A stretch of DNA of 57,705 bases, the filler included, from Sphacelaria rigidula (taxonomy: Eukaryota): assembly GCA_964200075.2 (NCBI GenBank). It is 9 parts of 9 records of this genome, joined end to end, with 100 filler letters (N's around TTAATTAATTAA, not from the genome) between each part and the next. Parts side by side here need not be neighbours in the genome. Positions count along the whole stretch, not along the records: positions 44,962 to 51,283 come from CAXNAA020020791.1; 8 more parts are not named here. One strand, written 5' to 3'. The notes under the pieces are model-generated. The model was not told the DNA's origin and did no database searches. It saw only the letters and a list, made by a program, of their open reading frames with translations. Of the stretch, positions 1 to 57,705 are shown piece after piece. The position numbers and the translations under genes are program-made. Position 1 is the first letter of the stretch. Every line of letters begins with the position of its first letter.

Positions 1-529
1 TTCAGCAGATCATACTCCCCCCCGCTCTACCGTCAGAACCTTTGGTCAAGCGGTTCGTCACAATCTCCCCTCCACACCCCCCCCCCCCCCCCACCCGAGC
101 CAAAGCATTATTTGGGCCCAAAATTCCTGCAACGTTCCCAACCACCATCGTTCCCCCAAGGAACCCCCACGCGAGGAACACGACGGGCTGAGCCAGAGAC
201 ATCAGGAGAGCACTCCTCATCCCATGACCGTGTTTCACGCATGCCGACCTGTTCTTAATTCACAACATCAAGAGACTGATTTGTCTATTCGAATTGAGCA
301 TCCATCTCGCTTCCCTCGCCCACCACACCAAAATTATCTTCCAACACGTTTTTCACACACAGCAAGTCCATGCTCGGTCGCTTTCCCCCCGCCCTCTCCT
401 CTCCCTGAATCTGCAACCTGCTGCCCAAAATTTCAGGTGCTTTGCAAGCTTTGCGACTATTTTCGACATATTTTTTCAAAATTTTCCCCATCTCGAACAC
501 CACATACTATTTGTTTGGAAACAAACCCC

Positions 530-874
530 TCATACTCTAGGCTTTTTAAACGGGCCCTGGTTACTCCGAGTACCGCCTGTTCCACCGGCACCCTCACCGC
601 CGCCGCGGCCGGGCATGCGTAACAAGGGCGCCGGCTCTCGAGCCTGTACAGCCTCCGCCATGAGATCCAGAGCGCTGCTCACGCCTCGCGGCGGTGAAAA
701 ATGAATATACTGGTCTCCCATAACCGAGGCGTTCCGGACAGGCGACATGGCACTCGCTGAAAAGCTCGCCGGGGTTGCACCAGCCCCGCGGCTGCCGCCG
801 CCGGAGGCCCCGCGAGGGGAGCCGCCTGTGGAAGGTGTCGTTGCCGCCCTTGGTCGAGACGAGGCCGCCAGGGC
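530..874 (-). CDS. Terminal coding exon of probable DDT/WHIM-type chromatin-remodelling accessory protein
   Basis: Pyrimidine-rich tract then ctgtag acceptor; phase 0 matches the upstream donor. Reads ALAASSRPRAATTP...SSALDLMAEA...PFKKPRV to TGA at 530-532. Confidence 0.75.
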   Translation of the reverse strand, partial: ALAASSRPRAATTPSTGGSPRGASGGGSRGAGATPASFSASAMSPVRNASVMGDQYIHFSPPRGVSSALDLMAEAVQAREPAPLLRMPGRGGGEGAGGTGGTRSNQGPFKKPRV

Positions 875-1359
875 CTACAGCGGTTTGGGAAGGATGGACG
901 CAACCATGTACCGGGATGGCCAAGGGGGGAATGATGGGCGGGGCGGGCGGGGCGGGGCGGGGCGGAGTAAGTGCTTCGTTTTCTCCAATTGTTGAGTCGT
1001 GGTCCTTCGACGCATGAACTTTTGAACGTTTTCGTTCCTGTCATGAGTAGAAAATTGTGGTCTGTTGATCCTTGGTCGTCCTCACTATCGTTTTTACTGC
1101 GATGATGCCTCAACTGAACAAAACATGGGAAACGGGTGCATCCTCCCGATGAAGGCGGGGAACAAGGGAGCGTAAACATGCAGCTTTTTATCGTCAGATA
1201 TGAAACCTTAAGCACTGGTCATGGCGATTTCGCTCGAAATACTGGACAGTCGATCCTTCAACGAAAACAGGAACGTGGTCTATTGTCCAGTGGGCATGTT
1301 GATTGCGGGAAAGAAAAAAAAACTTCCAACATCCGTTGCTAATCCACACCGTAACTCAC

Positions 1360-3849
1360 CATTATATCTAGAGCACCCTTAGGCGACATTCCATGAGCGG
1401 GTGGCGTCATGGGAGCTGCCGATGCACTCCCGCCTCCCAGACCGCTCAAGAACTCCCGAGACCGGTGGGTGGCGATCGCAGGCGTCATCAAAGCTGCTGC
1501 ATGTCCATTGACGGCGTGCTGACTCATTGGCACTTGTCGCGCTCCAACTCCTTTCCGGCTGATGGCCAGCCCCGAGGCCGCCTCAAGCTCGGCGGCCGTT
1601 CTCTTACGCCCAGCGATTTTCAATGCTGGTGCGGCCACCGCGGCTCCTTCTCTTCCGGTTCCCTCGACCTTTGCGCGTGCCGCTGCTGGGCTTTTCAATA
1701 AAAAGCCGGAGGCGCTTGGAGCGGAGGCATACCCGCCGGCGGGATCCGGATTGTTCGACCATGACGAGGCAGACCGTTTGGCGCTCATGTCTCCTATCGC
1801 ACTACTGTTGCTTCTGCGGCCGCTGCCTCCGCCAACGTTATCGCTACCTTCAACGTTACCCTCCCCACGACCAACGCTGCTGGCACCGCTGCCGGTGCCT
1901 TTTCCCCCTCCGATACCCTTTTCGTTTGGCTTCCTCTTCTTCCGCGAAGCCGAGACGTCTCCGTTCGTCCCGATAGCGGGCGCCGCCTGCAAAGCACCTT
2001 CTTTGCTCGGCGCAGGATCATTCATAACTCGCATACCATCACCGGACTTGACGGGTGCCGCGGTGATGGACGCTTCTGTCGGTAGCCGTGGCTTAGGCGC
2101 TGTCCTAGGTGCCGTGGTAGCCGGATCGGAGGCACGTGAGGTGCTGCTGTTGCTGGTTTCTGCAGCATTCCCAGCGGTGACATCGGGGATGACCAGGCTG
2201 CTCCGCTCCTGCTCCTTGGGCTTCTTCACGCGCAAGGCAGCAGCAGGTGTTGAACTGTCATCGTGTGACGGGGATTTGATCTTCTTCACGTCCTTGCCGG
2301 AACCAAAAGTCGCGACCGCGACCGCGTCCACCATCTCCTGAGCATCTGTACCACGAGAAGCTGACATGCTATCGCCGGGTCCAGGTTCAGCGGACGGGGC
2401 GGGCACCTGGGACGCGGACGGAGTGACGATGGCAGTCTCAGAACACGCTGCTCTGCTAGACACCTTCAACGGCTGCACCAATGATGGACGCTCGGTTCTC
2501 CTTTTCTGAGACGACGTGGCAGAGGGCGCGAGCTCATTTTCACCAGTCGCCGCCGCCGCGGTAGCAGCAGCAGCACACGCAGTTTCAACGACGGCGCCAG
2601 GAATGTCTATTCTGGGCGCCACCAACGCCGGCCCGCCGGTAGTGGTGGTCATGGTGTGTACCGCAGCTTCACAAGCTTTCCGCGGCTCCACCTTCCCTTG
2701 CTCCTTTCGTGCGTCGGAAGCTGGTTTCGGAGCGGAGGTGTTCTCTCGAAACCTCTTGCTCGTGGGCTCCAGCCAGCCACGCACGCCGCCACCGGAGGTG
2801 GAGACGGAGGAGCTCGCGTCGGGGGTAGTGGTAGTAGAGTTACCGCTATCGCCGCACATCCCGATCTTCTTGGACGTAGGGCCCTTTGCAGCTGCTGGCA
2901 TCTTGTTCTTACCACTATGTTGTTGGGAGGACCGCGTCGGAGTCTGTCCAACGACGGCCGATTCGCCTCGCTCTGTACGCCGCCTCTTACCGAGGCGAGA
3001 AGGCGGGACAGAACTAGTTTGTTGCTTCGGTTCCTCTTCTCGCATAGACGAGGGGGGCGAGGGTGGCGCGGACGGTGGTGAAGCCGTCGCGGTTGTAGCG
3101 GTGCCGGTGTCCGATCGCACCACTTGTCCCACATTGTTAGCAGGAGTTCCGGAAGCCAGCCCTCTCTTCGCATCCGAAGCATGCTCCTGCTCGGCGTCCT
3201 TCCGCTGGTCGGGCTTGGTCGGGTCGTTCCTCGATTCGCGTCTGCGCTTGCTGTTTCCTTGACCTGTACTCTCTTGCTTATCGACACTCTTCTCCCGCTT
3301 CTTCTCATCCACTTCCCCTCCATTACCCTGCGCGACACTCCCATTTTCCTCACCCTCCTTGTCCATCACTTCAACCCCTTCGGCCGAGGCTTCCAACATC
3401 GCCGCTTCGGGCGCTTGTCCCTCCGGCTTTGCGTCACCACTACCACCAACACCGCTTTCACCCCCACGCATTTTCCCTTGCTCTCTCGTCCCCCGGGCTG
3501 TAGCCACAGGAATGCCGTCGGACCGCGTTGTGGTGGACCGTTCATCATCCATACCACCAACATCATCAGGAGCAGCGGCAGCGGCGTCCATCTCGACAGC
3601 GCCGCCACCCCCGGCATCTTCAGCAGTAACGCTGCCGTTGTTGCTCACATTCCTGTCCACGCCACCGCCGGCGCCGCCGTCGTCGCCGTCGCCATCACCA
3701 AGTGTGTCGTCTGCCGCGGTACTCTGCGCAGCATCAAAGCCACCTTCGCCATCGGGGTGAGACGGCGAGCGAGGAGGATGTGGCGCCGCTGACGAGTCGT
3801 CCACCTTAGACTCTTCGGACCTGGCTTCTGTCCACCTCGAGGTACCTCG
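1360..3849 (-). CDS. Large 2490-nt exon encoding a low-complexity, probably disordered region of the same protein
   Basis: Lies within the 902-aa ORF 1339..4047. Acceptor ttcgcag|CGA at 3849 and donor ATG|gtgagt at 1360, both phase 0 and consistent with neighbouring exons. Ser/Ala/Gly/Pro rich with basic NLS-like clusters (SKRRRE, GKRRRT, RKKRKP). Confidence 0.8.
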
Positions 3850-4572
3850 CTGCGAAGGGGGCCAACGAACGGGCGCAGTGGGGATGCGGGTGGGGGAAGG
3901 AAGATGGGAGAGGCCGGTGGGCGCATGCACGGGCGAAGTCAGGGAGCATCGCGAGATTGAACCATGTCGACAATTTTCCGAGTGTGAGAACGTGAAGGCA
4001 TAGTTTTTGTAATAACTGAACGGCGAATGATGAGCGTCGTCAACCATGTTGAGCGGGGCTTTTGCTGAAGGAACCCCGCGTGTCGTGCATGAGCCATGTG
4101 TAGCATACTGAAGAAACGACCATACTAAAACACCACGGCAAGCCTACTTCTGGAGTGTGCGGATAGGCAGCGCGTATCACTGAGTTGAGTTGAGTTGAGA
4201 CCAACATGAACAATCCGCGCCGGCCCCACAATGAAACGAACAAAAATGTAAATAACAACGACGGTGGTACACTTGAAACTCCAAACAGGCAGCAGGGGAC
4301 GCCATGGCAACGCCACTACCTACAGATGCATGAAAGAGGGAGCGAGCTACCACCACCCCAACGCCACTCAAGTCTCCAAGAGAGTGCAGCGGCATATCGG
4401 CAAGCGCGGCGGCGTCAGGCACCAGTAGATGGGAATAGACCCAATCAACAGTACATTTTTCTCGTTCTCTGCCGCCAGCGCACCTTCTATAACTCTCAGG
4501 TTGGGCATACTTGGGATTTTCCCACGTTTGAAAAAGAGGGTAGGTGAAAAAAAAGGGAGGACCGCAACTCAC

Positions 4573-4704
4573 GGTCAAACGGCCGCTTCGCCTCTTCGGG
4601 GCCATCGCCAAGAGAGCTTTCTTCTCCCGGTTAGCCTCGGCCACCTTTCGCTTCTCCTCCTTTTCCTCTATTTCCTCGATGTACGTCTTCATAATACCGA
4701 CTTC
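4573..4704 (-). CDS. Internal exon, charged helix ending in a KRRSGRL motif
   Basis: cccgcag acceptor, gtgagt donor, 132 nt, phase 0/0: EVGIMKTYIEEIEEKEEKRKVAEANREKKALLAMAPKRRSGRLT. Confidence 0.8.
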
Positions 4705-5793
4705 CTGCGGGATGATCACGCGCGACAGCCCCCCCAGACAACACAACAGCCGGACATAAGATCAAGAAAAGGGGCAGTGTACTCACACAGGAACCCACTG
4801 CTCACAAGACGGTCGCGATTCCCGTTGAGTGACGACTCTTGTTCTTATTGCTACTGTTGTTATTTCTCGCATCAGCCCCTTCCCATCATTCTCCCGCCCG
4901 CGGTCACAAAGCAGTGGCACAACACAGAAGAAAAGGGAGGAAAAAAAGACACAGTACGCCCACAAACATGAAAACACGGCGCCTCGCAGGGCGAGGTTCT
5001 ACCAACACGTTATCGAAAACATGTATTTTACAGAGACACATCGTGACATAATGAAATAGTCGGCCAACCCCCAGTTATCATCATATCTTCCGGCATCTCA
5101 AGTCAGGGAAGGGAAACTTCGCGGGTGAAGGTTGAAGGTTGCTCCCTTACGGTACTGCGCACAGCACCTTGCCACGTACGTAGCGCTCCTTTCCGCACGG
5201 TGCATGAACTCAAAACGGCACCCGGTGTCCTCTTATCTTCCATAAGTGCTCACAGCTGTCACCACAGCAAAAACACGCGAGCCAGTTGGGTCTAATAACA
5301 ACCACGACGGGCGGTACTTCTTTGCGATGATATTCATCTACTCGACCGCAACGATCATCTTTTCAAGGAAAAATGAGGGGAAAAAACACGAAAATAAGAG
5401 GTAAATTGTCAATAGTTCAGTACACGTAGCACCACATCTCAAGAACCTCTTCTTTAGCGTGAGGCTCGAGAAAGTTACGACGTCTGCGGGCTACTCACTG
5501 CCACCATACATACAGGTTTAGAATTTAGCGTGCGGTTCTTGTTCAGAAATCACAATTTTGCGATCAAATTCTTATATTTTCAAAACTTTGAGGCTCAAGT
5601 TTCCTGGTTGCCAAGGTTGTTGAGAGGCACTGTACCGGGGAGAGATGGGTTGATCCCTCGATACCACGGATTCGTCCCGAGGACGGGGAGGGGTTCGAAG
5701 CCCGACAAATAAATTAATTAATTAATGCTACATGTGAACCACACCAAAAACAACGAAAAAGAGACAGACGCGACTGCTACTCATTACCCGCAC

Positions 5794-5907
5794 CTCAACC
5801 AGAAACGCCCTCAGCCTCGCATCGTCCTCCTCGTTCTTCGACTTGGACCTGCCCAGCGCCTTGGCCAGCTTGGACATACCTTCGATGTCATCTGCCACCA
5901 ACTCCAT
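5794..5907 (-). CDS. Internal exon resembling the WHIM3/WSD-region helices of DDT-WHIM proteins (Ioc3/RSF1/CECR2-like); upstream exons not in this contig
   Basis: cttag acceptor, gtgcgg donor, 114 nt, phase 0/0: MELVADDIEGMSKLAKALGRSKSKNEEDDARLRAFLVE. Joined to the next exon it fits the pattern ELV...L...S....E..L..FL.E....IEE.EEK......K.LL..KRS.RL that I recall from that family. The family call is by eye. Confidence 0.65.
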
Positions 5908-6189
5908 CTAAGATGCAGCACACTCACATGCGCGCAAGAGAGAGAGAGAGGGAGACGGAAGCAGTGGACATACGTAGGTCAAGCGTAAGCAACCACAGTC
6001 GACAAGAAACGCGCGCACACGCGTACAACCAAATTGTTCCTTGGCACAACATACCCTCGTACCTCAGCTACACTAGTCGGTCTCACACAGGCTGTTAATC
6101 AAACATCATGTGGAACAAAAATGAAATAAAGTAAGACAGACACTTTCTACGATAGCCCCCCCCCCTCCCAAAAAAAAAGTGGCTGATTT

Positions 6190-6270
6190 GCTCCGTCTCG
6201 AAGGGGATGCATGGTCAATGGTCAAACGACTAAGGCACGCAACAAATAAGAACGACCCCCCCACACCCAA
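6190..6270 (+). repeat. Partial copy of dispersed repeat family B
   Basis: gctccgtctcgaaggggatgcatggtcaatggtcaaacgactaaggcacgcaacaaataagaacgacccccc matches 22870-22950 and 45520-45560. Confidence 0.8.
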
Positions 6271-6323
6271 CAGCAAAAGAATCAACAGAAAATGAACACC
6301 AAACCAAAAAAAAAAGAAAAAAA

Positions 6324-6423
6324 NNNNNNNNNNNNNNNNNNNNNNNNNNNNNNNNNNNNNNNNNNNNTTAATTAATTAANNNNNNNNNNNNNNNNNNNNN
6401 NNNNNNNNNNNNNNNNNNNNNNN
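6324..6423. other. Artificial contig linker (first of eight; also 12747-12846, 19170-19269, 25593-25692, 32016-32115, 38439-38538, 44862-44961, 51284-51383)
   Basis: Identical N44-TTAATTAATTAA-N44, which gives stops in all six frames, separating segments of 6323 or 6322 bp. Confidence 0.98.
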
Positions 6424-6485
6424 AACCCCCCAACTCAACCATCAGAAGGTTACGAGGTTACCAACTGAGCCACCGGGGCGACCGG
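6424..6485 (-). mobile_element. 5' head fragment of tRNA-derived SINE family A, cut by contig start
   Basis: Reverse complement reads ccggtcgccccggtggctcagttggtaacctcgtaaccttctgatggttg, matching 28676 onward. Confidence 0.8.
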
Positions 6486-7658
6486 GTGGTTTACGGAAAA
6501 ACTGCAAAACACTCATCGGAAAAACTTCACGCCGTTTTAAGGAGTTGGACCCTGAAATGTTGCACAACTGTGCCATGGGTCAGTACGCAACTTTCCAAGA
6601 TCGTTTTTTTTTTACTTTTTAATTTTTTTCGCCGTTTTTTCGGGGAAACTTCGATCCAGTCGGACCCCCGTGAAACGGAGAAAACGAAAAAATAAAAACT
6701 CGTCCATACGAAGGTGGGTTATGACCCATTGGACAGTTGTGCACAATTTCAGGGTCTAGCTCCTTGAAACGGCGTGAAGTTTTTCGCGTTTGTGCGATTA
6801 ATCTTGCCGTGCCACGGTGAAACGGCAAAGTACTAGATTTTATTATGAGAAGGGCGTTTTGGGCCTTTTTGACGTGCACATGAACATTTAAGCACCACTT
6901 AATCGAGTTTGGCCACGAAACTTTGTGGGGTTCTTCCTTGAGGGTTTCCGACGACAGAGCGTTCGCGAAAAAACTGAAACAAATACCGTAGTGCCGGGTT
7001 TCCGGGGTCCCAGAATGGACGACTTCGAAAAAACGCCCAACCACTTGGTTTGAGTATGAAAACATCTTTCAGGGTGAATTTTACGTCAAGGCAGGAAAAA
7101 TTGTGTGAGATTTTCGAGTTTCTCCACCAAACTTCGTACATTTGTTTCTCGGATCATTCCGGGACGCATCATGTTAATTTTTTCCCTTTGAATCATTCTG
7201 TACCTCCTTCCGGGGGTCTTTGTATTGGGATCCCCCGAAAGTCGGTAGAGAACGGAGAAAAATTGAACCCTCGACAAGACCACAATTTTAACATTTGGAG
7301 CATGAAAACCTACGAACTGCCAAGTTTGAGGATGATCTGAGCTTTTCTACAACAGATATAGGGGAAATAGTAACGAGGCTTCCTGAGTTTTTCCTGCGTA
7401 CTATGAGTGGAAATTACACGACGCCAAACTCGACATCACCGAAACATTACGGTTTCGGGTATAATTCGACCCCGTTGAAACCGTTTTCAAATCCTATTCT
7501 CCCGTTAGATTCTTGAGGTGATGGCGATCACTACGATGTGAAGCATGTAGAGATTCGGTACAAACTGGGCTTGGAATTCGTATTTTCAATTTCGGAATAG
7601 TTTGAAAGGCGCTGATTGGACGTGACGCATTTTTGTCCATAGCGCCACCGCTATAGCC

Positions 7659-7764
7659 TTAACCATTAGACCGCGAGGTTAGTCTTCTGTTGAATCGGCA
7701 TCAATTTCAAGTGAAAAAACGTATGCATGATCCAGAAAGACTAATCTCCCGGTCTAAGGGTTAA
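7659..7764. mobile_element. piggyBac-type MITE (98 bp plus TTAA at each side)
   Basis: TTAA-CCATTAGACCGCGAG...CTCCCGGTCTAAGGG-TTAA; nearly identical to 53334-53439. Confidence 0.85.
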
Positions 7765-7769
7765 ACAAA

Positions 7770-8883
7770 AACCCGGCTGTCACCCTCTTCGTCTGTTCAT
7801 TGCGGTCAGTATATTACCATGTATGCGACTACTAGGGGCGTATTGCTGAAGACATTTGCTGATGACAGAATTTGGGTTTTGTACGTGAACCAGCCTGTAT
7901 TTCTATCATGTTTCTTACTCTTGCCTTGTACCCCACGCCTTCATCTGTAGACAGTATTTGGTCTTCGTTTCCTCGTGTCTCCTCCCATATTTTCTCAACC
8001 TCTCTATCCCACCTTATTCCAGCCTCCCTTTCGTACGCTTCTTCCATAATGCTCCATCAACTATAGCTGGCAGTTTCTTCCTCTGCATGTTCTTTACGCT
8101 ATATTGTCATCGCAATATCCTCATGTCTCTGCTTGGTTTGAGGGAGTACGTTTCCAACTGTGCTCTCAAAGCTGTATTGCTCGTCGTTTTCGAGCACCCA
8201 AGTGTCTTCCTAGCTGCTGCCATCTGTACTGTTTCTAACGTCTTCACCAACTTCACGTTCCCCTCCCATACTCCTCCTGTATACTCCAGCTTTGGTACGA
8301 TCACGTTCGTCAGGATACATCTCTCAGTCGTAGTGTCTAGGTGCGGGTCTCCAAGGATCACGTCTCATCTGTGCCTTACCCTTTTCTATTACTTTATTCA
8401 TGTATCCAATCCAAGAACAGTGTTTTGAGATCTCTACGCCAAGGTATGCACACTGGTCTACGATCGGCAGTTCCTCTTCTCCCCACTCCCAAATGAACTC
8501 TACCGGATTTTCTCATCTTGGTCACAGACGAGTACCGCGCATTTGCTTACATTCGGTATCACTCTCCATTTCCTACTGTATTCTAGCGCCTTTTCTAATT
8601 GTTTTTGCAATCCTGCTGGTGTTTCTTTAATCCCCACAAAATCATTTGCGAACATCAAACCTGACATTACATTTTTATCCACCTTGACTCCTTGCTCTAC
8701 TGCTTCTATCGCTGATATCAAGTCTTCAATAATTTCCTTGAATAGAGGGAGTGATAACGTACATCTGGTGCAATTTCTTGTAACATAAAAAGATTCTGAT
8801 GTTTACCCATCCAGCATCATGACACGTTTCGTACATTTTGTCATCTTATTCACCATTCTCCACATTTTCCCTCTGACCCCATT
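7770..8883 (-). mobile_element. Decayed non-LTR retrotransposon (LINE), 3' part of ORF2 reverse transcriptase
   Basis: Frameshifted pieces GVRGKMWRMV..., GLMFANDFVG (FADD motif with D>N), KWRVIPNVSKCAVL, YLGVEI, VIVPKLEYTGGVW...LETVQMAAARKTLGCSKTTSNTALRAQL. Confidence 0.9.
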
Positions 8884-9639
8884 TGTTGAATTACTCTCAC
8901 TCGATGAGGTTCACGGATGTGAACAGGGCTTCCCAGTTTCACACGCTGGAGCTATTGATAGCTCACACAGCAGTCGAGCGGGTCTCGATGATGGAGATAC
9001 TTGAAACGTCTTGTATTTATCGAAAAACCCTGATCCCTAACTTACGCAAAGTGATTTTCCCCGCATTCTATGCTCCACCGAGGAGTGGACGTAGACGGCA
9101 GTAAGTTGACTGTCGGAAGGAAGTGAGGAAAAGGGGGGGCTGGTTTGCATGCCTCGATCTTGCTATCGCTCGACGTCTGGAAAATCGCTAGGAAAATCAT
9201 CCGTGGTAATCTCGACGTCTCTTGTTCTCGAATAACTTTTATTCCTGGAACGTACTGCCGCCGCGCTCCGATGGTGTAATGGTCCGACTGTCGCCATTAG
9301 GGTGGAGAGAACAGGGGTTTGATTCCCGACGCGTTGAGTTTTTCTCCGTACTGTATGATTTCCACCGTGAAAAGCATGAGAACGTGAGTGAACAAAGTAG
9401 TCGACTGGGTCTGTGTCACGTGAGTTTACGCGGTGCGGAAGTGCTGACCCAATCCGCGAGACCAACATGCAAGGCACGTAGCGGGGGAGAGATGGGCTAC
9501 TCCCTTGAAACCACGGATTCATCGCGAGGAAGGGGAGGGGTTTGAAGTGTGAGAGATTTTTTTTTTTTTTCACAAATAATGCCTACGGGTGAATCTACCA
9601 AATTGACCGAGTACATGGTATAGTACGTACTCCTTAACG
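8884..9639 (-). repeat. 3' LTR of copia element 1 (about 756 bp), inserted into the LINE
   Basis: Follows the RNase H end and a purine-rich tract (gacgggga). Starts CGTT (TG decayed) and ends TTCAACA exactly where LINE coding sequence resumes at 8883. Confidence 0.7.
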
Positions 9640-9689
9640 TCCCCGTCGGCTCAACAAATTGGACACGCTACAGTACATTCTCTCTGGAG

Positions 9690-11470
9690 TTTCAGAACCA
9701 TTCATCAGAAAATGAGCATGTCCCTCGAAGGTCTTCACGTCTAATGCTTTGGTAAGGACGTCCGCGTGTTGCTCTCTTGAGTTCACGTATTCCACACGGA
9801 TGACGTCGCTATCGACGGCGTCCCTAACGACGTGGTGTTTGACTTCGATGTGCCTTGTCCGTCAGCTGCTGAAACGGTTGTTTGCCGTTTTAATAGTGCC
9901 CTAATTGTCCTCGTGACGAGGGATCCTGGTGTCAACCGGCGGTGCTATGAAGTGTTTTACCCGTCTAGGGAAGCGCAGTGCGTTGGTTGCTCCTGCGAGC
10001 GAGATGTACTCTGACTGTGATGTAGCCGAAGCGGTGGGCTCCTGTGCCCGGGAGAACCAGCTGATGGCGCCTCCGGCCAACATGAACGCTGCTCCTGACA
10101 CCGAACGACGGGTATCCGGGCAGGTCGCGTGGTCCGCGTTGATCCACGCGGAAAGCTTGGTGTCGTTCCTGGATGTTCCTCCGTACACGATCCCGCAGTC
10201 TGTGGTGCGCTTCCAGTAGTGCATGACCTTCATAACTGCTTTCCAGTGTGCCGGTCCCGGGTTGTCGCTGAACGTGGCGACGTTGTGTGCTGCGAAGCAT
10301 AGATCGGGCCTTGTTACGGTGGCAATCCACATCAGTGCTCCCACCGCCTCTCGGTAGGGGATACCCCGAATCTCGTTCACTTCGTCTTTGTTTTCTCATC
10401 CGTTTGTCTTCGAGAGTGCAGCTGCTCAAGCAGCAACCGGAATCTTGCTCGTTTTAACGATCTTGAAACGCTCGATCAATTTCTTCGCGTACTGGCGTTG
10501 GTCAAGATTCACCGTTCCAACCTTGCGGTCCCAGGAGACGTGGCACCCGAAGTAGTGTGAGATTTTCCCCAGGTCTTTGATGGGGGAAGTGTCGATTAGC
10601 AGATCTGCGAGTGCCTATTCTTCGTCCTTCTTCGTATTGCTGACCAGGAGAAGATCGTCCACGTAGACGACTATAATGACTGCCACGTAGCCTTCTCGCT
10701 TCTTGCGGTAGACGCAGGGGTCGGCTTGCGATCTCTCGAAACCCTTGCGGAGAACTTTTTCGCCGAATTTTATCGACCACAGAAGTCCTGCGTGCGCCAG
10801 GTCGCACACGGCCTTGTTCAGTCGTTCTACTTGGTTCTTGGACTGACGGTATCCGTCGGGTAGTTGAATGTAGATCCCTTTCTCGACATCCGCCTCGAGG
10901 TATGCCATAGTTACATTTAGTTGGCGTGCTTTCCAGTTCTGCGTCGCCATGAGCGCAAGTGCCATCCGGATGCTGGACTGCGCCGGTGTGGGAGAGGAGG
11001 ACTCCTGGTAGTGAATACCGCGTACCTAGCGGAAACCTTGGGCGACAAATCGGCACTTGTACTTTTCAATCTGCCCGTCCTCATTGATCTTCCTCTTGAA
11101 ACCTAGTCTCGTGCCAAAACACGTTTTGCCTTCGGGGCGGTCTACCGTTCCCCAAACCCCGCGAGAGAGCTGTCCCTCCATCTCGAGTTGCAAGGCTCCT
11201 CGCCACTGGGTCCATCGTCGGGACTGTTATGCCTGTTCCAGTGTTGTTGGTTCCTCTGGCAGCTCCCTTGGTGGTGTGACGATGGCTGCTGCTTCTTTGG
11301 CCATAGCATTCTCCACCTCCTTGGTCTCCTCGTCCGCGGTCTGAGCTTTCACTGCGGAACTGAGCAGCGCGGTCAGCCCTCCTGCACGTATACGTCGCAG
11401 TAGGATGGCTGGAGTTTCGCCCGTGTGGTAGCTTGACAATGTGCGTACCGCTGCGGTCGTGGGCGTGGTG
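9690..11470 (-). mobile_element. Ty1/copia element 1, decayed RT-RNase H, 5' truncated
   Basis: KYKCRFVAQGF, ARQLNVTMAYLEADVEKGIYIQLPDG, SQADPCVY, IIVVYVDDLLL, PYREAVGALMW, ADHATCPDTRRSVSG, SEYISL, HEDN, KHIEVKHH, ADVLTKAL, with stops and frameshifts. Confidence 0.95.
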
Positions 11471-12846
11471 GTCGTTGTGTTGAGTCTTCCCCAAAATGAC
11501 CCTTCTTGGCAAAAAAAGCATGCTTTCGCATGTACCCTGGTGGGGGCGGAAGGCTGGAAATCCCCCGAAATAATGTTAGGGAGGTCGGGACGGAGGAGGT
11601 TGTCCATGTGAAAGTCATCCATCAACTTAGGTCTGGGGTAGCACGGCTTTTGAGTTGAACCTCATTTGTTTTCAACCCCATTTTTGACAATCCACTGTTC
11701 CCTGTCAGTGCGAACGGGGGATGGTAAATGAAACTGAGCCATGTTTCTGTTGGCAGGTTCGTCTCCTACAAGCAGCTCTGCGGAAAATAATATCTCTGCG
11801 CAGATAGATGTACAGCACACTGGCTCCCCACCATCCCCGCTTATCTGCATCACGTGCATACAGCGCACACTTCTGTACTCATGACGAAATAGGAAAAAAG
11901 AACGGCTCCGCATATTTTCACAGAGAGATTCACATAAAAAACTGTGGTCCTCGGCGATGTGTGACGGACCTTACCCCCCCCCCCCCAAACCCTGAATCTC
12001 CCTGGAACTATTTTGGGGGGTTTCTAGGCTTCCGTTCCCACGCAGGGTATGACTTTGTGCAAACAAACCATCATCGGGCTCAAAAGCGTCCCCCTTTTCA
12101 CCCCGAGATCGAGGCCAAAGTGTGTTTTCGCACATCTCTGACGGAACAGAAGGCTAAAAAAACCCCAAAATCATTTCAGGGAGATCGGAGTGGATGAGGT
12201 CGTCCATACATGAAAGTAACATGTCACTACTTCAGTCCAGCAAAGCACTGGTTGAAGTTGAAATTGAATTCAATCTTAAACCTGGTTCAACCGCATTTTG
12301 CCCCCCCTCCGTTTAGCGTCCCTAACGGTCACGCTTACTCCCTTCTTTCGTAGTGCTTAAGTAAGTGCAAAGTCAGTATGTGTGCTTTGTGTCTTTGCTG
12401 AATGTAGCGGCAAGATACATTCAGCGTGCCATTGCTCCCACTGAACACAGTCTACTGCATGCTGCTGTGCCTCTGCGTATGAGAGGAAAACTCCGGATGT
12501 CCGTGGACTGTCAGCCTGTGAAGCTGTTCCGAGGCGATGCTCGATGTCTGAGGGTTTTTGTGACGCCCCTTGTATTTAGATGCTACACAAACGCCTCCAC
12601 AACGCTGACACATCCCGGAATTGAACGTTTTTCTTCAAGTGTTTGTCAAACTTACCTCAAAACCTGCAGTACCGACTGAAACAATTTCACGGTTAGGACA
12701 AATAATGATTGGTCAGGAAATTACTTGGTTTTAGTATAATAAGTTGNNNNNNNNNNNNNNNNNNNNNNNNNNNNNNNNNNNNNNNNNNNNTTAATTAATT
12801 AANNNNNNNNNNNNNNNNNNNNNNNNNNNNNNNNNNNNNNNNNNNN

Positions 12847-15565
12847 TGTGGGGAAAGCACTGTTTAAGGCTTGGACCTCATCTCGGAGTTAAACCTCAAT
12901 TCGCACAATGTGTTGTTCATGGTTGTTTGGAGGACCAGTTTGCCCAAGGTGAGCACCGATACATCCTCTTTGGGTAAGAAGCCGCCCTGGTCCACGTAAA
13001 CTCCAACGGCGTAAAATATTCGCTGCGAAATGAGGGTTCATGCGTCGCGGGAGCAATGAAGGTGGTTGTTGCGATGGAAGGGATCTGTGTGGGCGGCCAC
13101 GAAACGAGAAAGCCATTCTCGTTCGTGGGGCGCCAGTTGTAAGCCTTGGGCAGGGACGGTATTCGCCGCCGATTTAGCTCCACGAGGTGGCGGTGTTGGA
13201 GCCGTCGTGGGGGCAGCAATAGCCGCAGCATACGGCGTCTTATCGGACTTACGTGGTATTACGGAAGTAGACATGTTGGTCGTTGGCTGACGAGACGGAC
13301 GGGCACTGAGAAAGTTGCTGGCGGGAGACGGAGAAGCTTGATGGTTGGACAAGCGCGCCACCGACGTAGCCGCTTCTTGAGCCGTCCGTCGGACATGATC
13401 TTCCAGCTCGCGCACCCGTCGCTGAGCCGCCATGGCTGCAGTACGACCTTCTTGAAGCGCCCTTTGGGCAGTCGTGGTCCTGCATTGAGCGGTGGAGGCC
13501 TGCCGCGGAAGATCCTTTTGCTTCTCAGCGTGCTCCTCCAGAAGGAGGCGGGCAGCGGTGGCGTCAGCTTCACGTTGCTGGTCGAGGATGTCTTGGGCTA
13601 GTGCTGGTGCTTGTGACGCGTAGTCGTCAATGAGTTGTTGCTGCTCCGCGCGGGAGCGGTTTCGAAACAGCCTTAAGAAGAGGCCAGCCGGACAGCACTC
13701 GTCGCCGAGCTGAGGGAGATCCTCCACGGACGGGGACGAGCGCACGGGGGCATCTTCGCCGGACCAGTGGTGGGACCGCTATCCGTGTCGGTGTCGACTG
13801 CGGACGGGGCGGCCACGGGTGTTGTGGCCGTGAGTGTAGTTGGCATCACAGAAGGCTCAGCGGCCAAGGTAGCGGCGGTGATAGCGGCAGGTGTTGCGGC
13901 AGTAGTTGCTGCAGGAACGTCAAAGGGCTCCGTGGTGCTCTTGGCGGCAGCGGCAGTGGCTCTGGTGGTGTCCATTGTTGACAGTTGGCGCTCAAGTTCT
14001 GTCAAGCGTTGTTGAAGAGAGCAAATAGTCGCAGCATCGGAGCGGGACGGTGGTTCGCGGTCAGTGCGGGGTCGTCGGTTTTGCGATGAGGTCCGGTCGG
14101 ACCCTTCAAATGAGGATTCCATAGCCGGTGACATGTCCGAAAATATGTTTTGGATATCATTAGCATGTACAGTGTCATCATTGCGTACATGACGGCAGCG
14201 TGATAGATGCGGAGCAGGAGAGGTGCGCGCGGGTGCATGATCGGTGTTTTTCGAGCGCGTGTGAACGCGCGAAAAACTTGATCTGTCCCGCAAATCATCC
14301 TCGTGAGTACGTTCACGGTTGGCATCCACCGGGCGCTTTGGAGCGCGCGATGAATTGGAACTGTGGCGTGAACTACCGTCATATCTACGACCATGAGCGA
14401 CGTTCTTCGGGCGTGTAAAAACGCGCGATGAATTCAAGCTTTGCTGGGAGTTGCCCTTAGAACTGCCAGAACGGGAGACGTGGTCGTGACCAACTGTCAG
14501 TGTGCGGCGCCGGTCAGAAGCGCGAATAAGACTCTGGTTTGACGTTGAGGAGGGATTGGACTCATGTTTGTTGAACTTTTCATAAGTGACGAACGGAGGA
14601 CGCGATGTCGCCGATCGGGGCGCCAAACGTACGGGTTTGGGCGTGGCAAGTGCAGAATCATCATTGAATTGCACGTGAGCAGACGCCGATTGATCTTGGA
14701 GCGTGGCCTGGCAGAAAGCCGTAAATGCCTCGATGAGAGCTGAAGCTGGCCAGTGCGACGATGCCGATGAAGTGCGATGCAGAGTGTGCATGTCAACATG
14801 CATGGCCGCAACTGCGGGTCCGACATTGGACTGCGCAGTAGGGCGCACGGGACTATCGAGAGTCGTGCGATGGTGGTCCGTAACGGAAGCAGCCCGCGTG
14901 ACAAAGTCTCTTGCTCTAGAAGCGATACGCTTCGTCGGGACAGAATCGTCTCGAAAGCTGTCAGCCGTCATGCGACGGGGTACGGAAACAATCCACGCGA
15001 CAAAGTCTCGTGCTCCAGAAGCGATACGCTTCGTCGGGACAGAATCGTCTTGAGAGTTGTCAGCCGTCATGCGACGGGGTGCCACGGTTGAAGCAACCGT
15101 TACAGGGCCAAGCTGGACACGTGTGTCCAGGGGCAACGACTCAGCTAGGGGCACAATCCTGACTTCGGATTCCACATTGGAATTCGGAAGAACAGGACGC
15201 AGCGAGGGGGGCGCTACGGAATCCACCGTTATGGGTTCACTGACATGACCGTCAGGAACCAATGACTCAGCCGGTAGCACAGGCCTGTTCTCTGAGTCCG
15301 AGTCGGAACGTGAGAGAACAGGTCGCGGCGTCATAGTCTTGTCTTCAAGCCTCGAAGAACGAGCATCGCTCGAAGGTTGGTCTTCAGATCCCGAAGATCG
15401 AACAGCGCTCGCATACGTGCGGCGATGAGTTGAAGGTGACGTGACACTCATATTAAAAGATTTCGAACCGCCAGTGGTTTGACTCCGTCTCCGACGAAGC
15501 GATTGGTTGCCCAATTGAGGGGAAGACCCAGCGTTATTTCTGTGCCACATGATAATCGTACGCAA
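12847..15565 (-). pseudogene. Long frameshifted low-complexity and coiled-coil ORF, probable gag/ORF1 of an LTR retrotransposon; runs off the contig end
   Basis: Overlapping ORFs 13673..15565 (630 aa) and 13038..13745 (235 aa), then reading with stops to the contig edge. No evident introns, internal peptide repeats, and it begins just after a PBS-like motif. No diagnostic domain recognised. Confidence 0.55.
14896..15080. repeat. In-frame tandem duplication, unit about 99 bp (33 aa)
   Basis: PRRMTADNSQDDSVPTKRIASGARDFV and PRRMTADSFRDDSVPTKRIASRARDFV. Confidence 0.9.
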
Positions 15566-15621
15566 CTCGTGTGCTCAAAAAAGGCAGGGGCAATGTGTCT
15601 GGTCTGCGGTCTCTAATCAAA

Positions 15622-17503
15622 GGAGCGTGACACCAAGATATGCTACGTGCAACGGCCGAAGCTTGTATCCGGAAATACGGGGTAATGAAGCCTAATAGCG
15701 CCTCGGGAGGACCTTGGGACCGTATGAACTCGAGTATTTCTATTCAAGCGAACTGCTGTATGCAACAACAATGTCCGGGGGCTGGTTAATGCAACTTATC
15801 TCAGTTGTGGCGGTAAGAGCTATCAACGGAAGCTCGGGATGGTGCACAGAACAGACGTATGGCGTCGAAGAAAAGCGAAAGTCAATTGTCTGTAGCAGCG
15901 TTGGTACGTGAAAGTCGGACAACTCACACGTGTTCCGGTTGTGGCGTCACGGGCAGACTGTAACTGTCTTATCCCGGCACAAGTTGAGAAACGACTGGCG
16001 GTGTTCAATGAAATTGGTTTTTGATGAGCACCGAAAGATCGTGCAGCGTAGGGCAGCACAAAAGCTTCAGCAAAGGTTGGGATGTAGACCGCGAGATCGG
16101 ACCTCGTAGTGCACAGGCAAGGCTTGTTACACAACGGGAGTGGGACAACGTACGTATGTGAAACAAGATTGAATGTTGTGCATAGCAGGAGCAACGCTGA
16201 GGGCGGTGCCGAAAACAAGTAGTACACAGGCAAGTGGCACTAGTTTCGAGTGCTGGCTGCTCCAAGAATGTACCTAACGTAGGTTTGGAATGTGTCAAAC
16301 AAATATTATCGCACCGTCTCGGAACAATAAATTATTGTTCGTTCGAGAGGGGTCAATGAGGGAAAACTCACAGTTCGTGGAGCTGTGGATTGTTACTACT
16401 GTGATGCACAGCGCTGCTCTATAGCTGTGCGAAGTATACTAGAAGAGAACAACAACAACAAATTAGCTACGAATAACGTATATCACGACGAAACTGTCTC
16501 GGAATAATTAATCAATTTTTTGTTCGAAAGGGGGTCAAATGAGAGAAAACTCACAGTTCGTTGTGCTGTGTATTGTTACTTACCACGGTGATGTATCGCA
16601 CTGCTCTACAGCTGTGCGAAGTACACCAGAAGAGGACAACAACAACAAAGTAGCTACAAGTGTCGTAGATCGCGACGAAACTGAAGTGCCGGAACGGGTA
16701 CAAATCTCGTGTACAGATGTCCCTGGTAATTTCTCTGGGAGCACGGGTTGTACTGTTCAGTGATTCCGCGAAGAAGATATACAACAGTCGCGTACAATCG
16801 ATACTAAAATTATGAGAGCAGCAAATTGCTGACTTGGCAAGGAGCTCAGGTCAGGGACAGTGGCTGACTATGAGCAACAGTGCGCCTTGTGCACTGGTGT
16901 TCTGTAACAGACCTGTAGTAGAAGACTTCTCCTCGTAGAAGGAAGGGCAACAAAACCAAATACGCGAGCCAAGGATGACTGTGCGCGTGGTCGTGCTGTA
17001 CTAGATGATCCAGGGGTGTTACGTTGTGCGGTCCGAGCGTACCACCGTGCAACATGCAGGTGTATATATCACAAAGGACACAAAAAAGCACAGCAAGGAC
17101 TAATGTCGAGATAGCCCCCGACAAAAAGTGCACCGGAGATCGTCCGATAAACCGGCTGCGATCCCACTATTGGGCTCGTTGGCAGGAATTTCGCCCACAT
17201 GAGAGGCGTGTAGCAGCCCGGAATCAGCTATAACGCCCGAATGAGTCGAGTCGTGCAGCACGAAACCAGCTCTAACCACATTTGTGATCATCGCCTCCGT
17301 GCACGTTTTTGGCCGGTTCGGGGAGGGGGCTATCTCGGCAGCAGTCCAAGGCGAGACTGGCGTGCGGTGCGCGTTGACCCAACGTAGTACAAGATGTGCA
17401 GTCAAGCGTTGCAGCAAGCGGCAAGCAGCAAGGCACGAATACTGTATACGATGTAGCGCACAGGTGGGAAGCTTTGCAGTAGCTAACGACTGACTGTGTA
17501 GCA
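15622..17503 (-). mobile_element. Putative 5' LTR (ending GTAGCA at 15641) plus primer-binding site TGGTGTCA
   Basis: Minus strand reads ...cacgtagca tatct tggtgtcacg upstream of the long ORF. A matching TGCTAC start exists at 17503, with an alternative at 17215. There is no second LTR to confirm it. Confidence 0.4.
16313..16695. repeat. Diverged tandem duplication, unit about 180-190 bp
   Basis: gaaaactcacagttcgt...gctgtgcgaagta...aacaacaacaaa.tagctac...cgacgaaactg occurs twice in tandem. Confidence 0.85.
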
Positions 17504-19269
17504 AACCGCTAGGTAGGTTTGACTACGAAAATCCCAAAAGCCGCAAGGTGAAATAATTCAACAAAAACTACGGTACGCAGCTCAACAAGCGGGGTTTCAA
17601 TCGATGCTAAAAAGGAAACGCAATTGCAACACAGAGGGAGCTCCTTAGTCAAACGCCAAATGTAATGAGACTGTTGTGCTATATTTGCAAGGACACAGCT
17701 TGCAGTCCAAGGTACAGGCTCTCACAAGGTAAGTGGACAACAATCAGGCTACTGGCACAAGTTCTGCACACTGCTGAGCACAGCCAAGCACAATATGGCA
17801 GACGAATTCTCACGCAATGGTTCTTCACTTCTTCTGGATTATCTTGTCTCTAACTTCCAGTATCCAATCAATCCATCCAACCCAAACCAGTCAATATGTC
17901 TCACCGGTGCTTAGACTTCTTTCGCTGGAAAGCAGTAGGGGAGCAGTAGGTAGTGACCGATGGAGGCAGCTTTGTTCGTGTTCTGCGAACAAAGCCGGCA
18001 TCATCTCTGCAATATACAGATTCACACCCGTACCTGACCAACTCTGTCAGACCTGCAGTCTTGTATCTTAGAATAATCCAAACACGAAATAGCCTGAAAT
18101 GCAGATAGCCAGACTCGACAACGGGTCTGAAGCGGCATGACAACAGGCTAGTACGCGTCTTCATGACAGGCCCCTGTACAGCCGGATCTAGGACCCCAAC
18201 CTGACAGGGATCTTCCCACCGAACTGCTGGCTATCCCTAGAGATCACTTAGACTTTCGACTTTGTCTCCGAGCCAACTCGCTCGCGCTCGTCGAGCTTTC
18301 CCTAGTGATCCAATAGTCTTAACCCCACGACTAACGGTCAATCCCTGACTACATGACCAGAGGAAAATCATCAAACAAATTTCTCCGGTTAAGAGTGGAT
18401 CCTGGAAAATGGGGACGATCTCATGAATGAGGCTCAAGTGGCATATCTTTTTTGCAGGGATGATGCGAAACAGTTACACAGAGTGAGACCATCTTTCCCC
18501 CCAAAACTCTGCAGCAGTGAATCAGTTGTGGCTTAATGCACTGAACGACTGCGGTGCACACGTGTGTGGATGGCGATATCACCAGAGAGAGAAGCAACGA
18601 CAGAGAGGAAGCTCGTCCCCCATGTCCTTTGTGTGTCCTCGCTGGGCGATTATCAATCACTTGAGAGACTGGCATCATGGATGTTACTAGCACGTGCCGG
18701 ATTTCCCATGTGCCGGTTGGTATCCCCACAGAACATCGAGCTGCGGAGAGATTTCGTCTCTTTTTGTCTCTGGAGGCCACCAATGCGAAGATCGATTTCT
18801 CTCTGCCTCTCTTCTTGGACAGGACGCGCTTCTGTGCGCTGTGAACTGGGAAATGTTCCCGTTACCGCTACTACTATTCTCTGTCACACACATGTCAGCA
18901 AGGGCGGTGCGCTGCGGCAAAGATAACAGATGATCCAATCGGAAACTGGGGGGTCTTATTCATCGTTGATTTTACCCGACATGACGTATCTGACCATCAC
19001 GGCGCCCGACCACAAGAGCCTGCCACAGGTCAGTCGGGGTGTGTGTGTGTGTGAGAGAGATTAAACACTTGTGGAGACCTTCTTGACATGCAGAGTGAAA
19101 AATATATACCTATAACAGCCTGGATTCGTTATTGAGGTTCAATATTTTCATGAGTTTCAACTCGAAAACNNNNNNNNNNNNNNNNNNNNNNNNNNNNNNN
19201 NNNNNNNNNNNNNTTAATTAATTAANNNNNNNNNNNNNNNNNNNNNNNNNNNNNNNNNNNNNNNNNNNN

Positions 19270-21000
19270 TGCGGTTTTATCCACTCCGTAGATAATCCGT
19301 GCGTCCTCCGTGGCATAACATACGGATCGAACCACTAAAAAGACGCGGATTTCCAGGGACGATTTCGTTCTGAATGCCGGATAACTTAGAATTCGAAGTA
19401 TAAAAACATCGTTCTGGATGAGCAATTCGCCGATACGGTTCTGAAAGTCTGCACTCCGTACTTTATCCGTGCGTTCTCCGTAGTATATCTTAGATCAAAC
19501 TGCTGAAAAGCCACAAAATTCACGGATAAATTGCCCTGAATGCCGGGTAAGTTGGAATTCGAAGTACAAGAATACGAAAGGGTCAGAACCTGGGGCTGGG
19601 CAGTCTCAGGACCCCCGAAAACCGGAAAGCCCGTCAGTCGTTCAATGATGAGCGCAGATGTGATCTTAATTTGGAATGTGGAGGGGATGCCTTGTGGATC
19701 CCCAAACTGTGGGATCAAACGTCCGCTGGGATAAGCGGTTGCACGCGAAAACACTTTCGAATATCCCCGACTACGAAAGCACTCCGAAAATCTCCCTTTT
19801 TAGTTGAAAGCTACTGTGCTGCTATTGAGGTCATTCGTGAGGAACGTATTCCATGCTTTTTCTTGTGGTGGATAGCCTTAGTCCTGGGTGAAGCGCTGCT
19901 GCTGTTGCGCGTCTGCCATCTCGCCCCCCGTCATCCTGTCCTGAAGGAAATTCAAACGTGTACTGTTTATTATTCCCAATTGATTCTTGATTTTGTTTTC
20001 GAGGGATTCGACCATACATGTGCGCAATTTAATCCGCCGTTCCCCCTGTCCAGCAGCTGGAAGTCCAAGCAAAACAACTCCTTTCGTATTTTTGGTATTT
20101 ATCCGCGGATATCCATACATTTTTCGCAGATAACCGTATCGTTTTCACGAATTACTGCGACGGTGCACCGCGTGGAATTGCCGCGGTTTGTGCGGTTCGT
20201 TCCACGGAAGGGGGCAAACCGCTCCGTGAAAAAATCCATGCCACGGACATCCGCTCCGCAATAATCGGTGCATTTGTAGCGAGCGGATATCCGCTCCGTG
20301 AAAATCCGTGAGTTTTCCCACTGGCGGATATCCGCTCCGCTCCGTACCATATTCGAAAAATCCGTACCGCACCGTGACATTTTCGTTGGCGGATATCCGC
20401 TCCGCAATAATCCGTGAACTTTCCGATGTACGGATATCCGCTCCGTATAGATTACAGCTGCGCAGTTGGAACCGTGAAACACGGTTTTCTACAGTGCGGT
20501 TTTATCCACTCTGTAGGTGATCCATGCGTCCTCCGTGACATAAGTTACGGATCGAACCGCTAAAAAGACACGGATTTTCACGGATGAATTTGTTCTGAAT
20601 GCGGGATAACTCAGAATTCGATGAAAATATCGTTCTGGATAAGCAATTCGCCGATACGGTTCTGAAAGTCTGCACTCCGTACTCCATCTGTGCGTTCTCC
20701 GTAGCATATTTCAGATCAAATCGCCGAAAATCCACGGATTTCCACGGACGAAATTGTCCCGCATGCCGGATAACTTAGAATTCGAAGTATAAAAATTATC
20801 GTTCTGTATAAGCGATTCGCCTATATGGTTCTGAAATTGTACTCCGTACTTCATCCGTGCGTTCTCCGTAGCATCACTCAAACCAATCCGCTGAAAAACC
20901 ACAAAATCCCACGGATGAATTGTTCCGAATGCCGGGTGAGTTGGAATTCGAAGTTCAAAAATATTGTTCTCGATAAGCACTTCGCTGATACGGTTCTGAT
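19270..21000. repeat. Array of about 165-170 bp diverged units in two blocks (19270-19570, 20495-21000) with a cluster of GCGGATATCCGC(TCCG) motifs between them
   Basis: Recurrent actccgta...atccgtgcgttctccgtagcat...gaatgccggataacttagaattcgaagt...gccgatacggttctga, about five units; palindromic motif repeated across 20060-20450. Confidence 0.8.
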
Positions 21001-21382
21001 TGGCCGAGAAACGTATTCACCACCAGCGCCACGGCAAAGGACGCAAGGAAAAATCTGGTCATGTCGCACTGTCTGCTTGCTCGTGGGTGTCACTATGATA
21101 CCAAATATGTTCATATCGGATCAGTTTTGGGTTTTGTATCCAGTGGGGGGAAAAGTTTCGACCGTTCACCCTTAAACCAACCTACCTGTACACGTGTTCA
21201 TGTTCCCGAGACGGTTGGAGGATAATACTGCGTTTATTTATTTTCCGTGTTTCAAACATGGTCACGTGAGTCTTGCGTCCGGTTCAGATACGGTAGCGTG
21301 AGATTTATACTTTCGCCGTCCGGTGCAAACGCGGTCATTGGAGAGCTTGCTTGCTCTACACGTGAAAGGTGTTGCTTTTATT

Positions 21383-22170
21383 CCCCCCTAAGACCAACTT
21401 TTATGGCAACGAATCTCGATTTTTTTGAGACCCCGGTTTTGAAAAAATCGGGAGAACTTAGATTCGTGAACTGAAAATCGGGTGGATCGTTTTATGGTAC
21501 AGTCAGTATCGCAGGTTTGAGAAATGGTTATGTACAGTCATGTTCTGCATGAGTGTGGTACTGCAGGCGATAAACAATCCTTTGAGTACAGTGTCGTACC
21601 GTGGTACCCTAGGGTAATACAGTGCAGGACACTCCATCCACTAGTACAGTACATGATGATGCCGTGTGGTGGTGCATCTTGGCACAGTCGTTATTGCGAG
21701 AACAGTGAACAAACAGTGCGCGAGCAGAGTTCAAAAGTGCAGTGCCGTACATCACCACTCAAGTACAGCGACAACAGTTTGGAGAGTACGGTAGCGTTCG
21801 TTATAGTGATACACATGGCAGCGCGGTGCAGCATGAAATATTACCATCGCCGTAGAGTCCGGCGTCAGCGCTCATTATTCGCTTGTCAAACCCCGTTCGA
21901 AGTTGCTTCAGCAGCTGGCGCGGGCAGGCACGCCCTGCGCTGACACGAGACTGTCTTCTGCTGCCGTTGCAAAAATATTAATTGCCTCGTATCCTACCAT
22001 TGTACGTCCATGCACGTACGTCACCTTGAATATGTCGGGGGGGGGTCACGATCTCGGAACGATTTCCCCCCATTTTTTTTTATCGGGGGAAATCATTCCG
22101 AGATCGTGACTCCCCGATTTTTTCGTCCCCGATATGGTCCAAATCGGTGTCCATAAAATGTGTCCCCCTA
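21383..22170 (+). mobile_element. Non-coding interspersed element family C (about 800 bp), in the intron upstream of the first visible RAD21 exon
   Basis: Collinear, in reverse complement, with 25780-26596 on a different contig (e.g. ggtaccctagggtaatacagtgca; gcagcatgaaatattac). Confidence 0.85.
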
Positions 22171-22468
22171 TTTTTTTCTCCCAATGCTCCGAAAAATCAA
22201 GATTGGTGGCTGCCGTAAAAAAAATGGTCTTAACAGTACAGGAGGAGGGTTCGGTAGAGTACGATAGTAGTAGTAGTGAAACGAAGAAGCAAGGTCGTAA
22301 TCAAAGGACAGTCTCGTGGGGCAGGGGTTGGTGAATTCACGGTAGAGTATGACTTGTGTGACAAAGTGACCCCCCCCCCCCCGTCTCCCTCCTTTCCCCC
22401 TCCCATCCCCTCCTCTCTCCTCCTCGACTCTCTCCTCCTCTCCCTGACTTTGTTTGCTTCCCATGCAG

Positions 22469-22605
22469 ACAACATCATCAATCCGACAGTGCCGTTGGCG
22501 TTGCGCGTGTCGGGCCATCTTCTGCTGGGCCTGGTCCGTATTTATTCCCGGAAGGTTAAATATCTCATGTCCGACGCCAGTGAAGCTCTCGTCAAGATCA
22601 AGATG
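22469..22605 (+). CDS. RAD21: Cohesin kleisin RAD21/SCC1, N-terminal domain exon (first exon not in this contig)
   Basis: Polypyrimidine tract, catgcag acceptor, gtgagt donor. [45 protein letters not shown] is the Rad21/Rec8 N-terminal signature. Confidence 0.96.
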
Positions 22606-22636
22606 GTGAGTATCTACCCTTGCCTTTCCCCGAATC

Positions 22637-22955
22637 GTGAGCCTGGTCCGGCGAAAATCCGGCGTGTTCCGTCCTGGTTTTGCTGGGATGCGAGGTCAAT
22701 GGTCACATGATTACGGCATGCAAGATCATGAGTGCCCCCCCCCCCCCCCCCTGGCCACAGAAGGCGAAACAGGACGGGGATATGATGTGTAAACGGTTTT
22801 TGTGTGATGCATGGAAGAAACGTACTGAGCACCGAAGTGTTGGAGTTGTCTCCATTGGGAGTTACAACGGTGCTACGTCTCGAAAGGAATGCGTGGTCAA
22901 TGGTCACACGACTAATGCAAGCAACAAGTGAGTACGCCCCCCTCCCCCCCGCCCG
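22637..22955 (+). repeat. Dispersed repeat family B, longest copy, with a dimeric internal structure, in a RAD21 intron
   Basis: Matches 45220-45560, 6190-6270 and, reversed, 44795-44858. Two related arms ggtcaatggtcaca...gagt(ac)gccccc, each ending in a C-run. Confidence 0.85.
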
Positions 22956-23719
22956 AATCAACATGAAACCCTGGGAATATACACTCACCTATCGTGAGTG
23001 TTCCGATAATTTATCGATCCCGTGAGCTTTTCCCCCGAAAGATTGAGATAAGATGATGATTTTGGAAGGCGTGAGCGTGAGAATAGATGGACGATTGAGA
23101 GGATATATAGTGCGCGCCCGTTGCTTACAGCAGAGCAAAAATGAGGTTCAGCCCAATATGTGTGCGGCAGCAGTAGCAGTAGCAGCAGGGAGCAGCAGCT
23201 GTTTCTTTCGTCATGGTTGAGGCTTCTTGTTTCGGCTTTGTCCCCTTTTTTGTCTTTCATGTCATGAACCATGCATCATTCTGCTGCGTTCTACTGACGT
23301 CGTTGTACATGTGATGTTGCTGTACAGTTGGGTACGGCATCTGCAGGAATGGCACATATCATGACGCACGAGATGTGTACGTCAACGGTGCTTGTTTTAT
23401 CCAAGCGTTGTTTCTCCCCCGTGACACTGTTTACGACCCCCCCCCTCCCCGAAAAGTCCGTCCGTCTACCGTCCAACCCGGGGCTCTGGCGTGCGAAAGT
23501 TATCAACTTTGTTTGTCCACATTTGAGTGTATCGTGTGTATACCCACGCGCGACCTTCTTTCGTTTTTTTTTTTTCATGAATCAATTTTTCCGTCTTCAC
23601 TGTTTCATTTATTGATATATTTGAAAACTATTGCATACCCGTAGAAGGGGAGATTCCTCCACCCAAATGTGTGTCGAGGGCTCATGACTTTTTCCCATAT
23701 CTACTCGGGTATATCTTCG

Positions 23720-23980
23720 TTCATTCAATCGTTCATCCATCCACTCGTATACACCCGTTCATTCGTGTGCTCACTCCTTCACTTGTGTCCCCATCCATTT
23801 CTTCGCATGTATCCATTCAGTTGGTCGTTCATGCATCCACTCGTGTTTTCATTTATCCATCCAAGTAGTTATTCATGCACGTATCCATCCTATCCAGTTA
23901 TTCATTTTCTCCTCTCATCCGTGCGTCCATTTGATCCACTCATTCATGCCTCCATCCATCCATCACTTCATCCATTTCAT
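23720..23980. repeat. Degenerate (CATC/CATT)n microsatellite
   Basis: Recurrent catccatcc, cattcaatc and tatccatcc. Confidence 0.8.
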
Positions 23981-23981
23981 A

Positions 23982-24115
23982 ACCCTGGGCAAGAGAATAC
24001 ACAGTCAAAAGGTGTACTGCGTACAGTATCGACTATTGCGCCTATTGCAATAGAAAATAGATCACATACTGTACGCAGTACATTTTTTGACAATATAATC
24101 TATTGTCCAGGGTGT
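23982..24115. mobile_element. Palindromic MITE family D (about 140 bp)
   Basis: accctgg...gtcaaaaggtgtactgcgtacagtat...ctattgcaatag...atactgtacgcagtacattttttgac...ccagggt; other copies at 43197 and 56386. Confidence 0.85.
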
Positions 24116-24480
24116 GATCCATTGCTTTCATCCGTCCACTCATTAGTTTCCATTCACTCACACGCCGCACAGCTCAATTCTGATACCCTGAGTATTACTT
24201 CTTACTAGTGTACTGATCCGGATCATGAGGTAGGTAGCTCATTCGACCCCCTTTTTTTTTCCCTTCATATTTGCTCCCTACAGCACTGAACGTCGAGCAC
24301 GCAGAGTCGCGTAAAAGCAGCGATTTGGCTTCTCGGACCCTCCTGTCACATATTCCTGTGTTTTTGGATAATTAGTCTTACAGTCCGCTTCGGTTAGCTG
24401 TTCTAGGTAGCCATAATAGCTGATGAGCTATCCGTCGTGTGCATTTCTTTGAGTATGATGCATATTTTTTCTCATGACAG

Positions 24481-24617
24481 GCGTTCCGACCAGGGGTGGT
24501 GGACCTTCCAGCGGGGGCCTCGGAAGCCCCCCTGAATGCAATCAACATCCCCGGCGACTTTCAGCTGGGCGAGTTCGACATGGGCCTAGACGGTGCCGAC
24601 ATTGGAGCGTTCGACGA
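24481..24617 (+). CDS. RAD21: RAD21/SCC1 next exon
   Basis: gacag acceptor in phase 0 continues KIKM|AFRPGVVDLPAGASEAPLNAINIPGDFQLGEFDMGLDG...; donor GA|gtgagc. KMAFRPGVVDLP is typical of RAD21. Confidence 0.93.
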
Positions 24618-24632
24618 GTGAGCACACACGTC

Positions 24633-24904
24633 TTGACCCTTTTGGAACCCCCGAAAAACAGTACAGACTCCGATATGCGAGCTTTCGTCACCGGGGAAAC
24701 GTCACTTCGAGTTTGGTGCACGAATATGTCACAGTATATACTTGAACTTAGAGTAGTGCGCCGTTTTCGTGGGCTGGATCATCAACAGTTGCAGGAGAAT
24801 AACCATATACTCCGGAGTATTGCCCGAAAAAGCGTCAATTGTCCAAGAAAAACGTCAATTACTATATATCGTCACTTTTACATCAACGGCTCCAAAAGGG
24901 TTAA
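24633..24904. mobile_element. Second piggyBac-type MITE (about 265 bp)
   Basis: TTGA-CCCTTTTGGAACC...GGCTCCAAAAGGG-TTAA. The same right end (ggttccaaaagggttaa) recurs near 54881-54897. Confidence 0.7.
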
Positions 24905-25779
24905 ACAACAGTGTGATTTTTCCTTTTGTATGAGTGATCGATTGTATATTGCTTGTCACCCATTACCCCTTTGCTGCTGAAGGCCTTTATTATAGCCGAC
25001 AATTCCTCCCTTTCTCTCTCTCTCTCAGTTTTTTTTATTGAAGGAGGGCGAGCGGGGAGGGGGGCGTGATTGTCCCGTATATATCCGCTGCAAATCCAGT
25101 CGTGTGCACAGGGTAGATACGTACAAGAACACGATATTTATGGTGGGTACCGCCAGTAAGCGGGAAACACCCGCAAAACGAAAATTAATCGAGATACTGT
25201 GAGAAGGGAAAACGCCAAAAGGCGAGGAAGAGAATGGGGGGGGAAGGAAGCGAACGGAGAAGAGTTGACAAGATGAAAGGGAAGTTAGGAAGGGGGGGAG
25301 GGGGATGTGCTGACGAGAGAAGCACGCCAGTCTTGATACACAGTTTTCATGTGTTGATTGAAGGCTGAGAACGCCGTTTTTTTCTGTGGTGATCGCTTTG
25401 CGTCAAACCTCCCCCGATGGATGGATGAACGAATTTTTTTATTCTTGTCAGTTTTTGTTCACCAGTGCAGTAGCTCATATTTTTTGTGAGTCAAGTTTTC
25501 ATTACTGGGACGTTTGAGCGTTCAAATCCCCCCCCCCCCCCGTTGTAAAACACGCCACTCACTTCGTATGCTAGGCAACCAAGATTACCGGGNNNNNNNN
25601 NNNNNNNNNNNNNNNNNNNNNNNNNNNNNNNNNNNNTTAATTAATTAANNNNNNNNNNNNNNNNNNNNNNNNNNNNNNNNNNNNNNNNNNNNCGTAGCTC
25701 ATTACGCTTCTTCCAAATATTACACAAGAACCTCTTACATATCTTATCCCCGTCCTGTTTCGCCGTCGGGGGGGAAGGG

Positions 25780-26596
25780 GGGATATCGGGGAACGTATTT
25801 TACGGGCACCGATTAGGACCAAATCGTGGGCAAAGAATTCGGGCAGTCACGATCTCGGAGCGGTTTCCCCCCATTTTTCGAAAAAATCGAAGCAAATCGT
25901 TCCGGGATCGTGACTTCCCCCGATTTGTTCGAGGTGACGTACGTGCCTTGACATACAGTGCTAGAGTACGAGGTGTTCGATATTTTTGCAACGGCAGCAG
26001 CAGAAGAACAGTCTCGTGACAGCACAGGCGCGTACCTACTGCCCACACCAGGTGCGGAAGCAACTTCGCACGGGGTTTGACAAGCGGACAACAAGTGCTG
26101 ACGCCGTACCCTGCGGCGATAGTAATATTTCATGCTGCGCTGCGCTGCCATATATTTCACTGTAACGAACACTACCGTCCTCTCCTAGCTGCTGTCGCTG
26201 TACTTGACGGGTGATGTACGGCACTGCACTACTGAACTCTGCTCGCGCACTGTATGTTCTTTGTTCTCGCAATACCGGCTGTGCCATCATGTACCACCAC
26301 ACGGCATTATCATGTACTGATGTAGTGTCGTGCACTGTATTACCCTAGGGTACCAAGGTACGATACTGTACTCGAAGGGTTGTTTACCGCCTGCCTACTC
26401 TTCGGCTTCATGCACGAATACGCAGTACCGCACTCATGCAGAAAATGACCGTCTGTGTACAGAATCGTTTCACAAATCTGTGATACTGTCTGTGCTGTCT
26501 GTGCCATAACCCCCCCCCCCCCCCGATTTTGAGTTCGCGAATTTGAGTTCCACCGATTTTTTCAAAATCGGGGTCCCGCCTTGGGTCTTACAGGGT
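25780..26596 (-). mobile_element. Interspersed element family C, second copy
   Basis: Reverse-complement homologue of 21383-22170. Confidence 0.85.
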
Positions 26597-27380
26597 TGCG
26601 CGGATTGATGATAAAACTGTCGTGTTAAAATTTCAGCGTCTGACTCTTCGAATTGCCAATAGCATCTCCACTCTACGTTTGAAAATCATTGATGGCCGGC
26701 CCAGCTCGTATATGTTATCAGCGTAATGTCTCGCTGCTTCAAAGTTTAATCAGTACACCGGCGTTCGGTTTTTCCAAACTTTACGCAAGTCAAAAATGAT
26801 CGTTTTCTGAACAATATTTTACATTAGACGCTCATATTGAAAAGGAGAAAACTGTCACTGTTCTCTATCGTCCCGTAGAAGCAGGCCGAAAAATGTTTTG
26901 TGACGAACGGTCGAGTTGTATATTTCCTTTTAGAATCTGAAAACCCCGTGGTCTGGACACTGCAAATACGACGCACAGCACTTATGCGCAGCAATTCAGT
27001 GTTGTTTGTTTGCATCACAAACCACCGTCACCTAGCCTGGACACCCATCGGCGAATAACGGGGGGTCCGGCGTACGTGTGCTGCTCGAACGCAGTAGAAC
27101 GCACTGCGATGTACGCTGGTGATGAAAAGGCGTAGTGTACTGCTGTCAAACGCTCTGGCATCTTTCTGTCGGGTGGTTGTTCCCGCCTTGGGTTTGAAAG
27201 TGATTTGGATATTGTGTGCTGAGCGCCGGACGTTCCCTCGGAAGGAGGTCACTTTCCTTCCCAGATTTGAAACACATTGTACAGCCTTCAGGGACAGTGT
27301 TGGATCTCGAACACTATCCGGGCTGCATTGATCTTCACACCGCTGATATAGCCTGAGCTGATACCTCTATATTTGTGCTT

Positions 27381-27501
27381 CTAACCCCTTGACCGCGAGG
27401 GTTTGTGATCTGGTTCTCATGTTCACTCTTCAAGTGGAGATGGAGATGATGCCGACTCTGCAGACGACAGATAACCCACCTTGGCGGTCAAAAAGGGCTG
27501 A
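27381..27501. mobile_element. Diverged relative of the 98-bp piggyBac-type MITE, opposite orientation
   Basis: ctaaccccttgaccgcgagg...gatgccgactc...ccttggcggtcaaaaaggg. Confidence 0.55.
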
Positions 27502-28140
27502 ACACAATGTATTCATATACGCCTCACAAACCGCTTTTTGGAATTCACACTAAAACTAAGTCGGACCAACAAACCCCTACCAAGTGGTGAATTTCACTGC
27601 AACAAGAACCCATTTCCCGCATGTTGTGCTCCGGATGCACCGTCAAAAAAAGGGCACGAATCACGAAGAGAAAAACGATGGCGTTTGTGTACCCAGCTGC
27701 GCAGTGAACCCAAGGCGGATGGCGTGGCGTTTGCTGAAGTAGACAACATATCACAGAGACTGTATTATGCGCTTCTGTTGGTTCTGCTGGAAGATGATGG
27801 CGACTCTGCAGATGACGCACCTTGGCGGTCAAAGGGTTGAACACACTGTACGCATATACGCCTCGCAAATCAGTGTTTGGAATTCACACTAAATCCAAGT
27901 CGGATCAACAAACCCCGACCAAGTGGTGAACTTACTTCACTGCAGCAAACACCCATTTCCCGTATGTGTTGTGCTCCGGATGCACCCTCAAAAGAAGGAC
28001 GCGAATCACGAAGAGACAGACCACGACGTTTGTGTACCCAGCTGTGCAGTGAGCCCAAGGTAAAGGGCGTGGCGTTTGCTGAAACAGTCGACATATGATG
28101 AAGACTGCGCATTATGCGCTTCTGTTTGTTGGTTCTGTTG
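27460..28140. repeat. Tandem duplication, unit about 340 bp
   Basis: catatacgcctc...ggaattcacactaaa...ccaagtggtgaa...tgttgtgctccggatgcacc...gtttgtgtacccagctg...ggcgtggcgtttgctgaa occurs twice. Confidence 0.9.
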
Positions 28141-28675
28141 AGTGCGGCTGTTCGCTGCGAGGTTCCGAGACCCGTGGGAGTGTCAAGAGGTCTGAATCGG
28201 AGTTATTTTTGTGCGTGTCTCCATGAATAACCCGTGTTCCCGGAAAGCGGTAGTTGGTATACATACAGACAGTAGTACTGTACAGTATAGTGCAGCTGGG
28301 TACGATGTAGACTGCACGACTGGCTCGAAGGGTGGTCAGTGCAACAGTGCAGTACAGTATAGTACAGTACCGAGGTGGTGCATTTCGCGGCGGTGTTGTC
28401 GGCACTGTCTGTTTCACACCGTCGTGACTCTGGGGTTCAAGGACAACTCGTAAATTGTACATGCAAACTTATAGGGCATGACACACAGACTGAAAGGTTG
28501 AGCCCTAAAACAAATGCGGTAGCCGGTACACAGTACAGTACAGTAGTGCAGCTGATTACAATGCAGATTTGACGGCTCGAACGATGGCCACTGCAACAGT
28601 ACAGTACAACAGGGCAATACCACGGTGGTAAAATATACAGGGTAAATTAGCATTTACAAAGTACAACGAAACTAC

Positions 28676-29035
28676 CGGTCGCCCCGGTGGCTCAGTTGGT
28701 AACCTCGACACCTTCCGATGTTTGGGTCGTGGATTCAAACCTCGGAGCGATCTGGGATTTTTTCTCATACAACGCCCAACAGTGGAGAGCGTCCATGTCG
28801 TGGGTACACAAAAGTTGACTCTACGGTCGACGAGGGAAAGGGACTGCCGAACTCCTGTCGCGATAAAAAATCAAGGCAAGCACGGCAGAAGGACGGTGGA
28901 GAAGCAAAACAAACAAAAAAGAACTCCTGCGTTGGCCCTCCTCCTGTGTGACCCCGGCTGGTGCGCCCACATACACCGAAAGGTGTAGACCGGCGCCCAG
29001 AATAGATGGGATGACAACGCAGCACACAACACAAC
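28676..29035 (+). mobile_element. tRNA-derived SINE family A, full-length copy
   Basis: Pol III A box TGGCTCAGTTGG, B-box-like GGATTCAAAC, conserved body, 3' stem-loop and CA-rich tail. Six copies or fragments in the window. Confidence 0.85.
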
Positions 29036-29330
29036 TAACAAACAGAAGAGCACACTATTTATGCCTAGATTTTGTCTGTTCCAGTATGCGCCACGCTCTC
29101 TAAACCTTGAGTTCCCCGTCCGGCTGGGTACACAAGCGGCAGCAACATGAAGGGTAAAGTAATATTTACGAAGTACAACACAGCTAACAAACAGAAGAGC
29201 ATAATACAGACAGCTAGATGTTATCTGTCCCGGTGCGCGCCACGCTCTCTCTACCTTGGGTTCCCCGTCCGCCTGGGTACACAAGCGGCAGCGCTTTTCA
29301 AATCACGTGTCTTGATTCATCGGAGGCATT
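29030..29330. repeat. Tandem pair (about 150 bp units), inverted and diverged relative to part of the 27460-28140 unit
   Basis: ctaacaaacagaagagca...gcgccacgctctct...ccttg.gttccccgtcc..ctgggtacacaagcggcagc twice; its reverse complement resembles gtttgtgtacccagctg...cccaagg...gcgtggcg...gcgcttctgtttgtt. Confidence 0.75.
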
Positions 29331-30859
29331 TTTTTCGATCGAGAAAAAGGGGTAGTGGAATTTTGATTTGAGCGAAATTCGCTCATATTTCTAGAGTTGG
29401 GTCCAGGCGAATTTTGAGGTTTTCGATCGAAACAAGCAAATGAAATTCGTAAAGCGGTACTTGGTCGCTTGTGAATAGTACAGTCTGTACTGCCTGCATT
29501 GTTAGCATGCAGGGTTTCTGGATGTGTCTGTGCGTGTTTCGTACAGTGGGGTGTGAACGAAAAGCAGGCAACGTGCAGTACAGACAGCGCGAGGCTATCT
29601 GTTCTTTCTGCTTGAATTACATGAGACGTGAAAAGGACTTGGACAACAGGCAGTGAGTCACATTTTTCAAAAACATAGTAGTACCCCGTATGAAGAACAT
29701 AAAGTCGCACGCTTTTCTGATCAGATCTGCAATAACATGGGACCACGAAACACGATCATCGAAGTTTGAATTATTGAAGCCTGAAGCCTGTCGGCCTGTC
29801 TGGTGACAAGTCACGCCACATAGAGCACTTGCGTGCAGCTGCTAGAGTGACTGCAGGAGACGCATAAACAATTATCGCAACTTCATGCGCGTTTCAAGCA
29901 TTTGCGCGTTTCAAGCATATCAAGCTCATGACAACCTTAGAAAAAAAAAAAACTTATTTAAGCAGGAAAAAAAAAGTGAACTTATTTATACGCGTACGGA
30001 AATAAAGCCTGAATAAGCCACGCATCTTGAACCTGACGGCCCGGCTCTAAAGCCCATGACATCGTGCCTATCTTGTCCGAACGCAACTGTTACCGGTAAC
30101 TTCCGAGTCGAGAAAGCTGGCGACGCGGCGGAAGCCAATGTCCATCTTAGTCCTGTCTGTGCGTATTTCTCATTTGCTTCCGTCGACGACGGCGGGTTGG
30201 TCGGGGGACTACTTTGAGGGGCCGAGTTCAACACCCCAGTAGTCCTCCTTGGTGACGTGTGCGATCGGAGCGCCCTTTTTCGGCGATCTGCGCTACAATC
30301 TGAATGCATCGGGCCGCCTCCTTTTCAGGGCACATCCCGCGCTCAGCAAAAAACTCTGAAAAGTCCCTCATCTTTACTTGCAGGTTTCGAGGGCGAGCTT
30401 GAAAAGCACTCGGAAAATAATTGCAGCCCCGTGATGTGTCAGCGGCGTGGAGGTATTTGCAGCGTCTGGATGGAGATAGCGTCGCTATTACTCACGATTT
30501 CTCCATGTTGAGGACGTATTTTATAGTCAAGTGTATCCAAGGAAGCGAATAATAGTGATTTATAGTGGGTAAAATGTCGTCGAACAGCTCGGACACTTTC
30601 CGAGGTCTAACACCCCCCCACCCCCCCACCCCCCACCCATTTTTAGCGTCCCTAACGGTGATATTTCCTTTCTTCTTTATAGTGGTTACGGTTAGCCGTG
30701 CGGTTGGAAGTCCTTATCTGCTCATCCTCATCAACCATGGTTAATGTCAGGTTCCTCTTTTATTTTTCGCCATTACGTTCAAACCTCCACCCGTGCAAGA
30801 CCCGTGGCGCTGATACATTCGGCACTGCTGCCATGGGCGTCAGCCATGGCTTACCACTA

Positions 30860-30860
<1 letters not shown>

Positions 30861-30956
<96 letters not shown>

Positions 30957-30990
30957 TTTATTTATTGTTATTATTATTATTATTATTGTA
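30861..30990. repeat. Compound microsatellite (ATT)n(AGT)n(TTA)n
   Basis: Directly visible. Confidence 0.98.
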
Positions 30991-31051
30991 GAAGACGAAG
31001 AAGAGAAATAAGAATGACAGTAAATACACAATTCTGTCAAAACCATCTCAC

Positions 31052-31343
31052 CTTGGACCCCGTGGTGGGATTCCCGCAGTCTTCATCACCTGGCACCTCG
31101 ACCTTCTTCAGACAAGTTGATCGCCCGCCAGACAGGTCCTCGAACTGCTCCAAATCAAGATCTCCGATGCAGGTCGCCTCTCCTGCGCCCCATGCCGTAG
31201 CCCCCATTTGCAGACCAAGCCATCCCGCCCCACGTCCGCGTCGCCGCACTTTCGCTGCGTCGTCACGCCGGCCACACACTTGCCAACTCTCTCCAAATAT
31301 GCCTCGACCATCGAACAGAAATCCGGGCCAACGGTGTACCGCC
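31052..31343 (-). CDS. Exon entering an FKBP-type peptidyl-prolyl isomerase domain, preceded by a possible targeting peptide
   Basis: ...EQFEDLSGGRSTCLKKVEVPGDEDCGNPTTGSK|gtgaga resembles the FKBP N-terminal D.S.DGGVLKK....G.G...P..G.KV motif. The donor is good; the acceptor at 31343 is tentative. The remaining exons were not found in this contig. Confidence 0.6.
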
Positions 31344-31959
31344 CTACTTGAGTGCACAAAACATCGCCCCGAGTGTGGGGGTGGGGAGGGGGGCAAAATT
31401 GGTTGTACATCTCAAGATCGCAGCGGCCATCCATGTTCTATTCCACACGATTAACGTTGATCGTTCGACAGGTCAGTGCACAACGCATTGAGATTTTTCG
31501 CACAATACCGGGATTACTCACCAACCCCTTCCTCACATGAGACCGTGACCTACGCCCTGCTTCGTTTCGCTGTCCTTGTACTCAACCCTTACATCTTATA
31601 AGAAGCGGGAGGGGGGGGTGAGGGGTGGCGGTAGTGAGGGAAAGTTTTCGAGGCCCATTCTTGGTGGAGTCCAGTTTCAGTCGAGGAGGCTCGACGCGCG
31701 AGGACAACAAAATGATGCGTCAAAATTCTTGAGGTGTGGGCATACATCATATATTCTATTCACATACATGATACCATTCGGCCATCGTCTGAAACTAAAC
31801 AACACCAATTGTCAGGTAACCTGCAAGCTAGTTTCGTCTATCATCCGGTGTTACTGATGAATCGGCCTTCTCCTCGTTCAAGTTGATGTTGATACTCACC
31901 TGGTTCTGTGCTGTCCATATCGTCTCGCTATATACGACCCTTTTTAGGTGCAGTGCAAA

Positions 31960-32015
31960 GAAAGTAGTCGACTAGGTTTGTGTGACGTGAGTTGACGCGG
32001 TGCGGGAGTGCTGAT
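31960..32015 (-). repeat. Fragment homologous to the copia element 1 LTR, at contig end
   Basis: aaagtagtcgactaggtttgtgtgacgtgagttgacgcggtgcgggagtgctga matches 9395-9448. Confidence 0.8.
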
Positions 32016-32176
32016 NNNNNNNNNNNNNNNNNNNNNNNNNNNNNNNNNNNNNNNNNNNNTTAATTAATTAANNNNNNNNNNNNNNNNNNNNNNNNNNNNN
32101 NNNNNNNNNNNNNNNAAACCACCTCAGGATCGACGTTTTTAAAACCAATGGGGTCAATCCCTGGAGGTACCACGCC

Positions 32177-32220
32177 CCTGACCCTAACCCTAACACTAAC
32201 CCTGACCCTAACCCTAACCA
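32177..32220. repeat. Short interstitial telomere-like (CCCTAA)n tract
   Basis: ccctgaccctaaccctaacactaaccctgaccctaaccctaacc; a shorter tract lies at 40667-40685. Confidence 0.85.
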
Positions 32221-32834
32221 TAGAGATGTTCAAATTCCGATGCGATCCTCTGAGCACGCGGTCCCTCTCACACGTAAGAGAGTTTCGGGAAAAAATGACA
32301 GAACTCAGGGATAAAAGCGAGAACGACTGGATTGTTTATGCTGAAGCCCAGGTTTGTTTTATTTATTTTTACCACGTAGGTGTGGACCGTGGCCAACTTT
32401 TCAGGATCTAGTCTTTTCTGTTCCGAATGCCACGTGGTCGGTGTTATGAGTTGAAAAGGTATATGTCCCGCCGTGGTTTTCTTCGCTTGTACTCTNNNNN
32501 NNNNAGCGCGGGAGAGCATGTACAAAGCCGTGCTATACGATAGGTTGGGTGTAAAATTCCAGCGAAAAAAGACTCAGAGATGATGCGGACAACCTGACTC
32601 ACTCGCCGTGCGCTTGTATTTGGGTAAAATGGCCTAGCGTAGTATAGTACTGTACGGATTAGCGTTCTTTATCGGTAGCACGCGCCTTCTGAAGACGGTT
32701 GCTCCTAAAATTCATTCGAAGTTGAATTTAGTGCAAGCAACGGCCCAAAATACCCCCCGTCCTATCCTAGCATCACTTCACATGTTTGTGCTATCCCCGT
32801 CTCGTTGAATACGCGACAGCAGTATACTTCGTAT

Positions 32835-32949
32835 TCGACTTAACTGTCGACAAGGGAAAGGGGCTGCTGAACCCCTCTCGCGACAGCAAATAAAGGCAAG
32901 CACCGCAGAAGAAAGATGGAATACTAAATACAAACACATGAGGAAAAAC
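32835..32949 (+). mobile_element. Internal fragment of SINE family A, interrupted by the copia element 2 LTR
   Basis: gtcgacaagggaaaggggctgctgaacccctctcgcga...aaaggcaagcaccgcagaag ends at the TGTTGG of the LTR. Confidence 0.8.
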
Positions 32950-33516
32950 TGTTGGAAATCTGTACAGCCTAGCTGCTTGTATTGTGTGAGTTTTTACTCT
33001 CGTAGCAACTTAGCGGGACAACTAGTCACGGTTCAAGTAGCGCGGGATATCGCGGGTACAAGTACCTTTTTTGTATGGATCCTTGAGTTATATATCCTAT
33101 AGATCTGGCCACGTAAGCTCGCAGGATACGACAGTGTATTGCCAGTGTTTGTTAGTGCCGTGGCTTGAGTAAGGATCTAGTCTACTCTGCCACGCAAGTG
33201 ACATGGAAGCGTTTGGTCACGTACGTGTAGCGCTTTGCTTTTTGGTTCCAGGGATTGAGGGACGGAGCTGGTGGTTTTCGTCGCCCTCCAAGGTCACTCT
33301 CCTTCAACACCCCAGTTCCTGCTTTCTGAAGGAACTGTGTATTTCTGCTATTCTTGGCCAAATAAGCGCCCAATCAACTATTTGTCTCACTGATTTATTC
33401 TGAGCCGCAGACGCAACTGATTTCACGATCAGGGTGCAACTCTCTGCTACTATTGTTCGCTGAACAGTAGTCGGACTGTCGTACAGACGGTGCCATGGAC
33501 ACGAATTCTTTCAATA
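32950..33516 (+). repeat. 5' LTR of copia element 2 (about 567 bp)
   Basis: Starts TGTTGGAAA; the first 94 bp are identical to 38345-38438. Ends TTTCAATA, directly before a PBS. Confidence 0.85.
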
Positions 33517-33527
33517 GTTTATGAGCC
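33517..33527 (+). promoter_or_regulatory. Primer-binding site, half-tRNA(iMet) type
   Basis: GTTTATGAGCC is one mismatch from the GGTTATGAGCC(C) PBS known from Ty5/copia-like Hemivirus elements. Confidence 0.7.
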
Positions 33528-33713
33528 TTCGATTCGCGACCAGGCCATCAGGTCATCAACCTTCGACTTGAGACTACATCGGTCAGCACCAGGGAAGGGA
33601 CTTCCCATCAAGGTCGTCACTGCATCAGAAAAGTGAGAAGTGTCAAGCCTTGATATATTTTCAATTACACAAGGTTTCAAGTGTGGTGAACATCCACAGA
33701 TTTTTGCAACAAG

Positions 33714-36700
33714 ATGAACAGTCAGGGAGAGCCATCTGTTGCACAACTTATCAGGAGCATCAGGAAATTTGACGGAACTAATTTCCTCGAATGGAAGCGC
33801 AGTACGCGCGCAGTGATTTCCCTGACACACCAAGGCCTCTCAGATATTATGAATGGGGGTACACGTCCCGCGGAAATTTATGATGACGTGGAGCACATTC
33901 AAGGTGCTCAATTACCTCCGATTGCAAGACCAACATCAAGATCAACGCCGCCACACACCCCCGCTCCCAAGGAACTCCACCGTCTTCATCAGACGAGGCA
34001 GCATAACCAAGAGATCCAGCAACACGAGATTCAGTTCAGGACCCGGCTGGTGGCGGAGTGGACTTATCCCAGGAGGACACTCATGTGAGAATTGTGGCCA
34101 ACAGATCTGAAATTGAGAATCGGGATCGCTGTAATGAACAGTTGTTCAATATTCTTCACTTGACAACTTCAGGCCCAGCGGGCAGTTTTCTTCTACGCTT
34201 CGAGCCGAAGGGCTATGCACGACCGAATGGCAAAATTGCTTGGGAGGCACTAGTCGGCAAATATGAAAACTCCTCGAAGCAAAGGCGGCGTATTCTTATG
34301 CGTCAGCTTGACAACATCAAAATGTCACCTGCACAAGATCCTAACGTTTTCCTGACCAAGATCTACGAACTGCGTGATCAACTGGTATACATGGGTGAGC
34401 CCATATCAGATGAAAGACATACGGATATCGTGGTGGAAGGTTTGGCAGATGACCATGATCAGATCAAGTATGATGCGGAGCGCGATCCTGACTTCAGCAT
34501 CTCCGACATCGAAGTGACAATGAGGAATATGTATTTCAATCGCGTCGCACGCGGAATTTTATCGAAAGGAGTACGCGGTCGAGATTCTGCTATGATAGCG
34601 ACATCATCAACTAATAATTCTTCAACTCCTACACGATTCGCGGGAAAATGTTTTTCCTGTGGTAAGCCTGGTCACCATATGCGAGACCGTCGTTCCAAAA
34701 GACAGTCCAACAGTAGCGGCAGGTCTGTTAAATGGTGTGGTCTGCACCAAACGGACAAAAATGACAATAGTGAATGTAAGAACCAAAAAGACAATGGAAA
34801 TACGGTCGGAAACCACAGTCATCATGGTGCAAACAACGATCGTCGTCGTCAACACACCCGCCACAACAACAGCCGCTCCAGCAGCAACTACAATAATTCC
34901 GGCCCCAGAGCAAACAATATTTCCAATCATCCGAATCAAGCCAACACCGTCACCATGGATCCTGCATCAACCACTTTATCAACAACGACGTCGACGACTA
35001 TTCCTTCGAATCACCAAGCTCAAGATATCAGCGGATCTTCATCCTTAACAGTGACCGATTCATGCTCGCCACCGAGTGGCATAGGCTACACCTTTTTTGC
35101 TGATCCTGAGGACAGGGTCAACACTCGGCCACCGGTTTCTATGTCATTCAAAATGGTATGTGATTCCGGGGCTAGCCATCACAACATCGACAATCAACTA
35201 CTGCCGAATATTGAAGCGGAGATGTTCGACTATATGTAAAACTCGATCCTCTCATGAGAATTCTGACAGCAGGCCTTCCTCTACTTTGCGGAACGGGAAA
35301 AGGTGTCCTCCACTCCATCGTCTGTGATCAGCAGGGCAACCAGCACTCCGTCCGCCTTCCGGCTATCATTGTGCAGGGCCTCGGCAAACATCTCTTCTCA
35401 CCTGTCGAAGCATTCCTGAAAGGAGTATCAACTATATTTTTGGTAAATTCTCACGTGGATCTTGGAAGCTTCAAAATTCCTATCCGGACCGACAATTCCG
35501 GTACGCTACACTTCCTCAACATGAAAATTATTCGGGATCAGAAGACCTTCTGCACCAACTCCGGGTCTACGTTTACAGCTGAGGTGGTTTCTGGAGACTG
35601 CATGGGTCAAGGGACAGCATTTACAGCTGTGGCCACCGAGGACGACCCCGCGGCTCTTTTGACCATTGTAAGTGCAGAAATATGGCATAAACGCCTGGGT
35701 CATCCAACTGAACCAGTTATGCGTCGTATCATGAATACACCCGAGACGGGAGTCAATTTTACAGGTTCACTTTCTTTGTGTGACACCTGCATGCTGAACA
35801 AAAGCACCCAGCGAAACCATCCGAAGACCGCGGACTTTTCATCAGTGACTGAGCGTCCACAACTTGTGACAACGGATCTGTCAGGATCCATCACACCGAC
35901 TGCATTAGAAGGATATAGGTATATGGCTATATTCACCGACCACTACAGTCCACTGAAAGTTGTATACTTTATCAAGGCAAAAGGTGAGGCAATTGCTACC
36001 CTGTGCAAGTATGTTCAAGACGTGGCAATTCCCTTAGGACTACGAGTACACCGCCTGCTATCAGATCGGGGGGGGAGAATATATCGCAGACTACTTTCGA
36101 CGATACTGCAAAACCACAGGAATTCTCCGAGAGTTCACCTGTCCACATACTCCCCAGCAAAATGGTATGTCAGAACGCGACGGAAGAACTATTCTCAGCA
36201 TAACCCGTTGCCCCTTGAACGAAGGGCACCTGCCCAAGTACCTATGGGGTGAAATAGCAGCGACGGCAGTATTTCTATTGAATCGTCTACCCTATAGTAG
36301 CATCAACGGAGAAACATCGTACTACTGGATGTTTGGAAAACAGGCGAAATTATCGTTTCTACGCACCATAGGTTGTCGTGCGTTCGTACACAAGGAAGGA
36401 CACCTCAACAAACTGGAGGGCAAGGCATGGGAGGGAGTTCTAATAGGGTACGACAGCGACAGTTCTTCATACCGCATCTACGACCGGCACTCCGGCAGGA
36501 TTAGTAGTTATCGAAACGTCACGTTCATCTAACAAGCAGTGGGAGCATCAAACCTGCAACAAGGCCCAACCCCAACTGCTTGGGGGGGAAATGCTGACTT
36601 ACAGCCCCTTCAAGAGAGCCTACAGGACGAAGACGAATTTTGTCACAATCAAGACCACCTTCAACAGGACAATACGGATTTCAACAACATCGTTTTTGAT

Positions 36701-37378
36701 GGCATTTCACAGCTGGACCGCGGCGACAGCTCAAACACTTCTACTCATCCTATGCGACTTCGCTCCGCCGGAACTTCGGCCCGCACTACTTCATCTCATA
36801 CCAACCAACGTCATTCTCAAGAACTACGAAAACTAGCATTGGCGATCGAAGCTCCGCGGAATTCATCCATGGCTTTGGAATCAGTTACACATTATATCGG
36901 GACGGTCGGCATCGAAAGTGTCATACCCCCTGCATCCATTCCCGTTCCGAATAATTTCAAACAGGCCTCTTCCTCACCATATGCCACAAAGTGGAGAGCA
37001 GAGATGCTCGACGAACTCCGCAGCATTCAAGACCATCGCGTGGCCGACACTATTCCAGCTGGAAAAGTTCCGCCGAACAACAACATCATTGGCACGAGAT
37101 GGGTGTACAAGGTCAAAGCCGACGGACGATTCAAGGATCGACTAGTTGTACAGGGTTGGGCACAACGACACGGATTCGATTGCGGGAGTACTTTTGCACC
37201 AGTCTGCCGACTCGAGAGCCAGAGGATCCTTCTCGCGATAGCCACTGCAAACAGCTGGCCGATAATTGCGCTTGATGTACAAACAGCCTTCTTAAACGGA
37301 AAACTAACGGAGACGGTATATTGCAAACAACCACCGGGCTTCGAGACTTCGGACCTTACTACCGGACAACCACACGTG
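33714..37378 (+). mobile_element. Ty1/copia element 2 gag-pol (Gag, protease, integrase, N-terminal half of RT), frameshifted
   Basis: KFDGTNFLEW (Gag N-terminus), CFSCGKPGHHMRDR (knuckle, last C>R), CDSGASHH (protease), WHKRLGH...CDTC, TDLSG/SDRGG/QQNGMSER (integrase), IGTRWVYKVK...RLVVQG...LDVQTAFLNG...YCKQPPGF (RT). PR-IN-RT order defines copia. Confidence 0.97.
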
Positions 37379-37885
37379 AGATACCATAACAACCGTAACT
37401 CTCGCCCACAAGCGACGAGTATTCATGGTGTCACACCACGCGCTAGGGCTCAACTGAGCACAGCCGACAACGGATCAAGACGAACGATTTCAGCGACAAC
37501 AATCGACTGGGGATGCAGGAAGGATCACCTCCAGTATGTTGGCGTTCCAGGTCAGAGCTGGAGGGACAGACGGAGAATAGTCCCAGATCTCCGACGCTTC
37601 GGGCTATTCGATGAACGTGAATACCCAACCATCTTCGATATTCTGAGTTCCCTCAGGCAACTGTTTTTCATGGCAGACATTCATTTTTTCCAGGACCTGA
37701 GAGTGCTCAACGTTTTACTTCAAGGTTGGATCAATGAGACTCCAGATGAGTTTGGTGTTTTAATCACGAAGAGGTTACACGACCAACTGACCTCAAGAGT
37801 AGTTCAAGTATCGGGGTCATCATCGTTGCCCGCTAGACTCAAGTACGGGAGAGATTTGGATGCACAAATTGCACTGGAATCATGA
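37379..37885 (+). CDS. Unidentified reading frame of about 168 aa fused in frame to the truncated RT
   Basis: ORF 36539..37885 stays open after RT similarity stops at GQPHV. No YVDD and no RNase H motifs are visible before the PPT. Confidence 0.4.
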   Translation, partial: RYHNNRNSRPQATSIHGVTPRARAQLSTADNGSRRTISATTIDWGCRKDHLQYVGVPGQSWRDRRRIVPDLRRFGLFDEREYPTIFDILSSLRQLFFMADIHFFQDLRVLNVLLQGWINETPDEFGVLITKRLHDQLTSRVVQVSGSSSLPARLKYGRDLDAQIALES

Positions 37886-38335
37886 CTATGGGTTTATTTC
37901 TAAACTCGGGCAATACACAAGTACTTTAGTCAGGAGCTATATCATGAGAAATTATTTCTTTTGTTTGTATACAGGAAGGCTGCACATGGAAACAAACCAA
38001 TTCTACCCGAGCAGTAGCATACTACGGGAAGTCGTTTTTAGGCTAAAACAGGCTTCAAAATTTTGATACCACACAATTGGTCCGGATGTGTATGTGTACA
38101 AACAAATTTCGTGGTAGAAGGTGTTTTTTGAAACAATACCTGTGCAGTTGAAAAAGGGCGGACTGATTTTGTAATCAGCACCGCGAGCTCAAGTACCTCG
38201 ATTGATTCTTGATTTGACTTGATTGCACTGCACAGCTGACCTTTTATACATCAGCGCATCGCAATATATATATAGCTACCTTTTGTCTAGTCTACAGTTT
38301 GATTGAGGACTGAAGTGCTGAGCGACGTACAACTC

Positions 38336-38438
38336 AAGGGGGAGTGTTGGAAATCTGTACAGCCTAGCTGCTTGTATTGTGTGAGTTTTTACTCTCGTAG
38401 CAACTTAGCGGGACAACTAGTCACGGTTCAAGTAGCGC
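38336..38438 (+). repeat. Polypurine tract and start of 3' LTR of copia element 2 (LTR from 38345, cut by contig end)
   Basis: aagggggag followed by TGTTGGAAATC..., identical to 32950-33043. Confidence 0.95.
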
Positions 38439-41400
38439 NNNNNNNNNNNNNNNNNNNNNNNNNNNNNNNNNNNNNNNNNNNNTTAATTAATTAANNNNNN
38501 NNNNNNNNNNNNNNNNNNNNNNNNNNNNNNNNNNNNNNAAGGGCTCGTATAAACATAACGGACTTTACTTATGGGACAGAGGAAGTACAACCCTAGTGCG
38601 TGTGCTGTGCGCGCCCATCACTCAAATCATCGCTTCTCGCCGACCTCTCAACATATTTGAGCAAGGTCACGCACGACGTTCTCAGCTATTGAGCAGCTGC
38701 GGCTCGAGCGGTGCTTTTTTGGTTTGCGGGGGCAACGCGATCCTCAGGTTCACCTATGATTGTGTTGAGTTGTAGTGAAAGCCTTTGCATGTGCCCATGA
38801 CAATGGGGAATCTGTATTCCCGTCCGAGGTGCACGCGAAATCACTTCTGCAAAATTGATATGGGGCAATTTGTTTTCGAGGGGTGGCATCGCAGCTACCA
38901 AGCACACGCGCTTTTTTTCAAAAGGAATTTGAAGAAAATGATGAGTCATCTTCGATAAGAAACCGCCCCATGGTACATGCGCGAAATAGGGGTCCTTAAC
39001 CAATGCGGCTATAGTAATGAAGTATATGACGGAGCTTAACACCCCCCGCGAGGGCGTGTGATGGATTCTCCAGCTGGGCCATGGCATCGAGTTGTATCAT
39101 AGGGAGATGAAATAAAAAAAAAACTCGTTCCATCAAGGAGATGATGGACATAGTATTGCTGAGGCTTGCCACGGAGGACACGCTCTCCATCACAATGTAC
39201 AATGCACGCTCTTCGTCGGGCGGGAGATGCCGGGCGATATTGTGATGGCTCTGACACGACGCGACCGTTCGTTTTCCCGACAAGGCCGATGCTGGAAGAG
39301 CCGTGAGACGTAAAAACAATATAGCCACCTACTTCCCTCGATGCCGTCGATAAATTGTGCGTCCAAAATGGTTGGCGCCAAAAGCAGACAGTCTCGGAAA
39401 CATTATCCCGAAGGAACGTCAGTCAGGCTTGGTCATTGTTGTGTTTGTGGGTGGTGAATAAATCGATGAGTGGCCGATTCTGCTGGTCCATGGTTCCTTT
39501 TACAAGGGATTGCGGCGTGCGCCGATTGAATGAGGTGCTAGGGGTAATCCGCACCCGCCTCGCAAAGGTCGGGAGGGCACTCCCGAGGAAGAGTTGATAA
39601 ATTATTACTTTATTCGACCCGAGTAGGTCAACAAATGAGTACGCCCCCGAGTAGGGTACGGTGTACATTGGTGGGAAGCCTTCCTCTGCGTATGGACCGT
39701 AAGAGCCGTGAAAACCCCCCCCTACCCGCCCCCTGCCCCCAGTGTTGTGTCACGAGACGGGTGCAGTATGATTTGATTTTTTATTGATGGTCGCACTTCA
39801 GCTAACCCCCCGATTCCGGTTTCTCTTCGGCACGTCTGTCACGATACTTGCCTTGCTTATTCGTCTCGCGGGGAGGGCGCAGCCTTCCCACCCCGCGTCG
39901 GCCGCTGTCTCCAGTCTGCCGAATATGGTACTTACTAACACGTGCCTCATCTCCACCAACGTGCTCTCCGTGACAATGTCTCCACGCCGGGTAAAGAACT
40001 GCAGCTGCAGGGTTCAATTTGGTTCCCATTCCAGGGTACAAATCCGAAGCTGCAGGACTGAGCCTGGGCGTCAGCACTCTCTGCATGACCCACTACCTAG
40101 ACTGTGTGTTGCATCACTACTGACACGAAACACAGACAAGCCAGTAGGTCAAGTTACCCTCCCCTACTTATTGGTTGTATTGTCGATGGCGTTAGCCAAC
40201 CCCGACACAAGCACTCCCAGTCGGGCGGCGGTCGGGGGGAAGAAGTACATGTCTCCAATAGATGTGCCTAGATAGTTTTAGACACATGGCCGCTTGTAGA
40301 GCGCTTCATGTGTCGAGCACTTCTTGAAACAGCACCGTTTGGGGGAAAAACATGAACGTATATCTTTGCTAGACTGAGCCCAGGGAATGCATAGGGCGAA
40401 CGACAGGATCAGGTATACCTGGAATATGTAGCTATACATAGGTACAGGGCATGCCTCAATGCGATAAGCTCAACCTCAAAGATACCCGCTTTGCACTATT
40501 ATACCGTACTTTTTTTGCACCAAATCTATACCTGGGAGTTGGTCTTCCACCCCTCAGGGGCCAGGCGCCACGCACGGGCCCTAGATCGACCACTGCAAGG
40601 ATGTGGCAAACAACTGCTTCGATTGTGCAGCATACAGGAGTGGGGTTGGGAACCTCGGGATACCAACCCTAGCCCTAACCCTAGCTTTAAAGGCTAGTCA
40701 GCTATTGCATCGGGGTTACAGGTGTTCCGAGTTTTCGCTGTTGATTTTATTCCGGAAGTAGCTCTGGTCGACCCGTTCACAACCCGGACCCTTACTTTCG
40801 GCCTCGATGGACGGGCTTTTGGGGGGAGGTGAAATATTCGGTTCTGGTGAAGAAATAGTGCCTACACAGTAGAGACCGTTGCCATTCATATGAATATATG
40901 GATGCAAGTTTCAGTCATCACTTCTGCTGACTGCCCACGTCCATATAGCATCCATCTACGCCTACAACGGCCATCCTCCAACACCTCGCGAGACTGCGAG
41001 CGGACAAAGCCTCGGAACAGAAACTAAGGCGTTCGAAGGGTTAGCCCTTGACTGCGAAGCCCTCGCGTAATTCGCCGTACAAGCATTCCTACCTCACAAT
41101 CATGTCACAATGATCGCCCTTTGACATTGATGAAAAAACCCGGAAATACTTGAGCAGTGAAAATGTCGACTATTTAACTGCCCGAATCCTGTTTTGGAAC
41201 ACCAGTGGGATGGGCTTCGGGAGTAGTCTCTGGATATTGCTTCTGGTTCACAGCGCCAACACGAAAGGGCTGTTCGCCATGCATATTCTGCGTTTCATGA
41301 TCGCTCTTGGATAAGCCATGACTAGCAGTACACGCCCCCCCCTCCCCGCTGCAGTACAGGGAAAATATGGCAGCTGTGGCGCCAGTAGTACATCTGTTGA

Positions 41401-43196
41401 TGTATGTACGAAGATGTCAGCACACAGCAGAAATCTTCAAAAGAAGAGAATACGTGCATCCGCTTCTCTCGACCAAGTAGAAAGGTTTCTCCGCGCCTCG
41501 TGCTGATTGCTCGTGTCCACCTCGCGTCCATCTACGGCTACGCAGACGGTGTGTAAACAAAATGGGGTGTGCCTTCTCGACGGGGGTCGGGCATGGTTGG
41601 AAATTTGTAGAACGGGCCAGGAAATATGCGGAGCTGTCGCAAAACCCGATTTAGCGAGTGATCACTTAATTTCTAAATGCCAAACGGAAGCAGCAGTCTG
41701 TTCACATACAAATTCTAGTGGCTCGTTTCTGGTGTCACTGGCCAATCCTGGGAACCGGAGCATCTGCTGTCAAGCCTGTAAAGCTTCTCAAGCTGTTGCT
41801 TGTTGCTTGCTCTTCGTCTCCCTAAGTGTTCCCGTGCAGTCGCATCGTCCTCGGCCCACATAGATCTAAAGATATGTGTGACTGAGCTCTGTGGGGCTTA
41901 GCGCCTGGTTTCGAATGAGGCAAGGCGAAATGCCACCCGCGCGAGCACGTTGATGTCCAGAATTTTGATGTGCGCGTTGCTAAGAGCAAGGCAAGGCAGA
42001 TGAGATTCTGTTTCAATTCAGAACTCCTTGTCGTCCGAACTCCATGGCTGTAACGAATAGTGGTGAGAACGGCTACAGCTATGTACGATATATTTCAAGT
42101 TTTTGGTGTTGATCGTGTCGAGAATTGTATTGGCTCGGGGTTCGAGGCCTGAAACCGAAACGTGCAGAAACGCAATAACCGTGATATCATCATTGAACAC
42201 GGTGATCTGTTTCGTCGTTTTTCCCCTGTAGATGAAGGCATACCTTCATACTACCGGGTATATTTTAAGTCTAGTCGAATGGGGTTAATTCCGAAAATGT
42301 AACCAGAGAGCTTGCAGACAGTCGAACCCTTTGAATAGTCGATTTGCTCTCGTTGTCATTTTTTTCAAGTCCTAACGTTCAGACCTCAACTGAACAACTG
42401 CCAGGTACAAGTCTTGGCTACATCGCTGGGATTAGAGCGTACCTTATACCTTATGATTCCACGCTGATACCGACAAGAGCGTAATAGAACAATGACCCAT
42501 GACGCAGTGGATAGGTTAGCTCATTGCCGTTGTAGGGCTATCATCATCCTTGTCTGTTATGCTGCGTGTGGCACGCAATATGTCATGGAGCAAACCTGTG
42601 CTTCGAATGACGGCAGCCTTGGCTGCCTCACTTCGTATACCCATGTTTTCTCACTTTGAGACTCACTTAGTGTTGCAGCCACCATGAACACCTGCGCGGC
42701 AGCATGACTGTGGCGTGTTATTCACACCTACCCCATCGGTCTCTGATGACCGCGAAAGACACTTCCTTCTGTGAAAAGCATCCTGCATTCACGTCATTTG
42801 AACTTCGTGCCCACTGCGAATAATCTTTGCCTGGTTGGTGAATTCGTGGGGATGGGAGGAAGACGTGAGCGAAATGACCGATTGCCCGGCGAACAGTCGC
42901 TTCATCGAGACTTATACCATAAGCCGAGTTTTCACAAGTCTCGGGGGTGGCAAACTTTGTTGTAATTGTACCGGTAGATTTGACGCAAAAAGAGATACAA
43001 ACAAGCCAGGACAACCTCCCAAGTGAATTTTGATTTACCGAACTACTCAGAGAGTTACCCCGCCTTTCCGGTCCTGGGGTGAGGCCGCGCTTCCTATTCT
43101 CACCACCGGAAGTCTATTCAAGTACAAACAGGGGCTCGTCTGTCTCACCAAAGAGTCTACATTCTACTTGAGCCCTGATTGCAGGTGAGCCTTTAC

Positions 43197-43338
43197 GCAC
43201 CCTGGACAAAATACTGCAGTGTAAAAAAATGTACTGCGTACAGTATCGACTATTGGGTCTATTGCAACAGACAATATATTCCATACTGTACGAGGTACAC
43301 GTTATGACAATTCAATCGATTGTCATTATCCAGGATGT
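43197..43338. mobile_element. Palindromic MITE family D
   Basis: caccctggac...aaaaaatgtactgcgtacagtatcgactattgggtctattgcaacagac...atactgtacgaggtacac...tccaggatgt. Confidence 0.8.
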
Positions 43339-44794
43339 GGACCTTTAACCTGTAACTGCACTCGAGCCTTTCACTGCAGCGGGGCTCATATGGACACATG
43401 ACACGTAACACATGAAACATGCAGGCATTGACTCATTCTAGCCCCAAATTGCTGTGACGCATGCCTATTTGCCTGAACACCAGTATGACTGAGCGAATGC
43501 ATAGGAACACGGTCACGAGGAAGCCACGTCACTCCACGTGGCTATTTTCTGAAGCCAAAGCATGCTTTCACTACTAGTGTCTGCCCGCGCTAACGTACTG
43601 CTGCAATCCACGCAATCAGCTACTTTCTGGTTACGTCAAGGCAATTCTGGTATCGTTCGAGGCAGTGCTTGGCGTACCTGGACCACGTGTTGGTGCACTA
43701 CACAAGACACCGTAACATTCCTGCATGTAGCTTCAGTTAAATCAGTAGGTCTGTGAACTAGACCAGTTTGTACTGGCAGTTTAACCGAAAGTGGAGTTTA
43801 ACTGCAACTGGTGACGAGGACTCCAGTTTATTCAGTTTATACAGCTTATTTCAACATTGCCGTTACCGGCTATGTTATACAATTTTTAGTATGGTGAGTT
43901 TTTTACAAATATGCTTACATGATCACGAACAAAATGACAGTAGAATTGGGGTCTGCACCTGACAACAGTACAGGTACAGAAAGTACAGTACAGTAGTACT
44001 CGTGGTCACTACACCTCGAAGTAAGTGATATTGCGGATATACATGCCAGGCTTGCCGTTTCATAGCACGAGATCTAAAAAAAAAAATAGCAAACAAACGG
44101 TAATCCGCGACCACAAAATACAAAGTACACCATGGCTTGCAATTTAACTGCATGCGTGCTTGTGGGTCTGGACGTGAATCATTTTGCGCTCTTATCCCTG
44201 CGTGCTGGCAGCCTTGACTTGTTTGCAGTTTCCTCTCCTCAAGGTGAGTCTGCTGCTGCATATTACAGATGAATGTTTTTCGAATCGTTCACCGCTTTGG
44301 ATGGGATTTGACTGTCATTCGAGAGTGCCCAAAAACACAATGTCCGAGACCCTACGTTCCTTTTTTGAATCCTGGAGTTTTTCGGGGGGGGTTACTAAAT
44401 CTCATACATGAATAATGAAAGACAAGAAATAAGATACAGTAAATGAAAAAATAAACTGAAAAGTATATGACAAATAAAATTCGTGTTAATGAAGCCTTAA
44501 TTCTTCGCATACCCCTGGAGACAAGTAAGGCCGAGTTATATTTATGGGTTTCGGCAATACACTGCACATCACACTTCCACGACAAGAACAAGACCCGACA
44601 AATACCACAATGCTCTGCAATGCTTTCTCAATCAAGCTCAACGCATCTATCTGCACCGTCAATTTGCGTCCAATGTGCGTCGCGCATCTTGTGGTGGCAG
44701 ATAGGACCAACAACCATGGGCGCTACCCCACCTAATTCGCCCCCAAATGGCTTTTTATTGAGTGTTTCTTAATGTGAAAAAATAACTACGACCG

Positions 44795-44858
44795 CCGGAG
44801 AGGGGGGGGGGGCGTACTCATTTGTTGCTTGCCTTAGTCGTTCGACCATTGACCACCA
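44795..44858 (-). repeat. Repeat family B, 3' end fragment
   Basis: Reverse complement reads ggtggtcaatggtcgaacgactaaggcaagcaacaaatgagtacgccccccc. Confidence 0.85.
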
Positions 44859-44961
44859 GATNNNNNNNNNNNNNNNNNNNNNNNNNNNNNNNNNNNNNNN
44901 NNNNNTTAATTAATTAANNNNNNNNNNNNNNNNNNNNNNNNNNNNNNNNNNNNNNNNNNNN

Positions 44962-45185
44962 CGGTCGACGAGGGAAAGGGATTGCTGAACCTCTCTCGCG
45001 ATAAAAAATGAAAAGGCAAGCACCGCAAAAGGAAGGTGGGGTACAAAAAACAAGTAGGAAAGAAAAAGCCCCTGTTTTGACCTTCCTCCTGTGTGACCCT
45101 GGCTGGTGCGCCCACACACACCGAAAGGTGTAGACCGGCGCCCAGAATAGATGGGACGACAACACACGACAACGCACACCAAACA
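44962..45185 (+). mobile_element. SINE family A, 3' two-thirds (cut by contig start)
   Basis: Collinear with 28824-29035. Confidence 0.85.
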
Positions 45186-45219
45186 CATCATGGCACTTTG
45201 CGCTTGGTGGTTTGAGTGC

Positions 45220-45561
45220 AAGCCTGGTCCGGCGAAACCCGGCGTGCTCAGTCCCGGCTTTGTAGGCATACGAGGTCAATAATGATATGACTACGGCATG
45301 CAAAATCATCGGTACAGCCCCCCCCCCCATGTGGGGGCATGAAGTCGTTTGATATAATAGACAGTAGCGAGAAACGATGGTTATACTATAATGGTAGATA
45401 GATGGTGGTCATATACGGCGAATCAGGAAGGCGATAAAATATGCACAAGACTTTTGTGCGATGCATGGAAGAAACGTAATGAGCGCCGGAATGTTGGAGG
45501 TGTATCTAGTAGGAATCATGCTCCGTCTCGCAAGGCATGCGTGGTCAATGGTCAAACGACT
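45220..45561 (+). repeat. Repeat family B copy joined directly to gypsy RT
   Basis: Collinear with 22637-22915; it stops at ggtcaaacgact, where gypsy RLRELLARL begins. Confidence 0.8.
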
Positions 45562-48500
45562 TCGGGAGCTCCTTGCTCGATTGCACTCGCATGAGCTGAG
45601 ACTAACGCCATCCAAATCTCGCCTCGGGGCGACTGAACTGGATTTCCTGGGACATCCCATCCCCCCAGCGGGCCTACACCCCGACACTAGTAAAGTCAGG
45701 GCCATGACTGACATGCCTATGCCCACCAACATTTCTCAGCTTCGCTCCTTGCTAGGTGGACTCTCTTGCGACCTCAGTTTGTTGCCCAATCTGTCCAAAC
45801 GGATTCGTTCAATTGCGGACTTACTCAAGAAAGGCGTCGCGTTCGCCTTCACCGAAGACATGGAAACTGCTGTCCGCGAATTGCTGAAAACACTTACCGA
45901 AAAACCGGCTCTTTGTTTCCCAAACTGGGATGCAGTGCAAGACGGCTCTCGCCTCTTCCGACTGCACACAAACGCTAGCACCGACGGATTCGGCGCGGCT
46001 TTGGATCAACCGCATCTTGATGGTTCTGTCCGCCCCATTCTGTATATCAGCCGTGCCACCCCACCCAATGAAGCAAATTGGAGCCCACCCGAACTGGAAG
46101 GCGGAGTCATTACTTGGGCTATCAAGCGCCTTCGACAATATCGGTTTTACCTGCCTTTCTACATTTATACAGACCACGGCGCCCTGGAACAACTCGCTGA
46201 GGCTGGCGAACATGGCCCACGTGTACAGCGTTGGTTGGAGTTTTTGACCGCCTACCGGTATACTGTCAAGCATTGTCCAGGCAAGACCAACGGGAATGCT
46301 GGCCTTCTTTCTCGCTTGCTCCTGCCTCCAACGGCAGTTGACTTCAGCCCAGCTTGTCGACTAACAGAACATGACGAACCAGGCGTTTATCCCATCCGGC
46401 GTTTTTACACACCCATTTATGCCCTTGACTTGCATTGCTCCGCAACGGGTACGCGCACCGGAGGTCCTCGTTCCCAGCCCTACGATATAATCTTGGATGG
46501 GCTAGAGCCCACAACCGTTGATTTTGCCAATTTCCGCACTTTAAGCCCTCGCGCGATTTTTTCTGCGCCGCCGCCGTCGGTTGTTTACCTCATTTCCGAC
46601 AATACTCGGTCTGCCGCCCGTGCCAATTGCTCCGGCGACACCAACCACGCCTACTGCTTCCACGAGTCAAGCCACACCGGCTCCCAGCGCCCGCGCGCCC
46701 CGCGCCTTGTCGTCAACATCTGCCACACGCACTACGCGCATCACGAGGCGATCGCGCTCCCCGTTGCGCACTGCTTCAACAGCGCTTTCTGCGGCACCAG
46801 CCGTGCCCGCTCCTCCGGCTAGTGGAAGGACCGCCTTCGACCACGATCCCGACGTGGACATCGATGTCGGCACTCACGCCCCATCACCTGCTCCGTCACT
46901 TGCTGAGCCCTCCTGCCGGGTCGGCTCTCCAGCGGAAGGTCAACTGCGCGAGTTCCTCGCCAGGTACTCTCATCGCGATCGGGCTCGAGAACAGCACGCA
47001 GAACCATTATGCCACGCAACAATGCGGCACTTACAGCTTGGCTGCCCTGTTCCTATTCCAGCCGATATTATGGCGCCGGTTGGTACACTGCCACCGCCTA
47101 ACGCCTCCGACGTGTACGAGCTCGCTCGTATTGGCACCATCTTCACCACTGATGACGGCACTCAATTGCTTGTCCGCCGCCCTACGCCCCAGACGGGTAC
47201 AACTTCAGACGCTTCCATTGGACGTCATGCACGCCTACTCAATGACGAACCCACCCGCATATATGTTTCAATCCTAAATGCGGCCATGGGCCATGAAAGG
47301 CTGCCACTTTGACTTTTCTTGTCATCTTGGCGTCACGTACACATTAATTAGCGCTACTTGAACGCTTCTACTGGTGGATCGGTGTGGAAGCGTCCACTCG
47401 TTTTTGGATTCGGCGATGCTTCAAGTGCCAGGCTCGCAAAACCTCACGACAGACAATCCGCTGGCCTGTCATTTCTATGAAACTTCCCAAAGCCCCTGTT
47501 CACCTCGTGTCGTTTGAATTTTTCGGACCCTTACCGACCAAGGATCGCGGCAACATCTACATTTTACTCTTCACTGACCGTTTCAGCCGCCGTGCGTTCA
47601 TGTACGCTGTCACTAGCAGTCACTTCACTGCTGTAGGCACAGCCGACATTTTGGTTCACAACTATATCAAGCACTACGGTTGCCCGAAACGACTCCTCTC
47701 CGACAATGGTTCGCAATTCTGCTCCGACCTCTCGGACGCACTGATCAACCTCCTGGGCATTCGCAAGATTGCCACGAGCGCTTACCACCCCAACGGAAAT
47801 GGTGGAACTGAACGCGTTAACCACACCATGGCACAGATGCTATCTATGGTTGTGAACGACCGTCAAAACAGTTGGAACCTCCATCTTTCGCATGTCGTCC
47901 TATGCTATAACAACTCGGTCGACGCCGCTGCCGGCCTCTCTCCGAATGAACTGCATCTTGGGCGCTACCCTCGTCTGTCCATCACCGTGCTCGGAAGACA
48001 CACCTTCGATGGTCACCAAGGCCTGGATCAGGATTAGATGTGCTATCATGACCTCGCGCGAGCGCGACAGCGCGAAGCTTTCACCCTCGTTCGAGAATAA
48101 GACGCTATAAACGCCTCGCGCCTTGAGCGATCAAACACCGCTCTCTACAACTTGATGCACAAACGCCCCACCCGGAAGGTTGGCGATTGGGTCTGGGTTT
48201 TCAACAGCTTGTCGACGATCCGCCAAGGCGTCGACAGAGCCGCCAACGAAACAGTCGTGAAGACTGAATTGTCCCTTAACTGGACAGGATCATGTAAGGT
48301 TTTGTCCATCGACCCGTCGCCGTCGTCACCTGATGGGAAGCCTGTTGACGACAATTTTTCTACCTTGATCTTCCTCGCGACCTCCAGGGACATGGCGTTG
48401 AATCTCGCGTCTCTGTGCCTCGGTGCAAACCTTGCACGAACCCGCATGACACTACTGACATGCTGAAATATATTCCTGCCGGTTTCACACAATACGTGCC

Positions 48501-49162
48501 CAACAGTCACTCGACTAAGTCACCGCCTTATCACGTCACTACTGAAGACGTGACCGAACAACCTCTGCGTCACATTTCTGGCCACCAAATTACTCACGGA
48601 CGAGGGGGCGAAATAGCTGTCATGTACAAGACCCACTGGCAAGATCTTCGGAGCGCGTCTTGGGAACGCGAATCCGACCTTCAGTTGCATCGCCGTGAAG
48701 TTCTCCTCTATTGGACGCAACCCGCACAGCAACATCTTGCTGGCCACAAGAAATATCGCAACATGCGCCGCGGCGCCGCAGCCCGCGAACTTCATCGTGA
48801 CAAAAGAGTTACGCTTTGTTGCTGACGGTTACGAATTAGTACCCACCAACCAATGGGAAGCAAAACCCCGCGCAAAACAGAACGCGCTCCCCAAAGGTGC
48901 CTATCTGTGGCACAAAGACAGTGATCACCTCTGGTGGCTGGGCCAGATCCACTCAGTCGATCCCCACGCCGCGGATACATACATCATTCGCTTCCTCGAT
49001 GATCCTGGGCCTGTGCAGCTCAAGCTCCGCCCAGCGTCATACACCGTCAGCCCATCAGCGCCACGCGGTCCTTGGTGCCCACAACGGCTCGAGCCCAAGG
49101 GCCTACGTCGAGGCATCCAGCGCAATGTCGACCGAACCCACTACGTCAACGAATCGCCCTAA
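45556..49162 (+). mobile_element. Ty3/gypsy pol, 5' truncated and decayed: RT thumb, RNase H, integrase, GPY/F motif, chromo-like domain and a further C-terminal module
   Basis: SKSRLGATELDFLGH, PTNISQLRSLLG, LHTNASTDGFGAAL, WSPPELE, YTDHGAL, RVQRW, HLG...CFKC, LLFTDRFSR, LSDNGSQF, SAYHPNGNGGTERVN, KVGDWVWV...LSLNWTG, YKTHWQD...SWERESDL. RT-RH-IN order defines gypsy. Confidence 0.96.
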
Positions 49163-49847
49163 GAGTTTACACTCAATGTCCTGTCTCCAATGCGACATTT
49201 ATCTTTCCTCCCCAGTTCGGTTCTTAGATTATTCCTTTGCTTCCACTGTTCAGGTACGACCCCCGTCACGCTGCCACTCCTGTCAGTACCCTTCGAACCG
49301 GAGCTTGTCTAGAGCACCTTCGTCCACGTATACTGAAGCTTTACTGGAGCCTTCACCTTCACCCCTTTCACTTGTCTGGCTGGCGCTAGACCCTTTTGGG
49401 CCTATGAATTGCTGACTTTCCTGCTTTTCTTTGGCTAGTTTCCACTATGCATTCGTCGCATGTGGTTCGCCCTTTGGCGTAGAGTCTGGTCTGCCCTGTG
49501 AGCCCTCGTATTCCCCGTACCTCCCCCGTTTGCCTTTTCTAGCTAGCGCGTCATAGCATTGCGTGCGCTTCCGACTGATCGCTTGCCGCAGCAGCATTGT
49601 GTGCTCCTGCGCAGTCAAGCGCAATTACGCAATGGCGCTTCTTGGAAGTAACTTTTGCTTTTCTTGTTGAGTTGTGGGAGCATCGAGCAAGGATCGAACA
49701 TTGCCCTTTTGATTTTGCTCCTGGGGTAGGTGTTCTCGTGTCGTCTACCTGCTTCTCATGACTTTATGAGTCAGACAAGCCTCAGTTTTCCGTTGCCTTT
49801 TGTGAATCTCATCGCAACTCTAATAGGGGCTCGTCTGGGTGGGTGAG

Positions 49848-50351
49848 TGTCATGAGGTAAAGAGGCGTTTACAGCATCTCCTTGTCGGACTATAGATTTC
49901 GAGGATCGTACCGGTGAAATATCGTCACCGTCTTGGGGCAGGTTGCCGTACAGACTTGTGTTCCCTGAGGATCGTATAGGTGAACTATCCTCACAGTCTT
50001 GGGGCAGATTGCACGCAGATTTGTGTTCCAAGGCTCCCTGAACTTCGTAACGCCTGCTATTGTAGAGACAGACATGGCATGAGCCGTGTGTATTTTGCAC
50101 TTGTTGACACTCTTAGCTCGGACCCCTCAGCAATCTGCCGCTACTTGCCATTAGGTGAATTCGCGGAAGCTAGGCCCAAGGACATGGACACAACGAAAAT
50201 GAGAAAAAGCCTGTCTGTCTGGACCAGTAGATCACGGGAACCCACGTGTGAACCAACTAGTGTGTAAGTGAACATACAATTGTATCGGCCTGTCTTGTAT
50301 CGAAGATTGCAACCCAGACACCGGAGGCGTATCAGTGCTAACTTCGTCACA
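49848..50351 (+). repeat. Probable 3' LTR of the gypsy element, containing a tandem pair of about 67 bp (49901-50030)
   Basis: Purine-rich gggtgggtgag then TGTCATGA...TCGTCACA. There is no partner LTR to confirm; an alternative start is at 49731. Confidence 0.55.
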
Positions 50352-50849
50352 CTAATACTTGATTGTTTTTTTCAATCGTCACATATTCACTGATCTCCGA
50401 TGGGCCCATTCGTGGTCATTATCCACAAAATGTACGTATCCAAGCTAAACAAAACGGAAACGCTCGCCACAGACAAAACTGAACGGTGGGGGGAAAAAAA
50501 CAAAGAAATGAAGATCAAGAAAACGAACGGGAAGAGTGAATTGAAAAAAAAAAACTAAAAATGAAGAACAAAGTCAAACGAAACAACCAAGCAAAAAAAA
50601 AGAACGAACAGGACTAGGGAAGGGATAGAATGGAGAAGCAGTAGCAGCAGTGCCGTGTGTGTGCTGCAAGCGCGGCGATGTATGAAGATCCGCCGCAGGG
50701 ATAGAGAAGTGATGAGCTGCACCATATATAATGGGGGATTCACATTGCAAAGAGCCAAAACCGTGGATACCACCCCCGGGGACAACTCTCTCTCACCCCC
50801 CGATTCCCCTCCCCCTACTCCACGTCGCTTGACCGTGCTGCGCCGACAG

Positions 50850-50936
50850 GTTCGAAGAGGAAGATGAAGCCGTGGAAGCTGCTAACTTATCCGAGTTTGG
50901 GCTGGCCGCAGCGGTCATGTCGTCAGACAAGGACAG
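50850..50936 (+). CDS. Aldehyde dehydrogenase exon (C-terminal part; betaine/aminoaldehyde dehydrogenase-like)
   Basis: Pyrimidine tract, gacag acceptor, AG|gtagtg donor, 87 nt, phase 2/2. FEEEDEAVEAANLSEFGLAAAVMSSDKDR matches the ALDH F..EEEA...AN...YGLAAAV.S.D motif. Confidence 0.88.
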
Positions 50937-51177
50937 GTAGTGTACCGGGCGATTTATTGGGTTGTCACACAATTTTCATTGAAGTAATGGACGCGTTGCG
51001 AACCGAAGACGTGGCCACACGATGTATGTGTACTACCGCATGCGTCCAAACGTGAACGAGAAAACATTAAACCCGAACATGAGCAAAATGGAAAGCACTC
51101 GCTAGCCCATGGACACTCGGGAAGCGGTGAGGAATGAACAAGAATGAAAGTAGACGCAAGCACGAAGTAAGAAGCGC

Positions 51178-51180
<3 letters not shown>

Positions 51181-51230
<50 letters not shown>
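51181..51230. repeat. Poly-C run (50 nt)
   Basis: Directly visible near the contig end. Confidence 0.95.
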
Positions 51231-51863
51231 ACCCTTATCCCCGTGCGCCCGCACCTCCCGCCCCTCCCGCGCGCCCTGCCGTCNNNNNNNNNNNNNNNNN
51301 NNNNNNNNNNNNNNNNNNNNNNNNNNNTTAATTAATTAANNNNNNNNNNNNNNNNNNNNNNNNNNNNNNNNNNNNNNNNNNNNCGTTCCTACTCCTAATA
51401 AAGACACCTCCAGCATTGAGGTGGTGGGGGGGGGAGAATGGGGGGGGGGGAGTTAGCGATCAGGGCCGTTCATTGGTCAATATGTTGATCAAATCGTTGG
51501 TTGACAGTTCTCGCTCACATTGACCTGTTCGAAGGCGAGTCAGTGGGCCCGTACGTTTGCCATCTCGATTATCGAACACGCCTGCCTCCGCAGTAAAATG
51601 AGACTTGGAAATTATTCAGCCGCTAAGAGGTTGTGACGGACTCGCTACGAGCCCTTCCGGTACAAGACACGGCATTCTAGTAATTGAGGACATATAAATA
51701 TATATATATATATATATATGACACGTCTTGGTCTACTGTGTCGTTCCTGTCGTTATTTTCGACTTTTTTCATGTTCCTTATTTTTCAGTTCCGTTTTGTC
51801 TTGGGTACGTCTTTTGTGTGGAGAATGACCACGGCTGGATCATGACTCCAGGGGGGTCAGTTT

Positions 51864-51867
<4 letters not shown>

Positions 51868-51901
<34 letters not shown>

Positions 51902-52251
51902 TGCCATCCCATTTATTCTAGACGCCAGTCTACACCTTTCGGTATATGCAGGCGCACCAGCCGGGGCCGCACAGGAGGAAAACCAAGACAGGAGCTTCTT
52001 CTTTTTTTTTGGTTATAGTGGTCCGCCTTCCTTCTGCGGTGCTTGCCTTTACTTGTAGTCACGAGAGGGGTTCAGTGGTCTCTTTCCCTCGTCGACCGCG
52101 ACGTCGAATTTTTGTGTACCCACGACATGGTCGCTCTCTACCGTTGTTGGGGATGGTGTGAAGAAAAATCTCAGATCGCTCCGAGATTCGAACCCACGAC
52201 CCAACCGTCAGAAGCTTGCGAAGTTACCAAGTGAGCCACCGGGGCGACCGG
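51868..52251 (-). mobile_element. SINE family A, full-length copy with (CA)n tail
   Basis: Reverse complement has A box TGGCTCACTTGG, B box GGTTCGAATC, the conserved body and a (CA)n tail. Confidence 0.88.
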
Positions 52252-52755
52252 CTGAAAGTGCGACAATTATTTGAATGAATCAAATCAATCCAGTTTTTTG
52301 ACGAGGGTGGACCTCGGGGACCTTCGTGATGAGCATCAAGATGTATTCGAAATAAAAGTGAAAATACACTATCCGGCCGTGATGTGCAGTCTCGCTCATC
52401 CTCCATGTTTAATCGCAAATAATATATGTAATATTGTTTTCTTCGAGCTCTTCAAGAGAATAAAATAAAAGCTCATTGTATTAAAAAAATGGTATAATAG
52501 GAGCATATTTTTAGTTTTTGTTTAATTTTCATGTTGGCTACGGGCTGGGCCAGCTGAAGAACGGGCCAAACGTTGTCCACAGTACAGCTTTCCCCAGAGC
52601 CCGGGAATGATACCAGTTATAACTGGCCATTATGATCATAATGGTAATGATGGTATTCATGGTGGTGGTTATATGAAAAATTTGGATATGTTTTCAAACC
52701 ATTATTTACCGTTACCGGCGTATATGAACCGTCACCGGCTACGAATACTGCATAC

Positions 52756-52900
52756 AGCCCTTGACAATGGGCCCAAATTTAACGGATTTGTAGCTCTAGT
52801 GAAGCCAAATCGCGTAAAAGCGTGCCTCCAGTACAGCGCGTCCAGCGGGACCTTCGGGGGCGTCTCCGTCGGGGCTCCCTTGGCCGGGGAGGCTTTTCGG
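52756..52900 (-). CDS. Possible orphan exon, unknown protein
   Basis: GC-rich island after ggcag reading RKASPAKGAPTETPPKVPLDALYWR... with high GC3 and a possible gtatgc donor. No homology recognised. Confidence 0.25.
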
Positions 52901-52912
52901 CTGCCATGCAAT

Positions 52913-53285
52913 CGGTCGCCCCGGTGGCTCAGGTGGTAACCTCGAAACCTTTTGACGGTTGGGTGGTGGGTTCGATTCTCGGAGAGAACTCGGATTTTTT
53001 CTCACATAGTGCCCAACAGTTGAGAGCGACTAAGCCGTGGGTACACAAAATTCGACTCAACGATCGACGAGGGAAAGGGACTGCTGAACCCCTCTCGCGA
53101 TAAGAAATAAAAAGGCAAGCACCGTAGAAGGAAGGTGGAGAGCTACAACAAACAAACAAACGAACAAACAAACAAACAAAACGCTCCTGTGTTGACCTTC
53201 CTCCTGTGTGAACCCGGCTGGTGCGCCCACATATACCGAAAGGTGAAGACCGGCGTCCAGAATAGATGGAACGACAGTACACATG
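52913..53285 (+). mobile_element. SINE family A, full-length copy
   Basis: A box TGGCTCAGGTGG, B box GGTTCGATTC; collinear with 28676-29035. Confidence 0.88.
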
Positions 53286-53333
53286 TACCATTTACCTGAT
53301 TAATGGTTGCGCTACGTGTAACCATTCAGCTTG

Positions 53334-53439
53334 TTAACCCTTAGACCGCGAGGTTAGTCTTCCGTTGAATCGGCATCAATTTCAAGTGAAAAAAAGTATG
53401 CATGATCTAGAAAGATTAATCTCGCGGTCTAAGGGTTAA
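53334..53439. mobile_element. piggyBac-type MITE with perfect 15-bp TIRs and TTAA target duplication
   Basis: TTAA-CCCTTAGACCGCGAG...CTCGCGGTCTAAGGG-TTAA. Confidence 0.92.
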
Positions 53440-53919
53440 GGGTTAGACAAACCATTTCCGAGCTCTAGCTTTCCCAGTTTCCTGAATGAACCCGATGTAA
53501 CCATATCACTGTGGACTGCAGACCACCTGACGATAGAGGAATGCATCGCTGTTTGATTGGCGTCGTATTGCCGATGATATTATTGTACTGCATAGAGTAC
53601 GGGGTACGTCTGATCTCGTTGAGCGATAGCGTGTCAAAGTGCTTTTTTTTTTTTTTAATGCGGTGGGTTTACGTCAGGAATCACCCCGCACTGGGCATAC
53701 CAGAAGGTCGACACCGTCGGTCGCAAGCACAGACGGTACTCGTAGGACAGGGAGATGGCATGAACGTTGTGAGCACCTCCAGCATCGGAGAGGACCTCAG
53801 AGCCGATTGTGACGTACTACAAGCGCAGGAAGCAGTTCTACCTGAAGCTGCGGTACAGGCCTCCCAGAAACAGGACCGTGAGGAACATGTCCCCACCCTT
53901 TGACTCGCGAGGGAAAAAA

Positions 53920-54002
53920 CAAAAAAGGTTATGGCGGGATTCGAACTTGTGACCTCCATAATTGGAGTCTCCTATCATTTAGACCACTGGGGTGCAGCAG
54001 CG
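53920..54002 (-). pseudogene. Degenerate tRNA-like sequence (pseudo-tRNA or head of a second SINE)
   Basis: Reverse complement has cagtggtctaa (A-box-like) and gttcgaatccc (B box/T-loop), followed by T-runs. The acceptor stem does not pair well. Confidence 0.5.
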
Positions 54003-55087
54003 TCACGCAAAAAGTTGCCCCGCACGGCCCCGATTCGACGAATCTTGAGCTGAAATTTCGCGAAGACCTTCCGCACCCAAAGAAACATTCCACTCCGGGA
54101 GAAGCTGCAGATTCTCATTTTTCCCTGGACTTGTGACATTATCCTGTTTTCCCCAAAATTTCAAATCCCCATAACTTGCTTTCCTTTTTCCTTCCTTCAT
54201 CCTATGCTGCTCTCTCGAGATGATTTGCACGTCGATCATAATAAGCTGCTATCAAAACTTCAGCGTCCAACTCCTAATTTTACGCAATGCGTCGCGTGAG
54301 CGAGAAAAATATTCACTGTTGTCTGGCCCAGCTCGTAGCCATATGATGGAAGGTCATCACGTATGGTTTTGTGGGCAAGAAGAACCCATCCACAATTCGC
54401 AATATCCCGTGTTGACCCTTTTCGAACTCGCAGTGGGAAATTAATCATTTGCTATTGACGGTTTTGAGCAAGATATGATTAATATTTCACAGCCAAGACT
54501 CAACAATATTCGCTCAATGCGTATTTTTCAGACCCGTGCGAGTGACAGGTGGCACAAACGAAGTTTCCTATTAACCGATGTGCCGTACCAGACCCTGGAG
54601 CCCGTTGCTGTTTTTTGAATGGAATGTTTCATAGTGTTTTTGCTGATTATTGTCGGTGGATACAATTGGACACACGTCATCCGTTGCGTGTTATGATTGG
54701 ACGAACCTCACCCGACCTCTCCAGGGACGGCATTTTTCCTGCATCCGCCGCGTGTGCTAATGGATTTTTCTTCGGTCTTCCACAACAAAAATGGTTGCCG
54801 TCGGCCATTTCTGCTTTCATCTTTTCCTCTTTGTCAGGGCTTCTCATAATGAGGCGTTTGGCCCGGGGACAGGAGGGTAGGGTTCCAAAAGGGTTAAAAT
54901 CAAGCAATTCGGACGTCCGTTCTTTCCCGTTAAATAAACAAAATTATGTTCTTATTCACCAGTATCCCCTGCTAACATGGGATTTTGCAAATGGCGGATA
55001 TATTTGTTCTTTAGGATGAGCGAGGCCGCACATGACGCCCGGATAGTGCATTCGCAATTTGCTTCCGAAAATATTTCGATGCTCAAC

Positions 55088-55195
55088 CAACCCTTAGACA
55101 GCGACGGCAGGTCCTTCTGTTGAATCGGCATCAACTTCACTTCAAAAAAAGTATGCATGATCCAAATGGACTCACCCTTGCGATCGAAGGGTTGA
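55088..55195. mobile_element. Diverged copy of the 98-bp piggyBac-type MITE
   Basis: caacccttagacagcga...ctgttgaatcggcatcaa...aaaaaagtatgcatgatcc...gaagggttga. Confidence 0.75.
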
Positions 55196-55249
55196 GGTTC
55201 CCAAGGTTCATCCTAAAAAAAAATCCATCTTCAGATGTGAAAAATCCCG

Positions 55250-55355
55250 TACTATTACCTATCCCGTGTTACTACCTATCCCGTGTTACTACCCATCCCG
55301 TGTCATCACATATCGTGTGTTACCACCTTTCCCGTGTAACACTTATCTCGTGTTG
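55250..55355. repeat. 17-bp minisatellite (ttactacctatcccgtg), about six diverged units, echoed at 55708-55755
   Basis: Directly visible. Confidence 0.85.
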
Positions 55356-56385
55356 CTGTGGAAGACAACTCTTTGCAGTGACATATCAGAGACCGTTCCC
55401 ACACATGTACGAAGAACCCGCGCGAGCAGGTACAAGGTAAGAACGGTCCGAAAGGACCAGATTACCGAGGACCCTGTAATGCCGACGTAACCAGACAACT
55501 CGTGGTGATGCCAGGAAGAGCCTAATACTAGGACGGTCCAACATCTCCCGGGGAACTGGTCGCCCTTGACTACCACTTCTCGTCTGATCCAACTTCTTGC
55601 CTACACATACAAGAGGAAATCATCGCTAGCCTCGGAGTTTCTTCGGCATCAGGGCGGCACTCTCCCCCGTAGGTCTCTGATTACTCTAGCGGTACGCCTT
55701 CCTCACATTACTACCTATCTCGTGTCATCACCATACCTGGATATTTCCCGTGTTAACAACGTATCGCGCCGCTTCGTCGCCCTGTAGATAAGAAAAGCCT
55801 CCCACGCTGTGACCGTATAGGTGCCAGAAGGAAACGTCTCCCCCCTTTCTATTGCCATGCTGGTCCAGCTCGACCTTCATGCAGGAGCGAACCCGAACAA
55901 ACACATCAAAGTATAATTAAACCGAAGAGAAGAAAATGGAAACAAGAAACAAAGGTAGGGTTGGGGGGGGGGGAAAGAGATGAAAAAAAGGGAGAAGAAG
56001 AAATAATTTCAATAATTTCAATAATTTCAATAATTTCAATAACATAAATAAATAAACAAAAAAGAGATGGGATATTAGAAATGCTTCTCAGAGGGTATAA
56101 TAGCACGAAATAAAAAAAAACATGGCGAGAGTAATCGCACCCATCAAGAAGCCAACTCAACACCTGAAAAAGTCAATTTAAGTGGAACACAGGCGAAGGC
56201 ACAGAAAACACAGACACAGACACAGACACGCAGACACAGACACGCAGACACAGACACAGACACAACAATTTTTACAACAATTTCTTCTACCGCCAAACTC
56301 GCACTAGCTCCTCATGAGATGTTCATCTTCATGTAGGATAAGTAGTACCTGCGTCTCTCGTGTCACGCTTTTTTCCTTTTTCTTG

Positions 56386-56534
56386 ACACCCTGGATGATG
56401 ACAGTAGGTCACATTGTCAAAAAATGTACTGCATACAGTGTGGAACTTGATTATCTATTGCAATAGACGCAACAGTTGATACTGTGCACCGTACACTTTT
56501 GGACAATGTACTCTATTGTCATTATCCAGCGTGC
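56386..56534. mobile_element. Palindromic MITE family D
   Basis: acaccctggatgatgaca...ttgtcaaaaaatgtactgcatacagt...tctattgcaataga...actgtgcaccgtacacttttggacaa...tgtcattatccagcgtg. Confidence 0.8.
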
Positions 56535-56659
56535 GGTATTTTGTCATAAAGTAGTCAGCATCAGACGTTTTCAGGATTCGTACATGTTGCAGTTCTCGAG
56601 TTTTTCTCTGGTATTGTCCTTCATTACTTCTTGAAAGTGCTAGCGCCGGTAGATTTAGG

Positions 56660-57300
56660 GGAAAACTTAAACCGCGTTCAAGCTGCAGTGCCCGAGTTGT
56701 TTTTTGGGGGGCGACACGGACTAGATACCCTGTTCATCAGGAGGGTGATGTTGACCGTTTATGGTCCGATGAAAACAGTTTTCCGGCTCTTCCGCAAGGA
56801 AACGGTAAATGTTCAGATAAATCAATACGTAAACAATTCTTCACAATAACGATCGGGATCGTGTGTCCCTCCTACTCTGCACAGACCTCAGTCAAGAATT
56901 TTCTGCGGATGGTCTCTTTTCGGGGTTTTTTCGCATAGCATTCTCCATTAGCACTCGAAAAATCTAGCGTCGATAGTTTCGGCAAAATAAGCAGACCGTG
57001 CTCAAATCACAACGCCCAAGTTGGTGTTGTGGGGGCGATACGGAGTGAAGACCGCGTTCATCAGGAGGGTTCTGTTGACCGTGAATGGGCCAAGGAACAT
57101 GGTTTTCCGGCTCTAGCGCAGTAAATAGATGGAATTTCAAAAAAATAACCAATTTCAAGTCTTCACTTATTTGATCGGGATCGAGTCGGTCCACTGGAAA
57201 TACCGAAAAGCTAGAACGTGGGATTGCACTTTCGCAGGACCGCCGAAGATCGGTCGAGCCCATAAGTCCCTCAATATTGATCGCCGTTATTTTTATTTTC
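56660..57300. repeat. Diverged tandem duplication, unit about 325 bp
   Basis: gggggcga.acgga...gttcatcaggagggt...tgttgaccgt...gttttccggctct...tcttcac...gatcgggatcg occurs twice. Confidence 0.8.
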
Positions 57301-57705
57301 AATATTTGTCAACAGGATGAAAAAAAACTCCAGATGCCCATTTTTTGGCATCCAAAAGTCACTGTGATGAGCGGTGGCAAGCGAAACAAGTTTGAAAAAT
57401 CTTCGAGAAACTAAGGCCAACTCTTATGGGAGCGTTTAGAATTTTATTTTGCAATAATTTTGAACGATTTTTTTTTCTTTGCCGCAGTTGTGTATTTTGT
57501 GCCCGTTCGGCACAGCAAACATACATGGGGATAATTTTGTAGTAAATAAAATTATTTGCGCGAAGCGCGATCATGTCCGAGCGTTCAAGATCGGCACCCT
57601 GCACGGGCTGAGGGCCTTAACCTGCAACAGGGCCCGTTTAAAATCAGCCGAGGAACGAAAACATGAAACATGTCTTGTTTCACTGTACTGCAGCACAAAC
57701 ACACT

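Follow-up and report, generated by a model that had tools for sequence, protein, structure and literature searches.

Integrase-fused chromodomains are the textbook case of a mobile element that picks its landing site by reading chromatin: the chromodomain tails of chromoviruses tether integration to chromatin, and the PWWP domain of LEDGF does so in trans for HIV. The chromovirus fusions of integrase and chromodomain were reportedly treated by Gao et al. in 2008, and multi-module readers of the Royal family are known in Spindlin, UHRF1 (tandem Tudor) and CHD1 (double chromodomain). For brown algae, excerpts of a 2025 study of Ectocarpus TEs, in which domains were called by InterProScan or HHpred, describe (i) a NADAR-carrying Gypsy lineage (e.g., Gypsy-12_Ec32) with a "putative chromodomain" at the C-terminus and (ii) a separate lineage (Gypsy-10_Ec32) with a C-terminal TUDOR domain, reported as the first TE with a Tudor, and also state that neither chromoviruses nor the oomycete Chronos elements are related to the chromodomain-bearing Gypsy lineages of brown algae (PMC12477816). 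Among host proteins, the Polycomb-like Tudor domains of PHF1, PHF19 and MTF2 are given as readers of H3K36me3 and H3tK27me3 (excerpts of PMC7492083).

The locus described here is the 3′ end of a dead Ty3/Gypsy pol whose composite integrase tail most likely acts, with a probability that we put at about 0.6, as a chromatin tether of the integration complex and thereby biases insertion.

The window copy and its intact relatives

The window analysed (57,705 nucleotides from Sphacelaria rigidula) is composed of nine pieces of ~6.3 kb with N-spacers between them, and the feature lies within the piece at 44962-51283. As the sequence-only reading had described, two motifs follow a Gypsy integrase with one frame change between them (48560-49162; tblastn with P0004); they occupy two frames in what is left of a broken Ty3/Gypsy pol. 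The stop-free frame 48349..48825 contains the first motif, ISGHQITHGRGGEIAVMYKTHWQDLRSASWERESDLQLHRREVLLYW, and the second, KGAYLWHKDSDHLWWLGQIHSVDPHAADTYIIRFLDDPGPVQLKL, is found one frame away, in 48617..49162. Indeed, tblastn aligned residues 508-660 of P0004, an intact relative, with 48352-48798 in frame 1 and residues 665-767 with 48812-49138 in frame 2, and since the blocks end at 48798 and resume at 48812, a single inter-module frame change is located between these positions; no listed contig piece spans 48798-48812 without differences, so that the change may be genuine or may stem from an error of assembly. The copy in the window is a dead one, with frame changes near 47277, 47347, ~48350-48500 and ~48800-48811, in-frame stops at 48035 and 48098, and nothing upstream of the RT thumb (gag, NADAR, protease and RT palm are absent from the piece). 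As it lacks the 5′ half, repeats do not serve to delimit its LTR; similarity to other repeats of the window is seen at 44962-45187 and at 45406-45561. The features are collected in Table 1. Note that the sister ORFs terminate within ~10-30 residues of the pol end point of the window copy.

Table 1. Features of the Ty3/Gypsy pol remnant, in positions of the window
Feature	Position	Strand	Evidence
RT thumb and RNase H remnant, Ty3/Gypsy pol, truncated 5′	45398..46822	+	Pfam RT_RNaseH 4.2e-23, RT_RNaseH_2 2.9e-15
Pre-zinc-finger region, two frames (46851-47276, 47278-47346)	46851..47346	+	tblastn P0004 residues 9-150, 151-173
Integrase H2C2 zinc finger (partial) and catalytic core	47348..48037	+	Pfam rve 1.6e-10, Integrase_H2C2 4.8e-05
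Integrase C-terminal domain, degraded GPY/F-type motif (VGDWVWVFN ... LSLNWTGSCKVL)	48101..48466	+	frame of core; aligns with P0004, P0007
Integrase C-terminal end (YLDLP ... RCKPC) and conserved pre-chromo stretch (KYIPAGFTQYV ... KSPPYHVT), next frame	48349..48559	+	P0004 alignment
Module 1, predicted chromodomain fold, group-II-like (Leu-Trp-Leu at cage positions)	48560..48735	+	AF2 of P0003, VIA-align
Conserved basic helical linker (YRNMRRGAAARELHR); frame change at linker end	48736..48811	+	model helix 101-118, pLDDT ~89-95
Module 2 N-terminal extension (RFVADGYELVPTNQW...): predicted short strand and helix	48812..48886	+	E16-18, H21-26 in model of the window's own sequence
Module 2 core, predicted five-stranded Tudor-like (Royal-family/SH3-like) beta-barrel	48887..49084	+	AF2 of P0001, Foldseek, PDB profile
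Short basic C-terminal tail (GLRRGIQRNVDRT...) and pol stop codon 49160-49162	49085..49162	+	translation

Sister copies, from which the intact ORF was to be rebuilt according to the sequence-only reading, have module 2 in frame with integrase (P0003, P0004, L001-L003 and the larger protein set given below). Both modules share one ORF in P0003 and P0004, and the 240-aa tail is matched over 81% of its length or more in another 16 proteins (433-1229 aa), nine of these 16 with Pfam rve. Among the loci, RVT_1, RNase H, integrase and tail lie within a single ORF of 1636 aa in L003, while the open frame is 598 aa long in L002 and 2386 aa long in L001. Among the 60 collected proteins in which a local HMM detects an integrase C-terminal domain, integrase, chromo-like module, helical linker and module 2 are in one frame in 46, a proportion biased towards copies having the tail, since it was with the tail that the sister copies had been searched for; the remaining 14 are either fragmentary or degraded in the middle. 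A metagenome scan with P0163 gave 80 loci, with the tail in L001-L003 only and a match to the integrase core only in the other 77. Integrase followed by the two-module tail is a single-frame architecture in natural intact copies.

NADAR was found in the sister copies L003 (1.8e-52), L001 (1.9e-45), P0232 and P0193. The copies thus belong to the brown-algal Gypsy lineage in which Pol starts with NADAR, and the window copy, whose own 5′ part is missing, is placed there on account of a tail and an integrase with 53-77% identity; chromovirus identity of the element is not supported. It could be argued that module 2 is simply the C-terminal Tudor already reported for Gypsy-10_Ec32, so that only an overlooked preceding chromodomain would be new, given that this element is also a brown-algal Gypsy with a C-terminal TUDOR and that HHpred could detect a domain missed by Pfam (excerpts of PMC12477816). 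However, NADAR opens Pol in the sister copies and marks, by description in the same excerpts, the Gypsy-12_Ec32 lineage, which makes such an identity very improbable. A literature search for an integrase tail combining a chromodomain with a Tudor/PWWP module gave only single readers (excerpts of PMC12477816) and unrelated papers and, since these excerpts place a putative chromodomain here and a Tudor only in another lineage, the tandem tail looks new. The earlier suggestion of an undescribed architecture therefore has to be narrowed: only the tandem arrangement appears undescribed, and single fusions of a chromodomain or of a Tudor are already published for brown-algal Gypsy elements.

Searched by itself against 1.84 billion proteins, module 2 matched 213 cluster representatives with E<=0.001, of which 62 had E<=1e-10, and therefore occurs far beyond chance; four of the 150 listed matches (P0039, P0047, P0094 and P0133) were dropped as unrelated repeat proteins, which match by 6-8 short stretches (the sequences of two were inspected). 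The family is abundant: its clusters, formed at 90% identity, reach a size of 185, and contig pieces number in the hundreds per run. Nemacystus decipiens and Undaria pinnatifida are the only species to which members are attributed by name. Both modules are under purifying selection, with pN of 0.10-0.22 vs pS of 0.66-0.85 for module 1 and pN of 0.25-0.31 vs pS of 0.71-0.79 for module 2, ratios that are rough because dS is saturated. One might still suppose that module 2 fits the motif by accident, in sequence that is decayed or does not code for protein, as it has no Pfam match and the window copy is degraded and out of frame, but the 213 representatives, the intact ORFs through the module, the pN far below pS and the confident fold refute this explanation, whose probability is practically nil. 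In addition, module 2 occurs on two non-integrase proteins, P0022 and P0026 (for the N-terminal part of the latter, a relatives search returned the query alone), and the whole tail in P0084; in the tentative two-reader version given below, the barrel would have been passed on to these proteins and may have been domesticated by the host.

Predicted folds of the two modules

The AF2 model of the whole tail (P0003, 77% identical to the window copy; pLDDT 84.6, pTM 0.75) displays, for module 1, strands at 40-50, 56-64 and 71-74 and then a helix at 75-90, i.e., the three-stranded antiparallel sheet against a C-terminal helix that defines the chromodomain fold. In this prediction module 1 has a chromodomain fold, which bears out its earlier description as a chromo-like domain. 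Using VIA-align, it superimposes on HP1 (1kna) with Z 6.3 and rmsd 1.3 Å over 50/52 residues, on Chp1 with Z 6.7 and rmsd 1.6 over 53/55, and on Polycomb with Z 6.0, chromodomains overall giving Z 6.0-7.0 and rmsd 1.3-1.8 Å over near-whole domains with 19-31% identity. A local HMM puts module 1 at residues 74-129 of P0002. Sequence profiles matched the Swi6 and MPP8 chromodomains at E 0.11-0.66, weak Pfam Chromo matches were found in 10 of 129 family members (best E 0.0016), and Pfam Chromo at the curated threshold gave no match in the window piece, P0003 or P0004.

Instead of targeting chromatin, the tail could also serve for protein docking or oligomerisation, its partner being a host factor, Gag or a further integrase subunit, as chromoshadow domains are among the module 1 matches with Z 6.3-6.5. 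Chromoshadow domains dimerise and dock peptides, Royal-family barrels also bind non-histone methylated proteins, and module 2 recurs on the non-integrase proteins P0022 and P0026. However, chromodomains fit module 1 better, by both rmsd and identity, than chromoshadow domains do (2.4-3.1 Å, 10-14% identity), and there is no known partner; we consider docking improbable, and chromatin tethering is preferred.

In the AF2 model of the window's own module 2 translation (P0001; pLDDT 81.8, pTM 0.70), strands at 40-44, 50-58, 65-70, 76-80 and 97-102 form a five-stranded antiparallel barrel, as expected of a Tudor or Royal-family barrel (~55-65 residues). The closest Foldseek matches are the PHF1/PHF19 Tudor domains (prob 1.00, E 0.011-0.036, TMt 0.58-0.64), the Tudor domains of PHF1, PHF19 and MTF2 together matching at prob 0.97-1.00, and PHF19 6wau aligns by VIA with Z 5.4 and rmsd 1.9-2.1 over 55-56/57 residues. 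Profile comparison with the PDB gave nine matches, all of them PHF19 (E 0.0067-0.0093) or PHF1 (E 0.56-0.94) Tudor. Going by their titles, 34 of the 50 VIA matches listed for module 2 belong to the Tudor, Agenet, PWWP, SAWADEE, Spindlin or chromo-barrel types; the first-ranked VIA match of module 2 taken by itself is no Tudor but a TraI domain of bacterial origin (Z 6.0). Note that no VIA match of either module attained Z >=8 and that, according to the warning of the tool, Z values of this kind may reflect a mere common small-barrel arrangement; Foldseek gave no match at E<=0.001 for either model, nor did the BFVD viral structures at E<=0.001. The protein atlas leads were all <0.9 (Chromo 0.80 for the whole tail; Spin/Ssty 0.84 and PTM/DIR17 Tudor 0.83 for module 2, with SAWADEE and Agenet also among them). 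Pfam gave weak matches to Agenet (14), PWWP (2) and Tudor_2 (1) among the 129 members and, at any listed E, nothing for the window tail pieces, P0003 and P0005, and integrase families only for P0004. Altogether, module 2 is predicted to be a Tudor-like five-stranded barrel nearest to the PHF1/PHF19 Tudor, with no strong match. The sequence-only reading, which was to be given up if module 2 lay out of frame with integrase in intact copies or did not fold as a Tudor/SH3-like barrel, stands on both points, since module 2 is in frame in these copies and folds in the model as such a barrel. Internal duplication was rejected as the origin of module 2 (hhalign probability 1.8% vs the integrase C-terminal domain and 0.1% vs the chromo module), and a short GSWCLQ/GGWVWVYN resemblance (phmmer) was not significant.

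Aromatic cages had been proposed for inspection; in the alignments, neither module has a full canonical cage. In module 1, one of three cage aromatics is kept and the group I cage Y-W-Y is absent from the alignment columns, which hold Leu/Ile/Met in 24/26, Trp in 31/38 and Leu/Ile/Val in 33/39 sequences (Swi6 alignment, column counts). In module 2, two of four cage columns are aromatic (Trp 107/118, Phe 102/127) and an Asp is found in 110/127 (HMMER alignment, column counts); the position of PHF19 W50 is Ala/Gly/Ser in 92/118 and that of Y80 is Pro in 106/124, leaving the four-residue PHF1/PHF19 aromatic cage incomplete in these columns. For PHF19 we take the cage numbers to be W50, Y56 and F74, from the PHF1/PHF19 offset of +9. 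Excerpts of PMC7492083 give W41, Y47, F65 and F71 as the PHF1 cage and include Tyr80 in that of PHF19, and the Leu-Trp-Leu of module 1 corresponds to the group II pattern as defined in excerpts of PMC3605345, where group II chromodomains are said to be plant-only.

The incomplete methyl-lysine cage of module 2 would also suit a nucleic-acid-binding small barrel (cf. the integrase C-terminal SH3-like domain, KOW or the DNA face of PWWP) that stabilises the intasome, either on target DNA or on nucleic acid of the element itself, and reads no histone mark. Conserved basic stretches on either side of the barrel (linker helix YRxMRxGAAxRELxR, tail RGxxRNxD) point in the same direction, as do the VIA rows for an ssDNA-bound PWWP (Z 5.5), KOW, UvrD/PcrA Tudor-like domains and TraI. 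However, the best profile and Foldseek matches are histone-reading Polycomb-like Tudor domains, the Trp, Phe and Asp (PHF1 D67 equivalent) counted above are strongly conserved, and module 2 is unrelated to the integrase C-terminal domain of its own protein in the hhalign comparison; a role confined to nucleic acid binding is, in our opinion, unlikely.

A putative chromatin tether

The reading that we prefer is that of a chromatin tether. In functional copies, the GPY/F domain would be followed by the chromodomain-fold module, the conserved basic helix and the Tudor-like five-stranded barrel, the last three predicted as one compact unit; this tail would tether the integration complex to chromatin, and such tethering would bias the insertion sites. 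According to excerpts of PMC13076208 and PMC12477816, brown algae have no H3K27me, little or no H3K9me and no DNA methylation, and their repeats are marked by H3K79me2 and H4K20me3. Since the chromodomain lacks two of three cage aromatics and H3K9/H3K27 methylation is scarce, the barrel may supply or add the recognition surface, for a histone mark, DNA or both. A reader function of either module is putative.

A more specific and tentative version, which we expect rather to fail than to hold, is that of a genuine two-reader tail, i.e., the first integrase of a mobile element with two different Royal-family modules, in which the barrel and not the chromodomain would read a mark in use in brown algae (H3K36me3, H4K20me3 or H3K79me2) and replace the H3K9me-based targeting of classical chromoviruses; H3K36me3 is a candidate because the nearest matches, PHF1 and PHF19, read this mark. 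An abundant family that pairs a cage-poor chromodomain with a conserved Tudor-like barrel provides a handle on retroelement targeting in the unusual chromatin code of brown algae, and it bears on reader-domain shuffling between elements and hosts as well as on the existence of combinatorial read-out in a transposon. If the barrel does bind a defined mark, it would be a ready-made probe of brown-algal chromatin.

Comparison with known systems

The sister copies resemble the Gypsy-12_Ec32 lineage in carrying NADAR, RT, RNase H, integrase and a chromodomain and differ from it, as far as the description in excerpts of PMC12477816 allows comparison, by the second barrel after the chromodomain. Compared by description in the same excerpts, they also differ from Gypsy-10_Ec32, which has a Tudor only, since here the Tudor-like barrel follows a chromodomain, belongs to the NADAR lineage and is not recognised by Pfam. 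As in the chromovirus fusions (MAGGY, Tf1 and the plant Tekay/Reina/Galadriel group II), the chromodomain comes directly after the integrase GPY/F region, and as in the plant group II chromodomains the first and third cage aromatics are absent (excerpts of PMC3605345); in contrast to this tail, chromoviruses carry one module only.

With the PHF1/PHF19 Tudor, module 2 shares the predicted five-stranded barrel and conserved equivalents of Y56/Y47, F74/F65 and D67. It differs in having Pro or a small residue where W50/W41 and Y80/F71 stand and in the addition of a conserved N-terminal strand-helix and a conserved GSWCLQ strand, and identity is only 20-30%. The structural matches of the tail include Spindlin and UHRF1 and, as in these proteins (UHRF1 by its tandem Tudor) and CHD1, two Royal-family modules would form one rigid unit, according to the model. 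As with the LEDGF/p75 PWWP tether of HIV integrase, a Royal-family barrel is proposed here as an integration tether. However, Spindlin, UHRF1, CHD1 and LEDGF are host proteins, and in the present family both modules are found within the integrase polypeptide of the mobile element.

An integrase tail of two modules in sister copies

The sequence-only reading had quoted two motifs, one chromodomain-like and one Tudor/SH3-like, from two frames of a broken Gypsy pol, and had proposed that they form a dual-reader targeting tail of the integrase. Both motifs were confirmed in these frames (see table), and the second, referred to as module 2, is in frame with integrase in intact copies. P0001, the 125-residue translation of the window's own module 2, was searched against 1.84 billion proteins and matched 213 cluster representatives at E<=0.001, of which 62 reach E<=1e-10. 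From the 150 matches listed, four multi-stretch repeat proteins were set aside, the sequences being inspected for two of them. The longer proteins P0003 (237 aa, 77% identical) and P0004 (779 aa, 53%), obtained by a word-based search, carry the chromo module, a linker and module 2 within a single ORF, P0004 additionally with a zinc finger and rve. When the 240-residue P0004 tail was used as query, 16 more proteins of 433-1229 aa were found at a coverage of at least 81%, nine of them with rve. Frames are also intact through the tail in three metagenome loci, namely the 1636-aa ORF of L003 (RVT_1, RNase H, integrase and tail) and the open frames of L002 (598 aa) and L001 (2386 aa).

Using local HMMs, both modules were identified in 46 of the 60 stored proteins having an integrase C-terminal domain, a count biased by the collection of this set through the tail itself. 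Nine of the other 14 stop within the chromo module or at most 63 residues past it, three stop just past the C-terminal domain, and the middle is degraded in the remaining two; no intact chromo-only form was seen among the 60 proteins, a set with the same bias, and no sign of internal duplication as the source was found. Copies of the tail-bearing family are numerous: from three runs, 863, 706 and 778 contig pieces align to 2.5 kb at a likeness of at least 90% (mostly 90-95%), and the protein clusters comprise 70-185 members at 90% identity, with scaffolds up to 2.2 Mb.

Module 2 also lies C-terminally in two homologous proteins, P0022 (828 aa) and P0026 (612 aa; 29% identity over 672 columns), with which P0156 is grouped and which contain neither chromodomain nor integrase. 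P0022 and P0026 have no Pfam match, and their N-terminal parts are coiled-coil-like and Ser/Arg-rich. In a quick, midpoint-rooted tree, both form with the fragment P0015 a clade nested within the element-borne copies (SH-aLRT 98), and their barrel may have been captured or domesticated from the element, or the proteins may be encoded by a non-autonomous element. P0084 (626 aa; three contigs, the longest of 26,966 bases) has a divergent tail of chromodomain and module 2, which shares about 40% identity with the element copies, behind an N-terminal part that is acidic and coiled-coil-like and not integrase; this protein may represent a tail-derived host gene. Gene models joining tail pieces to TIMP and WSC (P0006, Nemacystus decipiens) or to protein kinase and cNMP-binding domains (P0178, Undaria pinnatifida) are most likely chimeras created by annotating across the remnant of a retroelement.

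The decayed copy in the window

The window (57.7 kb) comprises nine ~6.3-kb pieces from several loci, in which neighbouring pieces may not be genomic neighbours; each spacer between them reads 44 N, TTAATTAATTAA, 44 N. The two-module stretch sits in piece 44962-51283 together with the 3′ part of a Ty3/Gypsy pol. This pol copy is dead, with four frame changes relative to intact P0004 (near 47277, 47347, ~48350-48500 and 48798-48812), in-frame stops at 48035 and 48098, and the loss of all sequence upstream of the RT thumb.

Features located in the window
Feature	Positions	Strand	Match or property
Spacers	6324-6423, 12747-12846, 19170-19269, 25593-25692, 32016-32115, 38439-38538, 44862-44961, 51284-51383		
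RNase H	45398-46822	+	Pfam RT_RNaseH 4.2e-23
Integrase zinc finger and core	47348-48037	+	Pfam rve 1.6e-10
Integrase C-terminal domain	48101-48466	+	degraded GPY/F motif
Frames of the two quoted motifs	48349..48825 and 48617..49162		
Ty1/copia remnant, another piece	34007-37885	+	Retrotran_gag_2 2.2e-08, gag_pre-integrs 6.1e-08, RVT_2 5.8e-29
Long stop-free frame, 934 aa	1339-4143	-	G+C-rich stretch, 57-62% G+C
Long stop-free frame, 633 aa	13673-15574	-	

At its 5′ edge (44962-45187, 45406-45561), the pol remnant abuts repeats found in other window pieces (28824-29040, 53061-53282, 51875-52098 and 22752-22913; 77-82% identity), and a ~64-base unit is tandemly duplicated at 49901-50029. A G-rich motif followed by TGT occurs at 49837-49854, about 680 bases past the pol stop, and a similar one lies at about 8765 in L003, at a comparable distance past the stop. 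If these motifs mark the polypurine tract and the start of the LTR, as they may, the element would have a long 3′ untranslated stretch. Elsewhere, the domains of the Ty1/copia remnant are spread over three successive ORFs, and neither long stop-free frame has a Pfam match at E<=0.001.

Predicted folds, constraint and cage positions

The AlphaFold2 model of P0003, run with a 129-row alignment (pLDDT 84.6, pTM 0.75), predicts a chromo module of strands 40-50, 56-64 and 71-74 with helix 75-90, then a helix (101-118), a strand-helix (128-141) and a module 2 of five strands (152-156, 162-170, 177-182, 188-192 and 209-214). The window's own module 2 is predicted to form the same barrel (pLDDT 81.8, pTM 0.70), as the sequence-only reading had expected. 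With VIA-align, P0003 residues 35-96 match chromodomains nearly end to end (Chp1, Z 6.7, rmsd 1.6 over 53/55; HP1 1kna, Z 6.3, rmsd 1.3 over 50/52, 26% identity; Polycomb, Z 6.0-6.4, 29-31% identity) and fit them better than chromoshadow domains; profile searches gave Swi6 and MPP8 at E 0.11-0.66. For module 2 modelled singly, all 20 Foldseek matches listed through rank 24 (ranks gapped) were PHF1/PHF19 (prob 0.97-1.00, E 0.011-0.036, TMt 0.58-0.64, 25-30% identity), and all nine profile matches in the PDB were PHF19 (E 0.0067-0.0093) or PHF1. VIA-align added Spindlin-4 (Z 5.9-6.2), the RDM15 Tudor (Z 5.5), a PWWP (Z 5.5) and PHF19 (Z 5.4, rmsd 2.1 over 56/57), 34 of the 50 listed rows being Royal-family as judged by entry titles. 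The top row is a bacterial TraI domain (Z 6.0), and a rival reading takes module 2 for a nucleic-acid-binding barrel. No module match reached Foldseek E<=0.001 or a VIA-align Z of 8, and no tail among the 129 members had a Pfam match at threshold (weak matches: Agenet 14, SH3_VIII-1_N 12, Chromo 10, PWWP 2, Tudor_2 1). At the level of predicted structure, there is good support both for a chromodomain fold and for a small Tudor-like barrel; module 2 is likely, though not proven, to be homologous to the Polycomb-like Tudor family.

Between the intact loci L001-L003 (65-71% nucleotide identity), synonymous sites are saturated (pS 0.66-0.85), and pN stays low at 0.10-0.14 in the integrase core, 0.10-0.22 in the chromo module and 0.25-0.31 in module 2; where computable, dN/dS is ~0.05-0.08, 0.11 and 0.15-0.16, respectively. 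Conserved module 2 sites are those that the barrel needs and many aromatics (WYK, LWWLG, Y.VRFLDDPGP, Y, GSWCLQ). Aligned to Swi6, the chromo cage positions are Leu/Ile/Met (24/26), Trp (31/38) and Leu/Ile/Val (33/39), as in the 'group II' pattern without the first and third cage aromatics, which PMC3605345, in the passages available, calls plant-only. The PHF1 cage is formed by W41, Y47, F65 and F71 with D67 assisting, PHF19 Y80 being equivalent to F71 (PMC7492083, available passages). In the PHF19 alignment, the four cage positions of module 2 are Ala/Gly/Ser (92/118), Trp (107/118), Phe (102/127) and, ungapped, Pro (106/124), and the D67 position is Asp (110/127). Of the aromatic cages sought, the chromo module thus keeps Trp only and module 2 keeps Trp, Phe and Asp, so that by alignment neither appears to have a textbook cage. 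Another rival sees the tail as a protein-docking device.

A putative chromatin tether and its known relatives

In the best-supported reading, the tail would tether the integration complex to chromatin, as suggested by its position, its fold and the precedent of chromodomain tails. The two-module architecture of the sequence-only reading is borne out by in-frame copies and predicted folds, and its targeting function is what we infer from them. According to the available parts of PMC13076208 and PMC12477816, brown algae have no H3K27 methylation and mostly no H3K9 methylation, and mark repeats and repressed genes with H3K79me2 and H4K20me3. The classical chromovirus target would therefore be missing, and the module 2 barrel could supply or broaden targeting specificity.

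The only named members are gene models from the brown algae Nemacystus decipiens and Undaria pinnatifida, and a run labelled 'algae metagenome' contains the window stretch. A NADAR domain is found at the Pol start (E 1e-45 to 1e-52), in the ORF just upstream of the RT-integrase ORF in L003 (1382-2998), and in one protein with RT, RNase H and integrase in L001, P0232 (2338 aa) and P0193 (2082 aa). Coming from metagenomes and assemblies, these sister elements are independent confirmation of the NADAR-Gypsy fusion that has been reported in Ectocarpus. In the accessible text of PMC12477816 (Genome Biol 2025), four Ectocarpus Gypsy lineages carry chromatin-reader domains, three with 'putative C-terminal chromodomains', and are unrelated to chromoviruses or oomycete Chronos elements; the lineage of the window element matches one described there. 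A further, improbable rival takes module 2 for the published Tudor domain of Gypsy-10_Ec32, which that paper treats as a separate lineage. The available passages of PMC12477816, PMC11541908 and preprint 10.64898/2025.12.07.692804 make no mention of a second module behind the chromodomain, and full-text searches turned up no further account of such an integrase tail. Reader-fused integrases are already known, and the tandem chromodomain and Tudor-like tail appears to be a new form of them, in a lineage for which a single chromodomain was published in 2025.
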